Shown here: piece by piece, positions 1 through 64,000 of the stretch
Numbering within the stretch: the stretch's first letter is position 1
Layout of the letters: the number at the start of each line of letters is the position of its first letter
Position numbers and translations under genes: made by a program
NCBI GenBank assembly: GCA_020241865.1
Contig: GCA_020241865.1_4709.1
Direction: 5' to 3' (one strand)
Source: a phage
Length of the DNA stretch: 64,000 nt
Notes under the pieces: model-generated
The model's input: the letters and a program-made list of their open reading frames with translations, nothing else
What the model was told of the DNA's origin: nothing
The model's database searches: none

Positions 1-6
1 AGTTCC

Positions 7-1323
7 TTAACCTTTGGTATAAGCTTTAACGAGAGTGTTGATAAATGAGGTCAATGCACGAAGATATTGGTAAGCGAATTGGTTTTCAATACGGTTCTCT
101 TTACCGCAAAGCAGAATCGCGCGCTTAACGAGCTTAGGATAGATCTCAACGTACGGTTGGTAGCTCGCATCAAAATTCTGCTCGTTGAAGCGTTTCATGG
201 TAACGTATTGGATGCGTTCCATGGTACGGATTTTATTACGAGAGAAGATCTCAGAGAAAGCACGCCCACGTTTTGTTACCATCAACAGATCTTTCGCGAA
301 CGTCAGTTGTCGAACGCTACGCAAATCGTCAGGTGTCGGTAGGACGTACGTTTCCGGGTCACTATCCCATTCAATATCTTCAACGACAATATCCAAGTCG
401 AGGTAACGTTTAACAGCATCGATGATATTGTCTTTTGACGCATCGAATTCTTTCAAGAAGACCGCACCGTTGACATAACGGATACGTTTTCCGGAAACCG
501 TTGGAGTGATAACGTCAGTACCTTCCACAGAACCGCGATTTTCCAGTGTCGATTTGACAGCGTTCAAGAAAGTCAGATAATCAACGGGAAGTTTTTCAAC
601 CTTATCTAAATGGAAGTCGATGATGTTTAACCCTAACCCATCAATAACTGAATAACCGTCCGATTTAAGGAACATCTGATTGAAGGTATCAATGTTGCTT
701 TTCAGCGCGTCTACACCACCAACGTTGTTACGGTTAGGGAAAAGTGTCCGCCACTCCGCTTTAAACGCAACTTCTTTATTTTCCTCGTATTTGCCTTTAG
801 GCATTTGTTCGAGGTCTGCAACGGCTTTCTGAAAATTGCGCGTCTCGTCGTAAACAAGACGGGTAAGCTTCTCGAAGGCTGCTGCCAGAGTCAGGGCAAT
901 ATCAACGATGATATCCCAGATCTTTTTCATGGCTTTTACAACGGTGTCCTTAAACCCTTCAACAACCAAAGCTTCTCCAACCTCAACACGATCGGTTGGG
1001 GTCAGCAATGCTTCGGAGGGTAGACCCAGAGCAATCGATGCGGATTCTTGAACGTTACGAACTAATGCAACGTCACTGTAGTTAGCCGATTCGATAGTCG
1101 GAGCAACATCAAAACTGATTTCCCGCAGTGCAGCAACAGCAGGGAAAGCACGATCAAGTGCATCTTCATGTTCGTCGATTGTCGCTAAACGTAATTCAAC
1201 ACCATCGGCGTCGATGACTTCAGTGGTAGGCTCCACGGCAAGCGCCTCAGCAACAATAGGATCTTTTTCAAACGCCTCAAGGCTGATATCGCCCTGGGTC
1301 GCAAATAGCGGTATGTGTACCAT
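7..1323 (-). CDS. hypothetical protein (~439 aa)
   Basis: ORF 7..1347; track start is TTG, internal ATG at 1323 is preceded by GGAGA RBS; no recognisable motif. Confidence 0.7.
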   Translation of the reverse strand: MVHIPLFATQGDISLEAFEKDPIVAEALAVEPTTEVIDADGVELRLATIDEHEDALDRAFPAVAALREISFDVAPTIESANYSDVALVRNVQESASIALGLPSEALLTPTDRVEVGEALVVEGFKDTVVKAMKKIWDIIVDIALTLAAAFEKLTRLVYDETRNFQKAVADLEQMPKGKYEENKEVAFKAEWRTLFPNRNNVGGVDALKSNIDTFNQMFLKSDGYSVIDGLGLNIIDFHLDKVEKLPVDYLTFLNAVKSTLENRGSVEGTDVITPTVSGKRIRYVNGAVFLKEFDASKDNIIDAVKRYLDLDIVVEDIEWDSDPETYVLPTPDDLRSVRQLTFAKDLLMVTKRGRAFSEIFSRNKIRTMERIQYVTMKRFNEQNFDASYQPYVEIYPKLVKRAILLCGKENRIENQFAYQYLRALTSFINTLVKAYTKG

Positions 1324-1364
1324 GTGTTGTCTCCAGTAATGATTCAAAAGATAAACCTGAGCGG

Positions 1365-1409
1365 CATAGAACCCTCTCCCAACCCGTAAGGGAAGGGAGA
1401 GGGGATATG
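1365..1409. terminator. GC-rich palindromic intergenic hairpin (family member, forward orientation, loop GTAA)
   Basis: CATAGAACCCTCTCCCAACCC-GTAA-GGGAAGGGAGAGGGGATATG between tandem minus genes. Confidence 0.55.
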
Positions 1410-1425
1410 TCAGTTTATTAACTGA

Positions 1426-2748
1426 TTACTGCTGTGCTGCGTCAGCCGGTTTCTCAGCCGCCTGGCCGCCGTACTCTTTCAGCATTTTAGCAACGCCATC
1501 CAGGACAGCGTTACCTGCCTGAACACCGTATTTCATCAGACCGGTCTGCGGGTTCACGTAGCAGGAACGTGCGTCTTTCAGTGCAGACAGTACAGCTTGA
1601 ACACGCTGTTTTTCCTGAGCGGAAACTTCGCCTTTCTTAGACAGATCGGCTTCCATATCGTCACCGAATTTAACAGCGTCTTTGAAGCCCTGGGATTTCT
1701 TACCGATGTTGCCTTTCAGCGCCAGCAGTTTGTCGGCCAGTGCTTCAACACCGCTAACCGCAGCAGCCAGCTGATTCAGGGACAGGACGGTAGCTTCAAC
1801 TTCTTTTGCTTCGCCAGAGCGTTCCCAGGTTACTTTACCATCATTGGCTTTGAAACCCCAACCTGCCGGGCCAGCAACGTCAGCAATCGCCGGAGCGTTC
1901 AGTTTATCAGCGTACTCGGTGTGAGATTTAGCAACAACGGTACCAACGAATTTATCAGCACGATCGTCAGCAGCCTTCATTGCTTTCTCGAAGGTGTCAG
2001 CGATTTTGGTCGCGCCGGTAACCAGATCATCACCACCGATGTAACCAGAAACGCCGCTACCCAGTTTAACTTTGGTATTTTTAGCAGCGCCTTTACGCTT
2101 GGCGATCATTTCTTTCAGTTTAGCAGCACGTGCTTTCAGTTTGGTCGCGCCGTCGAAGATGCGATCCATGAACTTCACGAAGGTTTCCCAGGAAGTCTTC
2201 AGGAAGTTCTTGATGGTTGCCCACAGTTTCTGCCACCATTTTTGTTCTTCCAGGAAGATCATGTTGGTTGCATCGTAGCGGGAAGCGGAACCACCGAAGC
2301 TTTCGAAGGAAGGCATGGTTTCCGGCAGTTTGAAACCGATAGTACCACACAGACGTTTCAGATTACGCATGTGTTCTTGCGCGGTCTGTGCAGACATACC
2401 ACCGTCTTTCAGGTAGCTTTCGGTTGCAACAACGGTTTCCGTCAGTTCATCCATGGCTTCGTCCATGGCTTCTGCGGTTTCGTCGTCTTTTGCAATTTCG
2501 ATAACAACAGCATCAACCTGCTCGATATCACCACGAACTTCGATAGCCAGTTCGGTTTCAGCTGCGGTATCTTCAGCGATTTCAGCACGTTCGGTCAGTT
2601 CAGCCACAACGGTTTCATCCGCTGGTGCAGCATCAGCTGCCGGTTCTGCTTCAACGGTTGCCGCTGCATCCGGGTCGATCTCAGCAGCCAGTTGAACCAG
2701 CTGTGCGTTAGATGGATTTGCGACAAGACGATCAAAAATAGAAGGCAT
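1426..2748 (-). CDS. hypothetical protein with strongly acidic Ala/Glu/Asp-rich N-terminal ~110 aa, basic C-terminal half (possible scaffold or internal virion protein)
   Basis: 440-aa ORF, ATG with AAGGA RBS; compositional bias only, no catalytic motif. Confidence 0.7.
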   Translation of the reverse strand: MPSIFDRLVANPSNAQLVQLAAEIDPDAAATVEAEPAADAAPADETVVAELTERAEIAEDTAAETELAIEVRGDIEQVDAVVIEIAKDDETAEAMDEAMDELTETVVATESYLKDGGMSAQTAQEHMRNLKRLCGTIGFKLPETMPSFESFGGSASRYDATNMIFLEEQKWWQKLWATIKNFLKTSWETFVKFMDRIFDGATKLKARAAKLKEMIAKRKGAAKNTKVKLGSGVSGYIGGDDLVTGATKIADTFEKAMKAADDRADKFVGTVVAKSHTEYADKLNAPAIADVAGPAGWGFKANDGKVTWERSGEAKEVEATVLSLNQLAAAVSGVEALADKLLALKGNIGKKSQGFKDAVKFGDDMEADLSKKGEVSAQEKQRVQAVLSALKDARSCYVNPQTGLMKYGVQAGNAVLDGVAKMLKEYGGQAAEKPADAAQQ

Positions 2749-2812
2749 AATTTGTTTCCTTTACAATAAATTGCACATTAGCTAATGCGGCTTAAGTGAA
2801 CCGTCAGCTCAC

Positions 2813-3343
2813 TTAAAAGCCCTTAAAACCCGGTGCCATAGGTTGCCCAAACACCGCATTCAAAGTACATATGATGTCCTGGATGCCATTGTCCCAATGG
2901 AGCCAAGTACGCACCATCTCTTCGTCTGACAACGTGATATAACTCATAAGTTTACCGCTGCTTTCCAGGCGTTGGTGTGAACTTAACGACTGACGATCTG
3001 ACCAGTTATCAATCAATTGACCAGCAATCTGAACGTTCGTGTCTCGTCTACCCGTGTGAATGAACCGTAGCGTATCACGGATAAACTCCAGACTGGTGAA
3101 GTTCAGATTTGGGTTATGGCTGTTCATTTCCACCCAATCGGTGATGGGGTACATCAAACGATAAAGGGTAGAAAGAACCTGGCGTTCATATTTCCAGTCA
3201 TCGAGAGGAGTACCGTCGACCAGACGCTGATACAAACTAACAACGTCACGATCGTAGTTCTCCTGGCGTTTTACACCGTTAACCGGAAATCCGAAGAACC
3301 CGGTACCGTATAACGTTAAAGGGACGTCACGAAGTGCATTCAT
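2813..3343 (-). CDS. hypothetical protein (176 aa)
   Basis: ORF in co-directional gene string; start overlaps stop of upstream gene. Confidence 0.65.
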   Translation of the reverse strand: MNALRDVPLTLYGTGFFGFPVNGVKRQENYDRDVVSLYQRLVDGTPLDDWKYERQVLSTLYRLMYPITDWVEMNSHNPNLNFTSLEFIRDTLRFIHTGRRDTNVQIAGQLIDNWSDRQSLSSHQRLESSGKLMSYITLSDEEMVRTWLHWDNGIQDIICTLNAVFGQPMAPGFKGF

Positions 3344-4242
3344 ACAGCCGCCTCTTCTTTTCGTTTAATATCATAACGAAGTTTCTTCAGTCGCTCTTCG
3401 TGATATTCGATCTGCTGCTGGATTTTTGGATCGTTGCCCGCATTCTGCTGTTTTTGCTTCAGTGACAAAATCCAATACTCCAACGCTTGGGCTTCTTCTT
3501 TGGCTGCTTGTAACGACGCTTCTTCACGTTCGCTGCGCCAGATGCGATAACGGTAAATAAGCGTGTTGGTCATTTGAGTGTCGGACCATGAGCCCATACG
3601 CATCGGGTCAGTATTACCCGCGTTGTACAATCCATTACCAACACCGTCTTCATCAGAAACCACAACATCCGGGATTTTATCCAACCCAGCAAGGATCTGT
3701 TGTTTCTGTCCACACAGCACCTCGGTGGCGATGGCGAAACCGTACATGTTGGCGGTCAGGTAAGCAATCTCGTTTTTGGTGAAGAACTCACCAAGTGCTT
3801 TATCACCACCTGGCATGCTTTCGCAGATGACCGTCGCACGAAGCAGCGTACGAGCGTAGCTAACGTAGAAGCCCAGGGACTCAACAAGACGTACCAGAGC
3901 GGCTTCTTTGAAACTCAGACCGTCAGCAGCAACATCGATTTCCAGGTTTTTGTTAACACGTTTAACAATTTCTGGAATCAGATCAACAGCATTACGTAGC
4001 GCTAAGTGAACGTTTTCTACCCAGCTTCCAGAGCGAACGCGGGTTAAACGCTGGTGCAGATCCTTATCAGCAAGTTTCCATAAGGCGCTTTCTCCCTTTT
4101 GGAGAAGCGAAGCGGATGTCTCGTAGTAAGGAATCGCGGTGTTGTTGATTTCGTCACGGATTGATTCAAGTGCGTCAGCAACACCGGTGCGTTTAAAAAG
4201 CGGCTTCAAACCGCGAATGAATTCTTTAAAATCGATTGCCAT
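3340..4242 (-). CDS. hypothetical protein (300 aa), C-terminal Lys/Glu-rich predicted coiled coil
   Basis: long ORF, 4-bp overlap with downstream gene. Confidence 0.7.
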   Translation of the reverse strand: MAIDFKEFIRGLKPLFKRTGVADALESIRDEINNTAIPYYETSASLLQKGESALWKLADKDLHQRLTRVRSGSWVENVHLALRNAVDLIPEIVKRVNKNLEIDVAADGLSFKEAALVRLVESLGFYVSYARTLLRATVICESMPGGDKALGEFFTKNEIAYLTANMYGFAIATEVLCGQKQQILAGLDKIPDVVVSDEDGVGNGLYNAGNTDPMRMGSWSDTQMTNTLIYRYRIWRSEREEASLQAAKEEAQALEYWILSLKQKQQNAGNDPKIQQQIEYHEERLKKLRYDIKRKEEAAV

Positions 4243-4281
4243 GAGTGAGCACCTATGCTATTTCGAAACAGGTTGCGTATA

Positions 4282-5388
4282 TTAACGAATCTGTGGGACG
4301 TTTCCGGTACGGAGCGCCTGGAGGATCGTCAGGAGATCGGAACCCGAGGTTGACGAACTGTTGGATTTTTCCAGCTGCTTGAAGCTTACGGTGGTCCCTT
4401 GATCCAAGCTGTGGAAATAGAAGGTCACCATCTCTTCAGCTTCGTCGATGATGATCAACTGCATTGCGAGGGCTTCAGCCATGACTTTCTGACGTGTGGT
4501 ATAATCAGATAAACGACGTCCGATCTTACGCTCGATGGCTTCCTGGTTAGCCTTAGAGATGATATAGGTGGAGGCGATGGCTCCAGAAGAAGGGATCTTT
4601 GTGCTCGCTGCAGCTTTTGCGGCATTGATGCGCGCAGCATTAACAGCCTTACGGATACCCTCTTTATCCATGCGTGAGATTCGTTTGTGTTCGCGAACCA
4701 GATCGCTAAGCAGGATCATATCGCTCCAGAAAGACAGCTCACCGGCCATCATGCGATGCCAACGTGCTCGCCAGGTGTTCTGTGGGCCGCCAATCGCTAA
4801 AATCGACGCAAGCACTTCCGCTGGAGAGCTTGCAATACGCATGCTGATGTTCAACGGCATTTTCATCGTTGCCTGACCATCGGTCAGCGTCACGGTTAAG
4901 AACTTGCCGGTGACCGCGTTTGCATCTTTGTTCAGCAATTCGATCGCCGCGTCGCTGGCTCCAACATCGAGGCTATTTTTTTGTTTCCCCTGTAGGTTGA
5001 ATCCTTTGTCATCAAGGAAAACAAGGCTTTTGCTATCCGCACTTTCCAGCGCTAATTTAACGGCCTTATCCATCAGGTTAGCGTTACGGTTTGGGTTCAC
5101 ACGACCCAGCGTTTTATCGACACTGATGTTACCCACCTGCATGATGGTATTCAACGCCAGTAAATAGAACCCGGTATACATGTTTTCAGCGGTGCGCATG
5201 CAGTTGCCTAACGCATTGCGTGCGTCGCTATAATACAACTCACGTTCAAAGATCAACGGCGCGATAACGCGTGAAGGTTGTGAGAGTTCAACCAGCGAAC
5301 CTGGCTGGATAAGTTTATTAACTTCGTAGACTTTAGCGATACCTGACGCAACAACATTAACAGCGTCGGCAATTTCTGATGCTACCAT
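4282..5388 (-). CDS. hypothetical protein (368 aa), possibly structural
   Basis: long ORF; ATG 5388 with AAGGA RBS; function not determinable from sequence. Confidence 0.7.
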   Translation of the reverse strand: MVASEIADAVNVVASGIAKVYEVNKLIQPGSLVELSQPSRVIAPLIFERELYYSDARNALGNCMRTAENMYTGFYLLALNTIMQVGNISVDKTLGRVNPNRNANLMDKAVKLALESADSKSLVFLDDKGFNLQGKQKNSLDVGASDAAIELLNKDANAVTGKFLTVTLTDGQATMKMPLNISMRIASSPAEVLASILAIGGPQNTWRARWHRMMAGELSFWSDMILLSDLVREHKRISRMDKEGIRKAVNAARINAAKAAASTKIPSSGAIASTYIISKANQEAIERKIGRRLSDYTTRQKVMAEALAMQLIIIDEAEEMVTFYFHSLDQGTTVSFKQLEKSNSSSTSGSDLLTILQALRTGNVPQIR

Positions 5389-5422
5389 ATTGAAATCCTT
5401 ATTTACAAATAAAGGAAAGAAA

Positions 5423-6628
5423 ATGTCTAATTACTACGACCAAGCTATTCAAACCATTCAGGAGAATAATGCGTCGTTAACACCCGAAGCTGTGGAGGCA
5501 GCGGGCAATGCGGTGTTATTCACTGATTCGGATTGGGCAATAGCGCGGAAGAATATTCGTACCAGTGTCGGTCAAGGGACATACGAGGACAGTATCGCCA
5601 GACGGTATCGGAATGTGTCGCCTATTCCTGGTAACAGCCCGATCCCGATTAACCGCGATCATGCCGGTATTACCTTCTTCACACGACCTAATTTACATCT
5701 TACCGACGCGAACTTAAAACGAGATCGACGTTTGTGGTCGTTACGTACGGATAACCCTAACAGTATTCAGGCTGTTGTCCGTGACTACTTGGACCCTGTG
5801 GGTGCCAGAAAGCGGAACCATCGAGGACGTGCCATCGTCGATGAGCGCAATCCATTCATAAGTATACTGACGGACAACCTGACGGATATCAGCGGTTTCA
5901 ATGACATGGAAATGCAGGTCTATCAGGGTAAACCGGGATTACGCCAAGAAACCGTTGTGATGGCTGACGGTTCAGTGGATATGTTCCAGCCTTATAACCT
6001 GAACGCGACGTTCAAGAACATCATGGGTAACCCCATCATGTTCCTTCATTATATTTGGTTGATTTACATCGCAGGCGTGCATAATGGTGAACTGACGCCA
6101 AGCCCTCAGGCCATCATCGACAATGAAATGGATTACTGGACAAGATGCTATCGTATCATCCTGGATCCGACTGGGATGTATGTTCGTTATATCTTCGCAC
6201 CGACCGCGATGTTTCCTGTCGGGTTACCGATTGGTAATATGGCTAACTACAGCATCGATAAACCCTTCACGCAAGATAACGAACGTATCACTATCCCATA
6301 CCAAGCGGTTGGTAACAACGCATTCGATGAAATTCTGAAGGATGAATTCAATCGCCTTGTCCTGATGTTCTATTACGGTGAGAACGATACCCGTACGTTC
6401 CTTGAAGATGAGGAGTTGGTACCTATCTCACCCTACGAGCGTCGAATCATGTCGTATCGTGTCGATATGTATCCATTTATTCATCCGTTGACCTCAGAGC
6501 TTCTTTGGTTCGTACCCGCTGATGATTACAACGAATTCTATCTGGATCTTGAGCCGTCGGCGTTACCACCGGATACGTTCAGTCGCGATCTTGTCCGTAC
6601 CACCATTCCGCAAAATTACGAGGGATAA
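5423..6628 (+). CDS. hypothetical protein (~401 aa)
   Basis: ORF 5390..6628; preferred start ATG 5423 (MSNYYDQ) with AAGGA RBS at 5412-5416. Confidence 0.7.
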   Translation: MSNYYDQAIQTIQENNASLTPEAVEAAGNAVLFTDSDWAIARKNIRTSVGQGTYEDSIARRYRNVSPIPGNSPIPINRDHAGITFFTRPNLHLTDANLKRDRRLWSLRTDNPNSIQAVVRDYLDPVGARKRNHRGRAIVDERNPFISILTDNLTDISGFNDMEMQVYQGKPGLRQETVVMADGSVDMFQPYNLNATFKNIMGNPIMFLHYIWLIYIAGVHNGELTPSPQAIIDNEMDYWTRCYRIILDPTGMYVRYIFAPTAMFPVGLPIGNMANYSIDKPFTQDNERITIPYQAVGNNAFDEILKDEFNRLVLMFYYGENDTRTFLEDEELVPISPYERRIMSYRVDMYPFIHPLTSELLWFVPADDYNEFYLDLEPSALPPDTFSRDLVRTTIPQNYEG

Positions 6629-6631
6629 TAA

Positions 6632-9625
6632 ATGAGCGTAACCAACAAAGATCTTGCTGAACAGCTCAATCGCTATATGCTTTCACCTATTGAAATGCAG
6701 GCTATTGCAAGCGATATGATCCGTTTGGCCTCTGATGGCGAGTTAACCCTGGTTGACCCCAGCTGTCCGTTTGTTTATCTGCTGGAGGTTGCAACGGCAA
6801 CGGCTGCGAACCAGAACGCGCGGGATGAGTCCCGTGTTCGCGAACTGTATCCGAAGCTTGCAACCAACTGGAGCCAGCTCTATCGTTGGATGTATGACGA
6901 GTCGTACGTCGGACGTTTCGCAATGCCGGGTAAAACGGAAATCATTTATTCGTTAGGGTATCAGGAAATCCTCGATCGCGCTGTAGAGATTCCCAACACC
7001 ATCGCCTCCGATGATTTAAGCCGTTCTTACAGCCGTAAGTTAGTGATACCACGTACGACAGCGTTTACGGTAGCCGGAATGGATTTCGGGTTACATTATC
7101 CCATCGAAATCCAAGTACAAGCGCACGACCAGATCCGCGTCGTTTATAACACCGATAACATCAGCCCATTGCAAACCTTGGAGAGTAACCAAGTTGAGTA
7201 CGGGGTTGTTCGTGTAAAAGCGGGTAAAGTGTTGGTGATGCGTATCCCGCTGTTCCAGTTTAAAACACTGGTAAAAGATGTGCCGTTTAACAGCGTTCAC
7301 GGGATGAACAGCAGTATTACCTTCGAAGATCAGTTTTACCATTGTCGTGCGTACATGTCGTCAGATAACGATACCTGGACGGAGATAGCGACAACGCACA
7401 GTCAACAGATCTACGATCCGTTAACACCAACCATCGCGTTACAAGTAGAAGGGAACAAACTTAACTGGCGTGTTCCTGAAATTTATTTGTCTCAAGGTAC
7501 GATGGATAAAAGCACCATTCGACTTGAGGTGTTGACGACGAAAGGGAAAATCAGCGTCGACCCGTCTGATTACGACGTGACCGATTGGAAAGATAACTAC
7601 ATCGATCTGTCGCCAAAAGCCGAACAGAAATACAGTGCGCCGCTAAGTGCATTCAACATTAAAGGGATTTATAGCGAAGGGGCGTTGTCGGGTGGGCGAT
7701 CCGCGTTAACGTTCGAGGAACAACGTGAACGCGTTATGGCTGGCGTGAACAAAACCAAGGTGCCGATCACGGGAACGCAGGTAGAGCTGGTGCTTCAAGA
7801 TGCGGGCTACGGGATGGTGACCACCATCGACAACGTAACCAATCGTTCGTTCCTGGCAACCCGAGATTTACCGCAATTGAGCGACAGCGTGCCGCAAGCC
7901 GGTTCGTTGATGGGGTCTTTCTATACGTCAGCTGCAGCATTGGTGAAAAGTAAGTTTGTCGCCGATAACGGCGATCGTATTACGATTAAACCTGACTGCC
8001 TGTATCGCGACAGTAACGGAAGTATCACGCTGTTGTCGGACGATGAAATTGACCGTATTAATGCGGGCAACTCCGATGCGAAGTTGAATGCGGTAAACAA
8101 CGCCATGTTGTTTTACAGTCCGTTTCATTACGTATTAGATGCGACAAGCGATTTCGACATCCACGCTTATTACCTGGATGCCCCTAAGATCGGCACGCAA
8201 GCATTCCTCGACGCGAACGAGACAATCCCGTTAACCGCTATGGTGACCGGATACCGTCTGGATCGTATCGCTGAAGGATATCGTCTAAGCCTCATTGTAG
8301 AAGGTAACGACGCATGGAAGGCGCTCGACGATAAAAACGTGCATGTGCAGCTAGGATTCAATCCGCGGGGTGAGGGCGATTATGCGACGATGTTGGCATC
8401 GCCTACAACCGATGAACAAGGTCGTCGTTTGTTCACCTTCGATATCACCACGAACTATGATTTTACACGAATCCTGGCTGATGATTCCACGGCGTATGAA
8501 CCGTATATCGCATTGACCTCTTTCTCGATGTATGAATCGACACCGCGGGCTTACTGGGCATCACTGCAGCAGTATTTGGAAATCTTCCATGTGGTGACGG
8601 ATTATGCGCCGGAAGATGTCGACGGTATTTTACACAGTGCTTCCGATAATTACCTGGTTAAGAAACTCACGCTTCAAAATGGGTATTGTTTCTACCGTGA
8701 ACGTCTCACCGCAACCTTTGGTTATGATCTGGATGGTCTTTGGATGCGTTCTCGTACGGTGGCCTCGGAGATCACGTATAAACGTTACACCGAGAACATT
8801 CCATGGGTGTATGATGAAGATATTCCAGCGACGGATGAGACCGGTTCTGTTATCATTGAGCAAGGCGATGATGGTACGTTGTCGGTTAAATATCTGCATC
8901 GTAAAGGAGATCCGAAATTAAACAGTGATGGGAGCCAAGCCTATCGTTACCTGAAAGGCGACATCATGAAAGATAATTACGGTAATCCGATCCCCGTCGA
9001 TGAACGTGAGGTTCTGCGTAACCTGGACATGTTCTTTATTGATGCATCGTATCTGTTAGCGAACGATACAGACGTGATTGAGTATCGTAATGCGATTCCT
9101 ACGCAGCTTATCGAATGGATCCAGAACGATATCGACACGTTCATGAATTTCTGTTATGAAGAAACAGAGATTTCACTGTATCCTAAACAATCGCTGGGGT
9201 ATGTGGATGTGATTGTGGAAAACGGATTGGAAACGACGCTTCCTGCTGCCCTATCGTTCAACGTAACACTGTACTTACCAGCTAAGCAATACGCTGACCT
9301 GGATTTACGTCAAGTCCTTCAAGCGATGGTGTCGAAAGTCATCAATGAATGCTTGACATCCCGTACAGTAGCTAAAGCAGAAATGATCGCGATGATTCGT
9401 GAGGAAGGAGGTGACGACATCCTGAACGTTGAAATCGATGATTTTGGACCAGGTAAGAACCTCAGTGTTTATACCGCGAAGAACGACGGTGTTCGTTGTG
9501 CGGTGAAGAAAGAGCTTTATGTGAAAGCGGATGGTATCTTGTCCGTACGTGAAGCGATCGATGTAAGTTTTGTGAAACATGCACAAAGCAACAGTTCAGC
9601 GCTAGCACAAGGCCTTCGTGTCTAA
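6632..9625 (+). CDS. large hypothetical protein (997 aa)
   Basis: long uninterrupted ORF immediately after 5423..6628; followed by convergent GC hairpin. Confidence 0.8.
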   Translation: MSVTNKDLAEQLNRYMLSPIEMQAIASDMIRLASDGELTLVDPSCPFVYLLEVATATAANQNARDESRVRELYPKLATNWSQLYRWMYDESYVGRFAMPGKTEIIYSLGYQEILDRAVEIPNTIASDDLSRSYSRKLVIPRTTAFTVAGMDFGLHYPIEIQVQAHDQIRVVYNTDNISPLQTLESNQVEYGVVRVKAGKVLVMRIPLFQFKTLVKDVPFNSVHGMNSSITFEDQFYHCRAYMSSDNDTWTEIATTHSQQIYDPLTPTIALQVEGNKLNWRVPEIYLSQGTMDKSTIRLEVLTTKGKISVDPSDYDVTDWKDNYIDLSPKAEQKYSAPLSAFNIKGIYSEGALSGGRSALTFEEQRERVMAGVNKTKVPITGTQVELVLQDAGYGMVTTIDNVTNRSFLATRDLPQLSDSVPQAGSLMGSFYTSAAALVKSKFVADNGDRITIKPDCLYRDSNGSITLLSDDEIDRINAGNSDAKLNAVNNAMLFYSPFHYVLDATSDFDIHAYYLDAPKIGTQAFLDANETIPLTAMVTGYRLDRIAEGYRLSLIVEGNDAWKALDDKNVHVQLGFNPRGEGDYATMLASPTTDEQGRRLFTFDITTNYDFTRILADDSTAYEPYIALTSFSMYESTPRAYWASLQQYLEIFHVVTDYAPEDVDGILHSASDNYLVKKLTLQNGYCFYRERLTATFGYDLDGLWMRSRTVASEITYKRYTENIPWVYDEDIPATDETGSVIIEQGDDGTLSVKYLHRKGDPKLNSDGSQAYRYLKGDIMKDNYGNPIPVDEREVLRNLDMFFIDASYLLANDTDVIEYRNAIPTQLIEWIQNDIDTFMNFCYEETEISLYPKQSLGYVDVIVENGLETTLPAALSFNVTLYLPAKQYADLDLRQVLQAMVSKVINECLTSRTVAKAEMIAMIREEGGDDILNVEIDDFGPGKNLSVYTAKNDGVRCAVKKELYVKADGILSVREAIDVSFVKHAQSNSSALAQGLRV

Positions 9626-9641
9626 AACAAAATAGCATGAG

Positions 9642-9684
9642 CATAACCCTCCTCCAACCCGTCAGGGAAGGAGGAGGGAATATG
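9642..9684. terminator. GC-rich palindromic intergenic hairpin (family member) between convergent genes
   Basis: CATAACCCTCCTCCAACCC-GTCA-GGGAAGGAGGAGGGAATATG; arms covary relative to copy at 1365. Confidence 0.6.
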
Positions 9685-9687
9685 CTG

Positions 9688-12600
9688 TTATCTTACGTTA
9701 TTGCTGTTCTGCTGTTCGCTGAACCAACCATACACCTTGAGATCGGTACCGTATTTCAACGCGATATACGCATTCAGCGCAGCACAGAACAAAGACGCGA
9801 ATGCCCATATCAGCGAAGGATCAACATCTTCCGTTACCATTGGGAGAGTATTATCCGGTTCCCATGATGGAGAACTGTCCATGAACGTTGCGTACCATCC
9901 CCGCCGTTGTTCTTCGGTGGTAAAGTCGCTATGGGGTTCCAATGCTTCTTTTGCCAGACGTCGATATTCGAACATATGCGTTGCTAAAGCCGATGAGTTA
10001 CCAGATTCGCCTTCATAGTTCGGATCCACCGCATAACAGAGTTCTGTGGAATCTAACAAAGCAACCGCCTGTGTGATGTTGTCGGCAGTGCCTGCACCAT
10101 AGAGCTCGATAGACCGCGAAAGCTTTTCACAGAACGCATTTAACGCGGAAGGATTGGACACCTGAAGGTCAAGGCCTAATGTCCACGGATAGTTACTGAA
10201 TACGCCCGTAAACCGCGGCATAACACCCAACAGATGTTGTCCGATTACAGCACGGTTATAAACAGCCCGGTTATAGACTTGAAACGCAGCCTCCAAAGCT
10301 TGGTTATAATGACGACGAAGTTCGTCACGCGAGTTGCGGAATCTGTTTGCCGCAAGACTTGTGGCTGCGACGCTACAAACATCGTAATTGGTGGACGAGA
10401 GCACAGTTTCGTTAAGATCGAACGATTCCTGTTTCAACGATCCGCTAACCGCTGCTGCTTCGCTGTTTGCTTTATCGACAACAGTACTCAAAGCGTTGAT
10501 GTAACGTTTAGCTCGGACTTCCAGCCATTGTGCGATACCGAGAATATCCACCGCGGCTTTAGCAAGATCGCGTGCATTCACGATTTCGTTCTTCAACGCC
10601 CCTAAACCTTTATTTTCAGGCGTTGAGGCTTGTTGACGAATCATACTGTTCAACATGGTAAGCAGATTATCCAACTCATGTCCGCTGACCTTGTTGCGCG
10701 CATCGGTAATCGGCCCTTGCAGGAATTTACGACAACCGTCATTATACCGAATCAGTTTATCCACGTCGATGGATTCGTTCGTGGTTTCCTTGAACTGATT
10801 CTTTAATTCTTCACGGTAGTCGTGTATCTCGCTTGTAAGATTATCAACGGTGATACCATTGTGACCAAGAAGAACTTTACTGAAGTTGCCCTTCTCGAAC
10901 GCCAGTGCGATGTCTTCACGAATCTTAGCCAGTTTATCCTGATCTAATTCACGACCGTTTGACAGTTCTTTCACTTCAGCACTGATTATTGCTGCAACCG
11001 TTCCAAGGTTATCGGTAACCCCTTTGAACGTGCTTGACCAAACACTTCCCGCTTCAGCGTATTTTGCGATGGTCTGGATACCGACGCTATGTAACGACGC
11101 TAAACGTTTCTTCGTACCTTCGGTAAGCAATGCATCTTTAGCTCGCGTAAGTTGACTGTTATTGGCTTCCGCTTGCTGGATGGCCGCTTTCGCATTCCCG
11201 TTACGCCAGCTCTTAACCAACCAATCGACCAAACGTTTCAGGATGTTGATGGTATATTCCATCGTACGTCGTAACGTTTCCCATGCGCTTTCAGCGGTAT
11301 AGATCCCACCAACAGTGTACCCTTCCATCTTCAGCGCTTTGGTATCGGTTTGACGTGCCAACCATTCTACCGTCGCAGAACAAACGTTTACGAACGCCTC
11401 CAGGTAGTTGTAATAGGCCTCTGTTGCGGAGGTTTCGTTGAGCTTCGAATGCAGATAAAACTGTTCGTATAGCTCGTCGTCATCACCGAAGGCGTCGTAG
11501 TTCCACAGTTCGGTATCGCAGCCGGTACCACAGAAGACATCCGCCGTTGTAAACTCCTTAAGTGCTTTCGTTGCGTCGTTGGTCAGGAATTTACCTGTCT
11601 CAAGTACGTCGTCAACATTAAGTCTCGGGAGTTCGTCAGTAATTGGGTTTTCCAGCATCAACGTATTGAAGAACACGCTGTACTTGTATCCAAGCCATTT
11701 TGGATAACTGTTTTCAGATATCGTAGACGCCGGTTTGATTTTCTTGGCTTCAGCCAACGTGTCTTCTGCAACCTGATATTGGTTTTCCCCAGCTTTGATA
11801 CGTCGTAATGCTTTTTCTTCCAACTGTTTGAGTTTGGTGTGCCGTGCTTGAGCTGGAGCCTCAACCAGTTTTTGTACCGACCGCATGGCGGAAATCGCTT
11901 CTTTCAATGTGGTGATCGGCATACGAACTTTACCGTCATCGAAACTCAGCGCGCGAGCAATACGTCGACTTACAACAGGTTCGGTATGGATGTTTCTTTC
12001 TACCCACGATTTGTTTGCGTAGGTTTGCGTGATTTGCTGCTGGATCTTTTCAAGATAGCCCCAGCTTTTGGATGCTTTGCCGTCCAAAAGCGGATTAGGT
12101 CCTTTCTTATCAAAAAGCTTTTTGATAGGATCAAAGAAACCTTCTTGCACGAGATCGATACGGGTGTAACCATCAGCTGCTTCGATTTCTTCTTGGGTTT
12201 TATCCCAGAAGTCGTCGCTCTTTGCAGCAACCGCTGTATCTTTAATGTCCAGGATGATCTGACCCACCGTTTGCGCAAACAGCAAGGCCGCACGTACCGA
12301 TTGTGCGAACATCCGCTGATATTTGATTCGAACGCATTGCATCTGGGTTAGCAGATTCAGTTGCGCGATCCCATCCAAGGTGCTATCTTGAGCAAGTCCT
12401 TCAGCCTTAGCGATAACCTGTTTTACACGTTCAGCGACATCAACGTATTGCTGGCATACATCCCGCAGAATACGTGCTGCGAAGACCCCGGTACCGATAT
12501 AGTTCAACAGGTCTTTTAATGACCATTCAGACGGACAATCGGCTGGTGCGGTAGGGAGTAAGCAACCATCACCGTCCATGAATCGCTCTAATGCACTAAT

Positions 12601-13281
12601 ATCCTGATTTTCTACTCTCATGGGGATATCAGCATCAGCGGCTTGCAGATCCAGCATCTGTTGTAGGATGTTGGTATCGGTTTGCACAAGCGTCGCAAGC
12701 GCTTGGCTGTGTGCGATTATTGGTAACGCTGGTGACCATACTGCAGCAAGCTTGTCGGCGTGACGTTGAATGGCATACCCCATATCCTCGATCACATCGG
12801 GATGCTCGATAACCCCCTGAAGCGTTTGATGTAGCTCACCGAGTTGCTGAGACAGATCGACCATCATGGTGTTGAAGGTTTCGCCATCCTCTTTGTGGTT
12901 GTCCAGACGCTCAAGTTCATGTTGAAGCAATGCGACGAGCTGTCCGTTGCCTTCTTGCTTCAGCTTGCTTTCCATTAACGTAACGGCTTTATCGACGATC
13001 TGGCACGCTTCACGAAAACCGGTTGTGGAAGGAAGCTCTGTCCATAACGCCAGCGGTTTACCGTCAAGGGCTTCCGGCATCGATAACGAAAGCATAGACA
13101 GTTGTTGACGTGATACTTGCTGTTCACGGTGTAATGTTTCTTTTAACGCCAAGAGATCGTCAAGAAACGCGCCGTTAAGGGTGGTCGTACGCGGTGTTGA
13201 ATTAATACCGTCAGTTAACGATTCAAGCACCAGGAGACCGTTATCAGCTGAAGAGAGTCCCGCGGCAAGATATTTGTTCAT
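9688..13281 (-). CDS. large hypothetical protein (1197 aa), possible virion or tail-length/ejection protein
   Basis: long ORF; ATG 13281 with GGAG RBS; no catalytic motif recognised. Confidence 0.8.
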   Translation of the reverse strand: MNKYLAAGLSSADNGLLVLESLTDGINSTPRTTTLNGAFLDDLLALKETLHREQQVSRQQLSMLSLSMPEALDGKPLALWTELPSTTGFREACQIVDKAVTLMESKLKQEGNGQLVALLQHELERLDNHKEDGETFNTMMVDLSQQLGELHQTLQGVIEHPDVIEDMGYAIQRHADKLAAVWSPALPIIAHSQALATLVQTDTNILQQMLDLQAADADIPMRVENQDISALERFMDGDGCLLPTAPADCPSEWSLKDLLNYIGTGVFAARILRDVCQQYVDVAERVKQVIAKAEGLAQDSTLDGIAQLNLLTQMQCVRIKYQRMFAQSVRAALLFAQTVGQIILDIKDTAVAAKSDDFWDKTQEEIEAADGYTRIDLVQEGFFDPIKKLFDKKGPNPLLDGKASKSWGYLEKIQQQITQTYANKSWVERNIHTEPVVSRRIARALSFDDGKVRMPITTLKEAISAMRSVQKLVEAPAQARHTKLKQLEEKALRRIKAGENQYQVAEDTLAEAKKIKPASTISENSYPKWLGYKYSVFFNTLMLENPITDELPRLNVDDVLETGKFLTNDATKALKEFTTADVFCGTGCDTELWNYDAFGDDDELYEQFYLHSKLNETSATEAYYNYLEAFVNVCSATVEWLARQTDTKALKMEGYTVGGIYTAESAWETLRRTMEYTINILKRLVDWLVKSWRNGNAKAAIQQAEANNSQLTRAKDALLTEGTKKRLASLHSVGIQTIAKYAEAGSVWSSTFKGVTDNLGTVAAIISAEVKELSNGRELDQDKLAKIREDIALAFEKGNFSKVLLGHNGITVDNLTSEIHDYREELKNQFKETTNESIDVDKLIRYNDGCRKFLQGPITDARNKVSGHELDNLLTMLNSMIRQQASTPENKGLGALKNEIVNARDLAKAAVDILGIAQWLEVRAKRYINALSTVVDKANSEAAAVSGSLKQESFDLNETVLSSTNYDVCSVAATSLAANRFRNSRDELRRHYNQALEAAFQVYNRAVYNRAVIGQHLLGVMPRFTGVFSNYPWTLGLDLQVSNPSALNAFCEKLSRSIELYGAGTADNITQAVALLDSTELCYAVDPNYEGESGNSSALATHMFEYRRLAKEALEPHSDFTTEEQRRGWYATFMDSSPSWEPDNTLPMVTEDVDPSLIWAFASLFCAALNAYIALKYGTDLKVYGWFSEQQNSNNVR

Positions 13282-13294
13282 AAAACACTCCGTT

Positions 13295-13328
13295 GGCCTA
13301 GGGGAAGGTTTTCAGCCTTCCCCTAGGG
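13295..13328 (-). terminator. 12-bp perfect-stem hairpin between 13341..16136 and 9688..13281
   Basis: CCTAGGGGAAGG-loop-CCTTCCCCTAGG followed on minus strand by RBS and ATG. Confidence 0.5.
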
Positions 13329-13340
13329 TTATAAACACAA

Positions 13341-16136
13341 TTAAGCTAATTTACCGAAACCGGCTTTTTGCAGTTTCTCGTTGATGATTTTCGCTTCAGC
13401 GAAGACGTAATCGCGGTAGGCGGTCACTAACGCATCCACACGTGAACGCAAGGCTTCTTCGAAGCTATACCACGCTGCGATTTCACGAATCTGTGCGTTG
13501 ATATAATCAACGGTTGAGCGAAGCTCGGTTGCGTTTTCTTGCGGAACGGCTTTCACCTGGCGAGCAACGTCATTTAAACGGCGGAACTGTGTTTCGATTT
13601 CTTTAAACTTACTGTCGGCAAGTTTGCTGAATTCGTCACCAGAACGGGTAAATAACAGATAGCTGTTGCCGTCAAGTGCGGTCGCTAACTGCTGAAGTAC
13701 GTTGGTGTCCGGATACACAGGAGTACCGCTTTGCAGTACTTTCTCACCGAATTCCGCGAAGTCCTTCGGTGGTAAGTGTGCAGACGTTGTCAATTCGTTG
13801 AAACGGAAAGTCAGCGAATTATCATACAGCATCCGGTACGCTTCCATACCCTGTTTCATGGTACCGGCCAGGTTAGCCAGACGCGGAGCAATCTCGCCTT
13901 CTTTAGCGCGTTTCTGGTCTTCTAACGCCCCTTCGAGTTCTTTACACTGGTCGTTCAGATACACGATACGATCAGGACGTAGACGACGCATCTCACGAAG
14001 AATAGTATCCAGCTTACCTTCCTGGAAATAACCCAACGTTAAAGACGTACACGCTTGCTGAAGACGATCGAACACCGGTAAGGTTACCATCTCCTTACGG
14101 ATACCATCAACAATCGCAGAAACAGCCGAAAGTTTCTGTTCTGTAGTCAATGGAACATCAGAGGCCGACTTGCTGGGTGCACCAACAACGTTACGCATTG
14201 CGTCGGTATCCTCGGTTTTATCAACCTCTTTACGAACATGCTCATCAGGAACATAAACGTTCGCGTTACGTTTCGCCTGCTTGATGGCGTCGTTGGCCGC
14301 TTTTTCGGTGGCCGCTACGCTATCGGCACGTTTCTTCAAGAGTTCAATAATCCAGAGCAACAGACGACGAATCGCAGTGTAGGCTGTCGTGATGATGACA
14401 CCGATAACAGCCATCTTCATGATACCGAACGATTCCATGGTCGGCTCTAACGCTTGGTCTGGCATATACCGTTCACGCAGCTCCAGATAGATCTGCTCAT
14501 CTGGTTTGCTGACCTCACCACGATGCGAAGTCCGATAAATGGCTTCGTCAATCTCAACAAGATCTTTGCGTGCCTGACGGTCAGATTCTGTTAGGTAAGC
14601 ACAACCGGATACGTCGTCTTCGAAGCTTAAGAATTTGAAAAAGTCACTGACGTCGATCTTGATCTTCTTCGCTTCATTATCGACATCGATAACATCTTTT
14701 TTCTGTGCCTGATATTCCGCTTTGATGTCGTTCACCGGCTTCAACGCACGTTCTTTTAATACCTGCACGATCTGTTTCCAGTCGGCGTCACGCTCAAGAA
14801 CAAGGAAGTAATTCTTGAGTTCAAAAGCACGGTAACGCGCAACGAGTTGTTCTACCTGAATATGAGCGAGTTGCACATCCATCAGCCAACGCGACATTGC
14901 TGAGATCAAACGGCTATAAGCAAGCAATGTCTGATATGTTAGCTTCATGTGCTTTTCGTACAGCTCAATATCGCCGTCTTGAATATCAGCCGTTGGGTTC
15001 ATTTCCTTCGTTGCTTTGAAGATCTGTTCGGCCTCATTTAACGTTTGTTCGAATTTGACTTCATTAAACGTGTCAAACGGTTCAGCCAACTCCATCATTC
15101 GATCGTGAAGCTCACGAACCCAGGCTTCCTTATTGTTGCGAATAGCTGCGTCATCGTGAAGTTCAGTTTGATGTTTCTGTACCCATTCTTCGACGATATC
15201 AGCGGCGGCAACAATTCCTGTACCATCGGAAACTAACGGAACAACTCCAGCAAGTACGCCTACACACGCCGGGGTTTTCCAATAATCGTTCAAAGCGTTT
15301 CTGAATTCAACGATGGATTGTACGTTTGGTACCGTATCCAAAAACGTACTGCCGTTACGGCTCATTGTCGTTACGATATCAGCGAATTCCTTCTGCTTAG
15401 CGGTAACAAAAGGAACCAGGACCATAAGCCATTCAGCAACCGACTTCGCTTTCTCTTTCAGATTTTTGTCAGCGATTTCCTTAAGGTTTATCGCACCACC
15501 GTAACCTGCAAGCTCTTTATATACGTCGCTAAGGGTCATCTGTTTATCCAACATTTCTTTGAAACGTGGGTAATCAGCACCTAACGCATCGACAATATCG
15601 TTGATTACGTCATCAGTTGTTGCGATAAACTTCTTCGTATCAACGTTTGAATATTTCCAGACGTATCGTACTGCTTTCTTGATTCCTGCAAAGATAAACG
15701 CCCAGATACGCTTGATGAGTTCCCAGACTTTCTTCGCGCCATCGACAAACAGTTTAGAGACCTTGGCAACGAATCCTTCCTGCACCAATTCAACGCCGTT
15801 ACGTGATGGGATTTCCGTGAAGAAAGCATCCGGCAGTTGTTTCGGGAATGCGTCACCAAGACGCATACGCAGTTCCGGTACATCAGCACGAGAAATACCG
15901 CGTGTTACTAATTGTTCGTGAAGACGAACGTTTTCTTCACCAGAGGTCACGAATTCGTCAACATCGAAGGAGACCATTGTTTCCTGATCTTCGGTGGTAA
16001 CGACGCTTGAACCATCACTGGTTTGGATGTCTTCGTCAGGGAATGCCATGAGCATACCGTGACGCATTTCAACCACCCCGTAATCGGTTGCTAAACCGAA
16101 TTCGTTGTGGTCTGGGGTAATAACTGGGATACTCAT
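13341..16136 (-). CDS. large hypothetical protein (931 aa) with internal hydrophobic (TM-like) segment and coiled-coil-like regions
   Basis: long ORF; hydrophobic stretch IMKMAVIGVIITTAYTAI; 4-bp overlap with upstream gene. Confidence 0.8.
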   Translation of the reverse strand: MSIPVITPDHNEFGLATDYGVVEMRHGMLMAFPDEDIQTSDGSSVVTTEDQETMVSFDVDEFVTSGEENVRLHEQLVTRGISRADVPELRMRLGDAFPKQLPDAFFTEIPSRNGVELVQEGFVAKVSKLFVDGAKKVWELIKRIWAFIFAGIKKAVRYVWKYSNVDTKKFIATTDDVINDIVDALGADYPRFKEMLDKQMTLSDVYKELAGYGGAINLKEIADKNLKEKAKSVAEWLMVLVPFVTAKQKEFADIVTTMSRNGSTFLDTVPNVQSIVEFRNALNDYWKTPACVGVLAGVVPLVSDGTGIVAAADIVEEWVQKHQTELHDDAAIRNNKEAWVRELHDRMMELAEPFDTFNEVKFEQTLNEAEQIFKATKEMNPTADIQDGDIELYEKHMKLTYQTLLAYSRLISAMSRWLMDVQLAHIQVEQLVARYRAFELKNYFLVLERDADWKQIVQVLKERALKPVNDIKAEYQAQKKDVIDVDNEAKKIKIDVSDFFKFLSFEDDVSGCAYLTESDRQARKDLVEIDEAIYRTSHRGEVSKPDEQIYLELRERYMPDQALEPTMESFGIMKMAVIGVIITTAYTAIRRLLLWIIELLKKRADSVAATEKAANDAIKQAKRNANVYVPDEHVRKEVDKTEDTDAMRNVVGAPSKSASDVPLTTEQKLSAVSAIVDGIRKEMVTLPVFDRLQQACTSLTLGYFQEGKLDTILREMRRLRPDRIVYLNDQCKELEGALEDQKRAKEGEIAPRLANLAGTMKQGMEAYRMLYDNSLTFRFNELTTSAHLPPKDFAEFGEKVLQSGTPVYPDTNVLQQLATALDGNSYLLFTRSGDEFSKLADSKFKEIETQFRRLNDVARQVKAVPQENATELRSTVDYINAQIREIAAWYSFEEALRSRVDALVTAYRDYVFAEAKIINEKLQKAGFGKLA

Positions 16137-16573
16137 GCATTCTCTCCTTGCAGTGCGTTAGCGAAAGCCGTTGCGAGTTGCGCAACCAGCTTAGGATCAA
16201 CACCTTCGATAACGTCGGGCAGCCCTGCGGTTTCTTGGTCACGAACGGCGGAGGCTAATAACAGCATGGTTTCAGGTGCGGTCGGCTCATGCACCATGCG
16301 GTAACGCAGGCACCAGAAGTAGCGGGCAACGTCTAACGCATCGGCCAGCCCAATAACCAGTACCTTGTTCAGCTTATCCAGCCCTTCACGGATTTTAGGG
16401 AGATGTTCGCGAACGAAAATGCTATCTGCGGTCAGATCTTCTTTTTCAGCGAATACGGGCATGCTGTAACCAGCGATATAACCTGCGGCAATACTTAGCG
16501 CACGGGTCTGTTGTTCGGCTGGGAAATCACGTACCAGGTCTTTCAGCTGAACGGCGAAATCAGAAATATTCAT
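16133..16573 (-). CDS. hypothetical protein (146 aa)
   Basis: ORF translationally coupled (ATGA) to downstream gene. Confidence 0.65.
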   Translation of the reverse strand: MNISDFAVQLKDLVRDFPAEQQTRALSIAAGYIAGYSMPVFAEKEDLTADSIFVREHLPKIREGLDKLNKVLVIGLADALDVARYFWCLRYRMVHEPTAPETMLLLASAVRDQETAGLPDVIEGVDPKLVAQLATAFANALQGENA

Positions 16574-16605
16574 GTTAAATTCCTTTATAGTAAAAATAGA
16601 AGAGA

Positions 16606-17916
16606 TTAGGCGATAATGGAGTCAAGAGTCGCTGCGGTTTTGAACAGATCGCTGTTCATTGTAGAAGAAAGGACTTGCTGAATTTCTTCCTGTTTAACCG
16701 CTTTACGAACCCCAGGACGAAGGATAAGCGTAACCATCTGTGAAAAGGTACGATTATTGTTCATCGCACTCAGCGTTTCATCGATTGTTTTGATGGCATC
16801 CAGCGTCATGGAACGAACATCGCTTGGGATATCACGATCTTTCAAGCGTATAATTAAATCTTGTTTGATTTTACGGAATCGTTCCATGTCGTTATCGTAA
16901 ATGCTGTATGTCGGATCTAACCAAACAGAAAGCGCGGTTACAGCGACAACAACCAACACGCCGATAGCACCAACAGAAGCTAAACCTATCGCCATCATAG
17001 AAGCTATAGTAGCATCCATGATGAAGGAGAGCCAGAACATCGTTTTGGACTTCACGGAGTCTTTGCTATAAAGCCGATACATTTTAGCAAGCCCGCTAAC
17101 GAGATACTCCCCACCGCCATGACGCGTAGCGAACTGATCAGCCATGAATTCGGAAGCAACGTCGGTATATCGTCCAGCGTTGTTTACGTTTCTTAACTGC
17201 ATCGCTCTGTTAGACACGTAAACCGTGTACCAGACACTACCGTCGTCTGAATCACTGATTTTGTCTACGTCGACGTTGGTATCCAACGTTTTGTTTAACG
17301 CTTTCGCCAGTTCGATACGTTTTACCTTATCGGTTGTCCCCAACAGTTCACGCTGTACGGTCATGATTGAGGCTTCGACACGAACCGTTTCCGACAATGT
17401 TTCAAGGAAGGTAAATGCGTGCCCGATTTCATGCAGCATTATGGCTGCTTTTTCTTCCGGAAGAAAGGGTTCTGTCGCCGTTAGCAGTTCATACGTGATG
17501 GCAGAACGAATCTTCAATTCTTCAAAAATACCGTAAACACGACCTTTTTCTAAATCGACGTAACCGACAGGTGTATCTTTAATCTTCTTAAGGAGCGTAA
17601 CACCATCAGCACCGCGCATCCATAACCGATGATAGTCTGCCAGGATTGTGTTGTTTGTCGAAATATCCGGCGGGTACACGTAGGCATTCATCCGGCCCAT
17701 TTTCACGTCGACCGAGAATTCGATGTTCAACCCCGTATAGCGTTTAACCATCTCGGTTAAACGACCGTCCTTGAAAACGTTTAAAACCTCTTTTTTATCC
17801 AGTCCCTGTTTGCTTCTGAAGAACTCGGTCATTTCCTTGAACAAGGAACCATCTTGAAACTTGATGGCCTCCATCGTTAATTCGTCATGACCATACACGC
17901 GTTGTAGTAATGACAT
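16606..17916 (-). CDS. M48-like zinc metallopeptidase with C-terminal transmembrane segment
   Basis: HExxH motif (MLHEIGHAF) followed by ExxADxF-like third-ligand motif (SEFMADQFATRHGGG); hydrophobic stretch MMAIGLASVGAIGVLVVVAVTALSVWL. Confidence 0.75.
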   Translation of the reverse strand: MSLLQRVYGHDELTMEAIKFQDGSLFKEMTEFFRSKQGLDKKEVLNVFKDGRLTEMVKRYTGLNIEFSVDVKMGRMNAYVYPPDISTNNTILADYHRLWMRGADGVTLLKKIKDTPVGYVDLEKGRVYGIFEELKIRSAITYELLTATEPFLPEEKAAIMLHEIGHAFTFLETLSETVRVEASIMTVQRELLGTTDKVKRIELAKALNKTLDTNVDVDKISDSDDGSVWYTVYVSNRAMQLRNVNNAGRYTDVASEFMADQFATRHGGGEYLVSGLAKMYRLYSKDSVKSKTMFWLSFIMDATIASMMAIGLASVGAIGVLVVVAVTALSVWLDPTYSIYDNDMERFRKIKQDLIIRLKDRDIPSDVRSMTLDAIKTIDETLSAMNNNRTFSQMVTLILRPGVRKAVKQEEIQQVLSSTMNSDLFKTAATLDSIIA

Positions 17917-17927
17917 TGTACACTCTC

Positions 17928-17945
17928 TAAATTTACGTAAATTTA
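17928..17945. promoter_or_regulatory. perfect 18-bp palindrome TAAATTTACGTAAATTTA in divergent intergenic region, 12 bp upstream of the metallopeptidase start codon
   Basis: perfect dyad symmetry; position typical of operator or translational-repressor site. Confidence 0.4.
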
Positions 17946-18137
17946 AGGGTTCATGGATCGGCTGGCCGCACCAATCACAATGTGTCCGCTGCTATGCAAC
18001 GGCATTCATAGAAATACCTTTTGACGGTAACATCACCGTTCATACCCCAAGCAATAAGAGTGGTCGGTTAAAAACAACAGAACGTGAGGATGATATAGAA
18101 AATCACCTTTTAACACTTATTACGAGTTTATCAAGCC

Positions 18138-19889
18138 ATGAGCGAACAAGAACGAAAACCTAAGAAGAAACTGCTCGGTATTCAATGTCGACACATCAGC
18201 TATAACGAAGCGAACGATGGCAGCAAGAACGACCTCATGATCGCAAAAGAGATCATGTTCTTCGATGATAATACGCAAGCGACGAACCTTCGCTTCTTCG
18301 AGAATTACAAACGTCCGTTTTGGGTGACGGTAGAGAGTAAACGTAAGAACAAATATAAAAAGGAAAGCGAGAAGCTCTCGCATGTGCGTCGCTACGATGT
18401 CCGCCAAAGCGAACTGGTTGAAAAGATCAGCTCGGTACTTTATAAAAGACGTGCTGACGATAACACCCGTTTACAGCAGCTTGCACGGAGTCCATACCTC
18501 TATGGAACGGACGTTAGCGCCAGCTGTTATTTAAAAACCCAGTACAACACAAAATGGCCGGAATACGTCGATAAATTACCCGCTTCCATTGCCTGTTTCG
18601 ATATCGAAACCGACGTTGTCCACGGACACGGTAAGATCGTTTGTATGTCTATTACAATGGGATACAATGCGATACTTTGCTATACCAAGGACTTCGTTGG
18701 TCATATTCCGAATGCCATTGAGAAAACCCATGAGAAGATTCGATATTACCTGGCCGAACGTCTGAATACCAAAGAAGATCCCCACGCATTCGAAAAATAT
18801 CAGTACGATGTTCGAATCGTAGAAAGCCCGGCACAAGCGGTCATCCAATGCATGCAGAAGGTTCACGAATGGCAGCCGGATTATCTCCTTGGCTGGAATA
18901 TCGCGTTCGATATTCCGCGCATGCTCCAGGCACTGAACGAGGAAGGGTATCGTCCCGAGGATGTTTTCTCCGATCCCCGTATACCACCTAAATATCGTAT
19001 TGCTCGCTGGGTACCACCGAAGACCGACAAGGTATCTGCTTCAGGTCGTAAAACCAACCTTACCCTTGAGCAAACCTGGCCGATGTTTTATACGATGGCT
19101 ACGTATCAGGTTATGGATGCGATGTGTGGCTATAAGTTCGTTCGTTTAGGAAGACCGGATGAAGGACGCTATTCACTCGATGCGGTGTTAGAGCGAAATA
19201 AATGCCATACGAAATTAAAAGCTATTCCTGGTACAGAGGGGTTCACGGAGCTTGCCTGGCACGAAGAGATGCAAACGAACCATCAAATCGACTACGGCGT
19301 ATATAACCTTTGGGATAACCAGGGTATTGAGGCGTTGGACCAGAAAACAAAAGACTATTCGATGACCATCCCTATCCGTTTAGCGGCGTCGGATTTGAAA
19401 GATTTCAGTTCTAACCCTAAACGTATCTGCGATAAACTTTTCTTCGTTTATCTTAACCGTGGGGAAGTCATGGGATGTACCGCTGACGACATGACCCAGG
19501 AAGAAGATAAGTGGGTTATCTCACGAGCTGGACATATCGTCACATTACCATGCGATCTCATGGCTGACAACGGCATTCATCTCTTCTGGGATATGCCGAA
19601 CCTGAGAAGTTATATCCGTCTATTCGTTGCAGACCTTGACATTAGCAGTTCATACCCGAATGGGCAGATCCTGTTGAATCTATCCAGAGCGTGTGTTTTT
19701 CGCGAGCTCTCACGCATTGAGGGCGTCTCTGACTATCAATTCAGGAAGTTAGGTATCAACTTTATTACCGGAGGTAAAACGAACGCTGTAGACTTCTGTA
19801 GAATCGTTTATAAAGCACCATCGATGTTTGAACTTTTAGAACATTTCGATGCAACGCGTCCAAAAGAGGAAGCGCGGACCATCGAATGA
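18138..19889 (+). CDS. DEDDy-type 3'-5' exonuclease domain protein, likely N-terminal part of a split family-B DNA polymerase
   Basis: Exo I (FDIETD), Exo II (GWNIAFD) and Exo III (YSLDAVLE) motifs in canonical order and spacing; motif-A-like DLDISSSYP near C-terminus; ORF ends before motifs B and C. Confidence 0.7.
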   Translation: MSEQERKPKKKLLGIQCRHISYNEANDGSKNDLMIAKEIMFFDDNTQATNLRFFENYKRPFWVTVESKRKNKYKKESEKLSHVRRYDVRQSELVEKISSVLYKRRADDNTRLQQLARSPYLYGTDVSASCYLKTQYNTKWPEYVDKLPASIACFDIETDVVHGHGKIVCMSITMGYNAILCYTKDFVGHIPNAIEKTHEKIRYYLAERLNTKEDPHAFEKYQYDVRIVESPAQAVIQCMQKVHEWQPDYLLGWNIAFDIPRMLQALNEEGYRPEDVFSDPRIPPKYRIARWVPPKTDKVSASGRKTNLTLEQTWPMFYTMATYQVMDAMCGYKFVRLGRPDEGRYSLDAVLERNKCHTKLKAIPGTEGFTELAWHEEMQTNHQIDYGVYNLWDNQGIEALDQKTKDYSMTIPIRLAASDLKDFSSNPKRICDKLFFVYLNRGEVMGCTADDMTQEEDKWVISRAGHIVTLPCDLMADNGIHLFWDMPNLRSYIRLFVADLDISSSYPNGQILLNLSRACVFRELSRIEGVSDYQFRKLGINFITGGKTNAVDFCRIVYKAPSMFELLEHFDATRPKEEARTIE

Positions 19890-19937
19890 TTCAAGTAGGT
19901 TGATCCTCGCTTAACAAAAAAGAAAACACATGCGAAG

Positions 19938-19969
19938 CCCCTCCCCCTGGCGGAAGCCGGAGGGAGGGG
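19938..19969. terminator. GC-rich hairpin between convergent genes (polymerase/exonuclease gene and small-gene array)
   Basis: CCCCTCCCCCTGGC-GGAA-GCCGGAGGGAGGGG, 14-bp stem with one mismatch. Confidence 0.6.
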
Positions 19970-19975
19970 TGAGGT

Positions 19976-20461
19976 TTATGCGCGTTCGTTACCAACCGTT
20001 ACTTTGTAGTCAGCGTCGGTTAAGAAAATAGACAGGAATCCATGTTCTTTGCAAATCTTACTAAGGATGTCAGCAATGATTTCGTTGATCATCGGCTTGT
20101 TTGCAAGGGCATAGATGTACCCGGGTGTAAAAGAAAGTGCGTGATTGATCATAGGCTCATGAGAAGCCAAGATAAGGATCACGTGATGCTTCCCATCGTC
20201 GGTAACGACCGCTTGCGTAGACACGAAGAAATCAGTGAAGCAGCAGCGATCACAGGCTTTAGGTATATACAAGTCACCCAGAGCTTCGTCACGTGCTTTT
20301 ACGTGTGTTTCAGGGGTGATGCTGCTAAGTTGATCTTCAGCGAGATCCAAGACATCCTCAATCGTTTTAAGAATAGCGTTGCGGAAATCCTCACGGTAGA
20401 ATGGGATGATATCACGATCGTTCATGTAATCGCCGGATTCGATAGTAAAGTTGATGTTCAT
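19976..20461 (-). CDS. small hypothetical protein (161 aa)
   Basis: ORF in small-gene array; good RBS. Confidence 0.65.
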   Translation of the reverse strand: MNINFTIESGDYMNDRDIIPFYREDFRNAILKTIEDVLDLAEDQLSSITPETHVKARDEALGDLYIPKACDRCCFTDFFVSTQAVVTDDGKHHVILILASHEPMINHALSFTPGYIYALANKPMINEIIADILSKICKEHGFLSIFLTDADYKVTVGNERA

Positions 20462-20531
20462 TGAATGCTCCTAGTGGTTATGTCGATTGATCGATGTATT
20501 GATTTATGTTTGAAGGTGTTGTTCACCTTCG

Positions 20532-20996
20532 TTAGATATCGTCATCCGTGGTGCCGTAGGACATATGCTGAATTAATTTTCTCGGCTCGATGAAAATACG
20601 ACATGTGATAAACACATCGGGATCGTATTGCTCCACGCAACGTCCGAAGGTTTGTTTTGCGGCTTGGCGCATCGATGTTATTTCCTGATCGTTCATCGCA
20701 TTATCGAATTCGATGTTGATCGCGATTTTATCGGGAAATAAATAGATAAAGTAATCGCCGCTGATACCACCATCATCAAAGTGACGTTCATTGTAGCACT
20801 GGACGAGCTTACCTTCACGTTCTTTCTGATACCACCCAAGGATACTATTAAGACCTCTGTCCACGCATTCGAATGCTTGAGTAATAACATCCTCAACGAC
20901 GGATGCAGGCGTGGGACCATTGAATAGACGATCTAAGCGCTTTTTCATCGATTTGGTTTTCTCGTTCATGATTTCTTTTCCTGTTATAATCGGCAT
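20532..20996 (-). CDS. small hypothetical protein (154 aa)
   Basis: ORF; ATG 20996; RBS lies inside upstream GC hairpin. Confidence 0.65.
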   Translation of the reverse strand: MPIITGKEIMNEKTKSMKKRLDRLFNGPTPASVVEDVITQAFECVDRGLNSILGWYQKEREGKLVQCYNERHFDDGGISGDYFIYLFPDKIAINIEFDNAMNDQEITSMRQAAKQTFGRCVEQYDPDVFITCRIFIEPRKLIQHMSYGTTDDDI

Positions 20997-21036
20997 ACAA
21001 CCCTTCCCCGGCCTGATGGCTAGGGAAGGGGCTATG
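20994..21036 (-). terminator. GC-rich palindromic hairpin (family member) whose arm contains the RBS of gene 20532..20996
   Basis: CATACAACCCTTCCCCGGCC-TGAT-GGCTAGGGAAGGGGCTATG. Confidence 0.5.
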
Positions 21037-21044
21037 CTACGTTG

Positions 21045-21443
21045 TTATGCTTCGCAATCAGCTGAAGGCGTCGCGCCTTTCTTACCAGCGATACGCCAAA
21101 TCCGACACGCTGGGTAATGGTTAACCTCTAGAGAGCAAGGAATGTTATATTTCTCTTCCAGCGCATAAAGACATTTCGTTAGCTGCTCCAGCGCGTTCTC
21201 GTCGTGTCGTAACGCGTGGTGGCCTAATCGATGTTGGTCGTTCTTTATATACGCCTCGAAGAGAACATGTTGGCGATGTACGCTGACGTTTACAGCCTCG
21301 AGTATAGCTTGGTCGAGCATACGACTAAAGCACATCAACGAGTCAGATACGTTTTCTCGCTTAACCAGATCGATCATGGCGGGAATATACGAATGGTCGA
21401 TGTTATCGATGACCGCTTTAGCGACGGAATCAGCAACGTTCAT
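21045..21443 (-). CDS. small hypothetical protein (132 aa), tandem paralog of 21481..21876
   Basis: shared blocks AKAVIDNIDH and EEKYNIPxSLEVN with neighbouring gene. Confidence 0.75.
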   Translation of the reverse strand: MNVADSVAKAVIDNIDHSYIPAMIDLVKRENVSDSLMCFSRMLDQAILEAVNVSVHRQHVLFEAYIKNDQHRLGHHALRHDENALEQLTKCLYALEEKYNIPCSLEVNHYPACRIWRIAGKKGATPSADCEA

Positions 21444-21480
21444 CTTTTTTAATCCCTAGTTTGTTATTGATCACGTATAT

Positions 21481-21876
21481 TTACTCTTTGACGTCAGTTG
21501 TCGTTTCGACATGCTTCTCACTACTGACGTACCAGAGCAGGTACGCTGGGAAAAGATTGACCTCTAAGCTAAATGGGATATTGTATTTCTCTTCCATTTT
21601 ACAGAGATGTTCTTTAAGTAAATTTCTCGCGTCTCTGTCACCACGAACAGAGTGCCAGTCTAGTTCTTTGTTCTCCTTTACCAGGACCTCTACGATGATA
21701 CGTTGCTCGTGAACCTCGGTTTTCACAGTGAAAAGTAAATCGCTGCTATCCAAACGGGTAAAACGAATGTATGAACCAGGTGTTTTTTCTTGTTTAATAA
21801 TATCGATCATGGTAGAAATGCGCGGATGATCGATGTTGTCGTTAACAGCTTTAACGATGGATTCTACAATGCTCAT
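21481..21876 (-). CDS. small hypothetical protein (131 aa), tandem paralog of 21045..21443
   Basis: shared blocks with neighbouring gene. Confidence 0.75.
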   Translation of the reverse strand: MSIVESIVKAVNDNIDHPRISTMIDIIKQEKTPGSYIRFTRLDSSDLLFTVKTEVHEQRIIVEVLVKENKELDWHSVRGDRDARNLLKEHLCKMEEKYNIPFSLEVNLFPAYLLWYVSSEKHVETTTDVKE

Positions 21877-21908
21877 TTTTTATCCTTAATGTTATCGATT
21901 TGGAAATA

Positions 21909-22676
21909 TTACTTATTTTTGCTTTCTTTATAGACAGTTGTTACCCACGATGGGAAAGCCGGATGGAAACAGAGCGTGAACGTAACTGTCGTATCGTATT
22001 TAAACGCACAGTTCACTAACCGGGTATCTAACGTTTTCCTTAATCCGTCATCATCGTTATCGATGATGGTCATATCTCTTAATATCCCAAGCACGTTAAC
22101 GCCATCGGGTGTCTGGGTTACGACAAGTCGTCGTAATGGCCCGCATGTATAGTCACGTACAAATCCTTTCTTCGGGTCCGATACCCTGTTTAACGCATCG
22201 TGATTTTTGATGAATTCATCGGCGATACAATAGGTTTGCTCCCTTGCTTTATCGGGATCGTATTCTGCTAATAGTTCCTTCGTGTCGAATGTTATCGCGT
22301 TATTAGCATTCGATTCAGAAGGGAAACATAAAACTAAACGAACAGGGTATTCATATTGATCTGTTCTCGTTTCGAAAGCATTAGCTAAACACGGCTTGTA
22401 TGCCTTTGCGTCGACATTGTCCAAACACGGATGCAATAATGCGTGAATAACGGCACCATCGTCAGTTAAACCGAATTCCAGAAATTGTGTTTCATCGACA
22501 TCCGTGACGGTTTTCTGAAGATACGCTTTACCGTTAACGATATCGGTATCCCACATATCGTCGTTTAACGATTCTTCAAACTTATCGAATATATGGTTTA
22601 CGAAATTGATGAGTTCATCAATACGACACTGTTGGTTGAATTCGATTAATCGTTGAACTTTATCTCTGATAGACAT
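21909..22676 (-). CDS. hypothetical protein (255 aa)
   Basis: ORF in small-gene array. Confidence 0.7.
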   Translation of the reverse strand: MSIRDKVQRLIEFNQQCRIDELINFVNHIFDKFEESLNDDMWDTDIVNGKAYLQKTVTDVDETQFLEFGLTDDGAVIHALLHPCLDNVDAKAYKPCLANAFETRTDQYEYPVRLVLCFPSESNANNAITFDTKELLAEYDPDKAREQTYCIADEFIKNHDALNRVSDPKKGFVRDYTCGPLRRLVVTQTPDGVNVLGILRDMTIIDNDDDGLRKTLDTRLVNCAFKYDTTVTFTLCFHPAFPSWVTTVYKESKNK

Positions 22677-22678
22677 GA

Positions 22679-23143
22679 TTACTCCTTAGTTCCTTCTTCG
22701 TTGGACGTATATTCCACATAGTGGAATTCACGGCCGTCGATAAACTTGAGTGCTACTGTAATAGGGAAATCACACGGCATAGCGGATTTCGTAAATGCGT
22801 TATCAGCAACATCAGATAACCGACGTATGGTATTCTCCCCTTTTGCTATGAATGGGAATTTAATGTTAATAAGGATACGGTGTTTGTAAATAGTAAAGAC
22901 GACAGTGCTGTCGAAATGTACCCCAGTTAAAGTCATTGTTGGGATACGTTTTACAACGGAGAAATGTGTCCCGTCAATATCGCTACTTCCCACTGACCAT
23001 TCATCGGAATTGCGTAGACTTTTCTTGAGGATATCAACGCTTTGCGTGACCACCTCAGCAACTTGTACGACGTACGTGTCTTTATGCATGTCGAAAAGTT
23101 CGTTGACGTTAGATTTGAATGAATAAACCGTTGCCATTATCAT
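22679..23143 (-). CDS. small hypothetical protein (154 aa)
   Basis: ORF; acidic C-terminus resembles neighbours. Confidence 0.65.
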   Translation of the reverse strand: MIMATVYSFKSNVNELFDMHKDTYVVQVAEVVTQSVDILKKSLRNSDEWSVGSSDIDGTHFSVVKRIPTMTLTGVHFDSTVVFTIYKHRILINIKFPFIAKGENTIRRLSDVADNAFTKSAMPCDFPITVALKFIDGREFHYVEYTSNEEGTKE

Positions 23144-23598
23144 ACCTCTTTTTTCATCTTCATCGGAACAGCGAGTGCTGCACTCGCTGTTCCATTATCC
23201 GGCTCATATTCCAATGTAACGAGATTGCAGCCGTCCGATAATTCATAATCGATCGCTAGGGGGAACGAGATACCGTGCGACTTTATGCATTTACCAAATG
23301 TCTCGTTGGCTGTATACATTAGAAGTTGCTTTGCGGCAAGCCCGTTTACGCTGAAAGGTAATTGTGCTGTCGCAGCGATACGATTATTGTAAACTCTGAT
23401 ATCGGTGATATCTACAATCGTAGCATTGCCGTGTTGTGTTGATGGAACGGATAGGTTGTAGAAGTAAGGTTCGGAGTCGGAATCGGGCTCGTTAAATAAT
23501 TCCCAGCACCCGTCCTCCTGCAATCTTACTTCGAGTATTTCAAAGCTTTTAATTATCGATTCTACCAGCTGCTCACCGTAAGAATCCCATGTCGTCAT
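23140..23598 (-). CDS. small hypothetical protein (152 aa)
   Basis: ORF; ATGA overlap with downstream gene. Confidence 0.65.
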   Translation of the reverse strand: MTTWDSYGEQLVESIIKSFEILEVRLQEDGCWELFNEPDSDSEPYFYNLSVPSTQHGNATIVDITDIRVYNNRIAATAQLPFSVNGLAAKQLLMYTANETFGKCIKSHGISFPLAIDYELSDGCNLVTLEYEPDNGTASAALAVPMKMKKEV

Positions 23599-23669
23599 TT
23601 TTTAACACCTTCGACACCTTTTAACCGATACGTGTCCCATCTAACAAGGGACACGATATCGTTGATTAA

Positions 23670-24164
23670 TTACTCTTCTGTGTTTTCATTGTCAGGATCG
23701 TAGTGGAATTCGAACAGCCCTGAACCGTCGTGTCCGTTGATTGTTAGTATAACGGGCATATCGAATCCTCGGACACGCGAATGAAAACATTGTGCTAATT
23801 TTAGTTTGGCGTATGCCGCTACTTCATTGACAGCAATACACGATTCACCTGTTATACTCAGTATAACGTCGATACTAACAATGTTGTCGTGCAACGCAAA
23901 ACGCCAGCGATCGATACGATTATTATCTTTATCGGTTGTCTCGTTTACGAGATAGACTTTATCGTCAACCGACAAAGCGGGACTCCAGCAACGATCGTTT
24001 ATTAAATTCGCCTGGAGTTTTAGTATCGTCTGATCGATAATATCCCAACACGTAACCAGCGTGGTGTCAGGCACTGAGTAGAGAAGGGCGTGCACTTTAT
24101 CCTTTATTTTAAGTGCTTCCGCAGGACGTCCGCAAATACCATGCATTTCGACTTTCTTATTCAT
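23670..24164 (-). CDS. small hypothetical protein (~164 aa)
   Basis: ORF 23670..24170 (GTG start in track); first ATG at 24164. Confidence 0.6.
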   Translation of the reverse strand: MNKKVEMHGICGRPAEALKIKDKVHALLYSVPDTTLVTCWDIIDQTILKLQANLINDRCWSPALSVDDKVYLVNETTDKDNNRIDRWRFALHDNIVSIDVILSITGESCIAVNEVAAYAKLKLAQCFHSRVRGFDMPVILTINGHDGSGLFEFHYDPDNENTEE

Positions 24165-24208
24165 ATTCACTTCTTTCTTAATCTAAATGTTAGTTGGGGG
24201 TGGGATGC

Positions 24209-24811
24209 TTACATGCTTTCTAGCATATTGACGATCATGGAACCCATACCGAAACTCGGTCTCTCACCGATATACTCAGCAAGCTGGCGATGGACGTCTT
24301 TTGGATTTCCTTCTTCACCGTCAGCATCGATGTAGACTGAAAAAGAAACCGAATCGGAATCCACGCTGATAACCAGACGACGTTCATTGCGTTCCTTGAG
24401 CGTGTCGACGATAGATGCTTTCAGTACCGGGATCGCATTCATCGCGTGCAAGATATCTCCATCGGGTTTCGGCAGATCGATCTTTTCTTTCAGGTCGATA
24501 TTGATGTTGGTTACAATTGGGTTGAGGTCGACCTTGACGTAATCGTTAGGGTACATGCGAATAATCGCACGATCGATATCTGAACCGTAAAAGTCAACAC
24601 GTGGCTTTAACACTTCTTTGTTTGGATCCATGTTTTCATCCATACCCGCCTGCAAGAAACGTTCTACGTTATCCAGTTCACGATAAACTAACGCTTCGAT
24701 TTCTTTCAGATAGTTGGCTGCGGTTTCATGTTCTTTACGCAGCTCGTCTTTAAGGAGCTGTACGGTGGTTTCACTGGAACGAATGCTGTTCGCGAATTGG
24801 GTAATTGACAT
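24209..24811 (-). CDS. hypothetical protein (~200 aa)
   Basis: ORF 24209..24841 (TTG in track); internal ATG 24811 with AAGGA RBS. Confidence 0.65.
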   Translation of the reverse strand: MSITQFANSIRSSETTVQLLKDELRKEHETAANYLKEIEALVYRELDNVERFLQAGMDENMDPNKEVLKPRVDFYGSDIDRAIIRMYPNDYVKVDLNPIVTNINIDLKEKIDLPKPDGDILHAMNAIPVLKASIVDTLKERNERRLVISVDSDSVSFSVYIDADGEEGNPKDVHRQLAEYIGERPSFGMGSMIVNMLESM

Positions 24812-24859
24812 ATCGAATTCCTTAAATTCTCTTGAGTTCAATTAATGATGAAAAGCTGT

Positions 24860-24887
24860 AAAAAAAAAAGGTGGGGCGAACCCCACC
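24860..24887 (-). terminator. rho-independent terminator (hairpin followed by U10 on minus strand)
   Basis: plus strand A10 then GGTGGGG-CGAA-CCCCACC; on minus strand stem-loop followed by T10. Confidence 0.65.
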
Positions 24888-24912
24888 AAAACGTCAGACA
24901 CACGCGGGAAAA

Positions 24913-25338
24913 TTAATTCAGTGATGCATATAAGGCATAACGACTGTAGATCTCAACCGCCGGTCCGTTATGCGTTAACAGACCGTCTCGGCTGTAATAC
25001 TGGAAAAATGAATAACGTTTGTCGAAGTGATAAACAAAAGCAATGTCTTTGCCGTCAAAACCTGTGATGCGTGGTCTGTTTTTATCTAGCAATGCTTTGA
25101 CTTTTAACAGTGTTGCCGCACGTGCTTTAACGTTAGGGATCAAGCCATCACAATCGATATAAACAGTGTAACCTGTTTCAGATGTTGCGACGGTCGTATT
25201 GCGATTGACGCGGAAGATTTTTGTTTCGTATGTACTATCTTCAAGAATTGGGTTTTGTTTTTCGTATTTTCGTTTACGCAGAAATTCTACAACGGTGATA
25301 TAGTTAGCGGTAATATGCCCGGTTATAGCTTGTAACAT
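24913..25338 (-). CDS. small hypothetical protein (141 aa) behind conserved promoter/leader cassette
   Basis: ORF flanked by conserved upstream cassette (25335-25444) and downstream hairpin plus T10 terminator. Confidence 0.7.
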   Translation of the reverse strand: MLQAITGHITANYITVVEFLRKRKYEKQNPILEDSTYETKIFRVNRNTTVATSETGYTVYIDCDGLIPNVKARAATLLKVKALLDKNRPRITGFDGKDIAFVYHFDKRYSFFQYYSRDGLLTHNGPAVEIYSRYALYASLN

Positions 25339-25444
25339 CTTGACATCCTTTTATATTGGATTGGTTGCAATTGTCTTAAATAGATGATAAGATATTTTGC
25401 TCTTATCACTAAGGTAATGTAGTCGCGAAATAAACTGCGTTAAC
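25335..25444 (-). promoter_or_regulatory. conserved promoter/leader/RBS cassette, copy A (upstream of 24913..25338)
   Basis: 29-nt identity (ACATCTTGACATCCTTTTATATTGGATTG) plus ~37-nt block at ~70% identity shared with 53506..53612; leader hairpin GATAAGA...TCTTATC between blocks. Confidence 0.55.
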
Positions 25445-25460
25445 ACGAAATAAAAAACAG

Positions 25461-25510
25461 CATAGAACCCTCCTCCCACATCCTTCAAGAGGACGGTGGG
25501 AAGAGGGAGA
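25461..25510 (-). terminator. GC-rich palindromic hairpin (family member)
   Basis: CATAGAACCCTCCTCCCAC...GTGGGAAGAGGGAGAG downstream of 25513..25914. Confidence 0.5.
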
Positions 25511-25512
25511 GA

Positions 25513-25914
25513 TTAAATGTCGTGGACGGCAATGCCGTTTAACCAGCAATACAGCTTAACGCGACAGGAATACCGCTTCGTTGCGGCAACCATTTCATCG
25601 CGTAAACGCTGGTATATTTCATCCTGGTGTTCACGATCAATGGGGTAATCAGCCCAACATTCGATCATGACGTCACCATTCGTCAGAATCGTCGTACGCA
25701 TCCTGTCCTGGATACGGCGGTCTTTCCCGGCATTAGGGAAATACATTCCTTCAGTACGAATAAGGTCGCCGCAAGGCATGACTAACCATTCGTTCGTTTT
25801 GCCGGTATTCTTATAATCCATTACAGCTTGCATTGCGGTGTCAACGCTAAAAGAAACATAATTCCAAACGGATGTCCAACGATAGATTGCGGGTTGTTCG
25901 AGTGTTTCGTTCAT
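25513..25914 (-). CDS. small hypothetical protein (133 aa)
   Basis: ORF with AGGA RBS; Trp-rich. Confidence 0.65.
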   Translation of the reverse strand: MNETLEQPAIYRWTSVWNYVSFSVDTAMQAVMDYKNTGKTNEWLVMPCGDLIRTEGMYFPNAGKDRRIQDRMRTTILTNGDVMIECWADYPIDREHQDEIYQRLRDEMVAATKRYSCRVKLYCWLNGIAVHDI

Positions 25915-25929
25915 GGAGTGCTTTTCCTA

Positions 25930-25958
25930 TTTTTATTTTCTGCACAGGATAAATTCAA
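25930..25958 (-). promoter_or_regulatory. candidate sigma70-like promoter for 25513..25914 (TTGAAT-17-TAAAAA)
   Basis: hexamers read on minus strand between hairpin 25962..26006 and the RBS; weak -10. Confidence 0.25.
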
Positions 25959-25961
25959 CGG

Positions 25962-26006
25962 CATAAAGCCCTTCCCTGCCCTTATATGGGGCGGGAAGAG
26001 TTTATG
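25962..26006 (-). terminator. GC-rich palindromic hairpin (family member), imperfect
   Basis: CATAAAGCCCTTCCCTGCCC-TTATAT-GGGGCGGGAAGAGTTTATG. Confidence 0.45.
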
Positions 26007-26128
26007 ACCGCAATGAGAATCTCTCACGACAAGCTCACGACGATTATCGCATCACCCCGCGAGTGAGGGAGATCAGGATCACCTCCTACGTCGTAACGAC
26101 AGTAATCCCGTTAACGTCGCCTTAGGCA

Positions 26129-26755
26129 TTATGCGAAGCGACGCATGTAACCTGCCAGATAGTTACGTGTATCGAAGTAAGCAATTTCAGGAATTGCGAT
26201 ATTAAGGTCGATAGCACGGATTTCAACCTGGCGACGGCTTTCATCATAGATCGCATCCATCAGACGCAGTACTGTCAGGAAAGCCATGCGGGTATGGTAG
26301 TCCAGCGGCATGTTATCGATGCCACGATACAGATAACGGTTTGCATTAAATGCTCCTTCGCTGTTATCTTTCCAGATCTTCAGAATATCAGCAAAGGCGG
26401 TGCGGAAAACCTCAGGATTATCCACATCCAGTAACGCACGGAAGGCAGACATTAAAGACCGCTGATGGCGGATCAACGACTGCGGTGTTTGCGGCATGGT
26501 CGGACCCATTTCTTCCGCATATTTCTGGAACGGGGCAACCAGGGTTGCGGCACGAGAAGCCACGATAGAAACAGCAGGCGATTCTTTCACCGCTGGTTTC
26601 GCAGGCTTTTCTTCAACAACGGTTTCCTTCTTCTCAACAGCGACCGTTTCCGGCTGTGCTACAACATCACCAACCGGAGCATCTGCAACGGTGGTTTCTA
26701 CCGCAGTAATCTCCTCGTCCATTTTTGCAGAACGTTGGTCTTTATTCTTGCTCAT
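26129..26755 (-). CDS. hypothetical protein (208 aa), acidic low-complexity N-terminus
   Basis: ORF; ATG with AAGGA RBS. Confidence 0.7.
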   Translation of the reverse strand: MSKNKDQRSAKMDEEITAVETTVADAPVGDVVAQPETVAVEKKETVVEEKPAKPAVKESPAVSIVASRAATLVAPFQKYAEEMGPTMPQTPQSLIRHQRSLMSAFRALLDVDNPEVFRTAFADILKIWKDNSEGAFNANRYLYRGIDNMPLDYHTRMAFLTVLRLMDAIYDESRRQVEIRAIDLNIAIPEIAYFDTRNYLAGYMRRFA

Positions 26756-26780
26756 GTTTATTTCCTTTCATTTAACAAGG

Positions 26781-28082
26781 TTAACTAATATAAAGTTCGG
26801 GATCGTAAGGCGCTAACGATACACTGGCGTTATGCATTGCTTTCATCATAGTGTTCATGAAAACGTTGTTTACACCGGTGATCTCTGCCCCGATCGCGTC
26901 TGGGGTTGGAGCCATCGCGTTACCGCAACAGGTAGCACAGTATTCCAGTGGGCCTGCTTTACAACGTTGAGGATCACGTAACTTGATGGTCTGTCCTTCC
27001 AAGGAAGCAAGTAATTCAGCATCAATAAGTTTAAGCGCTGCGCCGTCGATCATGTAACGGCCGACAAGCAGCTTATCTTTGATATGATCGCGGTTTACCG
27101 TGAACAGAATATGTTCGTGGGTACCACAGTCGTCCATCGTGATTTTAAGGTTCTGTGTCGCACGTTGTGATTCTTTCGCCGTCTGTCCCGCTAAAGCGGT
27201 CAGTGCGCCACGTGAGAACGAACCTGCACGTGCGCTGTTGTTGTACTCCGCCCAATGGTCGACACGCATCCCTTCAGCCAGGCTGTGTGTGATAACGTTA
27301 CGTTTACCAGGGTCAACGAAGTCGGCTTCAACCCCCATCATGATGTGCGTTTTCTTTCGAGTATTACCGAAACTCTTACCGGGGTTAATATAGAACCCTT
27401 CCGATTCATCACCCTTAAAGGATTCCTTATCCATTTTGGTCAGCGTGGCTTCGAGTTTGATCAGTTCTTCAGGCGTGAACTTACCTTCCTCTTGTAAGCG
27501 TGCTAACTCTTTATCGCGATAGGCAATAATATCATCATCGACCGTTAACGCTTTATCACTCATTGATGGAACAATTAAACGGTTGATAGCGGTTAACGCA
27601 CTAATATTGTTGGTGAATTTCTTCACTTCGCTTGCGTACAACGGACCAATTGGACGTTCGTTAGGATCGGGTATTCCCTCTTCAGGATCGTCAGCGACGC
27701 GTGGCGCAATCAGTGACTCCAGTGTACCGCTGGTCAACCGTCCTGCCTGGTATTCAATCTGAATACCGAAAGCATCATAAAGGACGTACATATTGAACAA
27801 CGCTTCACCGAAGGTTGTGGTGGTTGTATTCTTAACCGACGGTAGATCACCAGGTGCAAGCTCCAATGGCTCCCAGAAACTCAACAGGGGTTTTGTTGGC
27901 TCGGTTTCCCATTGGTGTTCTTCACCGTCGATGGTAACCGTAACGACGTTACCTTGACGACGTAATTTAGGCTGATACTTCTCAGCGCCGCCTTCCGTAA
28001 AAGCAAATGCGTCGTTAATCCATTCAAGATAACGGTAGTGCCCTTCACGCATCGCGTAAAGGAAATATTCACGAGGTGTCAT
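26781..28082 (-). CDS. hypothetical protein (433 aa), Cys cluster near C-terminus
   Basis: ORF; ATG with AAGGAG RBS; function not recognised. Confidence 0.75.
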   Translation of the reverse strand: MTPREYFLYAMREGHYRYLEWINDAFAFTEGGAEKYQPKLRRQGNVVTVTIDGEEHQWETEPTKPLLSFWEPLELAPGDLPSVKNTTTTTFGEALFNMYVLYDAFGIQIEYQAGRLTSGTLESLIAPRVADDPEEGIPDPNERPIGPLYASEVKKFTNNISALTAINRLIVPSMSDKALTVDDDIIAYRDKELARLQEEGKFTPEELIKLEATLTKMDKESFKGDESEGFYINPGKSFGNTRKKTHIMMGVEADFVDPGKRNVITHSLAEGMRVDHWAEYNNSARAGSFSRGALTALAGQTAKESQRATQNLKITMDDCGTHEHILFTVNRDHIKDKLLVGRYMIDGAALKLIDAELLASLEGQTIKLRDPQRCKAGPLEYCATCCGNAMAPTPDAIGAEITGVNNVFMNTMMKAMHNASVSLAPYDPELYIS

Positions 28083-28095
28083 GTAACAACTCCTT

Positions 28096-28968
28096 TTAAA
28101 CCCGGGTCAGGTCACCGTGACATGAAACGAACTCTGATAACGCTCGGGTTGCTTCTTTGGATTCTTCAGCCATCGGGAAGTTTGCGGTAATAAGTTCTCG
28201 TAAGACAGGGACGAGTTCATTATCTTCGAGATCGGAAGCTAAGGCGAATGCAATCAGTTCTTGGGTGTATGCATACGGTTGCTGACGTAATGCAGTAAGC
28301 TGATCCCGACACTGCGACATTAGCAGGTCCAGTGGAACCGCTATCGTACCCCCTTCATCAATATACTGGCTGAACACTGGTGGGAACGCATCGCTGATGA
28401 CACGAATACGTCGACGAATATGATCCGGAATCTGGACGTTTTCTTCATCGACGACGTTTTCGCTATCTTTCTCCAGCTTCTTGGTCAGTACCTCTTGAAT
28501 GCGTGGAAGTAAGCTTGAATGCACGAAACCGATTAATGGGGTTACGTTAACAGCATCGACACCGTAAATATAATGCGCGCATTCCGCTAGCGCTTCAGCT
28601 GCGGTGTAGTCTTCATCTTCAACGATAGCGAGTAGAAAAGCGGTATCGTCGTGTGTTTCCAGGTCTAATAACGTAGACGCTAGCGCATGAAGATATTTCA
28701 GGCTATCCAGAGTTAGCTGCCCTTCGTTAATTCGGATCCCGAAGGCAAGCAATTGTTGTTTATAAAGTTCGATACATCCGTTTGTTAAAATGATGTCTAA
28801 TTCGTTTAAATCGTATTGTTCCCCAGCACCTGACAACATCGTACTGCAGAACGTTTCCAGTTGTTCACATTTAAAATCTTGGTATAAACGATGTATGCAG
28901 TGCTGTAACAGCGTACGCCTTGTTTCAGGGATCTTACCTTCTAACAAAGCCAAGACGGAATCAATCAT
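28096..28968 (-). CDS. hypothetical protein (~290 aa)
   Basis: ORF 28096..28974 (GTG in track); ATG 28968 with GGAG RBS. Confidence 0.7.
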   Translation of the reverse strand: MIDSVLALLEGKIPETRRTLLQHCIHRLYQDFKCEQLETFCSTMLSGAGEQYDLNELDIILTNGCIELYKQQLLAFGIRINEGQLTLDSLKYLHALASTLLDLETHDDTAFLLAIVEDEDYTAAEALAECAHYIYGVDAVNVTPLIGFVHSSLLPRIQEVLTKKLEKDSENVVDEENVQIPDHIRRRIRVISDAFPPVFSQYIDEGGTIAVPLDLLMSQCRDQLTALRQQPYAYTQELIAFALASDLEDNELVPVLRELITANFPMAEESKEATRALSEFVSCHGDLTRV

Positions 28969-29064
28969 ATCCACTCCGATGCGGTAAATGTCTACTAGCT
29001 CTCATAATCTATTGAAGAAACTACCAGCTTACGCCAACTTAGATTAATCAGGAGTAACCATCCC

Positions 29065-29538
29065 ATGCCAGTTTCATCCAAACCAAGAAAAAAATCTGTA
29101 GGAAACCCTAAAGCTCAGGAAACAACAGCAATTCGTTGGGACGAGTTACGTGAACCTATCGAAAACTGCGAATTGTTATTAGGTACCCTGGGTGCAGCTA
29201 TTTACCAAGCGACGCAACCCTGTCGTTTACGATTAACCCAAAACAAACGTGATGAGTTCGTTGCGTTATCAACAAGCACGAATAAAGATCTGACCGAACT
29301 TCAAACCGAGTTGACGACGATCAAGAACTCCATCACGCCGATGTACGGTAAAGAAGTTGATGAACAAAGTATTCTGTTACAGTACAACTACGGGATGTCG
29401 TTAATGAACATCCTGGAACGCGCATCCGATATTCTGCGTCCTGACGTTGCACGCCTAAGCCAGCTGCGTGTCGAAGGGATGGAGAACCAGATCCGATTCG
29501 CTAACAGTGTTAAATCTCAAGGAGCCACCGAAGCATGA
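29065..29538 (+). CDS. hypothetical protein (157 aa)
   Basis: first gene of plus-strand unit diverging from 28975-29064; ATGA overlap with next gene. Confidence 0.7.
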   Translation: MPVSSKPRKKSVGNPKAQETTAIRWDELREPIENCELLLGTLGAAIYQATQPCRLRLTQNKRDEFVALSTSTNKDLTELQTELTTIKNSITPMYGKEVDEQSILLQYNYGMSLMNILERASDILRPDVARLSQLRVEGMENQIRFANSVKSQGATEA

Positions 29539-31199
29539 GCGAACAAGAAAAAGAAGTCGTGACGAATCAGGAAGCCGTTGAGCGTTCAGAGTCGTCCGTT
29601 GAAACAACGATTCCGGCAAGTTCCGAGCCTGTTGGTTCCACACAGCAGGAAAGTAAAGACGAAGTAGTGGCTCCAGAAGCAACCCGTGAAGAAGAACCAT
29701 CACATCCACCGCTGGTCGATTTCTCGAAGGCAACGATACGTTTCCAATGCGAAGACATTCGTCCTAAGAGTCCGAAGAAAACAAAACGTCAGCCGTTGGT
29801 GTTACCGCTGTATTCTCCACGTGTGCAGACAACGTATTACCGGGAATACATCAACGAAGCAATGGATACCGTGCAAGCCATTGTCGCTCAACGCGGTAAA
29901 CCGACAGACGAACAATTTGATAAATTCAGTAAAGCGGTGGTGCAATCGGTTGCTGATGGACAATATCATCCGCGTGGCCCAGCTCACGATCGCGCCTTGG
30001 AACGTAAGGGCAGTCAGTGGACTAACGTACCCGTAGACTCATCGGGTGTTGGTCGCGTTATTCCTGGCATTCCACAACCGAACCGTATCCCTGATGATGT
30101 CGAAGCGCCGCTGACAGGAACCGATGCGATCTATTTTGCCATCCGTAATACGAAATCAGGTGCGCCTGCGGTAATGCCGTTATGGCATAGCGGTATTAAG
30201 CTGCAGTTTAATCCGCCGTCAAATGAACGTGTTGCAATTATGCACGAACGTATTGCACGCGATAAAATCCTGGGTGGACGTGATAGTACCGGTTTCCTGT
30301 TTTCAGCAACCTCGATTATCACCATGAAGCACGCTATCGAATTAGCATTAGAATGCTGCTACATGGCCAACGTACCGAACCTGGATATCCAGCGTTTGAA
30401 AGACATTATTCCGGTTACCGATGTTCCAGCGTTATTGCTGAACGTGCTGGTAACCATGTACCCGTACGGATATCCTTACGTACAGACCTGCTATCAGAAT
30501 CCAGAAACCTGCGACTATCGTGTTGAAGATACCGTAAGCTTTGCGAAACTCTATCAAGTTGACAACAGCGCGATAACCAAACGTATGCGACAGATCATGA
30601 CCGAAGGTCCGGTCATGACGGATGAACTTTTGCGTGAGTATGCAAACGAACTGGGTGAAACAAACTCCCGTACGCTGGATCTGTCCGACAACGGTTCTGT
30701 TATCATTGAACTTGAAGTACCGAAGATTTCACGTCAGATCGCCATGGGCGAACGCTGGTTAAGCGATACCCTGGAAGATCTGCGTGATATTCTATCGCGT
30801 CCGTCAATGACCGAAGAAGAGCGTGATCGTGTTATTCGTGAACGTCAGTTCTATAGCTGGATGCGTCAGTATGATGCGTGGATCAAATCGATGCACGTGT
30901 CAGTAAACGGTACCATGCGTCGTGTAAGCGATGCAGATACGGCAACGGTATTAGCACAGCTGTCACGAGACAGCGACCTTCGTGAACGTTATATTGACGG
31001 GTTGATGCAATTCATCGGTGATTCGACGATTGCGCTCGCAGCGATGCCTGCCTGGAAATGTCCGAAATGTAATGCCGATATTGCTGACAATCTGCGTGAC
31101 CAGAAATACTACGATCTGATTGCTTTGGATGTACCCCAGCTTTTTTTTACCCTAAACTCCGTCCAATCTCTTCAGGAGGGGATGGACGCGGTATTCTAA
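29535..31199 (+). CDS. hypothetical protein (554 aa as annotated), probably continues by -1 shift at T8 run into 31262..31621 frame (predicted fusion ~695 aa)
   Basis: acidic N-terminus; zero frame stops 16 codons after T8 run at 31141-31148; -1 frame open from 31100 to 31621. Confidence 0.75.
   Translation: MSEQEKEVVTNQEAVERSESSVETTIPASSEPVGSTQQESKDEVVAPEATREEEPSHPPLVDFSKATIRFQCEDIRPKSPKKTKRQPLVLPLYSPRVQTTYYREYINEAMDTVQAIVAQRGKPTDEQFDKFSKAVVQSVADGQYHPRGPAHDRALERKGSQWTNVPVDSSGVGRVIPGIPQPNRIPDDVEAPLTGTDAIYFAIRNTKSGAPAVMPLWHSGIKLQFNPPSNERVAIMHERIARDKILGGRDSTGFLFSATSIITMKHAIELALECCYMANVPNLDIQRLKDIIPVTDVPALLLNVLVTMYPYGYPYVQTCYQNPETCDYRVEDTVSFAKLYQVDNSAITKRMRQIMTEGPVMTDELLREYANELGETNSRTLDLSDNGSVIIELEVPKISRQIAMGERWLSDTLEDLRDILSRPSMTEEERDRVIRERQFYSWMRQYDAWIKSMHVSVNGTMRRVSDADTATVLAQLSRDSDLRERYIDGLMQFIGDSTIALAAMPAWKCPKCNADIADNLRDQKYYDLIALDVPQLFFTLNSVQSLQEGMDAVF
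31141..31148 (+). other. T8 homopolymer: candidate -1 ribosomal frameshift or transcriptional slippage site (or homopolymer sequencing error)
   Basis: U UUU UUU heptamer in frame of 29535..31199; -1 frame continues to 31621. Confidence 0.45.
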
Positions 31200-31261
31200 T
31201 CGATCCGCGATACGGGTTACATGACGGACAACTTGTTCGTAATGATGAAAAAATCTGGGAA

Positions 31262-31621
31262 TTGCTGTTAGCGCGTAAAGGCGATGGTGGCATGAAGCTG
31301 AACATCGAAATGGGTATTGCGTACGATACCATGTTTGGCTTGTACGATCGTGTTAACGACTGGACGCCGTTGAAATGGGTGGCTCAGCACCCCGCTGAAG
31401 ATCCCTGGGACAGATTGGGGATTAAACCCTTAATCGAAGATTATGTCCGATTCGGTATTAAAGAGTTCATGACGTTGGATGCGTTTTTACAAGCACCGTA
31501 TCCTTACGCGCAAATGGTACTCAAAATCGCACAAGACGAACTGCGGAAACGTAGTGCGGTACTGGACGACGATGAGGACAAGTTACGACGAGAAGAAGAA
31601 CGTTTACGAAACGGAAAATAA
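31262..31621 (+). CDS. ORF probably expressed as C-terminal extension of 29535..31199 rather than independently
   Basis: track start is TTG with no RBS; first ATG (31292) has poor RBS; frame is open upstream through the T8 run. Confidence 0.45.
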   Translation: MLLARKGDGGMKLNIEMGIAYDTMFGLYDRVNDWTPLKWVAQHPAEDPWDRLGIKPLIEDYVRFGIKEFMTLDAFLQAPYPYAQMVLKIAQDELRKRSAVLDDDEDKLRREEERLRNGK

Positions 31622-31622
31622 A

Positions 31623-32132
31623 ATGGCGAGATTTACCAGTTTGATTGGGTTGGATATTTGGGAAACACCGGCTGACGTTCGGGTTATTCCTGTTAACACC
31701 GTCGGTGTGATGGGACGTGGTCTTGCCAAACAGGCAGCCGATCGTGTACCCGGTCTTCTTGAAGCGTACCGTAAGCAATGTCAAGATGGGTTTAAGGTGG
31801 GCGAAGTCGTGTCGTATCAACACGGTGATAACGATCAACTCACCTACGTGTTGTTTCCATCAAAATCGGATTGGCGTGAAAGAACACGACGCGAGTATAT
31901 CGTTAACGGTTTACTGGCGTTAAAAGCATGGTTACTGGAGCTTCAGTTCGAAAGAGACGGCTTCTCATATCGGCGTCCGGCTGAACCGCTGATCGTTGCA
32001 ATTCCTCCGGTTGGTTCTGGTTGCGGTAATATCGGTTACGGACAATCCGAAACAATCCAGCCTCAGTGGGTACGCGCACAAATCAAACAGTATCTTGCCA
32101 CCGTACCGAACGTTCATTTCTACTTGTTCTAA
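31623..32132 (+). CDS. macro-domain protein (ADP-ribose binding/hydrolase-like)
   Basis: N-terminal VIPVNTVGVMGRGLAKQAADRVPG and C-terminal IVAIPPVGSGCGNIGYG blocks resemble macro-domain signatures (cf. YmdB); ATG 31623 (MARFTSL). Confidence 0.65.
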   Translation: MARFTSLIGLDIWETPADVRVIPVNTVGVMGRGLAKQAADRVPGLLEAYRKQCQDGFKVGEVVSYQHGDNDQLTYVLFPSKSDWRERTRREYIVNGLLALKAWLLELQFERDGFSYRRPAEPLIVAIPPVGSGCGNIGYGQSETIQPQWVRAQIKQYLATVPNVHFYLF

Positions 32133-32143
32133 CGCAACGGTAA

Positions 32144-32186
32144 CATAACCCTCTCCCTTCCCTGCTGGGTTGGGAGAGGGCTTATG
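32144..32186. terminator. GC-rich palindromic hairpin (family member, reverse orientation) between convergent genes
   Basis: CATAACCCTCTCCCTTCCC-TGCT-GGGTTGGGAGAGGGCTTATG = reverse complement of the 1365 copy apart from loop. Confidence 0.6.
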
Positions 32187-32197
32187 CTGTTATGCTA

Positions 32198-32572
32198 TTA
32201 ATGTTCGTTCCAGATGGCATCTTCCGGTGGAACAATAGGATCTTTCTTCGGCATTGATGGCACTTCATGGCGATGTTTACGGAACTGCCTATCAATAACC
32301 TCACGAAGCCGGTACGCATCAACCCATGTTGATTTATTGAACAGCTCCAATGTCACAGTTAATCGTGTTCTTGACATTGAATAGCTTTTCTTTGCAATCA
32401 AATTGGGATAATTCAGTTGAGCGAACCACGCACGTATTTGTGCTTCGGTAAAAGCGATGCTGTAATAACTAAGTTTACCGTCATTAAAATCGTGCGCGTG
32501 GGTGTAACGTCCAGCGTAACGCCAGACAAGATGCACATTCAGATCGATCCATGGTGGGGTGGTATCAGCCAT
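32198..32572 (-). CDS. hypothetical protein (124 aa)
   Basis: ORF convergent with macro gene across GC hairpin. Confidence 0.6.
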   Translation of the reverse strand: MADTTPPWIDLNVHLVWRYAGRYTHAHDFNDGKLSYYSIAFTEAQIRAWFAQLNYPNLIAKKSYSMSRTRLTVTLELFNKSTWVDAYRLREVIDRQFRKHRHEVPSMPKKDPIVPPEDAIWNEH

Positions 32573-32581
32573 GTGTTACCC

Positions 32582-33151
32582 TCAACGATTCTTCATCACT
32601 TTACCCAGGCTTTCGATATTATCCCAAAAGCGATTTTTACTTGGCGCATCGCCGACGATAACCGACATCAAATCACGACGTTCGCGACTGATGATGCCTT
32701 GTGATTTCCAGATCACCATCGTCCAGCAAGCGGCCAGAACGAACAGATGGTTAATGCTCGGTTTGGTTTGCGCGATGAACGCAAGCCATGCCCAGATACC
32801 GGTGTATACTAGCGTCACTAAAAAGAGCGAGATTGTTGCAACGACAACAACGAAGTTTTGGACAGCGGGTTGATTAGCGTTATCATGAATAGCGGTAAGA
32901 TCAGGAAGATTACCTTCAACTGAACTCGTTTCATCGATTTCCAATTCTTCGATTTCTTTTCGTGTGTCAGGAGCTAATCCAGCATCATCGAGATGCTTTT
33001 TTAACCGCTGTATGCTTAATCGTTGACCGACAGGAATGTTGATGTTGTCGTAACTATTAAGCGCATCAACCAGGGAGCGTCCATCAACGAGAACCAAGCT
33101 CGCGGTACCCATCGTTTGCGGTTTTATTTTGTAAAGGTCTTTTACTTTCAT
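32582..33151 (-). CDS. membrane protein (189 aa, 2-3 predicted TM helices)
   Basis: hydrophobic segments VVVVATISLFLVTLVYTGIWAWLAFI and LFVLAACWTMVIW. Confidence 0.65.
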   Translation of the reverse strand: MKVKDLYKIKPQTMGTASLVLVDGRSLVDALNSYDNINIPVGQRLSIQRLKKHLDDAGLAPDTRKEIEELEIDETSSVEGNLPDLTAIHDNANQPAVQNFVVVVATISLFLVTLVYTGIWAWLAFIAQTKPSINHLFVLAACWTMVIWKSQGIISRERRDLMSVIVGDAPSKNRFWDNIESLGKVMKNR

Positions 33152-33172
33152 GTAGACACCACCTCCAACGTG

Positions 33173-35785
33173 TTAAGCGTCCGGCGTAAAATCAAAAGGA
33201 ATGTCCGTACGAATGATATCATAACGTTTTCCGAGGAAATAAAACTCTTCGGGAACCTGACCGGGAATAATGCTATCACCGATGAACTGCGGATACGCCC
33301 AGATGTACTGAGTGAGTCCTTCGAACATATCCAGGTTATTTGCGTGGTTACCCATGATACGTTTCCAGAGTTCGCGTTTATACGGCGTTTTAACATCGAA
33401 ACCATAAAGCGGTGCAAGATCTTCACCAGGAACAAATCCCAGGTAATAGTGAATCTGACTAACCGGGAAACCAAGCGTATCTCGCGGAATGGTGATCGCT
33501 TGCTCAGCTTTGGTGACATGCGTTTCAATAATCCAGTCGTAACACTCTGAATAGAACCGATCGAATTTCTCTGGATTATACCACGCTTTGGGAAGATTCA
33601 GTTTCTCCGTGAACGCATTCGACATGATCGTCGGTAAGAACGGAAGAACACCGGTTTTGATCTGCGTGTATTTCGATTTTACCCGGTTAGCCAAATTCCA
33701 GCAACTGTATCCTAACTGTTCGTTACAAAACTCAACGTAGAGATCGTAATCACCGCCGGATAATGGGTTGTTGATATCACCAATGTCTGCAGCGTATTTG
33801 TTGGGATATCGGTTATTGAAAGCCAGTTTGGTTTGGTAATCGTAGATACACGGTTTGTTGTTCGCTGTATTGATCCACCACCAGGGTTCACCCACCTGTA
33901 CACAAATGTCCTGGACATGAGGGTAAATAATATCGGCAAACGCGGTTAACACATCCCCTAACCACGCCATCGCCTGTTGGTTACATGGAGACAGCAACCA
34001 GGATGGTGGTGTATATCCGGTTGCTGCGATGTTTCCTTCCCAATCCTGCTGCGCCCACTCGAACGGGCATGCTGTACTCATCAATTCGTAACTTAAACTG
34101 ATGGTGACAGAGAAATGGTGTTTTGCAGCATATGCGGCGAAAGCTTCATGCCACGCGATACAGGGTGGATTTAATACATCCGTGGTGTTCACCAGTAACT
34201 TACCCGCACTTGGCGTCCAGACAGTATCGTAGAAATGCGACATTCCAACATAATGCACTAATTCATCTTGATACCCCGCATAAACCAGGTTCTCAAATAC
34301 GCGCTCCGGCGTGATGTTGTAATGGTCATCATAAGCGGTTATCGCACGAAGTTCGTGTGGTGTACAGTGGTGACGATTAACCGTCATTTCCTGATACACC
34401 CCATCGATAGGAAGAATCTCGAGGGTTAAACCGAGGTCGATTGGCGTTTCCAGATAGGTCGTTTCAGTCGCACCTTCCTTATAATGTCGAGAACTCATGC
34501 TGAACATCAACGATGCTACCGATTCGAGTTCGATAGGCTCGTCAGCATAGAACCCCGCCATTGCGTCATTGAAATCGATCGTTACGATTGCGCTTCTACC
34601 GTCTTCAGAGACATCGGTGGCGTATCGGGTTAATGAGATATACTGACGGCTATCGTCTTTGTGTACGACGGTTAAAACCGGCGGGTTTTCGGTATCTGCA
34701 AAGTTACGCTGATCGCCAGTAAACGTGATCTTCGCTTTAAAGATCAAACCGAATAACGACGTCATGGGATCATACGCAATACAACCGTGATCCAGCGTAT
34801 CCGTTGTCCGCCATTCTATCCCGACCAACCCGTTAGCGGTATGGCATCGCATATACGCATTAAGTACCATGTCTTCACTGACAACCGCGAAGTTCTCTGT
34901 TGACTGACCGTTGATAATCCAATACATCGGTTGCCAGAGGTTACGCGTACCTTTTGCGTAGCGGTAGGTTGGTGCGCCTTTGGGGTTGCCATTATTAAGA
35001 TGGAATACTGCAGTACCTTGATAATGGTCGTTCGTATTAATCGGAACACTGTAAGCGTCACCGAGGTCCGTACGTTCCACCTTCGTGACCGTTGCGTTTT
35101 CAAATAACCCACGCAGCGCGGGTAAACCGATATCTTCAGGCGCGTTTTCTCGACGAATCGCATCCGCGATGCGATGGGCTAAGGCGGGGTAAATAGCTTC
35201 ACCCTGTTGTAGGTTTGCAAGACCTACAAAGCGATCAGGGTCGATACCAGCAATCAATAACTCAACATCACCCTTCGTTCTATCGTCGTTAAGATATTTC
35301 AGTCCGGTAAGGTCAAGATGCTGAATAAGCGACAACAGGTTGTATTTACGGTTTTCAACAGTTAGTACAAGATCGCCTGCCCAAACCAAACTTCCCTCAT
35401 CCGCTGTTACTTTAACAGATTGTCGGCCTGTGGTAGACGTTGTTGTCGTTTTATTTAATTGTCCTTGTAGGAAGTCGGTTGCGAGGTCAAAGGCAATGCC
35501 GTAACGGTCAGCGACCGCTTGCATGATTTCACGTAACTGGGTATCTTCTTCAATGATAATCTTGACAGGTATTCCCAGGAACGCTTTAGCGAGGTCTCGT
35601 TTAACCAACGAGACGAATACGGATTTGTAGTATCGGCTTCCATCTTTCCCTTTAAAAAGAATGGAGGTTGTTTCGGGTGCCGATAGAACACGTGCAAATA
35701 CAACATCGTCGGAAGTAAGAGAAAGTCCGTTTTTCTCGTTGACCAATCCTAGTATTTCATTTTGCGCGGTTTCATGTAACTTCAT
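33173..35785 (-). CDS. tail fibre/tailspike-like protein (870 aa) with shared N-terminal anchor domain
   Basis: N-terminal ~130 aa (YxSVFVSLVKRDLAKAFLGIPVKI, RYGIAFDLATDFL) paralogous to N-termini of 41406..41933, 42090..43844, 47493..48323. Confidence 0.7.
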   Translation of the reverse strand: MKLHETAQNEILGLVNEKNGLSLTSDDVVFARVLSAPETTSILFKGKDGSRYYKSVFVSLVKRDLAKAFLGIPVKIIIEEDTQLREIMQAVADRYGIAFDLATDFLQGQLNKTTTTSTTGRQSVKVTADEGSLVWAGDLVLTVENRKYNLLSLIQHLDLTGLKYLNDDRTKGDVELLIAGIDPDRFVGLANLQQGEAIYPALAHRIADAIRRENAPEDIGLPALRGLFENATVTKVERTDLGDAYSVPINTNDHYQGTAVFHLNNGNPKGAPTYRYAKGTRNLWQPMYWIINGQSTENFAVVSEDMVLNAYMRCHTANGLVGIEWRTTDTLDHGCIAYDPMTSLFGLIFKAKITFTGDQRNFADTENPPVLTVVHKDDSRQYISLTRYATDVSEDGRSAIVTIDFNDAMAGFYADEPIELESVASLMFSMSSRHYKEGATETTYLETPIDLGLTLEILPIDGVYQEMTVNRHHCTPHELRAITAYDDHYNITPERVFENLVYAGYQDELVHYVGMSHFYDTVWTPSAGKLLVNTTDVLNPPCIAWHEAFAAYAAKHHFSVTISLSYELMSTACPFEWAQQDWEGNIAATGYTPPSWLLSPCNQQAMAWLGDVLTAFADIIYPHVQDICVQVGEPWWWINTANNKPCIYDYQTKLAFNNRYPNKYAADIGDINNPLSGGDYDLYVEFCNEQLGYSCWNLANRVKSKYTQIKTGVLPFLPTIMSNAFTEKLNLPKAWYNPEKFDRFYSECYDWIIETHVTKAEQAITIPRDTLGFPVSQIHYYLGFVPGEDLAPLYGFDVKTPYKRELWKRIMGNHANNLDMFEGLTQYIWAYPQFIGDSIIPGQVPEEFYFLGKRYDIIRTDIPFDFTPDA

Positions 35786-35807
35786 TAAAAACCTCAGCCC
35801 TTTAGAA

Positions 35808-36449
35808 TTAAATGTACTGCTTACCGCCCACGAAGGAAGTTAACCAGTTCCCGCTGACGAGTTGTGATACCCAGCCTGGAACGGCTCTACCATTCTGGCT
35901 CATGATGTTACCACACCAACCAGGGAATCCGGGACGGATGTAATAGAAAGTTAAATTGTAGAGATGGCAATTCCATACCGCAACGTTATGTTTACCAGAA
36001 ACCGCTTTAAAGACAAACGCGACAGGTAACGGAGACGATAACAATTCGGTCACAGGGACGGCTGACCAGTTCGCATTCGCGTTCCATGGTTGCCAGGTAT
36101 GGCTGCGCGAGTCGCAATATACGTTACCGTTGTTACCGCGCCCACCCGCATTCCACCACAGCGACGGACTCATGTTCTTAAGTGAGGTAAATTGCTGCGG
36201 TGGAATATTAGGAATAATAACAGGGTTGGTACCTTGCCCATGTTTCTTTTCTTTTGCGTTCACATACCCGCTTATCGATTCGAGGTATTTGACACCAGGA
36301 TAATTATTCTGGACTTGTGTCGCAATATCACGAACATCGAACGTCCAGCAGATCATGGTGTTGTAGTAAGCATCGGTGTTGTCGTACCATGCGTTACCAT
36401 CTTGTAAACGTGCGCCACTATTCGGTGTTTTATCTGTGTTTATAGCCAT
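35808..36449 (-). CDS. hypothetical protein (213 aa), paralog of 36561..37277 (conserved C-terminal 45 aa)
   Basis: C-terminus RPGFPGWCGNIMSQNGRAVPGWVSQLVSGNWLTSFVGGKQY nearly identical to neighbour. Confidence 0.75.
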   Translation of the reverse strand: MAINTDKTPNSGARLQDGNAWYDNTDAYYNTMICWTFDVRDIATQVQNNYPGVKYLESISGYVNAKEKKHGQGTNPVIIPNIPPQQFTSLKNMSPSLWWNAGGRGNNGNVYCDSRSHTWQPWNANANWSAVPVTELLSSPLPVAFVFKAVSGKHNVAVWNCHLYNLTFYYIRPGFPGWCGNIMSQNGRAVPGWVSQLVSGNWLTSFVGGKQYI

Positions 36450-36547
36450 AGTGTTGTCCTATACTGCGATGATTGAGATATCGGATGCCGGATGTGTGTT
36501 GCCATCAGGTGGTACGTACAGAAACACCCACAGATAAAACAGTAGCT

Positions 36548-36578
36548 TATCTAACTTCAATTAAATTGAAGTTAGATA
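36548..36578 (-). terminator. perfect 15-bp inverted repeat (1-nt spacer), AT-rich hairpin overlapping stop codon of 36561..37277
   Basis: TATCTAACTTCAATT-A-AATTGAAGTTAGATA; followed on minus strand by U-rich sequence. Confidence 0.45.
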
Positions 36579-37277
36579 TTGTTTACCTCCAACAAACGAC
36601 GTTAACCAATTACCTGAAACAAGTTGCGATGCCCAGCCAGGCACTGCCCTACCGTTCTGGCTCATCACGTTACCTGCCCATCCCGGAAAACCAGGTCGGA
36701 AAATATATACTTGAATATGTGTTAAAGCGTTATCATTACCACCGCCAACAGCAACGTTACGACTCCCAGATGACGGGAAATATTCTTTTAAGAACAGAGG
36801 ATCGGTTGCTAATAAAGATGCGGGCCAAGGGTTCGCAGATGCATCAACATCGAATTCGGTCCATCGCCATTTACGTCCCGTGTCGAACCATGTCGATGTA
36901 CCACCACCCCTCACGACAAGATTGCGCGCATCATGGACATTATAAATTGATTCGATGTTACGCCATCCACCTTTTGCAGCGTTTGCTGCATAGCAAACCG
37001 CATTACCACCATTCTTCTTCTCGTAAACGGTTCGTTTGATATGAACACGGTCGATGAACGCTTCACCGTATTTGTTGACGAGCGTTTGTGCGATATCACG
37101 AAGATCGTGCATGTGAAAAGCGATGTCTTCGTTATGGAACCATGTTGTCTGGTTCCAGACGGTACCGTTTGGTTCGGCACACATCGATCGGATATTGTTG
37201 CGTTGATTAATCGCGATAAAACCCATTGTATACCTCGTTCCTATTCTCAAAAAGGAAATTTCATACGATGACGCCAT
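36561..37277 (-). CDS. hypothetical protein (~238 aa), paralog of 35808..36449
   Basis: ORF 36561..37313; N-terminal 12 codons of track ORF translate the GC hairpin; ATG 37277 has AGGAGG RBS. Confidence 0.7.
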   Translation of the reverse strand: MASSYEISFLRIGTRYTMGFIAINQRNNIRSMCAEPNGTVWNQTTWFHNEDIAFHMHDLRDIAQTLVNKYGEAFIDRVHIKRTVYEKKNGGNAVCYAANAAKGGWRNIESIYNVHDARNLVVRGGGTSTWFDTGRKWRWTEFDVDASANPWPASLLATDPLFLKEYFPSSGSRNVAVGGGNDNALTHIQVYIFRPGFPGWAGNVMSQNGRAVPGWASQLVSGNWLTSFVGGKQYLTSI

Positions 37278-37314
37278 AGCAGCTCCTCCTTCCCTTACGG
37301 GTTGGAGGAGCATA
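37275..37314 (-). terminator. GC-rich palindromic hairpin (family member, reverse orientation) containing the AGGAGG RBS of 36561..37277
   Basis: CTCCTCCTTCCC-TTAC-GGGTTGGAGGAG. Confidence 0.55.
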
Positions 37315-37319
37315 CTTAA

Positions 37320-37826
37320 TTACTTACTGATAACCTCAACGGAGTTGGGATCAGCGATCAATGCACGATCGGTAGAACAGTTGAAGAAGACCATACCAAC
37401 ACCATCACCGTTCGAGTTCAGGGTTGAACTTACATAAGACAGGGTTGGTTTATTCATGCGGTAGAAGCGTTCGCTGGTAGTGGTATTGAACCCCAGATCA
37501 ACGTAGTCTTTCACCGTGGTGTACAACTGTGTGGACTCGAAAACGGTTACCGGAGAGTCAACGGTAAACTGACTGCCTTCATCCACAACCAGAACTTTAT
37601 CGTTCCAGATTTCAGTGGTTGAAAACTTCGGTTTCCAGTGTTCGAATTCCTGGGTTGCGCCCCAGCAAGAATAAACAGCGAGATTGCTGTTCTTCTCAAC
37701 AGGTTTCAACCCCACCAGTTGTGTCAGGTCTTTATCCAGGTTCGGTAAGCCTTCCAGCGTAGCGCACCCACCCAGAGAAAGTACCATCAACATACCAAGA
37801 ACGATCGCGCAGAGTTTTTTCATCAT
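37320..37826 (-). CDS. predicted lipoprotein (~168 aa)
   Basis: signal peptide MMKKLCAIVLGMLMVLSLGGC with lipobox-like LGGC; ATG 37826 with AGGAA RBS; immediately downstream of tail fibre gene. Confidence 0.7.
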   Translation of the reverse strand: MMKKLCAIVLGMLMVLSLGGCATLEGLPNLDKDLTQLVGLKPVEKNSNLAVYSCWGATQEFEHWKPKFSTTEIWNDKVLVVDEGSQFTVDSPVTVFESTQLYTTVKDYVDLGFNTTTSERFYRMNKPTLSYVSSTLNSNGDGVGMVFFNCSTDRALIADPNSVEVISK

Positions 37827-37874
37827 TAGATTTCCTTGTGTGTTAACGGAAGTGACTTCCATAAGGATTGATGA

Positions 37875-40800
37875 TTACTTTTTGAGCGCTTTAAGTTCTT
37901 CTTCCAACGCTTCCACTTTTGCCGTAAGCTTCTGTACTTGTTTGATTAATGGAACCACCAAACGTTCGTACATGACACCTTCAGCGACGAGTCCGTTAGA
38001 AGAAACGATAGCGGGGTCATCTTCTTCTGTTGCATCACGCCAGTGCACGTACTGCGGTGCGATCTCGCCAACCTCTTCAGCAATCAACCCATACCAACCC
38101 CAATCCTTGTTGTCTGCTTCACATGTAGAACGATACCACACAGGACGCATCTCCAATACTTTATCCGCTTGTTCATCCGTGATATTCTCGATATCTTTCT
38201 TATAGCGACGCGACGACGTTGAACGAAACACATTGTTGATCCCAGAAACAGGACTGATATACATGTTAGCCCCGCTGGTTGTAGTGCTAATGTCCCATAC
38301 CGCAAATCCGCCGTTACTCCCATTTTTTACGATCAATGTGTTGGCAATAATGTCCAGGTTATTGTCGTAACCGGTTAATTGTCTTTCCGTTACATAACTG
38401 GATAGATTGACCGAGTAGTTCTTACTGTTATAACAACGACGCCATCCTGGGCTGTTGGTACTGCCATTATAGTTGTCGTAGCTATAAATGAACTCGGAGT
38501 TGGTTTTCGCACCACTGACGGAAGACGTGGTTGCGGTCGTAACACGGATGGTATAGTTTGTCATCCCGAAGCTAACGACCTCGATAACAGCACCAGCCAG
38601 AGGGATAATACCGCACTTGGTTTCACTGTCTGGGATGTATGCGCTGTCGGCAGCTGCGAAGGAGCAACGTGCGACCCAGGCGCGGGTATTGAATGCACCT
38701 TGGTTTTGCAACAACGTGATAAACGATGAGGTCGTAATCGAGCTGTTATTATCACCGGTGATCAACCAGCCGGTCGGGCATGCGGTTGCGCCAACGTTTT
38801 TCGCTGTTAACGTGATGTTCTGCGATCCGTCGAAGGCTACGCCACTGATAGTACGCGCAGTCTGCAGTTTCGTCGCCGTTGCTGCGTTCCCTGATGTGTT
38901 CTGGTTCCCTGCGGCGTTAACACCCGGCAGATTGATATTCGCACTACCGTCGAAAGACACCCCACCAATGGTGCGGGCGGTTTTCAGTTTTGTCGCCGTG
39001 GCGGCATTACCGGTCGTGTCTTGGTTACCGGTGGTGTTTACCCCAGGTAGGTTGATATTGGCCGTTCCGTTAAATGAAACACCACCAATCGTCCGTGCCG
39101 TTTGCAACTTCGTTGCGGATGCCGCATTCCCCGTGGTGTTTTGGTTACCTGTTGTATTCACACCTGGGATACTATCCTTAGATGTGTAGATCTGTGCCCA
39201 TTCCGACCAGTTCGCATCTGATGCATCACGACGCGAACGTAGGTAAGCTGGAGCGTGTGCGCCTGAAGTACCTGACCATCCAATAAGGATCTCACCTTCA
39301 CCTACTGCGGTTGCTCCTTTAAGATGAACAACGTTACCGTAGGCTGTAGGGTATCCGTTATTGTACGCTTCATACATCTGGATACCCGTATTGCTGCCCT
39401 GGGTCGCATTAGCTAAAGCGGTGACCCGTCCCTTGGAAGCGAGCACGTTAATGCTAAAGCTAATATCGGTTGTACCGTCAAAGGCGACCCCATTAATCCT
39501 CCGCGCTGTTTGGAGTTTCGTGGCAGTAGCCGCATTACCAGAGGTACTCTGATTGCCTGCTTTGTTCACACCTGGTAAATCAATGTTGGCGGTTCCATCA
39601 AAGGACACGCCCCCTATGGTTCTCGCCGTCTGAAGTTTTGTTGCTGAACCAGCGTTTCCGGAAGTGCTTTGATTACCCGCCGCGTTGACACCTGGTAGGT
39701 TAATGCTAGCAGAACCATCAAAAGAAACTCCACCGATCGTAATAGCTGTTCGCAACTTCGTGGCTGTCGCAGCGTTACCCGTCGTATTCTGATTACCAGC
39801 TGCATTGACGCCAGGTAATGCGATATCAGCTGTGCCATCGAACGCGACACCTCCGATTTTACGGGCGGTTTGTAGCTTGGTTGCTGTAGCAGCATTACCG
39901 CTGGTATTTTGCGTACCGGCTTTATTTACACCAGGAAGATCGATGTTAGCAGAACCATCGAAGCTGACGCCACCTATCGTTCTTGCAGTAGCAAGTTTAG
40001 CGGCTGTAGCAGCGACGTTACCGACTTTTAACCATTCTCCCCATGGACCATCCACACCGTTCCATGATGCCGTTAAACTGCGCACGTATATGTTTCCTGT
40101 ACGTACTGTGTAACGTTGTGTTCCACCGAATTGACCGGCTGGGAGCACTTCGATGTAACCTACAGCATTTGCTTCAGGGAAATTGTGGGCAGCATCGGCA
40201 TTCGTTGATGTTTGTTTGGACCAAATACCCACAGACGCTTCAACCGGACCGTAGGTATTCAGGTTTGCATCGGTTGGGAGTTGTCCTCTGAAACGACGGA
40301 ACGACGAGGCGTTAATTCCCAATATCGTTTGCATCCCTTCAACACCGGACTGCTGTAAGAGAGCGCGTGCGGTAGAAGTGATCGTTGCAAGCGCTACTTT
40401 ATCAGCACCTGTGAAATACGGTAATTTATTCGCTGATGTTGTTAGTCCAGAAAGGGCTGTGAGCAAAGCGTTCAGCGGTTGTTTGCCAGCTAAAGCGTTT
40501 GTTACAGTTGTCGCGAAGTTAGGATCGTTACCTAACGCTTGCGCCAATTCATTGAGTGTGTCCAACGCTTCAGGAGACGATCCGACAAGCGCTGCGATAG
40601 CACGCATCACAAATTCGGTATTCGCAATCTGCTGACTTTTATCGCCTTCGGCTGCGGTTGGTGTTGTCGGCTTATCGGTAAATGCCGGGCTAGAAAGATC
40701 CGCTTTAGCGCTAATTTGTGTTGCTAGGACTTTCCCGGCTTTCGCGGATAGTGCGAGTACTTCACTATCACTGTTCGTCGCCGAGGTTAACTGAACTAAC

Positions 40801-41399
40801 CCTTTACGTGTGGTACTAGCGTCCACTGCTGTGTACTTTCCTTTCGCAACATCCATCACAGCTTTAACTGCTTTTGATGTTGCGGCTTTGGTTTCGTCGT
40901 CACTATTTGTTTCGCTGCTAAGGATCGTTAATCCCCGTTTCTCGGTGGTCGCATCTGGTAAGAATGCGTCACTAACAACCTTCAATTCGATCGCATCGGT
41001 ATTGCTTACGACAACAAATACCTGACAATTTAACACACGTCCTGCCCCTTCGGAAGGCAGTGGTTTGTACCCTTCTGGCGCATTGCCGACAACGACAAGT
41101 TCACCCTGATCGTCGTACAGACCGATCTCACGCACCCAGAACCCACCTTGACTGGCGGGAATAATGCCTTCAACAACAATCCGGGTTGTGTCGTCAACAT
41201 CAATGTGGATGTTAGAAACTTCCCCACGATAAACTTCGTGTACGAGCGCTGTTTGGCTAACATCGGGGGTTGGTGTAGAGCCGTTTCCGTCACCAACAGC
41301 AAAATGTGTGATTCTTAGTTTCTCACCGTCAGGAAGTAGCGCTGCGGCAATACGTTCAGCGCCTTTATCGGTAATGACCGTTTTATAAGTTGTACTCAT
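37875..41399 (-). CDS. long tail fibre (1174 aa) with tandem 38-aa repeats and C-terminal S74-type intramolecular chaperone domain
   Basis: TTRKGLVQLTSATNSDSE fibre motif (cf. lambda Stf); ~8 repeats of ATKLQTARTIGGVSFDGSANINLPGVN; C-terminal SSRRYKKDIENI...WGWYGLIAEEVGEIAP matches auto-cleaving chaperone signature. Confidence 0.85.
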   Translation of the reverse strand: MSTTYKTVITDKGAERIAAALLPDGEKLRITHFAVGDGNGSTPTPDVSQTALVHEVYRGEVSNIHIDVDDTTRIVVEGIIPASQGGFWVREIGLYDDQGELVVVGNAPEGYKPLPSEGAGRVLNCQVFVVVSNTDAIELKVVSDAFLPDATTEKRGLTILSSETNSDDETKAATSKAVKAVMDVAKGKYTAVDASTTRKGLVQLTSATNSDSEVLALSAKAGKVLATQISAKADLSSPAFTDKPTTPTAAEGDKSQQIANTEFVMRAIAALVGSSPEALDTLNELAQALGNDPNFATTVTNALAGKQPLNALLTALSGLTTSANKLPYFTGADKVALATITSTARALLQQSGVEGMQTILGINASSFRRFRGQLPTDANLNTYGPVEASVGIWSKQTSTNADAAHNFPEANAVGYIEVLPAGQFGGTQRYTVRTGNIYVRSLTASWNGVDGPWGEWLKVGNVAATAAKLATARTIGGVSFDGSANIDLPGVNKAGTQNTSGNAATATKLQTARKIGGVAFDGTADIALPGVNAAGNQNTTGNAATATKLRTAITIGGVSFDGSASINLPGVNAAGNQSTSGNAGSATKLQTARTIGGVSFDGTANIDLPGVNKAGNQSTSGNAATATKLQTARRINGVAFDGTTDISFSINVLASKGRVTALANATQGSNTGIQMYEAYNNGYPTAYGNVVHLKGATAVGEGEILIGWSGTSGAHAPAYLRSRRDASDANWSEWAQIYTSKDSIPGVNTTGNQNTTGNAASATKLQTARTIGGVSFNGTANINLPGVNTTGNQDTTGNAATATKLKTARTIGGVSFDGSANINLPGVNAAGNQNTSGNAATATKLQTARTISGVAFDGSQNITLTAKNVGATACPTGWLITGDNNSSITTSSFITLLQNQGAFNTRAWVARCSFAAADSAYIPDSETKCGIIPLAGAVIEVVSFGMTNYTIRVTTATTSSVSGAKTNSEFIYSYDNYNGSTNSPGWRRCYNSKNYSVNLSSYVTERQLTGYDNNLDIIANTLIVKNGSNGGFAVWDISTTTSGANMYISPVSGINNVFRSTSSRRYKKDIENITDEQADKVLEMRPVWYRSTCEADNKDWGWYGLIAEEVGEIAPQYVHWRDATEEDDPAIVSSNGLVAEGVMYERLVVPLIKQVQKLTAKVEALEEELKALKK
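38790..40025 (-). repeat. in-frame tandem ~114-bp (38-aa) repeats inside tail fibre gene, two blocks (approx 38790-39180 and 39450-40025)
   Basis: periodic DNA/protein repeats; antisense ORFs here are repeat artefacts. Confidence 0.8.
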
Positions 41400-41405
41400 G
41401 GCGTT

Positions 41406-41933
41406 TTATCCCGGGTAAATAGTGATGACATCACCGATGACAGTTGCCGCACCGGCGCAAAGATACGCTGGTGATGTATCACGCTGGTTTGTCACGATAA
41501 GATCCAATTGCCCACGCCAAACCATGGAGGTATTCGCGATGGGAATCGAGATCTTCTTGGATGTGTCGTCACGAAAATCAATGACAGTAGCAAGGATAGC
41601 TGAATCAAAATCAGCATCGGTTTCAAAGATGAATCCGTACTGATCTGAAATAGCTTGAATAACCGCTCTTATAGTTGTTGTTTCAACCGACTCCAAAACG
41701 ATTTTCATCGGTATCCCTAGAAACGCTTTCGCGATATCACGTCGTGTGTAAGTGATAAAACTTTCACCACACCACCTTGTTCCTTCATTTGCTGTGACGA
41801 TCACTTTTGCCCTGTTAGCACCAGAACTCCTATCCAGGGTTAAAGTGAGATCGGAGTTGCTGAACACGCTACCGTTACGTTGGTTTATCAACGTAATCAG
41901 TTCGTCTTTCCACGGCAGGTAAAGTGAACGCAT
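41406..41933 (-). CDS. short protein (~175 aa) consisting mainly of the shared tail-fibre N-terminal anchor domain
   Basis: ORF 41406..41954; ATG 41933 (MRSLYLPWKDELI) with GGAGG RBS; YTRRDIAKAFLGIPMKI, DQYGFIFETDADF blocks. Confidence 0.65.
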   Translation of the reverse strand: MRSLYLPWKDELITLINQRNGSVFSNSDLTLTLDRSSGANRAKVIVTANEGTRWCGESFITYTRRDIAKAFLGIPMKIVLESVETTTIRAVIQAISDQYGFIFETDADFDSAILATVIDFRDDTSKKISIPIANTSMVWRGQLDLIVTNQRDTSPAYLCAGAATVIGDVITIYPG

Positions 41934-41950
41934 AAGCGCACCCTCCTCCA

Positions 41951-42001
41951 ACAATCAAATTAAGATGCAAAACGCCTCGAAACCGGAGTGCGATTCGAGG
42001 C
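41951..42001 (-). terminator. putative intrinsic terminator downstream of 42090..43844
   Basis: GCCTCGAA-loop-TTCGAGGC followed on minus strand by GUUUUGCAUCUUAAUUU. Confidence 0.45.
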
Positions 42002-42039
42002 AAACGTAAACAGTCTTAACGACCGCATAAAATTCCGCG

Positions 42040-42093
42040 CATATTACCCCCCCCCCCCTCGCTTCGTCGAGGTAGGGGAGGATAACACTTTAT
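42040..42093 (-). terminator. degenerate family-like hairpin containing a C12 homopolymer
   Basis: CATATTA-C12-TCG-CTTCGT-CGAGGTAGGGGAGG...TTTATG downstream of 42090..43844 stop. Confidence 0.35.
42047..42058. repeat. C12 homopolymer tract (intergenic)
   Basis: 12 consecutive C between 41933 start and 42090 stop. Confidence 0.7.
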
Positions 42094-43844
42094 GCCGCTA
42101 CATACCCAGGCCAACGTTCTCTTGGCCAGTTTGTTGCGCCCTGTCCAACGTTGTCCTTACCAGAAGTTACATTACTTACGTCCCAACCACTAAGATCCTG
42201 GTTAAATGCGGTGTTGTTGCGCATCATGAGGTCGATCCTACGTAACGATTGGGTATTCCAGCCGGAAATGTCTTGGTTGAATGCCGCGTTGTAAGCAAAC
42301 ATGTTAACAACGTCTTGTAATTTTGAAGTGTTCCAGCCGCTTATATCGCTATTGAACCGCATGTTCGAGAACATACTGCTAGCGTTGACAAGACTACCTG
42401 TTTTCCAGTTAACCAGCTTGTCCCCATCAAGTGCATAGCAGCTACTGAACATGTAACTCATGTCGTTAACTTTGGATACATCCCATTTATCTAACCCGTT
42501 ACCAACGAACTTGCGACAATCTTGGAACATCGAGCTCATATCGGTAACCTGGCTCACATTCCATTTGCTAAAGTCGAGGTTGAGGTTTGTGCATCCGGAG
42601 AAGGTTTGATACATACTGGTGATACGACTAACATCCCATTCTTGAATGTTAGGATCATTAAGTATAGATAAGAATTTGAACAATTCGTCTAACGACGTCC
42701 ATTTCTCTGGGATACGGTTTGGTACGGTACGGAGTGATAAAAGGTAACTGGTTGACGGAGAGCGGAACATACCGTTATCCCAATTTACGATTTCTGTAAT
42801 GTTGGACCCACGGATCGTTTGGCGTCCGTTACCATTATACACAGACCCTGTTGCAGTTATTGTATATTCGTTTGTATCAGCATACGTATATTCAGCCTGT
42901 GTAGGCCACTCACCTATTACATCCCTATTCCCATCGCCCCAATCAATGGAAATATCTATCCAACCATCAAGATCTAGGGTAACGGTCCCGCCATTGGTCT
43001 TCAGGACGTATTTACCTGCATTGTCGGTATAATAACAAACAATCATCGCACCGTACAGGTTACCAATTTGCCAATCATCCTTTTGAGTTACCGCGATATG
43101 TGCTGTGCCACGTTGTAGGAAAAGAACCGTACGGTTCTCGTCAGTCTGTAATGTGGTTAATGCTTGAGCCTTATCATCGTCGGTAATTTCACCAGCTTCC
43201 ACTAAAGCACTTAACATTCTTTCGAAGTATTCGATGGGTAATTGGCGTCCTACAGACATATCAACTGATGGAACAGCGAGATCATCCAATGCGGCGGCAG
43301 TTGCAAGCACTAATGATCCATTGGTGGTGTCTGTTTCTTGGAGGTAATGCAGTCCCGTAATCTGGTACGCTTGAATGATTGTAATCAGATCCAGCGTATC
43401 GTTAATGACCTGTACTTGTAAATGTCCAGACCAAACATAGCTGCTTTCAGCAATCGGTAATTCGACCGACTGAATACCCGATGTTTCAAAACTGATCTTC
43501 TTATTAAGATCGGCTTCCAGGAAATCAACCGCGAGGTCGAAATTTATACCGTACTTTTCAGCGATGGAATCTATGATGTTCCTGAAAGCAACATCGGTAC
43601 TTACGATGAATCGTAAAGGGATTCCTGTGAACGCATTAGCAATATCTCGACGAACATACGTAAGTGATTGTTCGAAGAAATAGGGACTGTTATCTCCAGG
43701 TTTGATGGTTACCTGACACATTTCAGGATGTTCAGCTGGGATGAACGATTCAAATTTAACATCGGATTCCTTCAACGAAAGCATGTTCTTCCGGTTTACC
43801 AGCGCCAGAAGATCGGCTTTCCATCCAGGATAAACAGTAGACAT
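42090..43844 (-). CDS. tail fibre/receptor-binding protein (~584 aa): shared N-terminal anchor domain plus C-terminal DUF285-like repeats
   Basis: N-terminus paralogous to 33173..35785; C-terminal repeats FxxCxxF...WDVSKV/ISGWNTS/LSGWDVSNVT; ATG 43844 with GGAG RBS. Confidence 0.75.
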   Translation of the reverse strand: MSTVYPGWKADLLALVNRKNMLSLKESDVKFESFIPAEHPEMCQVTIKPGDNSPYFFEQSLTYVRRDIANAFTGIPLRFIVSTDVAFRNIIDSIAEKYGINFDLAVDFLEADLNKKISFETSGIQSVELPIAESSYVWSGHLQVQVINDTLDLITIIQAYQITGLHYLQETDTTNGSLVLATAAALDDLAVPSVDMSVGRQLPIEYFERMLSALVEAGEITDDDKAQALTTLQTDENRTVLFLQRGTAHIAVTQKDDWQIGNLYGAMIVCYYTDNAGKYVLKTNGGTVTLDLDGWIDISIDWGDGNRDVIGEWPTQAEYTYADTNEYTITATGSVYNGNGRQTIRGSNITEIVNWDNGMFRSPSTSYLLSLRTVPNRIPEKWTSLDELFKFLSILNDPNIQEWDVSRITSMYQTFSGCTNLNLDFSKWNVSQVTDMSSMFQDCRKFVGNGLDKWDVSKVNDMSYMFSSCYALDGDKLVNWKTGSLVNASSMFSNMRFNSDISGWNTSKLQDVVNMFAYNAAFNQDISGWNTQSLRRIDLMMRNNTAFNQDLSGWDVSNVTSGKDNVGQGATNWPRERWPGYVAA

Positions 43845-43859
43845 AAGCACTCCAATCAT

Positions 43860-43876
43860 GGGGCGGTAACCGCCCC
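43860..43876 (-). terminator. short perfect GC hairpin between 43883..47479 and 42090..43844
   Basis: GGGGCGG-TAA-CCGCCCC; no U-run, may be RNA structural element rather than terminator. Confidence 0.4.
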
Positions 43877-43882
43877 CATCAG

Positions 43883-46800
43883 TTAAATTGTCGGTTTCAC
43901 GTCGCGTAATAGGGCAATATAATAGCCTAATCCTCGGAGGATCTCCCCACTCCAGAAACCAAAATACATTCCGTCTCTGCCGAGATTAGCACTATCTGGT
44001 GCAGGACTCCACCCACCATTCATTGCGTCATCAACGGTGTAGCGGTTGATGTAGTTTTCAACGATTTCATTATAAACGTTAACGGCAACAGGATAGCCTT
44101 TATCGTTGGGATGCCCATACAACATCGCTAACGACGCACCCGCTAACCATAATCCTGCCATATGACCAGTAAAGTCATTAGGGATAAAAGCAGGGGGTTT
44201 ATCCATCGGAAAATCCGTAGGAGATTGATAAGCGTTTTCCTGTTGATACGTAAACAAGAAATCGATCCAATGGCTGATGTAAGTGGTTAACTTCTCAGGG
44301 ACAGCCAAACCACGATCAAGCAGTCCGGCATAAAGCCTCACCACTGAAAAGAAAGCCCTCGGCTGATAACCAGGCCATGCTGTCTGATCGCCGAAGTGGT
44401 ACATCGTAAAATCATTAACTTTCGATCCGCTTGGCGCATCCCAACGATCCCACACGTACGCACTTGCTCCTGGCCCTAAAACCCCGAATTTCTGATAATA
44501 CCACTGCTGCGAGTCATACCAGAAATTCACAACATTCTGAATCATGAGGTCACGTCGTTCAGCCGATACGTCCATATCCAGGAAGACCCATGGATGTTGG
44601 TAGCCGGGATAAGGCTGACCACGCCAGCTGTCGAACGTCGGTGCGTTAGGGATATAGTTGTTCGAGAACGGAATAATACCCGGAGTATAAGGCAATGGAT
44701 CCAGACGTTGGTTGACAATCGTACAATCGCCAACACGCAATGTGCCCTCTGCCTCAAAGATTGCTTTTAACGTAAACAGCATGGTATATCCGTCATCCGT
44801 GGTGTAAGTTGACGGTGGATTGTTGATGGCGTAAAGCTTAAATACCCCTTCAGCGATATCGCTGTCATCAGGCAAGAACAGAATTTCAGTTGAACCGTCG
44901 CCCCACACAGGTGCGGAAGGTTTAGGGTCAGTATCAGCATGGCCAGGTTGATACCCTGAGAGCCTCCATCCGTTCGCCGAAAGCGTCAATGTATTTCTTG
45001 CTGTGGTGGCCGGTAGCATATACCACCATCGCCAACCATTTGCATCTTCTACACGAACGTTGTAGTCAATCGACGCGAAATAACTGACCTGCCTTACGAT
45101 CTGTTTTGCGGTTGGATTGAATTCAAATTGTCCGCCTGCCGCAGTAAGCTGCGCTTTTAGGAACAACCCATCCCAGGAATCTTCCACTGCTTCGCTGAAT
45201 TCTGTTGTGATTGCGATATCGTCTTTCCAGCCGACTTTATCAGCCGACATCAACACCGAACCTGTAACAGCATCACCGGTTGGTATTGAAGCTTCATCAA
45301 CCGCATCAGCGGGAATCAACGAGCCTATTTTGAAATCCCATCCTTTCGGTTCAACGCTGGAAGGTAATACCAGCTTGTACGTTTTGGCTTTCGCTTCGGT
45401 TTTGTCCAAAGAAAGCGATAATGAGATCTCAACCGGAATTGCAACGCCTGTCGTATCTTTACCGCCGCAGGTTACCCGAAGAATTGAATCACGATTGACG
45501 CGGAACGGAATGGCCTGCTGTTCAAGGTAAATTTGTGCTGAAGATGCTTGAATCACGATCCAACCATCGGTATCACGCGTGATTGTGAACGGCGCTTTCG
45601 ACGGGTATGTATACGTGTAAGCGATACCGTCGGTGTCGTAACGATCGGTTCCTTTTACTTGACGGAAGAACTTATCGTTAGCGTCAATACGGGTATATTC
45701 TTCAATCGTAAACAAAGACGCCTTGTACGCTTTCTGATAACGCTCCTGCTGCGTTAAACGGTATAAGGTGTAGGCTGCTTCACAAAACCACTGTTCAGCG
45801 TCTGACGCGTTTCCCATGTAGTCTCTGGTGACCGGCACCTGGATCGGTCGGTTATGCTGACACTCGTTCGTTTTGATAAGGTATCCGCCATATTCAACAG
45901 GAACACGCGGTGCCCATGCAACCAAGTAAGAACCGCTGACGGATTTATTTTTGAGTACGATAGTACCTACTTCATCGTCAGTACACGCTTCAAGATCGTC
46001 CCCGTCAGCACTTACGTAACGTTTTGTGCGTAACGCAACTTTCTCGATAGGGAACACCGTACCCTTTGTATCCCAGTCAATCGTCCCATCATCATTGGTT
46101 TTGAACACATCCGCGTTCAAATTCTGCCAGCCGAGTTTACCTTCATAGACCTGAACAACAAGATCCATGTATTCCCCGAACGTTGGTGCCCCATGTGTTA
46201 TTTTCCCGATACCGTTGGTGAATGTAACCGCTGTGTCATGGAAACCGCCATGTGTTGGGTAATCGTCTTTTGCAAGAGGATAATGGGCCAACACAGGTTG
46301 TTTACCATTAACAATCCAGTTAGCGATCCAGCGTGCCGGTGTATCCGGTGGTTCAAGGCCTGCATAGAACGCTTTTATATACGCATCGAACGATGCCTCT
46401 GCTAATGTGAGATAGTGCGCTTTAAGCTTGGTATCATCCGTTGTATGACTGAATATACCCGCACCCAGAATTAACAACGACTGTCCTTCTGTTGTTGCGT
46501 CACCATCCGGTTGTGCTTCTTGTCGTGTTGCTGCAATGAAATGACGGTTGTTTACCATGACCCCGCTTTCATTTAACACGTAATGATCGGTTTCTGGGTC
46601 GGTAAACGTTCCTGTGTTTCGGGTTAAGAATCTTGCATGGCCATAACCAACGAAATTAACCGGCGACGCTGTAATCATCCATTTACCGATAAGTTGAGCA
46701 ACATCATTATAACGCTCGGATGCGGTGATTTGTTTCACGTACCAGTCTTTATGGTTAAATGTCCAAAGCAGGAAGTAATAAGTTGTATCGATTTCCATCA

Positions 46801-47479
46801 CTGGGAACGTCGGCGTTAACGGCTCCAGCGTTAAGTAGTTGCTCCAGTCAATCTGTCCGCCAACCACCGATGGGGTAATCTCTAATAACTGACACCATTC
46901 ATAACGGTCCGGTACACTACTGGACGTTGTTGGTAAAGGTAACTTGTATACGCCAGTACGATTCAGATCGAACGCTTTTCTAGCCGATCCTAAATCAACA
47001 TAAATACTCGATGATGCGCTTGCACTATATGCCCCCAAAGCACCTAGCGTTGACCGATACATTGAGATGAACAACGTATCTTTCCAGTAAGGGTTATCCT
47101 TGGTTGGTTCTAAAGCGATTTGTGCGGAGATGCTGTTCCATGTCCCTAACTGGTATGTCGCATTTAAAGATTCTTCTGTGAAATAACTTTCTGCAATCGT
47201 CAGATGGAACTGCTCGTTCAATAACGCGAGTGCGGCGCGGCCAGTAACATCCTCGTTACCGGTTTCTTTTTTCACGATCGCGCCGAACGGAAACAGTGTC
47301 GCGAATGACCGTTTTGGTTTATTAACCGTAACCGTCCCTGTGTAATTTCCAACACCGTCGAGTTTTTGACTATCGCCAACAGCAGTGACTGCGATACCAT
47401 CAACCGGGATATCTGTTTTATTTAGTATATTGAGTTGGTCAACCAGATCCTGCTTATCGTCAGGTAAGAATGTCGCCAT
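43883..47479 (-). CDS. large hypothetical protein (1198 aa), likely tail fibre/tailspike or other virion protein
   Basis: long ORF within fibre cluster; ATG with AAGGTGGAG RBS; no shared N-domain, no catalytic motif recognised. Confidence 0.75.
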   Translation of the reverse strand: MATFLPDDKQDLVDQLNILNKTDIPVDGIAVTAVGDSQKLDGVGNYTGTVTVNKPKRSFATLFPFGAIVKKETGNEDVTGRAALALLNEQFHLTIAESYFTEESLNATYQLGTWNSISAQIALEPTKDNPYWKDTLFISMYRSTLGALGAYSASASSSIYVDLGSARKAFDLNRTGVYKLPLPTTSSSVPDRYEWCQLLEITPSVVGGQIDWSNYLTLEPLTPTFPVMEIDTTYYFLLWTFNHKDWYVKQITASERYNDVAQLIGKWMITASPVNFVGYGHARFLTRNTGTFTDPETDHYVLNESGVMVNNRHFIAATRQEAQPDGDATTEGQSLLILGAGIFSHTTDDTKLKAHYLTLAEASFDAYIKAFYAGLEPPDTPARWIANWIVNGKQPVLAHYPLAKDDYPTHGGFHDTAVTFTNGIGKITHGAPTFGEYMDLVVQVYEGKLGWQNLNADVFKTNDDGTIDWDTKGTVFPIEKVALRTKRYVSADGDDLEACTDDEVGTIVLKNKSVSGSYLVAWAPRVPVEYGGYLIKTNECQHNRPIQVPVTRDYMGNASDAEQWFCEAAYTLYRLTQQERYQKAYKASLFTIEEYTRIDANDKFFRQVKGTDRYDTDGIAYTYTYPSKAPFTITRDTDGWIVIQASSAQIYLEQQAIPFRVNRDSILRVTCGGKDTTGVAIPVEISLSLSLDKTEAKAKTYKLVLPSSVEPKGWDFKIGSLIPADAVDEASIPTGDAVTGSVLMSADKVGWKDDIAITTEFSEAVEDSWDGLFLKAQLTAAGGQFEFNPTAKQIVRQVSYFASIDYNVRVEDANGWRWWYMLPATTARNTLTLSANGWRLSGYQPGHADTDPKPSAPVWGDGSTEILFLPDDSDIAEGVFKLYAINNPPSTYTTDDGYTMLFTLKAIFEAEGTLRVGDCTIVNQRLDPLPYTPGIIPFSNNYIPNAPTFDSWRGQPYPGYQHPWVFLDMDVSAERRDLMIQNVVNFWYDSQQWYYQKFGVLGPGASAYVWDRWDAPSGSKVNDFTMYHFGDQTAWPGYQPRAFFSVVRLYAGLLDRGLAVPEKLTTYISHWIDFLFTYQQENAYQSPTDFPMDKPPAFIPNDFTGHMAGLWLAGASLAMLYGHPNDKGYPVAVNVYNEIVENYINRYTVDDAMNGGWSPAPDSANLGRDGMYFGFWSGEILRGLGYYIALLRDVKPTI

Positions 47480-47492
47480 TATTTACTCCACC

Positions 47493-48323
47493 TTAATCGT
47501 AACTAAAATAAAGTTTGCTGCTGACGCCGCTATCGGAATGAGGTTTTAATACCAGAACAGAGCTTCCGAACGACGGAAGTATTGGAACATCTAAATCGTT
47601 CGCATCGGCAACTTTTCCATTATAAACGACATTGGCTGTTGTGATGAGTTCCCAGGCTAAGGTATAACTCATTGAAATCAGCGACGAGGCTAAACGGAAC
47701 GCATTGTATCCTTCTGGAGTATCTCCAACCGACATCGAACGTATCGCATCTTGCGGCGGTAAATTTAGCTTGATGCCGTATGTACTGAATGTGTGGAAAT
47801 CCCCTTGTTTACTATCTTCTGGATAATACGAGGTTAGCGGTTCTCGTACCGTAAACAGTTCGCTAATATCGGTACTTACCGCTTTTCGTGCGAGGAATTG
47901 AAACGTACCGTACCACGATGCCGATGCATCAGAATGAACGGGAACAGATATGGTTTTCTCGCCGCTTTCGAATTTAACCTGTGACGCTAACGCTGAAGAA
48001 TCAAAGATCGTTAAATCGATCTTCAACCCATACTTCTTAAACAGCTGCGTTAAGCAGTCTGCTATCGTCGTCATATCAGCAACGACAATAAAAGGTTGGT
48101 GTTTGATAAAGAGCTTATTAATGTCTCGACGTTGAAGATAAACCTGTACGGAGTCTTCGATATAGTAAGTCGATTGTGGTGTGGGGACTATAGAAAGGCG
48201 TAACCGACCCGATGCACCATACCAGGCTGGCGTTAACATAATGTCTGACAGGGATAATGGATGCTGGAGATAGGTGTTTATTTTAGATAACACTTCCTCC
48301 TGCCATGATGCTTCAGGATACAT
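47493..48323 (-). CDS. protein (276 aa) carrying the shared tail-fibre N-terminal anchor domain
   Basis: YLQRRDINKLFIKHQPF and KKYGLKIDLTIFDS blocks align with the anchor domain of 33173..35785 and 42090..43844. Confidence 0.7.
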   Translation of the reverse strand: MYPEASWQEEVLSKINTYLQHPLSLSDIMLTPAWYGASGRLRLSIVPTPQSTYYIEDSVQVYLQRRDINKLFIKHQPFIVVADMTTIADCLTQLFKKYGLKIDLTIFDSSALASQVKFESGEKTISVPVHSDASASWYGTFQFLARKAVSTDISELFTVREPLTSYYPEDSKQGDFHTFSTYGIKLNLPPQDAIRSMSVGDTPEGYNAFRLASSLISMSYTLAWELITTANVVYNGKVADANDLDVPILPSFGSSVLVLKPHSDSGVSSKLYFSYD

Positions 48324-48382
48324 GCTGACCTCATAGATGATCGTTGATAGGAAAGAAACCTAATTCATACCATGGGAACCTC

Positions 48383-48439
48383 AAAAAAAAAACGAAAAAA
48401 TAGGAAAACGGTGTTCATCCTTTTTAGGGATGAACACCG
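48383..48439 (-). terminator. rho-independent terminator (12-bp stem followed by U-rich tract on minus strand)
   Basis: CGGTGTTCATCC-loop-GGATGAACACCG; plus strand preceded by A10 and A6 runs. Confidence 0.65.
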
Positions 48440-48459
48440 CGTACCGTTATATCGAACGA

Positions 48460-49035
48460 TTAGTAAGGAATCAGATCATTAAGCTTTTCTTCTTCAATGA
48501 CAAAGAAGTTGTTCTGGTCGTCTAAATCTGTTAACAGGACTTGTCCGACAGTAAAGCACGTACCGCCCTTCTTAGGCACCCATACCGGCTCATTCGTTAC
48601 CTTATCGGGATACCATTTGAAACGATTGGTATCCAAGAAGAACGCTGCTTTGTTTGCTTTATCGGTTGAACGATAGCTAACCAATGCAGGCCACTCAATC
48701 CAGGTGTTTGTGCATGGTACATGTAAAGGATACCATGCGCGCCAGCGTTTGCCCGGACTGTTAGGATCAACCCAATACTCGGCAGTCAATACAGCATCTT
48801 TATAATGTTTCTGCATTAACATTTCGAGCACAAGCTCATTGCCTTTTGATGCGTCTAAAGTCACTTCCGTCATATAAAGAGATTTAGGTAATTCAGACTG
48901 TTTTGCGGGTGTTACAACACCGGTAACCAACGGTCTGCTCGGTTTACGTTTCTGTTCTTTCCGACGTGTGTAAAAGAATAGTCCGATAGATACAGCAACA
49001 AGTATAATAAACAACACTACCTTAATCCAATTCAT
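48460..49035 (-). CDS. membrane-anchored protein (191 aa, N-terminal signal-anchor)
   Basis: N-terminal MNWIKVVLFIILVAVSIGLFFYTRRK; followed downstream by hairpin plus T-run terminator. Confidence 0.7.
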   Translation of the reverse strand: MNWIKVVLFIILVAVSIGLFFYTRRKEQKRKPSRPLVTGVVTPAKQSELPKSLYMTEVTLDASKGNELVLEMLMQKHYKDAVLTAEYWVDPNSPGKRWRAWYPLHVPCTNTWIEWPALVSYRSTDKANKAAFFLDTNRFKWYPDKVTNEPVWVPKKGGTCFTVGQVLLTDLDDQNNFFVIEEEKLNDLIPY

Positions 49036-49781
49036 TCGTCAATATCTCCTTCCACAAACAGAGTCAATTTGATTTCAGGATCATAGAACATGGTAATCAC
49101 ATCATCTTGCTCTACTGAACGCTGTGCTGTCCATATTAACTGTTCATCCCGAATATCAAATTTATGTCGTTCGTCACTCACCACAGCTTCCGCATCAACG
49201 TAATGGTAAACATCACCGAGAGGATTCTCAATCCAGCCGCGTACCATCAAACGTTCTTTTTGTTTACGTGTAAAGAAGCGATAGGGATCTTCGCACGTGC
49301 GCCATACGTCCCCCTTCTCGCTAACCAGTTCATCATAAACTTTAGAGAGTTCGTCAGGCACCGGAATCAAAATGTTATCTTGATAGTTCGACCAGAAACG
49401 ACGTACGTCTTGGATCAACTCATCGTCTGGGAGTTTAGTCGCTATGTTACTATAATCGATTTCAACAGTATCGATATCAAGACGGGTAAACGGAAGAGCG
49501 TCTAGGTTTCCCACCATGACCTCGATCTGATCATGATGGACACGAATCCATCCATCGAACCATCTGTACCCATCAGCTTGATATAACGTTGTGTGATAAG
49601 TGACGACGTTAATATCCTCGAACGATTCTAATAAGGCTTTAGCGGCTAAAAGCGGTGAAAAGTTCTTCGATTGTCCTGGTTTACGTATTTCTTCTTTGAT
49701 AAACAATTTACCGAGCAGTGGGTGTTCGATAACAAAACCACAGGAAAGCATGATGCTTCCTTGATAACGTGCTTCTTGCAT
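49032..49781 (-). CDS. hypothetical protein (249 aa)
   Basis: ORF with ATGA overlap to downstream gene. Confidence 0.7.
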   Translation of the reverse strand: MQEARYQGSIMLSCGFVIEHPLLGKLFIKEEIRKPGQSKNFSPLLAAKALLESFEDINVVTYHTTLYQADGYRWFDGWIRVHHDQIEVMVGNLDALPFTRLDIDTVEIDYSNIATKLPDDELIQDVRRFWSNYQDNILIPVPDELSKVYDELVSEKGDVWRTCEDPYRFFTRKQKERLMVRGWIENPLGDVYHYVDAEAVVSDERHKFDIRDEQLIWTAQRSVEQDDVITMFYDPEIKLTLFVEGDIDE

Positions 49782-49899
49782 TTTTTATTCCTTAAACAAA
49801 AGATTGTCTTTTACGCGACATGATTACAAGTACACAGGTTACTGAATTTCTGTAAAAGTTAATTTTCGTAAACTAAAAGAAAATGTATCCGTGTTTCCT

Positions 49900-49936
49900 G
49901 GTTCTTCCCCTCCACAGCCTCAGGAAGAGAAGAACC
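49900..49936 (-). terminator. hairpin downstream of 49957..50205
   Basis: GGTTCTTC...CCCCTCC...GAAGAACC stem 8 bp with long loop. Confidence 0.35.
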
Positions 49937-49956
49937 GTTTGCTAAGTTGTTATGTA

Positions 49957-50205
49957 TTAAAATGCATTGATTGGACTGTTCAACGCTTTATCACGGATTT
50001 GAATCGCCGCCAGCATTGCTTTCTGGTACGAATCGTAGGCATCGACAGAAACAGTCGTATCAACCAATTCCTTTAATGCGGATTCAGCCGCTTTTACACG
50101 GACGCGGAACTTGGTGATTGCGTTATCTTTGTTACGATAAACCGTGATATGGTGCAGCGGTTGAACTTTGGTTTTAACAGATTTAGTTGCTTTGATCGTT
50201 TTCAT
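49957..50205 (-). CDS. small basic hypothetical protein (82 aa)
   Basis: ATG with AAGGAAA RBS. Confidence 0.6.
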   Translation of the reverse strand: MKTIKATKSVKTKVQPLHHITVYRNKDNAITKFRVRVKAAESALKELVDTTVSVDAYDSYQKAMLAAIQIRDKALNSPINAF

Positions 50206-50253
50206 GATGATTTCCTTCTTTATTAGGATGATTACGTTTAGTCAGTTTAACAG

Positions 50254-50288
50254 CATAAACCCTTCCCGCCTTACGCAGGAAGGGCATA
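50254..50288 (-). terminator. GC-rich palindromic hairpin (family member, reverse orientation, loop TTAC)
   Basis: CATAAACCCTTCCCGCC-TTAC-GCAGGAAGGGCATA. Confidence 0.5.
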
Positions 50289-50298
50289 CGGATTTGTT

Positions 50299-50796
50299 TT
50301 ACGTGTGTCGTCGTTTACCAAAGAAAATGTGGCTATCTACCACGGTGATATTGGTAGCATGTTTTCTGAAATGTTTAGGGCGAAGATGTTTCGCGTTAAA
50401 GAATACGGCTCCTCGTGTTGGGTCGGCTTTATGGTAAGCCGCAATGTCAGTATAACGTAATGTTGCGACCTCTCGTGCTATTGCTCTTGCTCGCTCAAAA
50501 GCAGCATGATCGCGTATGACAATACGCCTTTGTTTTGTCCAGGGGAATTGACCTCTTTGCAGTACGACGTCTCTGACGTTCGTAGGGAATCGGTAGTCCA
50601 TAGATCGATTATGTATTAAAAACGCCACGGAGTATTGCCCTTTTACAGATTCGCCTCTGGCTTCCATATACACCGCACATGCGACGATCTCTTTCCGGCA
50701 ATCGATTCTAGGTCCTGCGTTCACCGATGCTTGACTGAACGGTGTAATAAGCAACATAACAAGCCCTAAAATCAACGTGTGTAAAATACCTTGCAT
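50299..50796 (-). CDS. SleB-like cell-wall hydrolase (Hydrolase_2 family) with N-terminal signal peptide; endolysin candidate
   Basis: signal peptide MQGILHTLILGLVMLLITPFSQA; catalytic-domain blocks YMEARGE, VAFLIHNR, FPTNVRDVVLQRGQF, GAVFF, VVDSHIFFG. Confidence 0.75.
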   Translation of the reverse strand: MQGILHTLILGLVMLLITPFSQASVNAGPRIDCRKEIVACAVYMEARGESVKGQYSVAFLIHNRSMDYRFPTNVRDVVLQRGQFPWTKQRRIVIRDHAAFERARAIAREVATLRYTDIAAYHKADPTRGAVFFNAKHLRPKHFRKHATNITVVDSHIFFGKRRHT

Positions 50797-51048
50797 CTTA
50801 ATAACCTCACGATAAGGTGCTGTCCACTGGCGTCTTGATAACGCATCCCGTCATCGGGTTGTTCTATTCAGCGGGCAGCAGGTTAGCGTCAGATGTTTGC
50901 CCGACATCCACGACAGAAATAAACGGTACTGAAATTACGGTCTCCTCTGGTTTGGCAATAAACATAACGTTGGATAACAGAACCCATTTCCCGCATCCAA
51001 CGCGGTAAAGGTGTACATCGTTTGAATTCATATAGTTTCTCAAAGATG

Positions 51049-51360
51049 TTAACCTCTACCGTCAAGCCATAGGTTGTATTTATCCCGAACATACGGATCG
51101 CGATAAATACGTCGATAGACTTGATGTGGTATAAACTCGCAATGTACGAGTTCGTCGCTTAATTTATGCCGTCGCTCCATACCGTTGTGAATACGACGTA
51201 TCTCCCGGATATTAAAGGTTGTTTTATTCAAGAGAATAGACATAATGGCAGATCGATGATCCAGATTAAAGATCGCCATCACGCTTCGTATCTCGCGTAA
51301 AACAACTTCTCTATCGACAAGGATGCGATTAGTTAACTTAAGATTCTCCGTGATACCCAT
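51049..51360 (-). CDS. hypothetical protein (~104 aa)
   Basis: ORF 51049..51453 overlaps upstream gene; internal ATG 51360 with GAGGA RBS. Confidence 0.5.
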   Translation of the reverse strand: MGITENLKLTNRILVDREVVLREIRSVMAIFNLDHRSAIMSILLNKTTFNIREIRRIHNGMERRHKLSDELVHCEFIPHQVYRRIYRDPYVRDKYNLWLDGRG

Positions 51361-51709
51361 AACCTTCATCCTCGACACGTCGACACATCGGTAAAAATAA
51401 ACACCAGCTTGTTGCACTGAGGATCGCCGTTGCGATGATATTTGCGATATCACTCAATCGAGCATCGGCTTGCCACATAACAAGCATGAAAAGAACGTAC
51501 GCGAACCCATACACGACAAACCGTCTGATGTTACGCGTCGACCACGTACAAATATACAAAAGGGGAAGCTGCCCTATAACACAAACGATGGTTCGGATAA
51601 CGTAATAAACGCGTTCCGTCGTTGTTTCAAAATCGATATTCGTTGCAGAAATCCCAATCATTATAAAAGTGAAAATGAAATAGATTTTTGCGTATGCTTT
51701 TAAACTCAT
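51338..51709 (-). CDS. membrane protein (123 aa, 3-4 TM helices); holin/antiholin-like candidate
   Basis: multiple hydrophobic helices; located between small 2-TM gene and hydrolase gene. Confidence 0.6.
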   Translation of the reverse strand: MSLKAYAKIYFIFTFIMIGISATNIDFETTTERVYYVIRTIVCVIGQLPLLYICTWSTRNIRRFVVYGFAYVLFMLVMWQADARLSDIANIIATAILSATSWCLFLPMCRRVEDEGYGYHGES

Positions 51710-51725
51710 GGCTTTTCCCGATCGT

Positions 51726-51920
51726 TTATTTGTGTTTTCCTACATTCCTCAACAAGGTAACGATAACGAATACCGCTATCATCAAGAAGACGAACCATAA
51801 CCCTACGTTAATTCGGGCAGCAGGTTCATCGACCATGAAGAACATCATCCCACAAAACCCAATGACCATCCATGCTAGAACCATCCCCGTTAATCCCCGT
51901 AGTAGCATATGTCCCATCAT
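51726..51920 (-). CDS. small 2-TM membrane protein (~64 aa); holin-like candidate
   Basis: ORF 51726..51959; ATG 51920 with AAGGAG RBS; two hydrophobic helices and charged C-terminus. Confidence 0.55.
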   Translation of the reverse strand: MMGHMLLRGLTGMVLAWMVIGFCGMMFFMVDEPAARINVGLWFVFLMIAVFVIVTLLRNVGKHK

Positions 51921-52052
51921 GAACTCCTTCTTACTTTTTCTGATAAAGCGATGATTCAAATTTTAGAAACATCACTAACGCGAATGCGAGTAATAACGCA
52001 CGTACCCACATACCTCCTTGACAACTGTTGTACAACATAAAGACCAGAGCGA

Positions 52053-52072
52053 TGCCGCCCATATGCAGGCGG
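52053..52072 (-). terminator. small GC hairpin downstream of 52094..52303
   Basis: GCCGCC-CATATGCA-GGCGGC. Confidence 0.3.
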
Positions 52073-52093
52073 CACTTATCGAACAGTGTTGGT

Positions 52094-52303
52094 TTATACA
52101 TAAGAGATCAATCGTTGAATGATTTTTACTTTGCCTTTGCCTGGACCTTTCTTGCGGCGATTCAACAGACGGATACTGTTTCCAGTTACGGTGTCGCCAT
52201 CATAATCAGCCCGGAACTGTGATAAAAAAGCAGGTTGTATCTGATCGACACCAGGATTGCTGTGGAAAGGATTGAGACTTAAAAGAGGGTTAGCTGGAAT
52301 CAT
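52094..52303 (-). CDS. small hypothetical protein (~69 aa) with basic C-terminus
   Basis: ORF 52094..52321 (TTG); ATG 52303 with AAGGA RBS; short, low support. Confidence 0.35.
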   Translation of the reverse strand: MIPANPLLSLNPFHSNPGVDQIQPAFLSQFRADYDGDTVTGNSIRLLNRRKKGPGKGKVKIIQRLISYV

Positions 52304-52321
52304 CGTATTGTCCTTACTCAA

Positions 52322-52672
52322 TTATTTACCCAGATAGAGATATTCACCGCCCTGAACAACACCGGTTGCTGGATCAACAAGTATACGAACCCTCGCGTAG
52401 GTCTTGAAAGAGGGGTTGAAAACTTCGAAGTCTGCCACTTTCAATTTCACGCTGGGGTTGGTAGGGTTCTTAACTCCGGGAAGTTCTTTCGGGGTACCGA
52501 AATCAACACCGCATTCTTCAAGGTCTGCTGGCGTCATGCTCTCCATGGCCATGTAGATTGCTTTTGCTTTATCGTAAACTTCTGGGCTATCCAGCAATCC
52601 AGCCTGCGCCGAACCGACAACACTACCGAACAGAATAGCAACAGCAACAAACAATTTAGTTAACGTTTTCAT
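52322..52672 (-). CDS. secreted (periplasmic) small protein (116 aa precursor)
   Basis: cleavable signal peptide MKTLTKLFVAVAILFGSVVGSAQA. Confidence 0.65.
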   Translation of the reverse strand: MKTLTKLFVAVAILFGSVVGSAQAGLLDSPEVYDKAKAIYMAMESMTPADLEECGVDFGTPKELPGVKNPTNPSVKLKVADFEVFNPSFKTYARVRILVDPATGVVQGGEYLYLGK

Positions 52673-52708
52673 GATATTTTCCTCGAAAGTAAAATGTTAC
52701 AATACCTA

Positions 52709-53131
52709 TTAACGTACGGCCGCTACGCTGTTAGCGCATGCCTGAATATCATCGGTATTTACGATGATGGTTTCGTTAAACGCACGAATACGTGCACGAC
52801 GTGCTTCTTTAAGGCTGGCGATTGCGCTAGCAGCTTGATCTGTATTCGCGAGGCTAATAACCGGGATCAAACGCATGTCAGGACTGCAGATATTCAATGC
52901 TTGGTATACACGTCCATTGATTCCTACGGTATCAGACATCGGATAGTGCGCACGGCATTGAAATTGACCCATGACAACAAGCGAACGATCTGAGATACCA
53001 ATCTGATAACGACCATCTTCACTGTAGGCGTAGCAGTTATTCCCACGAGCCATCCAGTTAGCCTGTGCTTGCGTGCTAACAAAAGCCAGGGTGGTGACGA
53101 TAGCGAATACGATATTTTTGAACAGTTTCAT
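52709..53131 (-). CDS. secreted Cys-containing small protein (140 aa precursor)
   Basis: signal peptide MKLFKNIVFAIVTTLAFVSTQAQA; 4 Cys in mature part. Confidence 0.65.
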   Translation of the reverse strand: MKLFKNIVFAIVTTLAFVSTQAQANWMARGNNCYAYSEDGRYQIGISDRSLVVMGQFQCRAHYPMSDTVGINGRVYQALNICSPDMRLIPVISLANTDQAASAIASLKEARRARIRAFNETIIVNTDDIQACANSVAAVR

Positions 53132-53139
53132 GATAAAGA

Positions 53140-53188
53140 TCCTTATTGAAATAAAATCGGTATAAAGGCCCCCCCATTTAGGGGGACC
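53140..53188 (-). terminator. putative intrinsic terminator downstream of 53192..53509
   Basis: C7...G5 hairpin followed on minus strand by U-rich tract. Confidence 0.4.
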
Positions 53189-53191
53189 TGA

Positions 53192-53509
53192 TTAGTTTGC
53201 ACGTAAGAAATGACCTAGAACCGTTACAATTGGAAACAGTCCTGTAACCGTATTATCACCCGAAAACATCATCTTTGAGTCGTTAACGGTGATGAAACGG
53301 ATGTCGGTTGCGGATCCGTCGATAGCGACAAAACGCATTGAGTTCGGTGGAAGATCCTCAACAACTTCCACGAGGTGTTCACGATTTTCAAAGGCTTCTT
53401 TAACACGACGCATGAAACGAATCAATGTTCCTTCAGCGTCGGCTTCCAAATGACCTAAGATATCGCGATTATTGCGAATAGCGAATACAGACATTTTAAA
53501 CATACACAT
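53192..53509 (-). CDS. small hypothetical protein (105 aa) behind second copy of conserved promoter/leader cassette
   Basis: ATG context identical over 29 nt to that of 24913..25338. Confidence 0.65.
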   Translation of the reverse strand: MCMFKMSVFAIRNNRDILGHLEADAEGTLIRFMRRVKEAFENREHLVEVVEDLPPNSMRFVAIDGSATDIRFITVNDSKMMFSGDNTVTGLFPIVTVLGHFLRAN

Positions 53510-53612
53510 CTTGACATCCTTTTATATTGGATTGATTGCTAATAGTTCAAGGTGAAGCTGATTACTGCATTGCTTCACCTAGGTAATATAGCCGTGAAAA
53601 TTAATGCATTAA
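53506..53612 (-). promoter_or_regulatory. conserved promoter/leader/RBS cassette, copy B (upstream of 53192..53509)
   Basis: same blocks as copy A; contains 12-bp palindrome TTAATGCATTAA, TATATT -10-like hexamer, leader hairpin AGGTGAAG...CTTCACCT. Confidence 0.55.
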
Positions 53613-53617
53613 TTTAT

Positions 53618-54571
53618 TCACGACTTCGCCATGTAGGGTTGAATCGCATGGAAGCGTTTAACCACAACTTCAGGAAAAAGTTTGATGATTTCATCAGGCG
53701 GTGCTGCACCTTCTGTCCAACGATAGCGTTCAACCTTCTCGATGCGTGGACTCCCTCCGACGTCAGCGATACGAAAGATACAGGCGATGCCTAAATCAAA
53801 ACACACGCTGTAAATATCTTCCGTGCCTCCTTTATCAGCAAGTATTTTCGCAAAATGCTCGTTATCAGGAAGAATGGCTAAATTACGTATACGCCAAACA
53901 TTATTACCCATTTCTTCAAGGATTGGGTATGTTAAAGTGTGTCCGTGTCGTGTTAACCATCGATGATTTTCGAGGTAGAAGTCCTTATCCCCTGGCCGGT
54001 AACCCATAATCACTCCCGTGTAGAAGAGATTGGGCATATCGAGCAGTTCTTGAATCGTTGGGCCGGTATACTCCCAGAGACAGATTTGTTTGCGGTCTAT
54101 ATCGTAATCTGTGACGTTACTCACCTCCCAACTTATCGTAAGTTCGTCGATAACATGCCAACCTAAAGTGTGTTCGCAACAAAATAGATTAACAATGGCT
54201 GATATCTCATACTTGTCAAATACCCCCAAATTACACGGTGGTTGCATCGTACGTAACGGCTCCCATAACGCACTGTAATCATAGAGCAAGTGCCGACACA
54301 AACTTTTTGTTAGTGGTGTCTGTTCAGTAAACAGTGGAAGAATCACCTTATCCAATAACAGACGTAACGGATGGTCGTCTGGTGGTAGAGGAGCAACTAG
54401 ACGACCTCCTTCTTTAGGGTAATCAAGGCCAAACCCGTAACGCTCCGAAATGAGTGCAATCAACACTTTTGCTACGCGATTACGTAGCATGCGATGGATA
54501 TCATCACTGTAACTGAATTTCGGTTTATTTCCGCAAACGAAGGTGAAGTATCTAGGTGATAGCTTAACCAT
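53618..54571 (-). CDS. hypothetical protein (~318 aa)
   Basis: ORF 53618..54643; internal ATG 54571 with AAGGA RBS removes overlap with upstream gene. Confidence 0.65.
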   Translation of the reverse strand: MVKLSPRYFTFVCGNKPKFSYSDDIHRMLRNRVAKVLIALISERYGFGLDYPKEGGRLVAPLPPDDHPLRLLLDKVILPLFTEQTPLTKSLCRHLLYDYSALWEPLRTMQPPCNLGVFDKYEISAIVNLFCCEHTLGWHVIDELTISWEVSNVTDYDIDRKQICLWEYTGPTIQELLDMPNLFYTGVIMGYRPGDKDFYLENHRWLTRHGHTLTYPILEEMGNNVWRIRNLAILPDNEHFAKILADKGGTEDIYSVCFDLGIACIFRIADVGGSPRIEKVERYRWTEGAAPPDEIIKLFPEVVVKRFHAIQPYMAKS

Positions 54572-54581
54572 AATCTTTTCC

Positions 54582-55028
54582 TTAATCCAAATAGTACGTG
54601 ATGGATAGGTCTTTTCCATCGAATACAATATCCGTGCAGTCATGGATGGTCGGTAATACCATTTTTGCTGCTATTGGGACGTATGCCTGCAGTTCCATGA
54701 AGTTGTTCATACGGAACGCACGACGTACCATCAACGGCGTTAAAGTAAACGTTACGCTAACGTTACCGCTTGGGAGCAGGTGCATTATCGCATGTCCGTG
54801 ATCGCACCAGCAATGGTTTTCGATCCATCCGGTGTAAATCAGAATGTCTTTATCTTCGTCGTAATAAGCAATGCCAGTCTGCTTTAAACGGCTGGTAAAT
54901 CGAGAGGCCTGCTCATAGCCCGCACGCAACATTCGAGCAACCAGGCGAGTGTTGTTAGCGATTCGATTCTGTTCGTTGGTTTTTGTGGTTTTGAAAAGTT
55001 CGATACGTTCTGCTTTTGTAATTTGCAT
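54582..55028 (-). CDS. hypothetical protein (148 aa), His/Cys cluster HCWCDHGH
   Basis: ORF; possible metal-binding cluster. Confidence 0.6.
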   Translation of the reverse strand: MQITKAERIELFKTTKTNEQNRIANNTRLVARMLRAGYEQASRFTSRLKQTGIAYYDEDKDILIYTGWIENHCWCDHGHAIMHLLPSGNVSVTFTLTPLMVRRAFRMNNFMELQAYVPIAAKMVLPTIHDCTDIVFDGKDLSITYYLD

Positions 55029-55033
55029 GATTA

Positions 55034-55399
55034 CTAACCTAATGAATTGCGTTTAAATAATTGGATGTATGGGGTACCAAATAAAGGACTGTATGAATGT
55101 ATTCGGTTCTCCTCTGATTCGTAATACTCGATAGGCCACGATATTGGTTTAGGTAAACGATCTAACGCTTGCAACACGGCGAGTTTAACGCTATTACTTT
55201 CGATCGGATACGGAAGTACCGTTGACGAACAGAACACACGTGTTCGATGTAAATAAATGAGATGCTGCTGTAGCTTAGACAAACGCCTACGCTTGATTAA
55301 GAAACCAGTTACGCGGCAATCGGAGTGATCGTAGTGATAACGTGCGCTATCGAAATAAACCTGTTCTCCTCTAACAATGAGATACTTTATCGCTTGCAT
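55034..55399 (-). CDS. hypothetical protein (121 aa)
   Basis: ORF. Confidence 0.55.
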   Translation of the reverse strand: MQAIKYLIVRGEQVYFDSARYHYDHSDCRVTGFLIKRRRLSKLQQHLIYLHRTRVFCSSTVLPYPIESNSVKLAVLQALDRLPKPISWPIEYYESEENRIHSYSPLFGTPYIQLFKRNSLG

Positions 55400-55446
55400 G
55401 AAAGAGTAACGGCGTAATTATCCATTAGCCAACATGACACGAATCA

Positions 55447-56046
55447 TTACTTATGTTCCAGTGTTGGTCCAAACAACCAGAATGTCAGGCGCTGATAGAC
55501 CTGTTCGCTGACCGCGGCTTCTGTTTGCTCTTCTAGTGATTTCCCTTTTTTATGCTGTATTTCTGGCGGGATGTCGCCCGTGTAAACATACCCTGTTGAG
55601 AAGTCCCACGCCAGCCGTTTACCGAATGTGGGTAAGAACACCTCTTCGAATCGGAACGCTTTCGAATTCCAATGAAGCAGCTGATCGGATTCAACACGTA
55701 ATGCTTTATTACGTTTGCTTGGCATGTTTCCGAAGTACTGAACGATGGCTGACTTCATAACCCGATCAGCGAAGTCTTTGGCTTCGGTCTCATCGAGGGG
55801 AGGCAGGCGATGCGATAGATTCAGCTTGCGTTGTTCAACATCAATCTTACGCATCGCTTTAATCAAATCACTAGGGACGATTTTACCCTTATGTCCTTCC
55901 TGTCGGTGTATGAAACACCCCTGGAATAACACGCAAAGTTCTTGAGGTGCGGTACTTTCCATTCGTCCGTAAGCAACGATCACCGAACGGCGACGGTCGA
56001 TAACTTCGCGGATAAACCGCGGCTCAGTAATACTCACCACTGTCAT
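55447..56046 (-). CDS. hypothetical protein (199 aa)
   Basis: ATG with GAGGG RBS. Confidence 0.65.
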   Translation of the reverse strand: MTVVSITEPRFIREVIDRRRSVIVAYGRMESTAPQELCVLFQGCFIHRQEGHKGKIVPSDLIKAMRKIDVEQRKLNLSHRLPPLDETEAKDFADRVMKSAIVQYFGNMPSKRNKALRVESDQLLHWNSKAFRFEEVFLPTFGKRLAWDFSTGYVYTGDIPPEIQHKKGKSLEEQTEAAVSEQVYQRLTFWLFGPTLEHK

Positions 56047-56090
56047 TTAAAGCCCTCTTTATCTTTTTCCATTTCTCTTTACATAACCAC

Positions 56091-56777
56091 TTAAGACGTT
56101 GCCATCTTATCTTCCAGAGACTTCTTCGGTAAACCATGGATAACTCCTTCCGGGGTTAAGAACACACAGTCTGGATTCTGCGTTCGCGAACGGTCGTCTG
56201 GAGTGTTCAACGAGAACAACAACGCAGAAATACCTTTCGTCCGGTTTAACGTCGCTACGATCACGTCAAGCTGCCGTAGTGCATCCGATACCGTTCGATG
56301 AGGAACGATACGTGACTGTTTGAAGCTGGCTAACCGCCAAGTCTCGAACAAACAACGCAGTTTAAACACGTCAGACGGAACAGCAGTAGATCCCTGTTCG
56401 ATAACCTCAACCCGATCAGCTTCAGGATAACCTACGGCAACCGCACTAAAGTGTCTTACCCCATTATGAAAATCATCGATAGATGCTTCAGCGTATTTAC
56501 ATACCGTGCCAGAAACGACCATCACTTTTGCTAAACCGCGATAATTGATCGTCAACGGAATACGAAATACACGTAAAGCATGTTCCGGATTTAATGAGAC
56601 GTCGTTAACCTTCGTTGCGGTCAGCTTACCACGCTCGTAACGTGCGGTGAACGGCAGCCCGTCATAAACGGGATTGATTACAACGCCCCCTGGGGAGGCG
56701 TTAGCGTTAAGATGGACATTAAGCCAATCGGATACTTCCTGTCTACTAGTTACGATTAACATAAAACGGTCCTCCAT
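56091..56777 (-). CDS. hypothetical protein (~228 aa)
   Basis: ORF 56091..56816; internal ATG 56777 with AAGGA RBS just downstream of upstream stop. Confidence 0.6.
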   Translation of the reverse strand: MEDRFMLIVTSRQEVSDWLNVHLNANASPGGVVINPVYDGLPFTARYERGKLTATKVNDVSLNPEHALRVFRIPLTINYRGLAKVMVVSGTVCKYAEASIDDFHNGVRHFSAVAVGYPEADRVEVIEQGSTAVPSDVFKLRCLFETWRLASFKQSRIVPHRTVSDALRQLDVIVATLNRTKGISALLFSLNTPDDRSRTQNPDCVFLTPEGVIHGLPKKSLEDKMATS

Positions 56778-56787
56778 TTCTTTTCCT

Positions 56788-57438
56788 TTATTCATGACGA
56801 GTATCTTCCAAATCATCCCTTTGTTTTGTAAATTCTGATTGCTTGCGATAAACCGTCCACGAATCGTATATGCCGTGAAAGTTCAAATGACGTGCATTTA
56901 AGTTAACGGTGAATTCTTCCACAGAGGAGAAATCCGAACGAAGCATCGAATGGAAGGCGTCATCTCCGGTGCAGCCCCCGTATCCCTCACCCTGATAGAT
57001 CAAAAGCTGATGTGGTTGAATACGCGCGGCAACCAGCGCAGCTTGTGGTTCGCAGTAAGGCGGCCACGACAGTAAAATAACATCGTACTGTGAAAGATCG
57101 ATGTTCGTGTAGTCGACCTGCTGAATGTCCTCGATAAACGGGTGGGGATGTAATTCCGTATCGTAGGCGGTAACGTCCTCAACACCAAGTTTACGTAGTA
57201 CATAAGTCAGGTAACCTGTCCCACAACCCAAATCAGCGACACGTCGCCCGTAACAGATATTCGCTAACTGGAGCGCGGTATCCATGGTTAACAACGACCA
57301 TCCAATGTGCTGGGTACATTCTTCACGCACACTCCATTGTTGATGGTACGTCATGGGTTCTATGATACTAGCAAGCTGCTGGTACGGCAATGGCATTCTG
57401 GTTTCGCCTTGCGTGAGTAATGCAATAACGTTGTTCAT
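56788..57438 (-). CDS. SAM-dependent methyltransferase (class I Rossmann fold)
   Basis: motif I VADLGCGTGYLT and PPY-like motif LLSWPPY; substrate (DNA, RNA or protein) cannot be decided. Confidence 0.6.
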   Translation of the reverse strand: MNNVIALLTQGETRMPLPYQQLASIIEPMTYHQQWSVREECTQHIGWSLLTMDTALQLANICYGRRVADLGCGTGYLTYVLRKLGVEDVTAYDTELHPHPFIEDIQQVDYTNIDLSQYDVILLSWPPYCEPQAALVAARIQPHQLLIYQGEGYGGCTGDDAFHSMLRSDFSSVEEFTVNLNARHLNFHGIYDSWTVYRKQSEFTKQRDDLEDTRHE

Positions 57439-57458
57439 TTTGTTTCCTTTTTTATCAG

Positions 57459-57486
57459 CATAAACCCTCCCGTGCCGGGAGGGTAC
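57459..57486 (-). terminator. GC-rich palindromic hairpin (family member)
   Basis: CATAAACCCTCCCG-TGC-CGGGAGGG, 8-bp stem. Confidence 0.5.
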
Positions 57487-57488
57487 GA

Positions 57489-57917
57489 TTATTCATTTTC
57501 AATAACTTTAAGATTCGGCGTACCGAGTGTTTTCTTGACCAACGCCTCAGCAACGCGTTTCTCGATGAAATCGGTCGCATTGCTTCCGTCTATCGTGCGC
57601 ATGTCACCACGGAAGTTATTGAAGACCATAAACAAGTCGCAACCGTCGATAGGTATCGCAAGATCATAACTGACTTGTGATGCCGTGAAATGGACACCGA
57701 CGACAACGGCGGGAACGAATTTAACCGCTGTGTTATCTCCTTCTTCTCCGGTTCCGAACGGAAGCTCAACCCGATCACCGATAGAAAATTGCGCAACATC
57801 ACCAATGATGCGAGTTAATGCTGCTCGTTGCATGTCGGCGATATTTTCCTTATTCGCGTCGCAAGGTAGGTCTAAGACTTCTTCCAACGTGAAGAATTTA
57901 CGATCGAACCAGCTCAT
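57489..57917 (-). CDS. hypothetical protein (142 aa)
   Basis: ATG with AAAGGAG RBS. Confidence 0.65.
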   Translation of the reverse strand: MSWFDRKFFTLEEVLDLPCDANKENIADMQRAALTRIIGDVAQFSIGDRVELPFGTGEEGDNTAVKFVPAVVVGVHFTASQVSYDLAIPIDGCDLFMVFNNFRGDMRTIDGSNATDFIEKRVAEALVKKTLGTPNLKVIENE

Positions 57918-57918
57918 G

Positions 57919-58452
57919 TTAAGCTCCTTTCTGTTTGATTGATGATGTTAACCACGATGATCTTACCGTGAAACCCTCGGACTCGTAGAACGCCTGGGCT
58001 TCGTCGTTATCAGCACGAACATCCAGGCCGATAGAATGCCCGCCGCATCGGTAAGCGATGTTACGTGCTTCGTTCATCAAGGCGTGGCCGATCCCGCGTC
58101 CACGGTATTTCGGTTTTACAACAATCGATGTAACATCATGAATGCCCATATGGCTCTCTGTATTCACTTCCAAGAGGCCTACCGGTATCGAAGCGATGGT
58201 GTCGATCATAACGACCAACTTTGCGGTGTCCGGTAAACGCTTCTCTAATTCTAAGGCATCGTACTCGCGTTTTAAATCGGGGATATTCTCAAACATAAAC
58301 GTGGTTGCCCATGCCTCTGATTCTACATCATCGAGAATACGGTACAGCTCACGAATCTGTCGTTTATGTGGGTAAAGGTGTGGATCGGCAGCCGTTGAGG
58401 CGATAACGCAATAGAACGGCCGTTCATTAATAACTACTGTTTTGATGCTCAT
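57919..58452 (-). CDS. GNAT-family N-acetyltransferase
   Basis: acetyl-CoA binding motif VKPKYRGRGIGHALMNEA and C-terminal AFYESEGF. Confidence 0.7.
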   Translation of the reverse strand: MSIKTVVINERPFYCVIASTAADPHLYPHKRQIRELYRILDDVESEAWATTFMFENIPDLKREYDALELEKRLPDTAKLVVMIDTIASIPVGLLEVNTESHMGIHDVTSIVVKPKYRGRGIGHALMNEARNIAYRCGGHSIGLDVRADNDEAQAFYESEGFTVRSSWLTSSIKQKGA

Positions 58453-58955
58453 GCTAAAATTCCCTCATTACCTAACAGTCGATTACGGTGACGTCGGTAC
58501 ATTTGACAAAGTGTTGTGATTTGATAAAGTTTGTTATAACGTAATTCGATACGTTTTTGCACCTCTTTCCATGAAAGTTTATCATATTGCCGATAACGAT
58601 GGATTTCATTCAACATCCGAAGACGCGTAGGATCGGTATTCTTTATTGTTACGAGCTTCACGCGTTGGTATCCGCGCTGCAACCCCGATTCAGAATACGT
58701 AATGCCGAACTCATCCTGAATGATAGTAATGATCTCCCGCCATCGGCGCTTCTCGCCGTCACGTAAATGGACAACCCGCGATAAGATATCGTTCCGATTA
58801 CGATGACTCAGTTTAATGTTAAGCATTGAAGCAATCGCGCTAATTGCTCTCTGACTCCGCCCTAACGCCTCACCGATCTCTTTCGATGTCATGACGCCAG
58901 CGTTTCGACGTATGAATGCGATTTCGGTTGTTGTGTATTCTTTACCTGCCGCCAT
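58449..58955 (-). CDS. HTH DNA-binding protein, member 1 of six-gene paralog array
   Basis: YTTTEIAFIRRNAGVMTSKEIGEALGRSQRAI HTH repeat plus two WxEIxxxIxxEF...Y...LxQxY repeats; overlaps upstream paralog. Confidence 0.65.
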   Translation of the reverse strand: MAAGKEYTTTEIAFIRRNAGVMTSKEIGEALGRSQRAISAIASMLNIKLSHRNRNDILSRVVHLRDGEKRRWREIITIIQDEFGITYSESGLQRGYQRVKLVTIKNTDPTRLRMLNEIHRYRQYDKLSWKEVQKRIELRYNKLYQITTLCQMYRRHRNRLLGNEGILA

Positions 58956-59503
58956 TTCTTACCACGCGTGTTATAATAGTAACGTTGACAAAGATGTGTG
59001 TGATGGTACTCCCGTTTGAACTCGACATTGATAATGCGAGCAACTTCTCTCCAGCTAACCCCTTCATGTCGAAGTGTCGTGATACGGTCTGAAATTTTGC
59101 ACCATTCACCAGGATCGTATCGTCGCAGTTTATGACGTCGTATTACGGAGGCGACGCTCGCTTTCGAGCGACCAAGATGATTCGACATTCGTTTAATCGA
59201 GTATCTATGGATATTATCGCGAATATAGGAAAGCTCGTTGTCTGTATACGTCGCGTTGGTTCTCGGCGAAGGGAACAATACGTATAACTTATTCTTAATC
59301 GCGCTTTCTGTGCGTTGAAACACGGTAACCAGTTCACTAATCGATGGTCTAGGTATTTGATACGCGTAATTCTCGAGGCGTGAGAGTTCCTCATCTGTCC
59401 AGCGGCGGTATTTGCGCATGGGCAACTCCTTTGTTTTTCGTGTAATAACACCAACGTTGATACAACGCATGTTTATTCGTTGTAATCCCAAATTTAACAA
59501 CAA
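58889..59503 (-). CDS. Myb/SANT-like HTH protein, paralog 2 (true start probably near 59422)
   Basis: RWTDEELSRLENY (Myb-like), YTDNELSYIRDN...LGRSKASV, WREVARIINVEF...LCQRYYY. Confidence 0.65.
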   Translation of the reverse strand: MLLNLGLQRINMRCINVGVITRKTKELPMRKYRRWTDEELSRLENYAYQIPRPSISELVTVFQRTESAIKNKLYVLFPSPRTNATYTDNELSYIRDNIHRYSIKRMSNHLGRSKASVASVIRRHKLRRYDPGEWCKISDRITTLRHEGVSWREVARIINVEFKREYHHTHLCQRYYYNTRGKKWRQVKNTQQPKSHSYVETLAS

Positions 59504-59894
59504 CGTCGTATGTGATAATATTCCAATTTTGGGTGACGTTAAGTCGTTCCGCGATAAACGCGATAATCGCTTCCCGTTCTTGCTTGGTTAACGCACGACG
59601 AATTCCATTAAGCCGTATAAACTGACGAACCGAGTCATACGAACGGTTTAAATCATACGCAATCTCCCTCAGCGATTTTTGTTTGATTACGGACTTGATG
59701 TACGCACGTTCTTCTTCCGTATACGGTCGATGCTTCTGGCGTTGACGTATTCCCAAACGCCCCAGACACGCGTCGATGCTGGCGTATGTTCGTCCTGTCC
59801 GTTGTGCGATTTCATCAATCGTCAGCGGCGTGTTCAAGTACATGTGTGTAACATCTTTTAACTCATCGTTACGCCACGGCCGAGGTCGTCGCAT
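59391..59894 (-). CDS. Myb/SANT-like HTH protein, paralog 3
   Basis: three-repeat architecture shared with neighbours. Confidence 0.7.
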   Translation of the reverse strand: MRRPRPWRNDELKDVTHMYLNTPLTIDEIAQRTGRTYASIDACLGRLGIRQRQKHRPYTEEERAYIKSVIKQKSLREIAYDLNRSYDSVRQFIRLNGIRRALTKQEREAIIAFIAERLNVTQNWNIITYDVVVKFGITTNKHALYQRWCYYTKNKGVAHAQIPPLDR

Positions 59895-60372
59895 CTTGTA
59901 TCCCTCTTTTCTTTCTATGATGCCACCAACGCTGATAAACAGCTTGCTTCGTCCGTGTTATGCCAAAATGCGCATTAACCCGTTCAGCAATGTGGTACCA
60001 ATCCTGCGTTTCTTCTAACAATGCATCAACGAAGGCTATGAAGATCTTAGTATCATCCTCGCTTAACCGCTTGAAGCCATGGCGGTGTGCTATTGTTCGA
60101 ATACTGTTTGGATCTCTGTTTAAATCGCGTGCGAGCTGTTTGTAACTTTTGTGCTTACAGTGTAGTCTGATATGTTCTAATTCATCGACGCTGAAACGTT
60201 TATGCGGTTTACGGCGTTCGACGTTTAAGTACCTCAACCTTGATTCGATTGCACCGTACGTCGTTTCCATGATTTCCGCGATTTCACGGATTTTTAATTT
60301 CGGGCGACGATCGTATAGTTTCAGCAACTGCTCATCGTACTTACGATTCCATCGTCGTACTGGGGGTTTCAC
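59869..60372 (-). CDS. Myb/SANT-like HTH protein, paralog 4
   Basis: three-repeat architecture shared with neighbours. Confidence 0.7.
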   Translation of the reverse strand: MKPPVRRWNRKYDEQLLKLYDRRPKLKIREIAEIMETTYGAIESRLRYLNVERRKPHKRFSVDELEHIRLHCKHKSYKQLARDLNRDPNSIRTIAHRHGFKRLSEDDTKIFIAFVDALLEETQDWYHIAERVNAHFGITRTKQAVYQRWWHHRKKRGIQDATTSAVA

Positions 60373-60374
60373 AA

Positions 60375-60854
60375 CTAGATTTCTCCTGTTCTACGCGTTT
60401 TTAATGCTTGAGTGTAGTAAAGGGTATGAACACCGCTTAACGTGTAATGGGTGTTAAATTCGTTATTGATGATATTCTGTATTCTCTCCCAGGTTTTCTT
60501 CTCTTTTCTAAGAGTATGTATTCGGTGATAGATCATCTCTCGACGTTGCGCTTTGCACGCGATAATACCGTAGCGGTAGCAGAGTTTAGCGATCGCATCC
60601 ACGCTACGATTGAACATTACCGCGGCTTCTTTCACGCTGTGCGTCTTGAGATAATCGGCTAACATCACGCGTTCTTCGAAACAACAATAGCGGTGACGCG
60701 ACGTGAGTTTCCAGCGCTTGCGATTACGGTTAATTCGACCTTGAACCGAACCTTCCGTTCGGCCAAGTCGTACCGCAATCTCTTGCATCGGTATACCGTT
60801 TCGGTACAGGGTAATCAACATCGCATCTTCTTCGGGTGTCCAGTCCTTGACCAT
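60375..60854 (-). CDS. Myb/SANT-like HTH protein, paralog 5
   Basis: WTPEEDAMLITLYRNGIPMQEIAVRLGRTEGSVQGR is a close match to a Myb repeat. Confidence 0.7.
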   Translation of the reverse strand: MVKDWTPEEDAMLITLYRNGIPMQEIAVRLGRTEGSVQGRINRNRKRWKLTSRHRYCCFEERVMLADYLKTHSVKEAAVMFNRSVDAIAKLCYRYGIIACKAQRREMIYHRIHTLRKEKKTWERIQNIINNEFNTHYTLSGVHTLYYTQALKTRRTGEI

Positions 60855-60866
60855 AATGCCACCCCA

Positions 60867-63557
<2,691 letters not shown>

Positions 63558-63579
63558 AAAATTGTCAAAATGTACATCG

Positions 63580-63612
63580 GCATAACGCCCGTGCCCGCCC
63601 GTGATGGGAGGG
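63580..63612 (-). terminator. possible weak family member hairpin
   Basis: CATAACGCCCGTGCCCGCCC-GTGAT-GGGAGGG; imperfect. Confidence 0.3.
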
Positions 63613-63637
63613 ACACAGGCAATACGCTTTTATTTCA

Positions 63638-63991
63638 TCAAGACTTCACAACGCATTCGACTTCGTCGTTCATATAGGCTTCGTATAAAGACAGTACTTC
63701 CTTCATTTTAATTTCAGGTAACGCAACAGAACGAATCGCTTTCAGGATATTCCGTGTCTGATGATGTTTAACCTTCGCTTCACGTAGTTTACAGAATTGA
63801 CGGATGCAGGTATTAACTTTACCACCTTCCGCACGTTCGAGGGCGACGTGCAGTTTCAGATCCAGTAATACTTCCGTGAGTTCCTGGGTGGCAGGATCGT
63901 TACGAATAAGTCGCACCGTCCGTTCATCCGGATTCAACATCGTGAGGAACTGAAGCTTGATCTGTTCAGGTACGGGTTTCGTGTTCATCAT
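63638..63991 (-). CDS. hypothetical protein (117 aa)
   Basis: ORF near window edge. Confidence 0.55.
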   Translation of the reverse strand: MMNTKPVPEQIKLQFLTMLNPDERTVRLIRNDPATQELTEVLLDLKLHVALERAEGGKVNTCIRQFCKLREAKVKHHQTRNILKAIRSVALPEIKMKEVLSLYEAYMNDEVECVVKS

Positions 63992-64000
63992 GATGGCGTC

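Follow-up and report, generated by a model that had tools for sequence, protein, structure and literature searches.

The stretch of DNA analysed here (the window; 64,000 nucleotides) belongs to a Goslar-like nucleus-forming jumbo phage and carries, on its minus strand, two neighbouring genes, ORF A and ORF B, which a first-pass annotation had described as tandem paralogs that differ through most of their length and share a C-terminus. Both open reading frames are present where that annotation had placed them. ORF A (35808..36449, minus strand; 213 aa) is the ortholog of Goslar gp87 (Goslar_00087), to which it is 96% identical, and consists of a variable beta-jelly-roll head (residues 1-172) followed by a conserved tail. 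ORF B (36561..37226, minus strand; 221 aa) is a paralog located upstream of ORF A, and Goslar has no copy of it: the window and Goslar are 92-96% identical, and about 720 extra bases in the window hold ORF B. The frame originally delimited for ORF B, 36561..37277, is correct, but the start is not, in all likelihood, the in-frame upstream ATG at 37277; the true start probably is the ATG at 37226 (MGFIAIN...), which is preceded 8 nt upstream by GAGG and yields the 221-aa protein. Gene calls on related contigs (P0003, P0004, L016 and L024) likewise begin at MGF (L016, at 99.99% identity, is the same phage as the window and was not counted as independent), and in Goslar, the frame upstream of MGF runs into a stop.

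The pair is indeed flanked by fibre genes. Immediately upstream, as in all Goslar-like loci, is a homolog of gp88 (37320..37823, minus strand; 167 aa) with a lipoprotein-type signal (…LSLGGC), and beyond it, a gene for a 1174-aa tail fibre (37875..41399, minus strand) that includes Phage_tail_fib, Phage_fiber_2 and a C-terminal Peptidase_S74 intramolecular chaperone. Downstream is the gp86 homolog (33173..35785, minus strand; 870 aa), a predicted host-recognition protein that combines DUF7941, an NCTSP N-domain and a TIM barrel.

Direct alignment bears out the paralogy of the two proteins, with 38% identity overall (BLASTP, E = 2e-34) that splits at the motif into 27% for the heads and 93% for the tails (38/41 residues). 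The shared block thus comprises 41 residues (RPGFPGW...GGKQY) rather than the 45 first reported; it is encoded at 35814..35936 in ORF A (RPGFPGWCGNIMSQNGRAVPGWVSQLVSGNWLTSFVGGKQY) and at 36576..36698 in ORF B, both on the minus strand, and the two coding segments are 73% identical at the DNA level. The tail is Gly/Trp-rich, with the consensus PGFPGW..MSQNG.AVPGW.SQL.SGNWLT.F.GGK.Y. Between the two blocks, pS is 0.91 and pN is 0.08, and codons are identical at 9/34 positions, where independent draws predict 11.7 +/- 2.7. Recent gene conversion behind the near-identical tails was accordingly rejected, given that synonymous sites have reached saturation and that the codons agree no more often than independent draws predict. 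With the tails nevertheless so similar in amino acid sequence, the A/B duplication is old, and the purifying selection on the tail is very strong. Goslar gp87, encoded at the corresponding place between gp88 and gp86, has this 41-aa tail as well.

ORF A and ORF B align over their full length with all 13 members of what we define here as the Goslar gp87 family, namely, proteins with an N-terminal domain that contains W21, FDLR and KKH(G/S), followed by the PGFPGW..MSQNG.AVPGW.SQL..GNWLT tail. The family is small, with 13 representatives (clusters) in 1.84e9 proteins and 8 clusters in 5.8e9 proteins, and all the family loci found look like chimallivirus loci; a search of a large protein database with the motif alone recovered a single fragment, P0019. 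Neither A nor B has a Pfam (E <= 0.1), PHROG, NCBIfam (E <= 10) or PDB-sequence match, and scans of each of the 15 members against Pfam gave no match at E <= 10. Judging from these comparisons, A and B are ancient paralogs within a rare orphan family of chimalliviruses. The architecture of the family is not uniform: the long forms (PCH45, P0006-8, P0010, P0012-14) have an additional C-terminal domain, which the motif separates from the head instead of forming the terminus itself, and in the SPLA10 member, the tryptophans of the tail motif are replaced.

Across several distant lineages, the usual neighbours of the family genes are fibre or baseplate genes. In PCH45 and L004, an S74-type fibre gene directly precedes the family gene; phiKZ gp131-like and gp164-like virion/baseplate genes border its slot in PCH45, SPLA10 and Moabite; and in Goslar-like phages, the gene is inside the fibre/DUF7941 cluster. 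The exception is P0009 (L025), which adjoins thymidylate synthase among non-structural-looking genes, with no fibre gene adjacent. We also considered whether gp88 and gp87 form an obligate module and rejected this possibility because the gene next to P0009 has no relation to gp88, and PCH45, SPLA10 and L004 do not have this arrangement.

In predicted structures, the heads (~170 aa) adopt a beta-jelly-roll fold like that of carbohydrate-binding modules (CBMs) and can be superposed on solved members of the CBM96/DNRLRE-domain type (PDB 7vbo, 8wab), at only 6-11% sequence identity. Foldseek searches against PDB return nothing below E = 1e-3, and no family member matches CBM HMMs, even at E <= 10. 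Jelly-rolls are very common among protein folds; phage tail proteins, too, include some that carry beta-jelly-roll CBMs. The invariant FDLR of the family resembles an 'FDLS' strand motif that CBM96-type domains presumably contain. Unlike the CBM96 type, the gp87 family members are small free-standing proteins with the extra conserved Gly/Trp-rich tail. The monomer models, built on a shallow alignment of 14-15 sequences, leave this tail unresolved, as expected of a segment that would become ordered upon a partner, and its low confidence may also simply reflect the shallow alignment. In both models, the final strand after the motif goes back to the sandwich; in the model of the long form P0013, pLDDT is below 55 for the motif and the C-domain, which makes it uninformative on the role of the motif. 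No signal peptide or transmembrane segment is visible in the sequences of A and B.

The first-pass annotation had named absence from virions among the observations that would count against its reading. The Goslar ortholog, gp087, was detected by virion mass spectrometry (4 peptides, 29% coverage, ~19 copies per virion, range 13-30), a level also seen for thymidylate synthase, a clearly non-structural protein, at ~20 copies in the same preparation (bioRxiv 10.64898/2026.04.21.720040). The same table gives ~43 copies per virion for the fibre gp090, ~737 for gp88 and ~52 for the fibre chaperone gp89, and the authors report non-virion assemblies co-purifying with Goslar virions (bioRxiv 10.64898/2026.04.21.720040). 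In the Goslar map, the fibres and the peripheral baseplate ring have no assigned proteins (bioRxiv 10.64898/2026.04.21.720040), and gp87 (HOV27_gp087, YP_009820772.1; hypothetical protein) is neither discussed nor modelled in that preprint.

The reading originally offered, with a conserved attachment end and a variable specificity end, is partly supported by the selection on the tail, the fibre and baseplate synteny and the detection of gp87 in virions, the last being tempered by the equal level of thymidylate synthase. Our assessment is that A and B are probably low-copy virion proteins for host recognition. Specifically, we propose that they would be low-copy parts of the peripheral baseplate/fibre apparatus, that the shared tail would dock A and B at a single conserved site of the virion or make them oligomerise at this site, that the heads, having diverged, would recognise different glycans on the host surface, and that carrying two copies would broaden or alter host recognition. 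The linker of DUF7941 docks on neighbouring protomers; no likeness of the tail to this linker is apparent by eye in the DUF7941 proteins of the window, and A and B do not match DUF7941 (PF25613), whereas three of their neighbours do, at 1.7e-16 to 2.1e-44.

The tail could instead serve for self-association, for example, trimerisation, or as an interdomain 'neck', in which case A and B would be free-standing oligomeric lectins or small fibres that possibly co-assemble. The location of the motif between two domains in the long forms, its internal GxW periodicity (PGW...PGW...GNW) and the return of the post-motif strand to the sandwich in both models would all fit such a role, as would Moabite gp147, which occupies the same slot and opens with '..GGAWR..' repeats before the shared C-domain, a resemblance noted by eye only. 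We nevertheless regard self-association as unlikely: the motif has no confident structure, and near-identity of tails in paralogs that otherwise share 27% of their residues is more typical of a common external partner.

A and B might also be non-virion proteins that act in or on the infected cell, with roles such as glycan-directed exclusion of superinfecting phages or modification of the cell surface, perhaps in conjunction with gp88; the mass-spectrometry signal would then come from contamination. The lipoprotein-type signal peptide of gp88 and its constant adjacency in Goslar-like loci, the non-structural proteins estimated at comparable copy numbers in the virion preparation and the placement of P0009 amid non-structural-looking genes are all compatible with this scenario, which we consider quite improbable. 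A surface role would leave A and B, which have no visible signal peptide or transmembrane segment, with no export route; the pairing with gp88 is lost outside the Goslar-like phages; and structural genes are the neighbours in most lineages.

The first-pass annotation had also raised the possibility of chaperones, and this alternative, in which A and B would be assembly factors (chaperones or scaffolds) of the fibre or baseplate, with virion traces representing carry-over as might be the case for gp89, has found little backing and appears decidedly improbable. The location of the gene downstream of fibre genes and the presence of the Goslar fibre chaperone gp89 itself in virions can be cited in its favour. 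However, A and B have no Pfam or PHROG match to Caudo_TAP (PF02413) or to any other chaperone family; the CBM-like jelly-roll differs from known tail-fibre assembly proteins; the adjacent fibres in the window, PCH45 and L004 have their own S74 intramolecular chaperone; and a separate bona fide TAP gene is present within the same cluster in Goslar and L003, so that Goslar keeps gp87 alongside a dedicated TAP.

The locus varies between phages, and four arrangements were seen: A alone with a C remnant, C with a disrupted A, B with A, and B alone. Goslar represents the first, having a single copy and 12 codons left over from a type-C copy that was deleted, and lacks ORF B, the palindrome and the SD-masking helix described below. 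The sequences indicate that the cassette upstream of A is exchangeable, with type B in some phages, type C in others and only the remnant of a deletion in others still, and the locus carries several independent deletions (Goslar-type, P0016, L007, L020); the aberrant end of ORF A in L021 was left out of account, as it resembles a chimera created by the assembly. The heads of the window's A and of A' in L024 are 71% identical (pS 0.70), whereas the tails are 100% identical (pS 0.04), and the tail-coding block doubles as a recombination junction for head exchange. The Goslar gp87 copy contains a short mosaic patch. Diversifying selection on the heads was not observed: comparison of orthologs gives dN/dS of 0.02-0.16, i.e., purifying selection, and head diversity comes from module replacement.

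The palindrome TATCTAACTTCAATT-A-AATTGAAGTTAGATA (36548..36578, minus strand) is, as had been noticed, perfect (15+1+15) and overlaps the stop codon of the upstream gene, the ORF B stop (36561-36563) being located at its centre. By our own arithmetic, ~6e-5 perfect 15+15 palindromes are expected by chance per 64 kb; the window has no longer perfect palindrome and no second copy of the arm sequence. As RNA, the palindrome folds into a hairpin of 14 bp with an energy of -15.2 kcal/mol (z = -6.8), the 5' arm of which encodes the last ORF B codons (YLTSI), with the UAA stop at the apex. The hairpin is found in every B-type locus with a downstream A and is absent from type C and from the B-only L007; outside the window, the palindrome matches at 14/15 positions, and in L020, it is shortened to 8 bp. 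Among relatives, 94.8% of cells are paired, compared to 33-50% in slid controls, 92.9% of cells pair in this helix, and two pair changes are compensatory (A-U to G-C in L002 and L023; U-A to A-U in L020); the sequences compared are 91% identical on average, so that the covariation statistics are weak and provide modest support. Thus, pairing is kept and compensatory changes occur, among close relatives, as in a conserved structured RNA element. On the mRNA strand, the hairpin differs from a canonical intrinsic terminator, with G-C pairs at 3/14 positions and the first U-run 9 nt past the stem; a terminator scan flags the palindrome on the plus strand only, where a T-rich run follows.

The mapped terminators of a related chimallivirus are hairpins of -6.9 to -19.3 kcal/mol (PMC11512511), and the hairpin of ORF B resembles the gene-end hairpins of 201phi2-1 and phiKZ in being a stable structure at the end of a gene with an energy in this range (PMC11512511). 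It differs from them in being AU-rich, in overlapping the last five codons and the stop, and in having no adjacent U-tract. Neighbouring genes also end in hairpins, one after the gp88 homolog at 37282-37311 and another after P0009 in L025. Since B, the extension described below and A share a frame, we considered whether ribosomes might bypass the apex stop or read through it in a programmed manner, and dropped the idea, no supporting feature having been found. In T4 gene 60, the stop codon is within the stem, not at the apex.

The palindrome is, accordingly, better read as an RNA hairpin that ends the B gene than as a generic DNA regulatory site, and most simply, it would be a transcript-end or stabilising element of a kind common in these phages, the hairpin of the B cassette marking the end of B. 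That it acts as DNA, namely, as a protein-binding operator, as a site of cruciform formation or frequent recombination or as the border of a cassette, is highly improbable: its exact symmetry in the window, its position within a block that is variably present between phages at a locus with several independent deletions, the terminator-like score of the plus strand and the possibility that compensatory arm changes arose by hairpin-templated mutation without selection speak for it, but no other copy of the arm exists in the window, both arm changes in relatives are compensatory, which favours pairing over half-site recognition, neither the deletions nor the insertions begin or end at the palindrome, and the symmetry is imperfect or reduced elsewhere. 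The explanation as a whole, with paralogous adhesins, a docking tail, a cassette slot and a gene-end RNA hairpin, is offered tentatively, its chance of being correct in full being, in our estimate, slightly less than even.

Between the two genes, the RNA is predicted to form a long helix, P2, with an intercistronic 5' arm (36514..36540, minus strand) and a 3' arm (36427..36466, minus strand) that holds the ORF A SD (36457-36460), its AUG (36447-36449) and codons 2-8; a small internal hairpin, P3, lies in the P2 loop (36487..36510, minus strand) and shows one compensatory change, in L020. The predicted P(unpaired) of the ORF A SD is 0.03-0.04 in the typical B+A loci (the window, L018, L021 and L002), 0.65 in L020, and 0.31-0.44 in single-copy loci. 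No compensatory change was found in the P2 helix among the relatives compared. On these models, the hairpin and P2 together probably keep independent translation of ORF A low in this phage. In the 'Min Jou' interaction of MS2, long-range RNA pairing masks translation until upstream translation relieves the masking. The predicted arrangement resembles this coat-replicase case in that a downstream SD would be buried by pairing with an upstream segment, and differs from it in that the ORF B of the window stops before the masking arm and that the helix is a prediction that shows no compensatory changes.

The centre base of the palindrome differs among the relatives. Where it is T (TAA stop; the window, L018/L019 and L020), ORF B has 221 aa; where it is A (AAA; L002, L021, L023 and L024), ORF B has 255 aa, with a hydrophobic extension of 34 aa. 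In the window, this extension is latent as 34 in-frame codons (36459..36560, minus strand) that end at a TAG overlapping the ORF A SD. In the variants without the apex stop, ribosomes would cross the masking segment and stop 10 nt before the AUG, as in the MS2 scheme. A more speculative idea, which we consider improbable, is that the T/A centre is a natural genetic toggle that gives phage populations two heritable adhesin-expression states. With T, ORF B would end at 221 aa, and the helix that buries the ORF A SD would stay closed; with A, ribosomes would cross the masking arm and stop at the UAG on the SD, coupling the synthesis of A to that of B. T is the complement of A, and if a perfect palindrome were inverted by hairpin templating, only its centre base would change, so that the switch might recur at an elevated frequency. 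Inversion of the whole palindrome as the source of the T/A difference is not supported, since the mismatch of the 14/15 forms is not swapped between the T- and A-centre variants.

The proposed accessory adhesins invite comparison with gp38 of the T2- and S16-type phages, a small accessory adhesin encoded next to the fibre gene, with an N-terminal fibre-attachment domain and a C-terminal receptor-binding domain with glycine-rich motifs. The gp87 family is similar in comprising small proteins encoded beside fibre genes, in the proposed combination of a conserved attachment part with a variable receptor part, and in module exchange. The polarity, however, is reversed, with the conserved end C-terminal and the variable part N-terminal in the gp87 family, and there is no relation to gp38 in PHROG, Pfam or fold, nor are glycine-rich receptor-binding motifs present in A or B. 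Goslar and this phage have different fibre tips but the same A/B-type tail.

Goslar-like chimalliviruses are models for the study of the phage nucleus and broad-host-range therapeutic candidates. The pair described here provides two concrete candidate accessory host-recognition proteins for a region of the virion that was left unmapped in Goslar, and the conserved 41-aa peptide could be used as bait for the docking site. A cassette slot with the conserved tail as the splice point explains the differences between close phages at this locus. The stop codon at a hairpin apex, together with the masked ribosome-binding site, is a compact example of a means by which a phage might control the proportions of two alternative adhesins. 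Finally, if the heads indeed bind glycans, these phages could be retargeted simply by head swapping.

At 92-96% DNA identity, the phage from which the window derives is closely related to vB_EcoM_Goslar, an Escherichia jumbo phage that forms a nucleus. All genes in the stretch that holds the tandem paralogs ORF A and ORF B lie on the minus strand, in the order DUF7941-DUF285 protein, small DUF7941 protein, tail fibre (1174 aa, 37875-41399, with a Peptidase_S74 chaperone), gp88 homolog (37320-37823), ORF B, ORF A and, 3' of the latter, gp86 homolog (DUF7941 plus an NCTSP TIM barrel). The pair reported in the first-pass annotation is confirmed: Goslar gp87 (Goslar_00087, 96% identical) is the ortholog of ORF A (35808..36449, 213 aa), which matches ORF B with E = 2e-34, although the similarity between A and B is very uneven along the length. 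ORF B and its end at 36561 stand as annotated, but the start is most likely 37226, not 37277: MGFIAIN begins there with GAGG 8 nt upstream, the MGF start is also used in gene calls on related contigs, and the stretch upstream of 37226 is conserved non-coding DNA, the frame of which is closed in Goslar. The in-frame ATG at 37277 lies within a conserved stretch following a strong minus-strand hairpin (GCUCCUCC..CCC-GUAA-GGG..GGAGGAGC, 37282-37311), located 8 nt past the stop of the gp88 homolog, kept in Goslar and the related contigs L003, L010, L012 and L024, and lacking a U-tract.

When the two proteins are aligned, the heads are 27% identical and the tails 93% (38 of 41 residues), so that the near-identity of the C-termini holds, over 41 rather than 45 residues. 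The DNA encoding the tail block is only 73% identical (pS 0.91, pN 0.08), and the same codon is used in 9 of the 34 conserved tail residues with a choice of codon, compared with an expectation of 11.7 +/- 2.7 if each codon were drawn independently according to the codon usage of the phage. These values show that the duplication is old and that purifying selection, rather than recent gene conversion, has kept the tail peptide constant. Orthologous heads are also under purifying selection (dN/dS 0.02-0.16).

In an AlphaFold2 model built from a 15-sequence alignment, residues 1-172 form a confident beta-sandwich (pLDDT about 90, pTM 0.78), whereas the conserved segment 176-206 falls below pLDDT 50, before a final short strand rejoins the sandwich. 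Foldseek detected no significant match in the PDB and, therefore, the predicted head is best described as a fold-class resemblance, not family membership. The family is sparse. A profile built from both ORFs and Goslar gp87 matched 8 clusters in 5.8 billion proteins, an exhaustive HMMER search recovered 13 representatives among 1.84 billion, and Pfam, PHROGs, NCBIfam and PDB sequences yielded no matches, even when each member was scanned at E <= 10. Short members (213-235 aa) end directly past the motif. Long members (316-370 aa), including that of Serratia phage PCH45, carry a further C-terminal domain of one of three kinds, unrelated in appearance, which makes the motif interdomain in these proteins; the quality of the long-form model is too poor to reveal what the motif does.

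Structural genes flank the family member in most lineages. In PCH45 and in L004, a 237-kb metagenomic jumbo-phage contig, an S74-type fibre gene is directly followed by the family member, and in PCH45, SPLA10 and Moabite, the slot is flanked by phiKZ gp131-like and gp164-like virion or baseplate genes. Of the long form, the Moabite slot carries the C-domain only: in gp147 of this Serratia phage (175 aa, L015 5824-6351, same syntenic slot), that domain, of the PCH45 type, is preceded by three N-terminal 'Y.N..G.W' repeats, loosely reminiscent of the periodic GxW pattern in the conserved tail motif. The exception is protein P0009 (contig L025), which adjoins thymidylate synthase among small genes.

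Published proteomics places the Goslar ortholog in virion preparations. Although not discussed in the 2026 preprint on the Goslar virion, HOV27_gp087 is listed in its Table S4 with 4 peptides, 29% coverage and 12.7, 19.1 and 30 estimated copies per virion, alongside about 43 copies of fibre gp090, about 52 of fibre chaperone gp089 and about 4.5 of gp086 (bioRxiv 10.64898/2026.04.21.720040). This signal has to be read with caution because assemblies other than virions are present in the preparation and thymidylate synthase appears there with about 20 copies (bioRxiv 10.64898/2026.04.21.720040). For the peripheral baseplate ring and fibres, which are unassigned in the map, the authors proposed a cloud of host-recognition filaments made of DUF7941 proteins (bioRxiv 10.64898/2026.04.21.720040). 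Goslar gp088, at about 737 copies and 78% coverage, is among the most abundant unmodelled proteins of the preparation (bioRxiv 10.64898/2026.04.21.720040); its homolog here carries a lipoprotein-type signal peptide (MKKLCAIVLGMLMVLSLGGC...), and gp88 may be a genuine component of the virion that has an unusual N-terminus, or else a lipoprotein of the membrane, for example, one involved in superinfection exclusion, that co-purifies with vesicles. The earlier proposal of fibre-associated adhesins with a variable head and a conserved attachment end draws partial support from fold, selection, synteny and published proteomics but falls short of proof; the alternative, a chaperone role, is weak.

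The inverted repeat at 36548-36578 is exact, as first described, with the ORF B stop (TAA, 36561-36563) at its centre. It is the longest perfect palindrome in the window, where its arm sequence is unique, and the chance expectation for 15+15 perfect pairing is about 6e-5 per 64 kb. Another perfect palindrome, GGAACAGCGAGTGC-T-GCACTCGCTGTTCC with 14-nt arms (23165-23193), lies in the 3' end of minus-strand ORF 23140..23598, about 25 nt ahead of a stop codon that overlaps the start of the next gene. In the mRNA, the 36548-36578 repeat forms a 14-bp hairpin (-15.2 kcal/mol, z = -6.8), the apex of which is the UAA. It is most plainly read as a hairpin that closes the gene, serving as a terminator or 3' stabiliser. 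Hairpins also occur at the ends of neighbouring genes, and 132 transcript ends have been mapped in 201phi2-1, a related chimallivirus, where the hairpins of intrinsic ends range from -6.9 to -19.3 kcal/mol (PMC11512511). The hairpin here, however, is AU-rich and has no adjacent U-tract on the mRNA strand. It belongs to the B cassette as a conserved RNA element, limited to B-type loci and absent from the B-only locus L007; in type C, another paralog kind, the right arm (an inverted copy of the final codons of B) is missing. Compensatory changes have occurred at two pairs: A-U is replaced by G-C in L002 and L023 (synonymous on the coding arm) and U-A by A-U in L020. Pairing in the relatives is 14/15, with 8 bp left in L020, and a perfect 15/15 is therefore peculiar to the window phage.

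On the 3' side of the hairpin, 36514-36540 pairs with 36427-36466, the segment that holds the Shine-Dalgarno sequence (SD), AUG and first codons of ORF A, in a 27-pair interrupted helix. Across seven loci, 94.8% of cells in this structured intercistronic region are paired, versus 33-50% with slid partners; the 27-pair helix is nearly invariant, with no compensatory changes, and a small internal hairpin has one. Partition-function folding gives the ORF A SD an unpaired probability of 0.03-0.04 in typical B+A loci, versus 0.31-0.44 in loci of the Goslar type, which have a single copy. At the centre of the palindrome, the window, L018/L019 and L020 have T, and L002, L021, L023 and L024 have A; in the latter four, ORF B gains 34 codons (KLKLEKLLFYLWVFLYVPPD...) and ends at a UAG overlapping the ORF A SD, 10 nt ahead of the AUG. 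B, its extension and A are all in the same frame. Of the 10 variable sites in the first half of the extension, 8 are synonymous, whereas changes in the second half are mostly nonsynonymous, a test confounded by RNA-pairing constraints. This arrangement suggests that the centre base could set whether translation of A is coupled to that of B; that the apex stop is a toggle controlling adhesin expression seems quite improbable.

The slot upstream of A varies among Goslar-like genomes. Type B plus A occupy it in the window (of which L016 is a duplicate) and in L002, L018-L021, L023 and L024; L003 has an intact type C followed by a GTG-started, nonsense-mutated A; and Goslar (L001), L010 and L012 keep merely a 12-codon remnant of the type-C gene. 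The L003 type-A copy (2441-3082), with its in-frame TGA (…SPSL*WNAGG…), looks like a pseudogene, unless the TGA is a sequencing error, since L003 is a single Logan assembly. Within the 177-bp 'intergenic' region of Goslar, a type-C paralog has left its ribosome-binding site and initial 12 codons (MAIARTIGFTSS, L001 9851-9960), joined in frame, as in L010 and L012, to the last codons of the extension ORF; the remnant is a deletion scar, possibly at a CACGC microhomology. Family protein P0016 is a further in-frame deletion derivative of the same gene, distinct from the Goslar remnant. In the 2.9-kb metagenomic contig L021, the type-A copy turns into unrelated sequence past '...LTSFV' (about 2125-2260), probably an assembly chimera or inversion. 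The neighbouring fibre is a swapped module (window 37875-41399, minus strand, versus L001 10576-14966): the N-terminus and repeat region are common (64-88% DNA identity), whereas the window fibre ends in the Peptidase_S74 intramolecular chaperone, without a separate assembly gene, and that of Goslar is gpS-like and followed by a Caudo_TAP gene. The L010 fibre has the N-terminus in common (99%) and departs in the C-terminal 250 aa.

Between the window A and its L024 counterpart A', the heads are 71% identical (pS 0.70) and the tails 100% (pS 0.04), which indicates a breakpoint of recombination where head and tail meet, and the Goslar A copy has a mosaic patch in its final roughly 90 nt. Variation thus arises by cassette exchange, with the tail-coding block as a junction. 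The Goslar-like contig L007 has a lone B-like copy (70% identical), without A or gp86, in the order DUF7941-DUF285 protein, gp88 homolog, B-like copy, gp85 homolog (4199-7587); fibre, type-A copy and gp86 homolog are absent as an entire block and, therefore, the host-recognition cluster is highly plastic. ORF A, ORF B and their relatives are a new, uncharacterised family within a known kind, the modular host-recognition accessory proteins of phages.

What the first reader, a model, noticed from the sequence alone, without database searches (positions are those of the whole stretch)
37320..37826. Lipoprotein gene immediately downstream of the long tail fibre gene: candidate superinfection-exclusion factor
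The product has a lipoprotein signal peptide (MMKKLCAIVLGMLMVLSLGGC, with A at +2 implying outer-membrane sorting). Several phages place a lipoprotein next to their receptor-binding genes to mask the receptor after infection (Llp or Cor type). Position and topology fit that role.
Basis: inference. Interest (0 to 1): 0.5.

Follow-up and report, generated by a model that had tools for sequence, protein, structure and literature searches.

The report
Conserved jumbo-phage outer-membrane lipoprotein, function unproven
The gene is a real lipoprotein of a family found only in giant nucleus-forming phages of enterobacteria and always encoded among their host-recognition genes, but the evidence argues against it masking the tail fibre's receptor as phage T5's Llp does, so what it does at the cell envelope is still open.

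Summary
A 168-aa ORF on the minus strand (37826..37320) starts 48 nt after the 1174-aa tail-fibre gene. It has a good ribosome-binding site and a textbook lipoprotein signal (LGGC, Ala at +2).

The window is a close relative of E. coli jumbo phage Goslar, and the protein is 98% identical to Goslar gp88. It belongs to PHROG 9559, a family found only in Goslar-, SPN3US-, Machinavirus- and Wellington-type phages. All 27 members examined keep the lipobox, a non-Asp +2 residue and exactly two further cysteines. The mature part models confidently as a tethered eight-stranded beta-barrel with no close solved relative.

The Llp/Cor reading is only partly supported:
- The gene always lies among DUF7941/fibre host-recognition genes.
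- It does not co-vary with three different fibre tips and is under strong purifying selection.
- It has no similarity to Llp, Cor or Rtp45.
- Goslar's only genetically detected receptor is the LPS core, which a periplasmic lipoprotein cannot jam.

Published mass spectrometry finds gp88 at about 740 copies per Goslar virion, alongside abundant host OmpA, OmpC and OmpF. This is probably co-purifying outer membrane.

Best guess: an abundant, late, envelope-acting exclusion or progeny-protection factor with a conserved target.

The parts
37320..37826 (-). Lipoprotein precursor CDS (168 aa; alternative start at 37823 gives 167 aa, as annotated in Goslar gp88)
   Evidence: ORF and translation; 98.2% aa identity to Goslar gp88; PHROG 9559, E 1.5e-21; dN/dS 0.04
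37833..37837 (-). Shine-Dalgarno AAGGA, 6 nt upstream of the ATG
   Evidence: Read directly from the sequence
37767..37826 (-). Signal peptide, residues 1-20 (n-region MMKK, h-region LCAIVLGMLMVLS, lipobox L-G-G before Cys21)
   Evidence: invariant G20 and C21 in the family alignments
37764..37766 (-). Cys21 codon: predicted lipid-attachment site, followed by Ala at +2 (not the Asp retention signal, so outer-membrane sorting is expected)
   Evidence: the +2 rule is established knowledge of the Lol pathway
37680..37763 (-). Residues 22-49: flexible tether. Low model confidence; about 8 residues longer in the Goslar clade than in SPN3US/Erwinia homologues
   Evidence: pLDDT 47-62 for mature residues 1-20; alignment gaps
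37374..37679 (-). Residues ~50-151: eight-stranded antiparallel beta-barrel. Invariant Cys54 (codon 37665-37667) lies in the first strand and Cys150 (codon 37377-37379) in the last; a disulfide between them is inferred
37282..37311 (-). Strong conserved RNA hairpin starting 8 nt after the stop codon (8-bp GC-rich stem GCUCCUCC/GGAGGAGC). It may be a 3'-end stabiliser or terminator, and it sequesters a downstream SD-like GGAGGAG
   Evidence: MFE -26.2 kcal/mol, z -4.35, 0 of 200 shuffles as stable; identical in Goslar except one loop base
37875..41399 (-). Upstream long tail fibre gene (1174 aa) with a C-terminal intramolecular chaperone. Its tip differs from Goslar gp90, which needs the separate Tfa gp89
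   Evidence: Pfam; blastn/blastp against Goslar
36561..37313 (-). Downstream gp87-type gene absent from Goslar (listed as 250 aa; probable true start is M30 at 37226, giving 221 aa). 93% identical to the gene that follows the lipoprotein in L007
35808..36449 (-). Orthologue of Goslar gp87 (213 aa, 96% identical). It shares a ~45-aa C-terminus with the 250-aa ORF. Goslar gp87 is present at about 19 copies per virion

Best explanation
Anatomy (well supported). [quoted passage not shown] A tether of about 28 residues then holds a compact eight-stranded beta-barrel of about 100 residues in the periplasm. The barrel is probably stapled by a Cys54-Cys150 disulfide. The protein belongs to a family confined to nucleus-forming jumbo phages of Enterobacterales. 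In every clade examined the gene lies among the DUF7941 and tail-fibre host-recognition genes. In the Goslar clade it is co-oriented with late structural genes, and Goslar gp88 accumulates to very high levels.

Function (inferred). It is the one non-structural, envelope-directed product of the host-recognition gene block. It most likely alters the infected cell's outer membrane or periplasm so that further phage particles cannot engage productively. Those particles could be superinfecting phages, or progeny meeting lysed-cell debris. Because the protein is more conserved than the receptor-binding genes around it, its target should be a conserved and probably abundant envelope component, or a conserved step of phage entry. 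It is unlikely to be the variable receptor of the adjacent fibre.
For: Signal and sorting:
- This is the only lipobox ORF in the 64 kb.
- The SPII signal, a non-Asp +2 residue and exactly two further cysteines are kept in 27/27 homologues.

Distribution: tblastn hits 55 phage records, all jumbo phages of Escherichia, Salmonella, Erwinia or Proteus. An exhaustive HMM search of 1.84 billion representatives gives only 17 hits, and the hits of the word-indexed search include several on contigs of about 240 kb.

Synteny with host-recognition genes:
- Goslar and the window.
- L007 and L005.
- SPN3US gp159, next to gp160 (DUF7941) and 2.3 kb from gp155 (DUF7941 + GP38 adhesin domain).
- Machinavirus.

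Conservation:
- dN/dS 0.04-0.09.
- 98% / 86% identity where the neighbouring gp91 homologue is 85% / 60%.

Abundance: Goslar gp88 has 20 peptides and an estimated 737 copies per virion in CsCl material. That material also holds large amounts of host OmpA, OmpC and OmpF. This is consistent with a heavily expressed outer-membrane protein.

Precedent: Llp and Rtp45 are exclusion proteins encoded beside receptor-binding genes (PMC9586334, PMC12685063).
Against: - No functional test exists.
- There is no homology to any known exclusion protein.
- Co-orientation with late genes suggests late synthesis, which is too late to exclude early superinfection.
- Goslar's known receptor is LPS core, so no outer-membrane protein target is known.
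- The very high abundance and the fold are equally compatible with other envelope roles.
- Lipidation and localisation are inferred, not shown. The MS coverage arithmetic does not settle signal-peptide removal. The 37 uncovered residues can be residues 1-31 + FYR + MNK, or equally MKK + the 31-residue peptide + FYR.
Confidence: 0.35

Rival explanations
1. Llp/Cor/Rtp45-type receptor mask. The lipoprotein binds the periplasmic face of the outer-membrane receptor used by the adjacent tail fibre (or the gp87-type protein) and distorts it so that the phage can no longer bind.
For: Lipoprotein with an outer-membrane signal, directly after the fibre gene. This order is conserved in the Goslar clade. 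SPN3US gp155 nearby carries a GP38-type adhesin domain; by recall, such domains bind outer-membrane proteins in T-even phages. Essential outer-membrane proteins such as LptD and BamA are invisible to transposon screens, so a protein receptor cannot be excluded.
Against: No co-variation: three unrelated fibre tips and two gp87 types go with a 98% / 86% identical lipoprotein. The Goslar screen returns only LPS-core genes. There is no sequence or fold similarity to Llp, Cor or Rtp45. The mature protein is 147 aa, far larger than the 'small' lipoprotein Llp (PMC9586334). dN/dS of 0.04 is not what an arms-race interface would show.
Confidence: 0.1
2. Lysis function. The lipoprotein is the outer-membrane component of the lysis system. 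It could be a separated, atypical o-spanin-like protein or another outer-membrane-disrupting or lysis-timing factor. Alternatively it could restrain the phage's own exported cell-wall hydrolase until lysis.
Against: No adjacent or embedded i-spanin gene. No C-terminal TMD, so it is not a u-spanin. It is a folded 147-aa barrel with 4% Pro, unlike the short Pro-rich o-spanins. PHROG matches to Rz-like spanins cover only the signal peptide, at E 0.13-0.47. There is no Pfam MliC hit. The conserved linkage is to DUF7941/fibre genes rather than to lysis genes, which lie 12.5 kb away here.
Confidence: 0.2
3. Post-adsorption exclusion of the Spackle type. The tethered barrel binds and inhibits a periplasm-acting component of incoming virions of the same phage family, such as the tail-tip peptidoglycan hydrolase or the puncturing device. 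This would block entry or lysis from without.
For: The protein evolves with the phage backbone rather than with the receptor-binding genes, as expected if the target is a conserved phage part. It has a periplasmic tether-plus-barrel architecture. It shows fold-level resemblance to lysozyme-inhibitor barrels. By recall, T4 Spackle is a precedent for a periplasmic inhibitor of a tail lysozyme.
Confidence: 0.1
4. Genuine high-copy virion-associated protein. After lysis the lipoprotein attaches to virions, for example to the DUF7941 fibre cloud, and travels with them.
For: Estimated 737 copies per virion in CsCl-purified Goslar. It is the fourth most abundant unmodelled protein, and the authors give it no function. 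Conserved synteny with DUF7941 genes. Other abundant unmodelled proteins checked (gp158, gp168) have no export signal, so gp88 stands out among them.
Against: An exported lipoprotein is topologically separated from cytoplasmic virion assembly (inference from established knowledge). The same preparation holds host OmpA at a comparable order of magnitude: the best OmpA peptide has area 879,000, against 529,000 for the best gp88 peptide seen in the stored part of the table. It also holds non-virion assemblies such as chimallin and PhuZ. The SPN3US homologue gp159 is absent from the SPN3US virion protein lists, although its neighbour gp160 is abundant there. gp88 was not among the proteins the authors verified with GFP fusions.
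Confidence: 0.1

Closest known systems
Goslar gp88 (QBO63881 / YP_009820773) and PHROG 9559 (SPN3US gp159, Erwinia Machinavirus and Wellington 'Lipoprotein' entries)
   Same: Orthologue at 98% aa identity. Same signal, same two cysteines and same position after the fibre module. The family profile matches at E 1.5e-21.
   Different: None of these proteins has an assigned function. The window phage has a different fibre tip and an extra gp87-type gene beside the lipoprotein.
T5 Llp (superinfection-exclusion lipoprotein that jams FhuA from the periplasm; PMC9586334)
   Same: Phage-encoded outer-membrane lipoprotein facing the periplasm, encoded beside a receptor-binding gene in a virulent phage.
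   Different: No sequence or fold similarity. It is a 147-aa barrel, whereas Llp is a small lipoprotein. It does not co-vary with the receptor-binding gene. The known receptor of the Goslar orthologue's phage is LPS, not a TonB-dependent transporter. Synthesis is probably late and abundant rather than early.
Rtp45 of phage Rtp (exclusion protein binding LptDE; PMC12685063) and Cor of T1/phi80
   Same: Exclusion factors encoded next to tail-tip receptor-binding genes that act on an outer-membrane protein. LptD shows that an essential, conserved protein can be the target, and a transposon screen would miss such a protein.
   Different: No homology detected. There is no evidence that this phage uses LptD or any other outer-membrane protein.
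MliC/PliC/PhiA periplasmic or lipoprotein lysozyme inhibitors
Rz1-type o-spanins
   Same: Phage-encoded outer-membrane lipoprotein with conserved cysteines.
   Different: No i-spanin partner gene nearby, not Pro-rich, and a folded barrel three times the usual size.

Membership tests
Bacterial-type lipoprotein precursor (signal peptidase II substrate) | Basic n-region, hydrophobic h-region and a lipobox [LVI][ASTG][GA]C ending about 15-25 residues from the start | tested here: met
   MMKK / LCAIVLGMLMVLS / LGGC. The same architecture is present in 27/27 homologues.
Bacterial-type lipoprotein precursor (signal peptidase II substrate) | Actual diacylglyceryl/acyl modification of the Cys and cleavage by LspA | not testable with these tools
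   The published MS neither shows nor excludes it. The stored peptide list contains no peptide with ATLEGLPNLDK, and the coverage arithmetic is ambiguous.
Outer-membrane-sorted lipoprotein (Lol pathway) | No Asp at position +2 after the lipidated Cys | tested here: met
   +2 is Ala here. Across the family it is A, K, S, V, T or Q and never D.
PHROG 9559 / Goslar gp88 family | Significant full-length profile match | tested here: met
   E 1.5e-21 over residues 1-153; 98% identity to gp88; invariant G20, C21, Y52, C54, P66, G84, R120, Y122, S134, G140, G142 and C150.
T5 Llp-type exclusion lipoprotein | Sequence or structural homology to Llp | tested here: not met
T5 Llp-type exclusion lipoprotein | Encoded beside the receptor-binding gene | tested here: met
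   48 nt downstream of the fibre gene. The same order holds in Goslar, L007 and L005.
T5 Llp-type exclusion lipoprotein | Specificity tracks the receptor-binding protein (the lipoprotein changes when the receptor-binding domain changes) | tested here: not met
   Identity is 98% / 86% across three unrelated fibre tips and two gp87 types; dN/dS 0.04-0.09.
T5 Llp-type exclusion lipoprotein | The phage's receptor is an outer-membrane protein with a periplasmic face that the lipoprotein binds | tested here: not met
   The Goslar RB-TnSeq hits are galU, rfaC/E/F/G/I/P/Q/Y and rfaH only, and the receptor is assigned as LPS GluII. Caveats: essential outer-membrane proteins are not screened, and the window phage's own receptor is unknown.
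T5 Llp-type exclusion lipoprotein | Expression blocks adsorption or infection | not testable with these tools
   Needs experiment.
Cor (T1/phi80/N15) and Rtp45 | Sequence homology | tested here: not met
   No PHROG or PDB-sequence match.
o-spanin (Rz1-like) | Partner i-spanin gene adjacent, overlapping or embedding, on the same strand | tested here: not met
   The neighbours are the fibre gene and a gp87-type gene, and neither has a TMD. The nearest N-terminal-TMD protein is 10.6 kb away.
o-spanin (Rz1-like) | Short, Pro-rich, largely unstructured periplasmic domain | tested here: not met
   147 aa, 4.1% Pro, confident beta-barrel.
u-spanin (T1 gp11-like) | Lipoprotein signal plus a C-terminal transmembrane helix | tested here: not met
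   The C-terminus ...ADPNSVEVISK is hydrophilic. The only hydrophobic segment is the signal peptide.
MliC/PliC lysozyme inhibitors | Pfam MliC-family match | tested here: not met
   No Pfam hit at E up to 10 for this protein or three homologues.
MliC/PliC lysozyme inhibitors | Eight-stranded beta-barrel fold | tested here: inconclusive
DUF2846 (annotation carried by the pEa_SNUABM_43 homologue) | Pfam DUF2846 match | tested here: not met
   No such hit for the pEa_SNUABM_43 protein or the others at E up to 10.

The most novel reading that the evidence does not exclude
The lipoprotein is not debris. It is a lipid-anchored protein that loads onto released virions after lysis, for example onto the DUF7941 fibre cloud whose genes it always accompanies, at several hundred copies per particle. 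It might transiently cap the fibres so that progeny escape the debris, or give the virion a membrane-active adaptor. That would make it a virion-associated bacterial-type lipoprotein acquired outside the cytoplasm, which has no known parallel in tailed phages.
Probability: 0.08. Interest if true: 0.8.

Novelty: new variant of a known kind. Interest (0 to 1): 0.42.

Why it matters
Little is established about how nucleus-forming jumbo phages (Chimalliviridae) handle superinfection, progeny loss on debris, or outer-membrane disruption. This family is their one conserved outer-membrane lipoprotein in the Enterobacterales-infecting lineages, and it is embedded in the host-recognition genes.

If it is an exclusion factor, it acts on a conserved target rather than on the variable receptor. 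That would be a different logic from Llp, Cor and Rtp45, and it would bear on phage-cocktail design with jumbo phages.

The analysis also offers an explanation for an unexplained result in a 2026 preprint. The fourth most abundant 'unmodelled virion protein' of Goslar carries a lipoprotein export signal, and it co-occurs with abundant host OmpA, OmpC and OmpF. Its estimated 740 copies per virion probably reflect co-purified outer membrane.

Tried and rejected
- **Family libraries.** Pfam and NCBIfam scans of this protein and three homologues gave nothing beyond signal-peptide noise, even at E up to 10. The 'DUF2846' label on one GenBank homologue could not be reproduced.
- **Solved structures.** The PDB sequence-profile search found only chance hits at E 0.078 or weaker.
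- **Other fold libraries.** The AlphaFold-database Foldseek library was not available. The viral-structure library returned family members and weak, uninformative hits.
- **Signal-peptide removal.** I tried to prove it from the published coverage figure of 77.84% (130 of 167 residues). The 37 missing residues have two equally good decompositions, so I dropped the argument.
- **Other abundant Goslar proteins.** I checked whether other abundant unmodelled Goslar proteins are also exported. gp158 and gp168 are not, so this gives no extra support for debris.
- **Literature dead ends.** The SPN3US infection-proteome paper (Weintraub 2019) is not held. The BASEL paper has no Goslar-type phage. No paper links jumbo-phage lipoproteins to exclusion.
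- **Promoter scan.** The sigma-70 consensus scan found fewer sites than the shuffles. It is not informative for a phage that uses its own RNA polymerases.

Full report
**What the window is.**
- A 2-kb query around the finding matches only Escherichia phage vB_EcoM_Goslar, a 237-kb nucleus-forming jumbo phage in the genus Goslarvirus, at about 92% identity.
- A blastn of window 29-46 kb against the Goslar locus shows a 96% collinear backbone interrupted by replaced segments.

**The observation.**
- The gene is on the minus strand: ATG at 37826, stop at 37322-37320, 168 aa.
- An AAGGA ribosome-binding site lies 6 nt upstream.
- The N-terminus MMKK-LCAIVLGMLMVLS-LGGC|A is a canonical signal peptidase II signal.
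- The upstream gene (37875..41399) is a tail fibre with a Phage_tail_fib N-terminus, fibre repeats and a Peptidase_S74 intramolecular chaperone. It ends 48 nt before the lipoprotein start.
- A lipobox pattern run over all ORFs and all start codons of the window finds only this gene and one spurious 44-47-aa ORF.
The finding did not mention the strand.

**The family.**
- The protein is 98.2% identical to Goslar gp88, annotated 'hypothetical protein'.
- It matches PHROG 9559, function unknown.
- tblastn finds homologues in 55 phage records, all jumbo phages of Erwinia, Salmonella, Escherichia or Proteus. They include SPN3US gp159 and Machinavirus and Wellington phages.
- A word-indexed search of 5.8 billion proteins with a profile gave 32 hits. 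An exhaustive HMM search of 1.84 billion representatives gave 17. I saw nothing bacterial among them, and several hits sit on contigs of about 240 kb.
- In a 27-sequence alignment, G20 and C21 of the lipobox and two further cysteines (C54, C150) are invariant.
- Every member has a basic n-region, a hydrophobic core of 8-14 residues, [LVA][AGST]GC, a +2 residue that is never Asp, and exactly two cysteines in the mature part.
- By the established +2 rule, this predicts sorting to the outer membrane.
- dN/dS is 0.04 against Goslar (20 synonymous and 3 non-synonymous differences) and 0.09 against the metagenomic relative L007.

**Structure.**
- A full-length AlphaFold2 model was weak (pLDDT 63).
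- A mature-domain model with 31 sequences is confident: pLDDT 82, pTM 0.76, core above 90, and all five models at 80-82.
- It shows a disordered tether of about 28 residues followed by eight beta-strands. C54 lies in the first strand and C150 in the last, so a barrel-closing disulfide is a reasonable inference.
- This is a generic small meander barrel. No Llp or Rtp45 chain appears in the lists.
- A profile search of PDB chain sequences finds nothing meaningful.

**Genomic context.** In the window the whole minus-strand block from 33.2 to 48.3 kb is host-recognition genes:
- five DUF7941 proteins (33173..35785 with a TIM-barrel domain, 41406..41954, 42090..43859 with DUF285 repeats, 47493..48323, and the Goslar gp92 homologue 43883..47479);
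- the fibre;
- two gp87-type genes.

The Goslar structure preprint proposes that DUF7941 proteins form a 'cloud' of host-recognition filaments. The lipoprotein is the only product of the block that carries an export signal.

The association with these genes is conserved:
- In L007 (lipoprotein 86% identical) the order is DUF7941, fibre, DUF4376 chaperone, lipoprotein, gp87-type gene.
- In L005 (48% identical) a 1375-aa protein with a weak DUF7941 N-terminus precedes the lipoprotein.
- In SPN3US the gene is divergent from gp160, a DUF7941 protein that is highly abundant in virions. It lies 2.3 kb from gp155, which combines DUF7941 with a GP38 adhesin domain.
- In Machinavirus it is divergent from a run of three DUF7941 genes.

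**Evidence against a neighbour-specific receptor mask.**
- The fibre tip next to the gene exists in three unrelated forms: Goslar has a P1 S-like tip plus the Tfa gp89, the window has an S74 self-chaperone, and L007 has a DUF4376 chaperone.
- The downstream gp87-type gene exists in two forms that are only 37% identical to each other. The window carries both.
- Despite this, the lipoprotein stays 98% and 86% identical, more conserved than gp91 (85% and 60%) or the fibre N-terminus (80% and 73%).
- A 2026 preprint that ran genome-wide transposon screens on 255 coliphages assigns Goslar's receptor as LPS outer core (GluII). Its hits for Goslar are galU, rfaC, E, F, G, I, P, Q, Y and rfaH, and no outer-membrane protein.
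- Llp and Rtp45 work by binding the periplasmic side of a protein receptor. That mechanism cannot apply to LPS.
- The caveat is that essential proteins such as LptD and BamA are invisible to such screens, and the window phage's own receptor is unknown.

**The mass-spectrometry datum.**
- The Goslar cryo-EM preprint lists gp88 among ten proteins of unknown function present at more than 200 copies per virion.
- Its Table S4 gives 20 peptides, 77.84% coverage and an estimate of 737 copies, with a range of 491-1158. Neighbouring gene products are far rarer: gp87 about 19, gp89 about 52, gp90 about 43 and gp86 about 4.5 copies.
- The authors do not mention a signal peptide.
- The peptide sheet also contains host proteins. 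OmpA, OmpC and OmpF appear with many entries. One OmpA peptide has area 879,000, against 529,000 for the best gp88 peptide seen in the stored part of the table.
- The authors note that the preparation also carried chimallin and PhuZ assemblies.
- An exported lipoprotein is separated from cytoplasmic virion assembly until lysis. The simplest reading is therefore a very abundant late outer-membrane protein co-purifying on membrane fragments to which virions stick.
- The SPN3US homologue gp159 is absent from the SPN3US virion protein tables in the main text and supplement, while gp160 is abundant there. This fits that reading.
- I could not establish signal-peptide removal from the coverage figure, because two decompositions fit it equally well.
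- Two other abundant unmodelled Goslar proteins, gp158 and gp168, have no export signal.

**The lysis alternative.**
- The window holds a candidate lysis cluster at 48.4-52.7 kb. It comprises a signal-bearing SleB-type hydrolase, two small proteins with two TMDs each, a secreted 116-aa protein and a 191-aa type II membrane protein.
- That cluster contains no lipoprotein, so an outer-membrane lysis role for this gene cannot be excluded.
- However, there is no partner gene nearby, no C-terminal TMD and no Pro-rich short domain. The PHROG spanin matches cover only the signal peptide.

**Verdict.**
- The sequence observation is solid, and the protein is almost certainly an outer-membrane lipoprotein with a periplasmic barrel.
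- Its conserved placement among host-recognition genes makes an adsorption- or entry-related envelope function the best guess, at about 0.35.
- The specific Llp/Cor model for the adjacent fibre's receptor is disfavoured, at about 0.1.
- Lysis-related (0.2), Spackle-like (0.1) and true virion-association (0.1) readings remain open.
- It is an uncharacterised family already present in databases, so the gene itself is not new. As a candidate exclusion factor it would be a structurally and logically distinct variant of a known kind.

Noticed in passing
window 36502-37222 (ORF 36561..37313, minus strand): Insertion relative to Goslar that carries a second gp87-type gene. It is 93% identical to the gene following the lipoprotein in metagenomic locus L007 and 37% identical to the Goslar-type gp87 at 35808..36449. 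The two paralogues share only a ~45-aa C-terminus (…RPGFPGW.GN.MSQNGRAVPGW.SQLVSGNWLTSFVGGKQY). Goslar gp87 is estimated at about 19 copies per virion, which would fit a trimer on a six-fold baseplate, so these may be exchangeable receptor-binding cassettes. The true start is probably M30 (37226), because in Goslar the upstream 15 codons end in a stop.
   Followed up: partly
window 37875-38790 versus Goslar gp89-gp90; L007 4339-7984: The fibre C-terminus is modular. The window has a Peptidase_S74 intramolecular chaperone, Goslar has a P1 S-like tip plus a separate Tfa, and L007 has a DUF4376 chaperone. The N-terminal 180-209 residues stay 73-80% identical.
   Followed up: partly
window 37282-37311, minus strand: Very stable hairpin starting 8 nt after the lipoprotein stop codon (-26.2 kcal/mol, z -4.35). 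It is conserved in Goslar and has no U-tract. It might stabilise the 3' end of the lipoprotein mRNA or control the downstream gene's ribosome-binding site.
   Followed up: partly
window 42090-43859, minus strand: A 589-aa DUF7941 + DUF285 (BspA-like repeat) gene occupies a 1.7-kb segment absent from the corresponding place in Goslar. A 584-aa DUF7941 + DUF285 gene lies in the equivalent block of L007.
   Followed up: partly
window 48460-52672, minus strand: Candidate lysis cluster: a SleB-type cell-wall hydrolase with an N-terminal signal or SAR-like segment (50299..50796), two holin-like proteins with two TMDs each (51338..51709 and 51726..51959), a Sec-signal 116-aa protein (52322..52672), and a type II membrane 191-aa protein (48460..49035). 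No spanin pair is recognisable.
   Followed up: partly
L006 (SPN3US) 170-2347, gp155: SPN3US gp155 combines an N-terminal DUF7941 module with a T-even GP38 adhesin domain (Pfam E 7e-18). This suggests a fibre-cloud protein that binds an outer-membrane protein. It is annotated only as hypothetical.
   Followed up: no
Goslar virion MS, Table S4 of bioRxiv 10.64898/2026.04.21.720040: Host OmpA, OmpC and OmpF peptides are abundant in the CsCl-purified virion sample. The published copy-number table lists only phage proteins, so outer-membrane carry-over is not visible there.
   Followed up: partly
P0028-P0032 (Salmonella SPFM phages): Annotated 166-172-aa proteins match the family profile only in several short scattered stretches (up to 7). 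tblastn, by contrast, finds an intact homologue in the same genomes. This looks like frame errors or mis-called ORFs in those records.
   Followed up: no
L003 6869-7399 (Erwinia phage pEa_SNUABM_43): The homologue is annotated 'DUF2846 domain containing protein', but no Pfam DUF2846 match is found even at E up to 10.
   Followed up: yes

Follow-up and report, generated by a model that had tools for sequence, protein, structure and literature searches.

A predicted jumbo-phage tail fibre with a modular shaft, an exchangeable tip and a putative self-cleaving chaperone

Little is understood of how nucleus-forming jumbo phages recognise their hosts. We analysed a 64,000-nucleotide stretch of phage DNA (the window; contig GCA_020241865.1_4709.1 of GenBank assembly GCA_020241865.1) and asked what kind of fibre is encoded by one of its genes, how that fibre matures and how it differs from its relatives. 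A preliminary description had reported a tail fibre of 1174 amino acids (aa) at 37875-41399, and the open reading frame list bears this out, with 1174 aa plus a stop codon on the minus strand. We think it likely that the product is a homotrimeric fibre of a Goslar-like jumbo phage, with a modular shaft, an exchangeable tip and a self-cleaving peptidase-S74 chaperone. Table 1 collects its features.

Table 1. Features of the fibre gene and its predicted product, from N to C terminus
Feature	Residues (aa)	Window coordinates	Strand	Basis
Tail-fibre CDS, Goslar gp090 orthologue		37875..41399	-	ORF list, megablast to Goslar, synteny
P2 gpH-type N-terminal domain (PF12571), presumed baseplate-attachment end	1-141	40977..41399	-	Pfam, E 6.9e-43
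Two Phage_fiber_2 repeats (PF03406)	151-240	40680..40949	-	Pfam, E 3.4e-22
First globular (knob-like) domain, before repeat block 1	~380-462	40014..40262	-	Sequence and alignment to relatives
Repeat block 1: four full 40-aa units and a truncated fifth	463-662	39414..40013	-	
Inter-repeat globular domain (knob 2), 96 aa, non-repeat	663-758	39126..39413	-	
Repeat block 2: two full units and a truncated third	759-878	38766..39125	-	
Tip domain, candidate receptor-binding part	879-1003	38391..38765	-	Homology to Mu tail fibre S, P1 S and E. coli prophage fibres
Short stalk, predicted new C-terminus after cleavage, ends ...NNVFRST(1061)	1004-1061	38217..38390	-	
Peptidase-S74 intramolecular chaperone, 113 aa, 13.0 kDa	1062-1174	37878..38216	-	Pfam, residue equivalence, conservation
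Predicted nucleophile Ser1062	1062	38214-38216 (codon)	-	Pfam-profile equivalence to T5/K1F residues
Terminal coiled-coil helix	~1144-1173	37881-37970	-	AF2

A fibre gene at the Goslar gp090 locus

By synteny and domain content, the gene probably encodes the tail fibre of a jumbo phage of E. coli/Salmonella that is Goslar-like (Chimalliviridae). Goslar gp090 (vB_EcoM_Goslar; YP_009820775.1, 1324 aa) has the same locus, neighbours, N-terminal domain, knobs and 40-aa units. In both genomes a DUF7941 gene (gp091) lies on one side and a gp088 homologue on the other; the latter, just downstream of the fibre in the window, has no Pfam match. By megablast, DNA identity to Goslar is 75-88% in the fibre gene up to its last unit and 95-96% in the flanks, and a fibre gene sits at the equivalent position in nine of nine complete related loci. 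Mass spectrometry has found Goslar gp90 in virions (preprint 10.64898/2026.04.21.720040). The gene is of an ordinary type and the system of an already-known kind, and it also belongs to a good natural series.

The front end is that of P2 gpH, P1 S and Mu S. PF12571 is followed by the Phage_fiber_2 repeats, and the fibre motif noted in the preliminary description, TTRKGLVQLTSATNSDSE, is present at aa 196, inside the second of the two. In Goslar and some relatives, a globular insert of ~140 aa stands in place of this second repeat. No Pfam model covers the first knob-like domain. Knob 2 is widespread, occurring in fibres of P1, 9g, T4-like Acinetobacter phages and Vibrio phages, and some relatives (those of the L019 type) lack it.

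The protein could instead form some other fibrous appendage, for example one tied to the DUF7941 'fibre cloud', rather than the long tail fibre of the baseplate. The flanking DUF7941 genes are proposed to form extended filaments, and cryo-EM of Goslar neither resolved the tail fibres nor allowed the fibres and the peripheral baseplate to be assigned (preprint 10.64898/2026.04.21.720040). However, the fibre protein contains no DUF7941 domain, its N-terminus matches the tail-collar/baseplate-attachment module of P2-type fibres (PF12571, E 7e-43), and the rest of its architecture is that of P1/Mu/lambda-type fibres. We consider a non-baseplate appendage unlikely. The match to the P2-H-type domain, together with synteny and an identity of about 82-88% with Goslar gp90, agrees with the tail-fibre assignment of the preliminary description.

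A putative self-cleaving chaperone at the C-terminus

The extreme C-terminus, the last 113 aa, has the profile of a peptidase-S74 chaperone. Peptidase_S74 (PF13884) matches aa 1062-1118 with 34.2 bits in the whole protein, above the cut-off of 22, as expected from the C-terminal S74 domain of ~115 aa that had been proposed; the predicted released fragment is 113 aa. Scored in isolation, aa 1041-1174 reach 38.2 bits, comparable to T5 pb1 (40.1) and K1F (39.4). Ser1062 and Lys1067, the latter the predicted general base, fall on the catalytic profile positions: position 1 is Ser1264 in T5 and Ser911 in K1F, and position 6 is Lys1269 and Lys916, residues whose catalytic roles have been described (PMC4690869). 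A threonine precedes the serine in all three proteins (T5 T1263, K1F T910, window T1061). Among 44 homologues, R1059, S1060, T1061, S1062, S1063 and K1067 are each at least 90% conserved.

Structural comparisons lend specific, weak-to-moderate support to a possible fold like that of the solved S74 chaperones (3GW6, 4UW8 and the MyRF ICA, 7DC3). AF2 predicts a helix at aa ~1144-1173 (pLDDT 82-95), and in profile searches against the PDB this heptad-like terminal helix matches trimeric coiled-coil peptides. By sequence, phmmer found a single PDB match (E 1.7e-4), 8hqz_d, the L-shaped fibre of DT57C, which aligns over the whole S74 domain. Among the top 50 BFVD matches, the great majority of those with names are S74, intramolecular-chaperone or L-shaped-fibre proteins. 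A Foldseek search of the PDB with the S74 model returned no match. Profile searches of the PDB that started from mixed alignments failed to recover S74 chains, and an AF2 monomer model of aa 860-1174 was too poor to use (pLDDT 49). With hhalign, the homologue profile aligned to the T5 and K1F C-termini through the terminal helix alone, and the common Pfam model therefore served as the bridge to those proteins; similarity to K1F gp17 is too low for direct profile-to-sequence alignment past that helix.

T5 pb1 and the DT57C L-shaped fibre have a C-terminal S74 chaperone with Thr|Ser...Lys(+5), a terminal coiled coil and a comparable Pfam score, but they are siphovirus side fibres whose shaft and receptor-binding domain are unrelated to those of the window fibre. 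The K1F endosialidase gp17 (PDB 3GW6) is, unlike the window fibre, a podovirus tailspike and carries an enzymatic domain.

An S74-like domain could also stay on the mature fibre uncleaved, with no role beyond trimerisation or capping. The structural matches are weak, and the canonical T5/K1F upstream motif D-N-x3-L-G-x4-R (-25/-14) is absent at its usual spacing, including the T5 Asp1239/Arg1250 sensor. Those 'folding sensor' residues (T5 D1239/R1250, K1F R897) lie outside the Pfam domain; the Arg, contributed by a neighbouring chain, and the Asp are described for K1F and T5 as sensing whether the trimer has folded correctly. In the window fibre's S74 subfamily, an Arg at -3 (R1059) is nearly invariant. 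Against retention, the Thr-Ser...Lys(+5) arrangement is intact and conserved in at least 90% of homologues, and the Pfam score is on par with those of two proven self-cleaving members. In T5, a chaperone that stays uncleaved prevents receptor binding (PMC4690869), so keeping the domain would probably be harmful. We regard retention as quite improbable and infer self-cleavage at Thr1061-Ser1062.

By analogy to T5 pb1 and the K1F endosialidase, three chaperone domains would associate through the terminal coiled coil and template the folding of the distal trimer. Lys1067 would then activate Ser1062 to cut the Thr1061-Ser1062 bond, giving predicted products of 1061 aa (109.3 kDa) and 113 aa (13.0 kDa). 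Release of the chaperone would expose the receptor-binding end of a mature 1061-aa, 109-kDa fibre. From its N-terminus, the 122-kDa precursor would start with a P2-gpH-type attachment domain and two Phage_fiber_2 repeats, followed after a helical linker by the first knob. Five 40-aa units of the shaft would lead to knob 2 and three further units, and a Mu-S-like tip, a short stalk and the 113-aa S74 chaperone would complete it.

Shaft units and fibre length

The shaft is built of eight in-frame units in two blocks, 5 + 3, in line with the roughly eight repeats in two blocks first described. The period is 40 aa (120 bp) rather than the 38 aa (114 bp) given there. The truncated fifth unit of block 1 continues into knob 2. 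The six full units are 72-90% identical in protein sequence, far above chance. They had been called near-perfect repeats at the DNA level, which they are not: mean pairwise DNA identity is 60%, the maximum 71% and the longest common exact run 13 nt. Tandem Repeats Finder reported nothing because the units are too diverged in DNA, and the repeats were therefore defined from the protein sequence. We found no solved structure for the 40-aa unit or the knob, no PDB relative of the unit by sequence and no NCBIfam model for it.

The silent sites of the units are saturated, and we conclude nothing beyond that. Between units of the window fibre, the codon is identical at only 28% of identical residues. 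Active codon scrambling against recombination was considered and rejected: same-codon use in the window is 0.281 against a permutation mean of 0.323 (z -2.4), and the effect is not reproduced in four relatives (z -0.7 to -1.1).

Related fibres vary in length by whole units without exception. We counted units with an HMM in nine loci and in 120 proteins, most of the relatives compared coming from metagenome or draft assemblies. The 120 related fibres span 838-1571 aa, with 2-8 units in block 1 and 1-4 or none in block 2; Goslar gp090 has 7 + 4 and the window fibre 5 + 3. Orthologous units are 82-97% identical in DNA and paralogous units within one genome at most 78%, and crossover junctions are in frame and in register. 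The comparison shows the shaft to be a population-level length ladder, on which whole units are gained or lost through in-register crossovers between diverged paralogues. Variation in repeat number between isolates, as the preliminary description anticipated, is real in relatives; the cause given for it does not hold, as the crossovers join units that are ~60-78% identical. Being so diverged in DNA, the units are not classical recombination-prone perfect repeats. A literature search on fibre repeat-number variation or Goslar-family fibre cassettes found nothing specific.

That the differences are short-read assembly artefacts of a repetitive gene is very improbable, even given the predominance of metagenome and draft sequences and an N gap in one locus (L003): exact runs common to units are at most 13-23 nt, far below assembler k-mers (contigs are named k141_), identical configurations recur across several independent clusters and samples, the curated Goslar reference (7,4) itself differs from the window (5,3), and every junction is in frame and in register.

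Exchangeable tips on a common shaft

The comparison also shows that the tip and the S74 domain form one of three exchangeable C-terminal cassettes, joined within the last unit of block 2, where the junction falls at ~38795-38856. The tip (aa ~895-1000) has a homologue in one domain of phage Mu S (PDB 8ju3, E 9.5e-7, profile against PDB). Its identity is 62-65% to Cyrano and P1 (tblastn) and 63-69% to E. coli prophage fibre proteins, and the whole tip-plus-S74 module recurs at 59% identity in an E. albertii fibre (P0004). The second cassette type, that of Goslar itself, has a glycine-rich tip (PF21722) followed by a separate assembly-protein gene; the third has a short tip with neither S74 nor a separate assembly protein. 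Each cassette has its own folding strategy: fused S74, separate Caudo_TAP assembly protein, or neither. Goslar gp090 and the window fibre accordingly end differently, the latter in a Mu-S-like tip fused to S74.

Downstream of the window fibre there is no Caudo_TAP gene, although one is present in Goslar and in two related loci (L013, L006); the window fibre therefore combines a P2 gpH/P1 S/Mu S front end with a different folding system. P1 S also carries the 40-aa unit and the knob. In P1 and Mu, however, assembly depends on a separate protein (U) and tips are exchanged by inverting DNA, unlike in the window cassette. We rejected a P1/Mu-style invertible tip segment, having found no flanking inverted repeats in 34500-44500. 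Long tandem runs of the unit set the Goslar group apart from P1/Mu and prophage fibres.

A broader reading is possible, and we put it forward as speculation. The unit array (2-8 plus 0-4) may be a selected, population-level length ruler, so that the fibre's reach fits how deep the host surface layer is; the last unit may be a universal splice point, and tips with three folding strategies, drawn from the fibre genes of unrelated phage families, may be functionally interchangeable on one shaft.

Goslar-like phages that are ~95% identical elsewhere differ mainly in shaft-unit number, C-terminal tip and the way the tip is folded. They offer a natural series ready for asking how host range depends on fibre length and tip type. 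The locus also makes it possible to ask whether a self-cleaving chaperone fused to the fibre and an assembly protein encoded apart from it are interchangeable solutions. In phage engineering, the last 40-aa unit offers a natural junction at which to swap tips.

A Goslar-type fibre with a fused chaperone

The window carries a genuine fibre ORF in a Goslar-like setting. Escherichia phage vB_EcoM_Goslar is a 237-kb nucleus-forming jumbo phage. At 95–96% identity across the flanks and 75–88% across the fibre gene, the region is by sequence from a close relative of Goslar, and the gene an orthologue of gp090, which in Goslar lies between gp091 (a DUF7941 gene) and gp088. The protein clearly belongs with the gp90 group of Goslar. 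gp90 was found by mass spectrometry in Goslar virions, whose fibres were not resolved by cryo-EM (2026 preprint, 10.64898/2026.04.21.720040). The fibre motif of the preliminary description is present in the second Phage_fiber_2 repeat. Likeness to P2/P1/Mu-type fibres is confined to the front end, because the separate assembly protein of those fibres is missing here.

Features of the fibre gene, its surroundings and related contigs
Feature	Nucleotides (strand)	Residues	Details
Fibre gene	37875..41399 (-)	1174 aa	ORF list
P2-gpH-type N-terminal domain, PF12571		1-141	Pfam E 6.9e-43
Phage_fiber_2, PF03406, two repeats			Pfam; second contains TTRKGLVQLTSATNSDSE at aa 196
Repeat block 1	39414-40013 (-)	463-662	four full units, truncated fifth
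Globular domain (knob 2)		663-758	96 aa; separates the blocks
Repeat block 2	38766-39125 (-)	759-878	two full units, truncated third
Peptidase_S74, PF13884		1062-1118	Pfam 34.2 bits; gathering score 22
gp088 homologue	37320-37862 (-)		
DUF7941 protein	42090-43859 (-)	589 aa	
Palindrome	36548-36578		TATCTAACTTCAAT TAA ATTGAAGTTAGATA
Paralogous ORFs	36561-37313 (-); 35808-36449 (-)	250 aa; 213 aa	
Mini-fibre	L002 8001-9089	362 aa	Logan SRR6504847
S74-type single-block relatives	L019 1501-4404		P0165-P0167, P0170-P0173, P0181-P0189
Contigs in isolate assemblies			P0141, P0146, P0162, P0168, P0170, P0171, P0210, P0218, P0232

The C-terminus matches the S74 intramolecular chaperone, as first proposed. 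PF13884 scores above its gathering threshold, and profile positions 1 and 6 place Ser1062 and Lys1067 opposite T5 pb1 Ser1264 and Lys1269 and K1F Ser911 and Lys916. The T5 paper assigns these residues to the scissile bond and the Ser–Lys pair (PMC4690869). A Thr directly precedes the catalytic-position Ser in all three proteins, their S74 bit scores are nearly equal, and scissile-bond and Ser–Lys residues are at least 90% conserved among 44 homologues. Judged by sequence-defined S74 criteria, the window protein qualifies. T5 pb1 and K1F have an Asp/Arg folding sensor upstream of the cleavage site, whereas the window fibre lacks this motif at that spacing and its subfamily instead has a conserved Arg at −3.

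Structural support for S74 is specific but weak. The suggested structure prediction returned BFVD matches that are overwhelmingly S74 proteins, but the AF2 monomer reached only pLDDT 67 and Foldseek found no match in the PDB. Of the solved structures, only that of the DT57C L-shaped fibre is related by sequence (8hqz_d, E 1.7e-4). Separately, an S74 sub-variant (P0142-P0157, P0234) ends in ...TLKDKKGK, not ...EELKALKK, so the terminal coiled coil is itself variable.

Diverged repeats and a length ladder

In-frame tandem repeats exist, in two blocks, but with a period of 40 aa (120 bp) rather than the 38 aa (114 bp) first described. The six full units are 72–90% identical in protein and on average 60% (maximum 71%) in DNA; the longest exact run common to any two is 13 nt, and just 28% of identical residues share a codon. 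Tandem Repeats Finder, one of the checks proposed for these repeats, reported nothing. DNA identity, run length, codon use and this blank result therefore refute near-perfect repeats at the DNA level. Silent sites of the units are saturated. Shared codons are slightly fewer than expected in the window units (z −2.4); we dropped active codon scrambling since the deficit was not seen again in relatives.

Copy number does vary among relatives, as anticipated, but the cause then offered, near-perfect DNA repeats, is wrong for such diverged units. Counted by HMM, units in nine complete Goslar-like loci range from (4,3) to (8,3) in blocks 1 and 2; Goslar itself has (7,4) and the window (5,3). Across 120 proteins, each representing a cluster of protein-search hits (838–1571 aa, mostly on 235–250 kb contigs), block 1 has 2–8 units and block 2 has 1–4 or is missing. 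The S74 class comprises eleven configurations, most commonly (5,3) (29/61), and the window's close relatives (92–98% identity) show (6,3), (5,3), (4,3), (5,2) and (3,3). We infer that the 40-aa units build a putative regular shaft, which would lengthen in step with the number of units.

By sequence, the indels are crossovers that join paralogous units in register. Units have clear orthologues between phages, at 82–97% DNA identity, against at most 78% for paralogous units inside one genome. The window's first unit combines the 5' part of a1 with the 3' part of a4 from the related locus L013, and in Goslar the fourth unit is a4 for ~17 nt and a5 from there on. Relative to the window, L016 is 120 nt longer, and L017 and L018 are 240 and 120 nt shorter; L019 fuses block 1 to block 2, thereby deleting knob 2. 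That assembly collapse produced the unit-number differences is unlikely, given that exact runs common to units are at most 23 nt, that the underlying assemblies are either k=141 or curated, and that identical configurations arise repeatedly and independently.

Many S74-type relatives have a single block of 2–5 units without knob 2 (fibres of 838–1049 aa), so knob 2 is dispensable. Fibres of 1369–1571 aa carry extra inserts, a Gp34_trimer domain among them.

Exchangeable C-terminal ends

Goslar-like phages carry three C-terminal cassettes. Cassette A, the window's, joins a Mu-S-like tip to a fused S74 without an assembly gene. Cassette B, Goslar's, has a glycine-rich tip (PF21722) and a separate Caudo_TAP gene. 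Cassette C (L004, L007, L010; P0175, P0219-P0233) has a 178-aa tip (...GATNEGY), distantly homologous to the window tip domain (38% identity, 86 aa), with neither S74 nor a downstream assembly-protein gene. Which N-proximal module is present, a second Phage_fiber_2 repeat or an insert of ~140 aa, does not depend on the cassette. No inverted repeats flanking the cassette were found within 34500–44500, ruling out P1/Mu-type inversion.

Similarity to the collinear (5,3) relative L010 ends inside the last unit, between ~38856 and 38795. The 336 aa past this junction are themselves mosaic: aa ~861–994 are 62–65% identical to Cyrano and P1 fibres (tblastn), and 63–69% to E. coli prophage fibre proteins, with a homologous domain in Mu fibre S (8ju3, E 9.5e-7). 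At ~64% identity, aa ~1029–1156 match the S74 region in lateral-fibre proteins of ~50-kb siphoviruses. The whole module matches an E. albertii prophage fibre at 59% and metagenomic Goslar-like contigs at 96–99%.

The Goslar-like contig L002 encodes a mini-fibre in which an in-frame 2,694-nt deletion across 11-nt microhomology joins the N-terminal 165 aa straight to the last stalk and S74. At its 3' end it departs from the L011-type gene and so has another C-terminal tail. This may be a true deletion mutant, or else a minor variant.

Neighbouring genes and significance

The gene at 42090-43859, whose 589-aa product adds DUF285/PARCEL repeats to a DUF7941 N-terminus, is an insertion relative to Goslar found in some relatives only (L003, L018, L019). 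DUF7941 proteins have been proposed as a host-recognition 'fibre cloud' of Goslar, so this one may be an additional recognition protein. Directly downstream of the fibre gene, the gp088 homologue (95% nt identity) is kept regardless of cassette; it has a lipoprotein-like N-terminal signal (MKKLCAIVLGMLMVLSLGGC) and probably starts at Met13 or Met14 of the listed ORF. Lying next to a receptor-binding gene, it invites comparison, purely by analogy, with the exclusion lipoprotein Llp of T5. The two paralogous ORFs, 35% identical overall and ~90% over the last 48 residues (...RPGFPGW.GN.MSQNGRAVPGW.SQLVSGNWLTSFVGGKQY), have no match in Pfam, NCBIfam or PHROG; the longer occurs in L007 and L009 but not in Goslar. 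At its end lies a perfect palindrome with a 14-bp stem, which might act as a terminator in both directions or mark a recombination scar at the inserted paralogue's edge.

Goslar-like contigs of ~235–250 kb occur within NCBI assemblies labelled E. coli (including O157) and Salmonella enterica, which suggests a carrier state or contamination, with Salmonella within host range. Cassette type and host label show no obvious association among them.

The analysis shows how the domains are ordered, which residues are the catalytic ones, that no separate chaperone gene is present, that the length ladder runs in whole units, and where the cassette is joined. By analogy with T5 and K1F, the terminal coiled coil would drive trimerisation, the chaperone would template distal trimer folding, and self-cleavage at Thr1061|Ser1062 would then unmask the receptor-binding end. 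The predicted products are a mature fibre of 1061 aa (109.3 kDa) and a released chaperone of 113 aa (13.0 kDa).

Fibres capped by S74, mosaicism of fibre genes and exchange at conserved motifs are known already. The most useful findings are the wide 40-aa length ladder and the use of three folding strategies on a single shaft among jumbo phages that are nearly identical. We found neither described in the literature.

Follow-up and report, generated by a model that had tools for sequence, protein, structure and literature searches.

We found that positions 53583-53612, read on the minus strand of the window (the whole 64,000-nt stretch of phage DNA analyzed here), very probably constitute a Chimalliviridae-type early promoter of a monocistronic unit, in which the overlapping palindrome has no separate function. 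The promoter identity is well supported by sequence comparison, and the element adds an ordinary member to a promoter class that is already known. The consensus of this class in the closest described phage, Escherichia phage vB_EcoM_Goslar, had apparently not been written down previously: we found no Goslar early-promoter consensus in the literature searched, including the virion-structure preprint and reviews, and these do not mention gp105, gp106 and gp75 either. Goslar, whose host is E. coli, belongs to the Chimalliviridae and is a nucleus-forming jumbo phage of 237 kb; positions 52000-56000 of the window are 93.8% identical to it over their full length.

The genes around the locus are directed along the minus strand. 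The conserved cassette studied here (cassette B) is the 108-nt gap that separates ORF 53618-54643(-) from ORF 53192-53509(-), and it is located directly upstream of the latter, as the earlier note had placed it. The stop codon of the upstream ORF (TGA, 53618-53620) is 2 nt away from the palindrome in its full 18-bp extent, and no Pfam or PHROG family was matched by this ORF. A complete-length Goslar-like genome was found inside a Shigella flexneri assembly (GCA_031658775.1, contig ABMPEN010000001.1; 247,417 bp). There, the TGA stop of the upstream gene has become CGA and the ORF ends with a TAA within the palindrome.

The perfect 12-bp palindrome that had drawn attention to this cassette (TTAATGCATTAA) is present once in the window, but it is located at 53601-53612 and not at 53584-53595; the TATATTAC core occupies 53583-53590(-). 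The palindrome is also longer than first noted, since the 12-mer extends to a perfect 18-mer. With the +1 set at the last G of GTG (53576), the 12-mer spans approximately -36 to -25 and the dyad is centered near -30.5. The distance of 16 nt reported between the palindrome and the TATATT hexamer (53590-53585, minus strand) is correct when counted from the palindrome center, but it is 10 nt from the palindrome edge. The degenerate version described in the other copy of the cassette (TTAACGCAGTTTA, cassette A) was found at 25431-25443 on the minus strand. Perfect palindromes of at least 12 bp are about as frequent in the window as in first-order Markov simulations (20 observed and 18.5 simulated), and the 12-mer as first described is therefore unremarkable. 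The extended form is mildly unusual: three perfect palindromes of at least 18 bp were observed against 0.33 expected in the same type of simulations. Other long perfect palindromes are TAAATTTACGTAAATTTA (17928-17945), located between the divergent ORFs 16606-17916(-) and 18138-19889(+), and TATCAAAAAGCTTTTTGATA (12108-12127), within a large ORF.

The distal block of cassette B reads TTAATGCA-N5-TTTCACGGC-TATATTAC-CTAG-GTGA on the transcribed minus strand. Aligned with each other, cassettes A and B are composed of four parts: a promoter block, a hairpin, a short spacer and a 30-nt block reaching the ATG (table 1). The promoter block common to the two copies is TTAAyGCA-N5-TTTCrCGrC-TAyATTAC-CTnn-GTGA. 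The cassette is real and non-random, and its proximal 19-mer AATCCAATATAAAAGGATG has exactly two occurrences, whereas 0.04 are expected even with three mismatches allowed. The -30 box was defined with a position matrix built from 13 Goslar sites. The transcription start is predicted from the resemblance to the 201phi2-1 motif, which ends in GTG.

Table 1. Features of cassettes A and B and of their surroundings (positions are those of the window).
Feature	Position	Strand	Remarks
Upstream ORF	53618..54643	-	341 aa from the first ATG; homolog of Goslar_00106
18-bp perfect palindrome AAATTAATGCATTAATTT	53598..53615		Contains the 12-bp core TTAATGCATTAA at 53601-53612
-30 box TTAATGCA	53605..53612	-	Class consensus tAAT.CA; invariant A-34 and A-29; left half of the palindrome
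-20 box TTTTCACGGC	53591..53600	-	Class consensus TTTCAcG.C; TTTTCAC invariant in 8 orthologs
-10-like core TATATTAC	53583..53590	-	Identical to the phiKZ early-promoter core
GTGA initiation block	53575..53578	-	Conserved; predicted start G 53576 (+/-2 nt)
5' stem-loop B, GGTGAAGC-13 nt-GCTTCACC	53551..53579	-	-12.3 kcal/mol, z = -3.0
30-nt leader/translation-initiation block GCAATCAATCCAATATAAAAGGATGTCAAG	53510..53539	-	Shine-Dalgarno AGGA at 53517-53520
105-aa ORFan	53192..53509	-	Homolog of Goslar_00105; found only in Goslar-like phages
GC hairpin GGTCCCCCTAAATGGGGGGGCC, then UUUAU...UUUUAUUU	53167..53188	-	-19.5 kcal/mol; likely terminator; not called by a simple terminator scan
Cassette A promoter: TTAACGCA (-30 box), TTTCGCGAC, TACATTAC (25414-25421), GTGA	25405..25443	-	43.9 bits; predicted +1 at 25407
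5' stem-loop A, GTGATAAGA-8 nt-TCTTATCAT	25384..25409	-	z about -3.5
Cassette A leader block (25339-25368) and 141-aa ORFan	24913..25368	-	Homolog of Goslar_00075
Cassette A intrinsic terminator GGTGGGGTTCGCCCCACC + T10	24870-24887	-	Directly after the 141-aa ORFan

The promoter block is a recurrent motif with a marked bias of strand and position. The complete genome of Goslar contains 13 intergenic or gene-start sites matching TA[TC]ATTAC with the flanks TTTCAcG.C and CTnnGTGA, plus a weaker one, and all of these sites (about 14) are on the minus strand, which is the coding strand. Their consensus is tAAT.CAaaa.aTTTCAcG.CTAtATTACcTa.gTGA. The matrix yielded scores of 29 to 50 bits at the Goslar sites on which it was trained, and shuffled genomes presented 0.6 matches of at least 10 bits each. 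Exactly two matrix sites were detected in the window, corresponding to cassettes A and B (respectively, 43.9 and 47.2 bits), and the next best match reached 8.8 bits. One of the Goslar sites lies 66 nt upstream of gp189, the chimallin ChmA, which is described as early-expressed in reviews. The weaker site precedes gp165, whose only annotation is that of a putative RNA-polymerase beta subunit.

We further compared this consensus to the early promoters of related phages. Each jumbo phage encoding RNA polymerases presents an AT-rich motif near -10 upstream of its early operons, and this motif is taken as the promoter of the virion-packaged RNA polymerase, or vRNAP (PMC7598289). The mapped early promoters of 201phi2-1 are conserved at -10, -20 and -30 (PMC11512511), with the consensus TTAWTAVAA_HYWTTTRARR_BTATATTACDWHDGTG, and the consensus of phiKZ is TATATTAC (PMC7058600). 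The Goslar consensus agrees with the 201phi2-1 string in all its blocks and in all the spacings between them, and the -30 box TTAATGCA is equivalent to the TTAWTAVA of that string (PMC7058600). When applied to positions 1-50 kb of phiKZ, the Goslar matrix returned seven plus-strand matches (2.0 in shuffles) and recovered TATATTAC promoters. The top match (28.5 bits) is located upstream of PHIKZ054, the nuclear shell protein, for which published phiKZ data report a primary start site with the early motif. The leader predicted for the shell-protein gene has the same length of 66 nt in phiKZ (PHIKZ054; 45547-45648) and Goslar (chmA; 172898-172978) if the +1 is set 14 nt past the initial T of TATATTAC.

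Cassettes A and B present the features of the Chimalliviridae early (vRNAP-type) promoter: the -10-like core (TATATTAC in B and TACATTAC in A), the -20 and -30 blocks and the start GTG at fixed spacing, many co-oriented intergenic copies including the one of the hallmark early gene chmA, and a matrix that cross-recognizes experimentally supported phiKZ early promoters. We assigned the segment to this class because of the consensus match and the recovery of the phiKZ promoters; its early timing and exact start site are inferred, and its polymerase is identified by analogy with those of phiKZ and 201phi2-1. The suggestion that this region holds a promoter was sound in that the gene appears to be of the early type, TATATT lies in the -10-like core and the palindrome covers the element near -30. 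The geometry of a -35 region that came with this suggestion was not recovered: the promoter scan revealed no sigma-70 arrangement of -35 and -10 hexamers.

Several observations were made at other sites of the class. The annotated CDS of Goslar_00047 (49584-49772) overlaps a full promoter site with its core at 49725-49732. The true start appears to be a later ATG, which has a Shine-Dalgarno sequence and a predicted leader of 57 nt; this annotation is therefore probably too long. A GC-rich hairpin followed by the tail GGGTTCTATGCYGT is found immediately upstream of several promoters (~25462-25505(-) in the window; 43259, 49725 and 86698 in Goslar), a recurrence which suggests conserved terminator-promoter modules. 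In the contig IMGVR_UViG_3300011560_000001, an insertion of ~55 nt separates the promoter from its original hairpin both in copy A and at another promoter. This insertion contains an inverted repeat with 11-bp arms (GCGTTTTGTTAaTAACAAAACGC) and repeats the CCTTAGTGA / CCTTCATGA start region. Promoter regions seem to be rearrangement hot spots. Finally, two independent short-read Logan contigs from a more divergent relative both stop exactly at TTTCACGGC, probably because the repeated promoter interrupted the assembly. In these contigs, the hairpin is lengthened to 9 bp and the leader block has partly diverged.

We then analyzed the evolution of the palindrome. Orthologous sequences were obtained from Goslar, IMG/VR contigs, metagenome contigs retrieved with a pattern located downstream of the palindrome, and protein-anchored contigs. 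Across the 11 orthologous loci with sequence at this position, the 12-mer presents five alleles: TTAATGCATTAA (3 loci), TTAATACATTAA (4 loci), TCAACGCATTAA (2 loci), TTAATGCAATAA (1 locus) and CTAATGCAATAA (1 locus). The symmetry is not conserved: the palindrome is perfect in 3/11 loci, and lack of conservation in related phages is what the earlier note had named as evidence against its own proposal. No compensatory symmetric change was detected among the 11 loci. Over eight aligned genomes, 4/12 columns of the palindrome are variable, a fraction similar to that of third codon positions (0.35-0.38). The variable columns amount to 0/7 for TTTTCAC, 0/8 for the 3' arm of the leader hairpin and 2/29 for the leader block, and the invariance from -17 to +5 is partly a matter of ascertainment, as five of the metagenomic orthologs were retrieved with a pattern spanning these positions; the core of the protein-anchored loci is nevertheless the same but for one or two changes.

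It had been proposed that the palindrome is an operator or activator site, in which case a dimeric protein of the phage or of the host would switch this one early promoter off or on, possibly with autoregulation by the 105-aa product. The perfect 18-bp dyad is centered around -30.5 and overlaps the promoter, palindromes of this length are over-represented in the window (3 vs. 0.33), and the outer half-sites TTAAT..ATTAA are kept in Goslar. It would also be incorrect to call a weak dyad absent, since five of the six symmetric pairs are kept in most orthologs. However, the changes among alleles strike both halves and the center of the palindrome and are never compensated, its variability is close to the synonymous-site rate, and the positions that do not vary belong to the asymmetric -30 box. 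Our searches, which included TTAATNNATTAA and related patterns, returned no second copy of the site from either the window or Goslar, and shorter palindrome-like patterns occur there at their expected counts. No comparable inverted repeat (arms of at least 5+5 bp, gap of at most 2 nt, within -46 to -15) was found in any of the other 13 promoters of the class. The flanking proteins matched no DNA-binding family, the 105-aa product included, and the AlphaFold model of the latter is uninformative (pLDDT of 44). Early phage DNA is enclosed in the EPI vesicle, which would limit the access of cytoplasmic proteins. With five alleles, no compensation, variability near the synonymous rate and no second copy, the operator is not supported and we consider it quite improbable; only the left half of the dyad (TTAATGCA) coincides with a conserved element, the -30 box. 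The right half is a variable A/T-rich spacer, which is A-rich in most other promoters of the class. The palindrome exists because the TTAA of this spacer, found in this strain and a few relatives, happens to be the reverse complement of the first bases of the -30 box. In view of this lack of conservation, of a second copy and of a counterpart at other promoters of the class, the symmetry is best read as incidental. Regarding autoregulation, the 105-aa product was rejected as a candidate: it has no Pfam match and only a weak PHROG match of unknown function, and its homologs are restricted to Goslar-like phages.

The palindrome might also form the tip of a longer RNA hairpin (53590-53625, AGUCGUGAA...UUCACGGCU) that would terminate, pause or process transcripts reading through from the upstream gene and so insulate the 105-aa unit. 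This 36-nt fold is stable in the window (-11.4 kcal/mol, z = -4.6), less so in Goslar (-7.1, z = -2.6), and its CGUGA/UCACG pairs are kept in most orthologs; moreover, a clear terminator just upstream of the cassette A promoter indicates that the terminator-promoter arrangement exists here. But an intrinsic terminator has a G+C-rich stem and a U-tract, whereas the upper stem of this hairpin is A/U-only with no U-tract following it, and the terminator scan did not call it. The fold is lost in UViG_3300011560 (z = 0.09), its outer stem is broken by the TGA to CGA change of the Shigella-associated genome, and the -20 box, by pairing with the stop-codon context, accounts for part of the stem. Terminator function was rejected for this hairpin, as it is unconserved and its fold is good in this strain alone, and the longer-hairpin reading as a whole is highly improbable. 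An extremely improbable reading is that of a host sigma-70 promoter used by the E. coli RNA polymerase, with TATATT as its -10 hexamer and a regulator site in the -35 region. TATATT matches TATAAT at 5/6 positions, but no acceptable -35 hexamer lies at the spacing of 16-18 nt that defines such promoters (the best matches 3/6 positions), and the scan calls nothing on the minus strand at the cassette. In addition, the extended conservation (TTTCACGGC, ...TAC and GTGA) is foreign to sigma-70 and common to the phiKZ-type early promoters, and Chimallivirus transcription is independent of the host RNAP.

The leaders of the two cassettes share their organization. The hairpins of A and B are unrelated in sequence and occupy the same place. 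Among orthologs, the stem-loop of cassette B has invariant arms and a variable loop; in cassette A of UViG_3300045988, the loop has been replaced and the stem kept. Stable hairpins (z <= -2) starting at GTGA were observed at 8/14 Goslar sites relative to ~8% of 300 control GTGA sites (p = 4e-6). Some stem bases form G.U pairs (copy A and Goslar 49725), which favors a structure in RNA rather than in DNA. The 30-nt block, which lies ahead of two unrelated ORFans, has the common form GCAAyCAATCCAATATAAAAGGATGTCAAG, with a one-base difference between B (53510-53539) and A (25339-25368); no further copy was found in either the window or Goslar. An Rfam search on the leaders returned at best a match of 28.3 bits to an unrelated family (threshold of 50). 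The stem-loop and the 30-nt block could together form a cis-acting RNA module recognized by a phage or host factor, although we regard this as unlikely. Such a module might act on translation as an operator, determine stability, attenuate transcription or direct the export of early mRNAs from the EPI vesicle. The route by which early mRNAs exit the EPI vesicle is described as an open question in reviews, and 201phi2-1 produces sRNAs derived from 5'UTRs by premature termination (PMC11512511). By analogy with the latter, attenuation would be an alternative role for the leader hairpin, and mRNA export from the EPI vesicle would be an equal candidate.

Both genes are followed by a strong terminator hairpin, and we therefore consider them as self-contained monocistronic early units within long runs of same-strand genes. 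Duplication of the cassette through duplication of its gene was rejected as an explanation: the 105-aa and 141-aa products show no similarity.

The promoter class to which we assign cassette B drives the early genes of phiKZ and is attributed to the injected, virion-packaged multisubunit vRNAP. Accordingly worded for this locus, the proposal is that the vRNAP would read a tripartite promoter and an initiation block, namely TTAATGCA, TTTCACGGC, TATATTAC and GTGA, with the +1 near 53576. The transcript would begin with the 5'-terminal stem-loop of a ~67-nt leader and continue through an A/U-rich Shine-Dalgarno block, the 105-aa clade-specific ORFan and the GC-rich terminator hairpin. The most likely role of the stem-loop would be the protection of the 5' end of the mRNA, or else another function at the RNA level. 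The palindrome is of little import, as a strain-specific accident atop a standard promoter box. As a by-product, this analysis provides an explicit early-promoter consensus for Goslar-like coliphages, with ~14 sites. Goslar serves as the model of nucleus-forming phages in E. coli, and this consensus supplies testable start sites, early transcription units (including that of chmA) and parts for engineering. The hairpin at +1 and the shared leader block constitute modest leads on the stability, translation or export of early transcripts.

These elements can be compared to several known systems. Like classical dyad operators covering the -35 region, this strain presents a perfect dyad ~30 bp upstream of the start; here, however, the symmetry is unconserved, the site is single, and neither a cognate protein nor compensatory evolution was found. 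The vRNAP of coliphage N4 is a single-subunit enzyme that recognizes a DNA hairpin upstream of the +1. Both systems involve an injected virion polymerase for early transcription and a promoter-associated hairpin, but the polymerase is multisubunit here, the palindrome is unconserved and the conserved hairpin is downstream of the +1. A stable hairpin located 0-2 nt from the 5' end of an mRNA protects it against 5'-end-dependent decay by RNase E. The leader hairpins resemble these ompA-type stabilizers of E. coli in lying within 0-2 nt of the 5' end, which is a predicted one here, and in having conserved arms with loops free to vary. Relative to the early promoters of phiKZ and 201phi2-1, the present ones differ by their host and genus (E. 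coli and Goslarvirus), by their number (~14 sites in Goslar vs. 28-32 reported for phiKZ) and by a -20 box that contains C/G (TTTCACGGC). They nevertheless share a core identical to that of phiKZ (TATATTAC), a GTG four nt past the core, and the same spacing of the -20 box (TTTRARR vs. TTTCACG) and of the -30 box (TTAWTAVA vs. TTAATNCA). As in those phages, the sites are multiple, co-oriented and intergenic, and one of them precedes the shell-protein gene in both Goslar and phiKZ.
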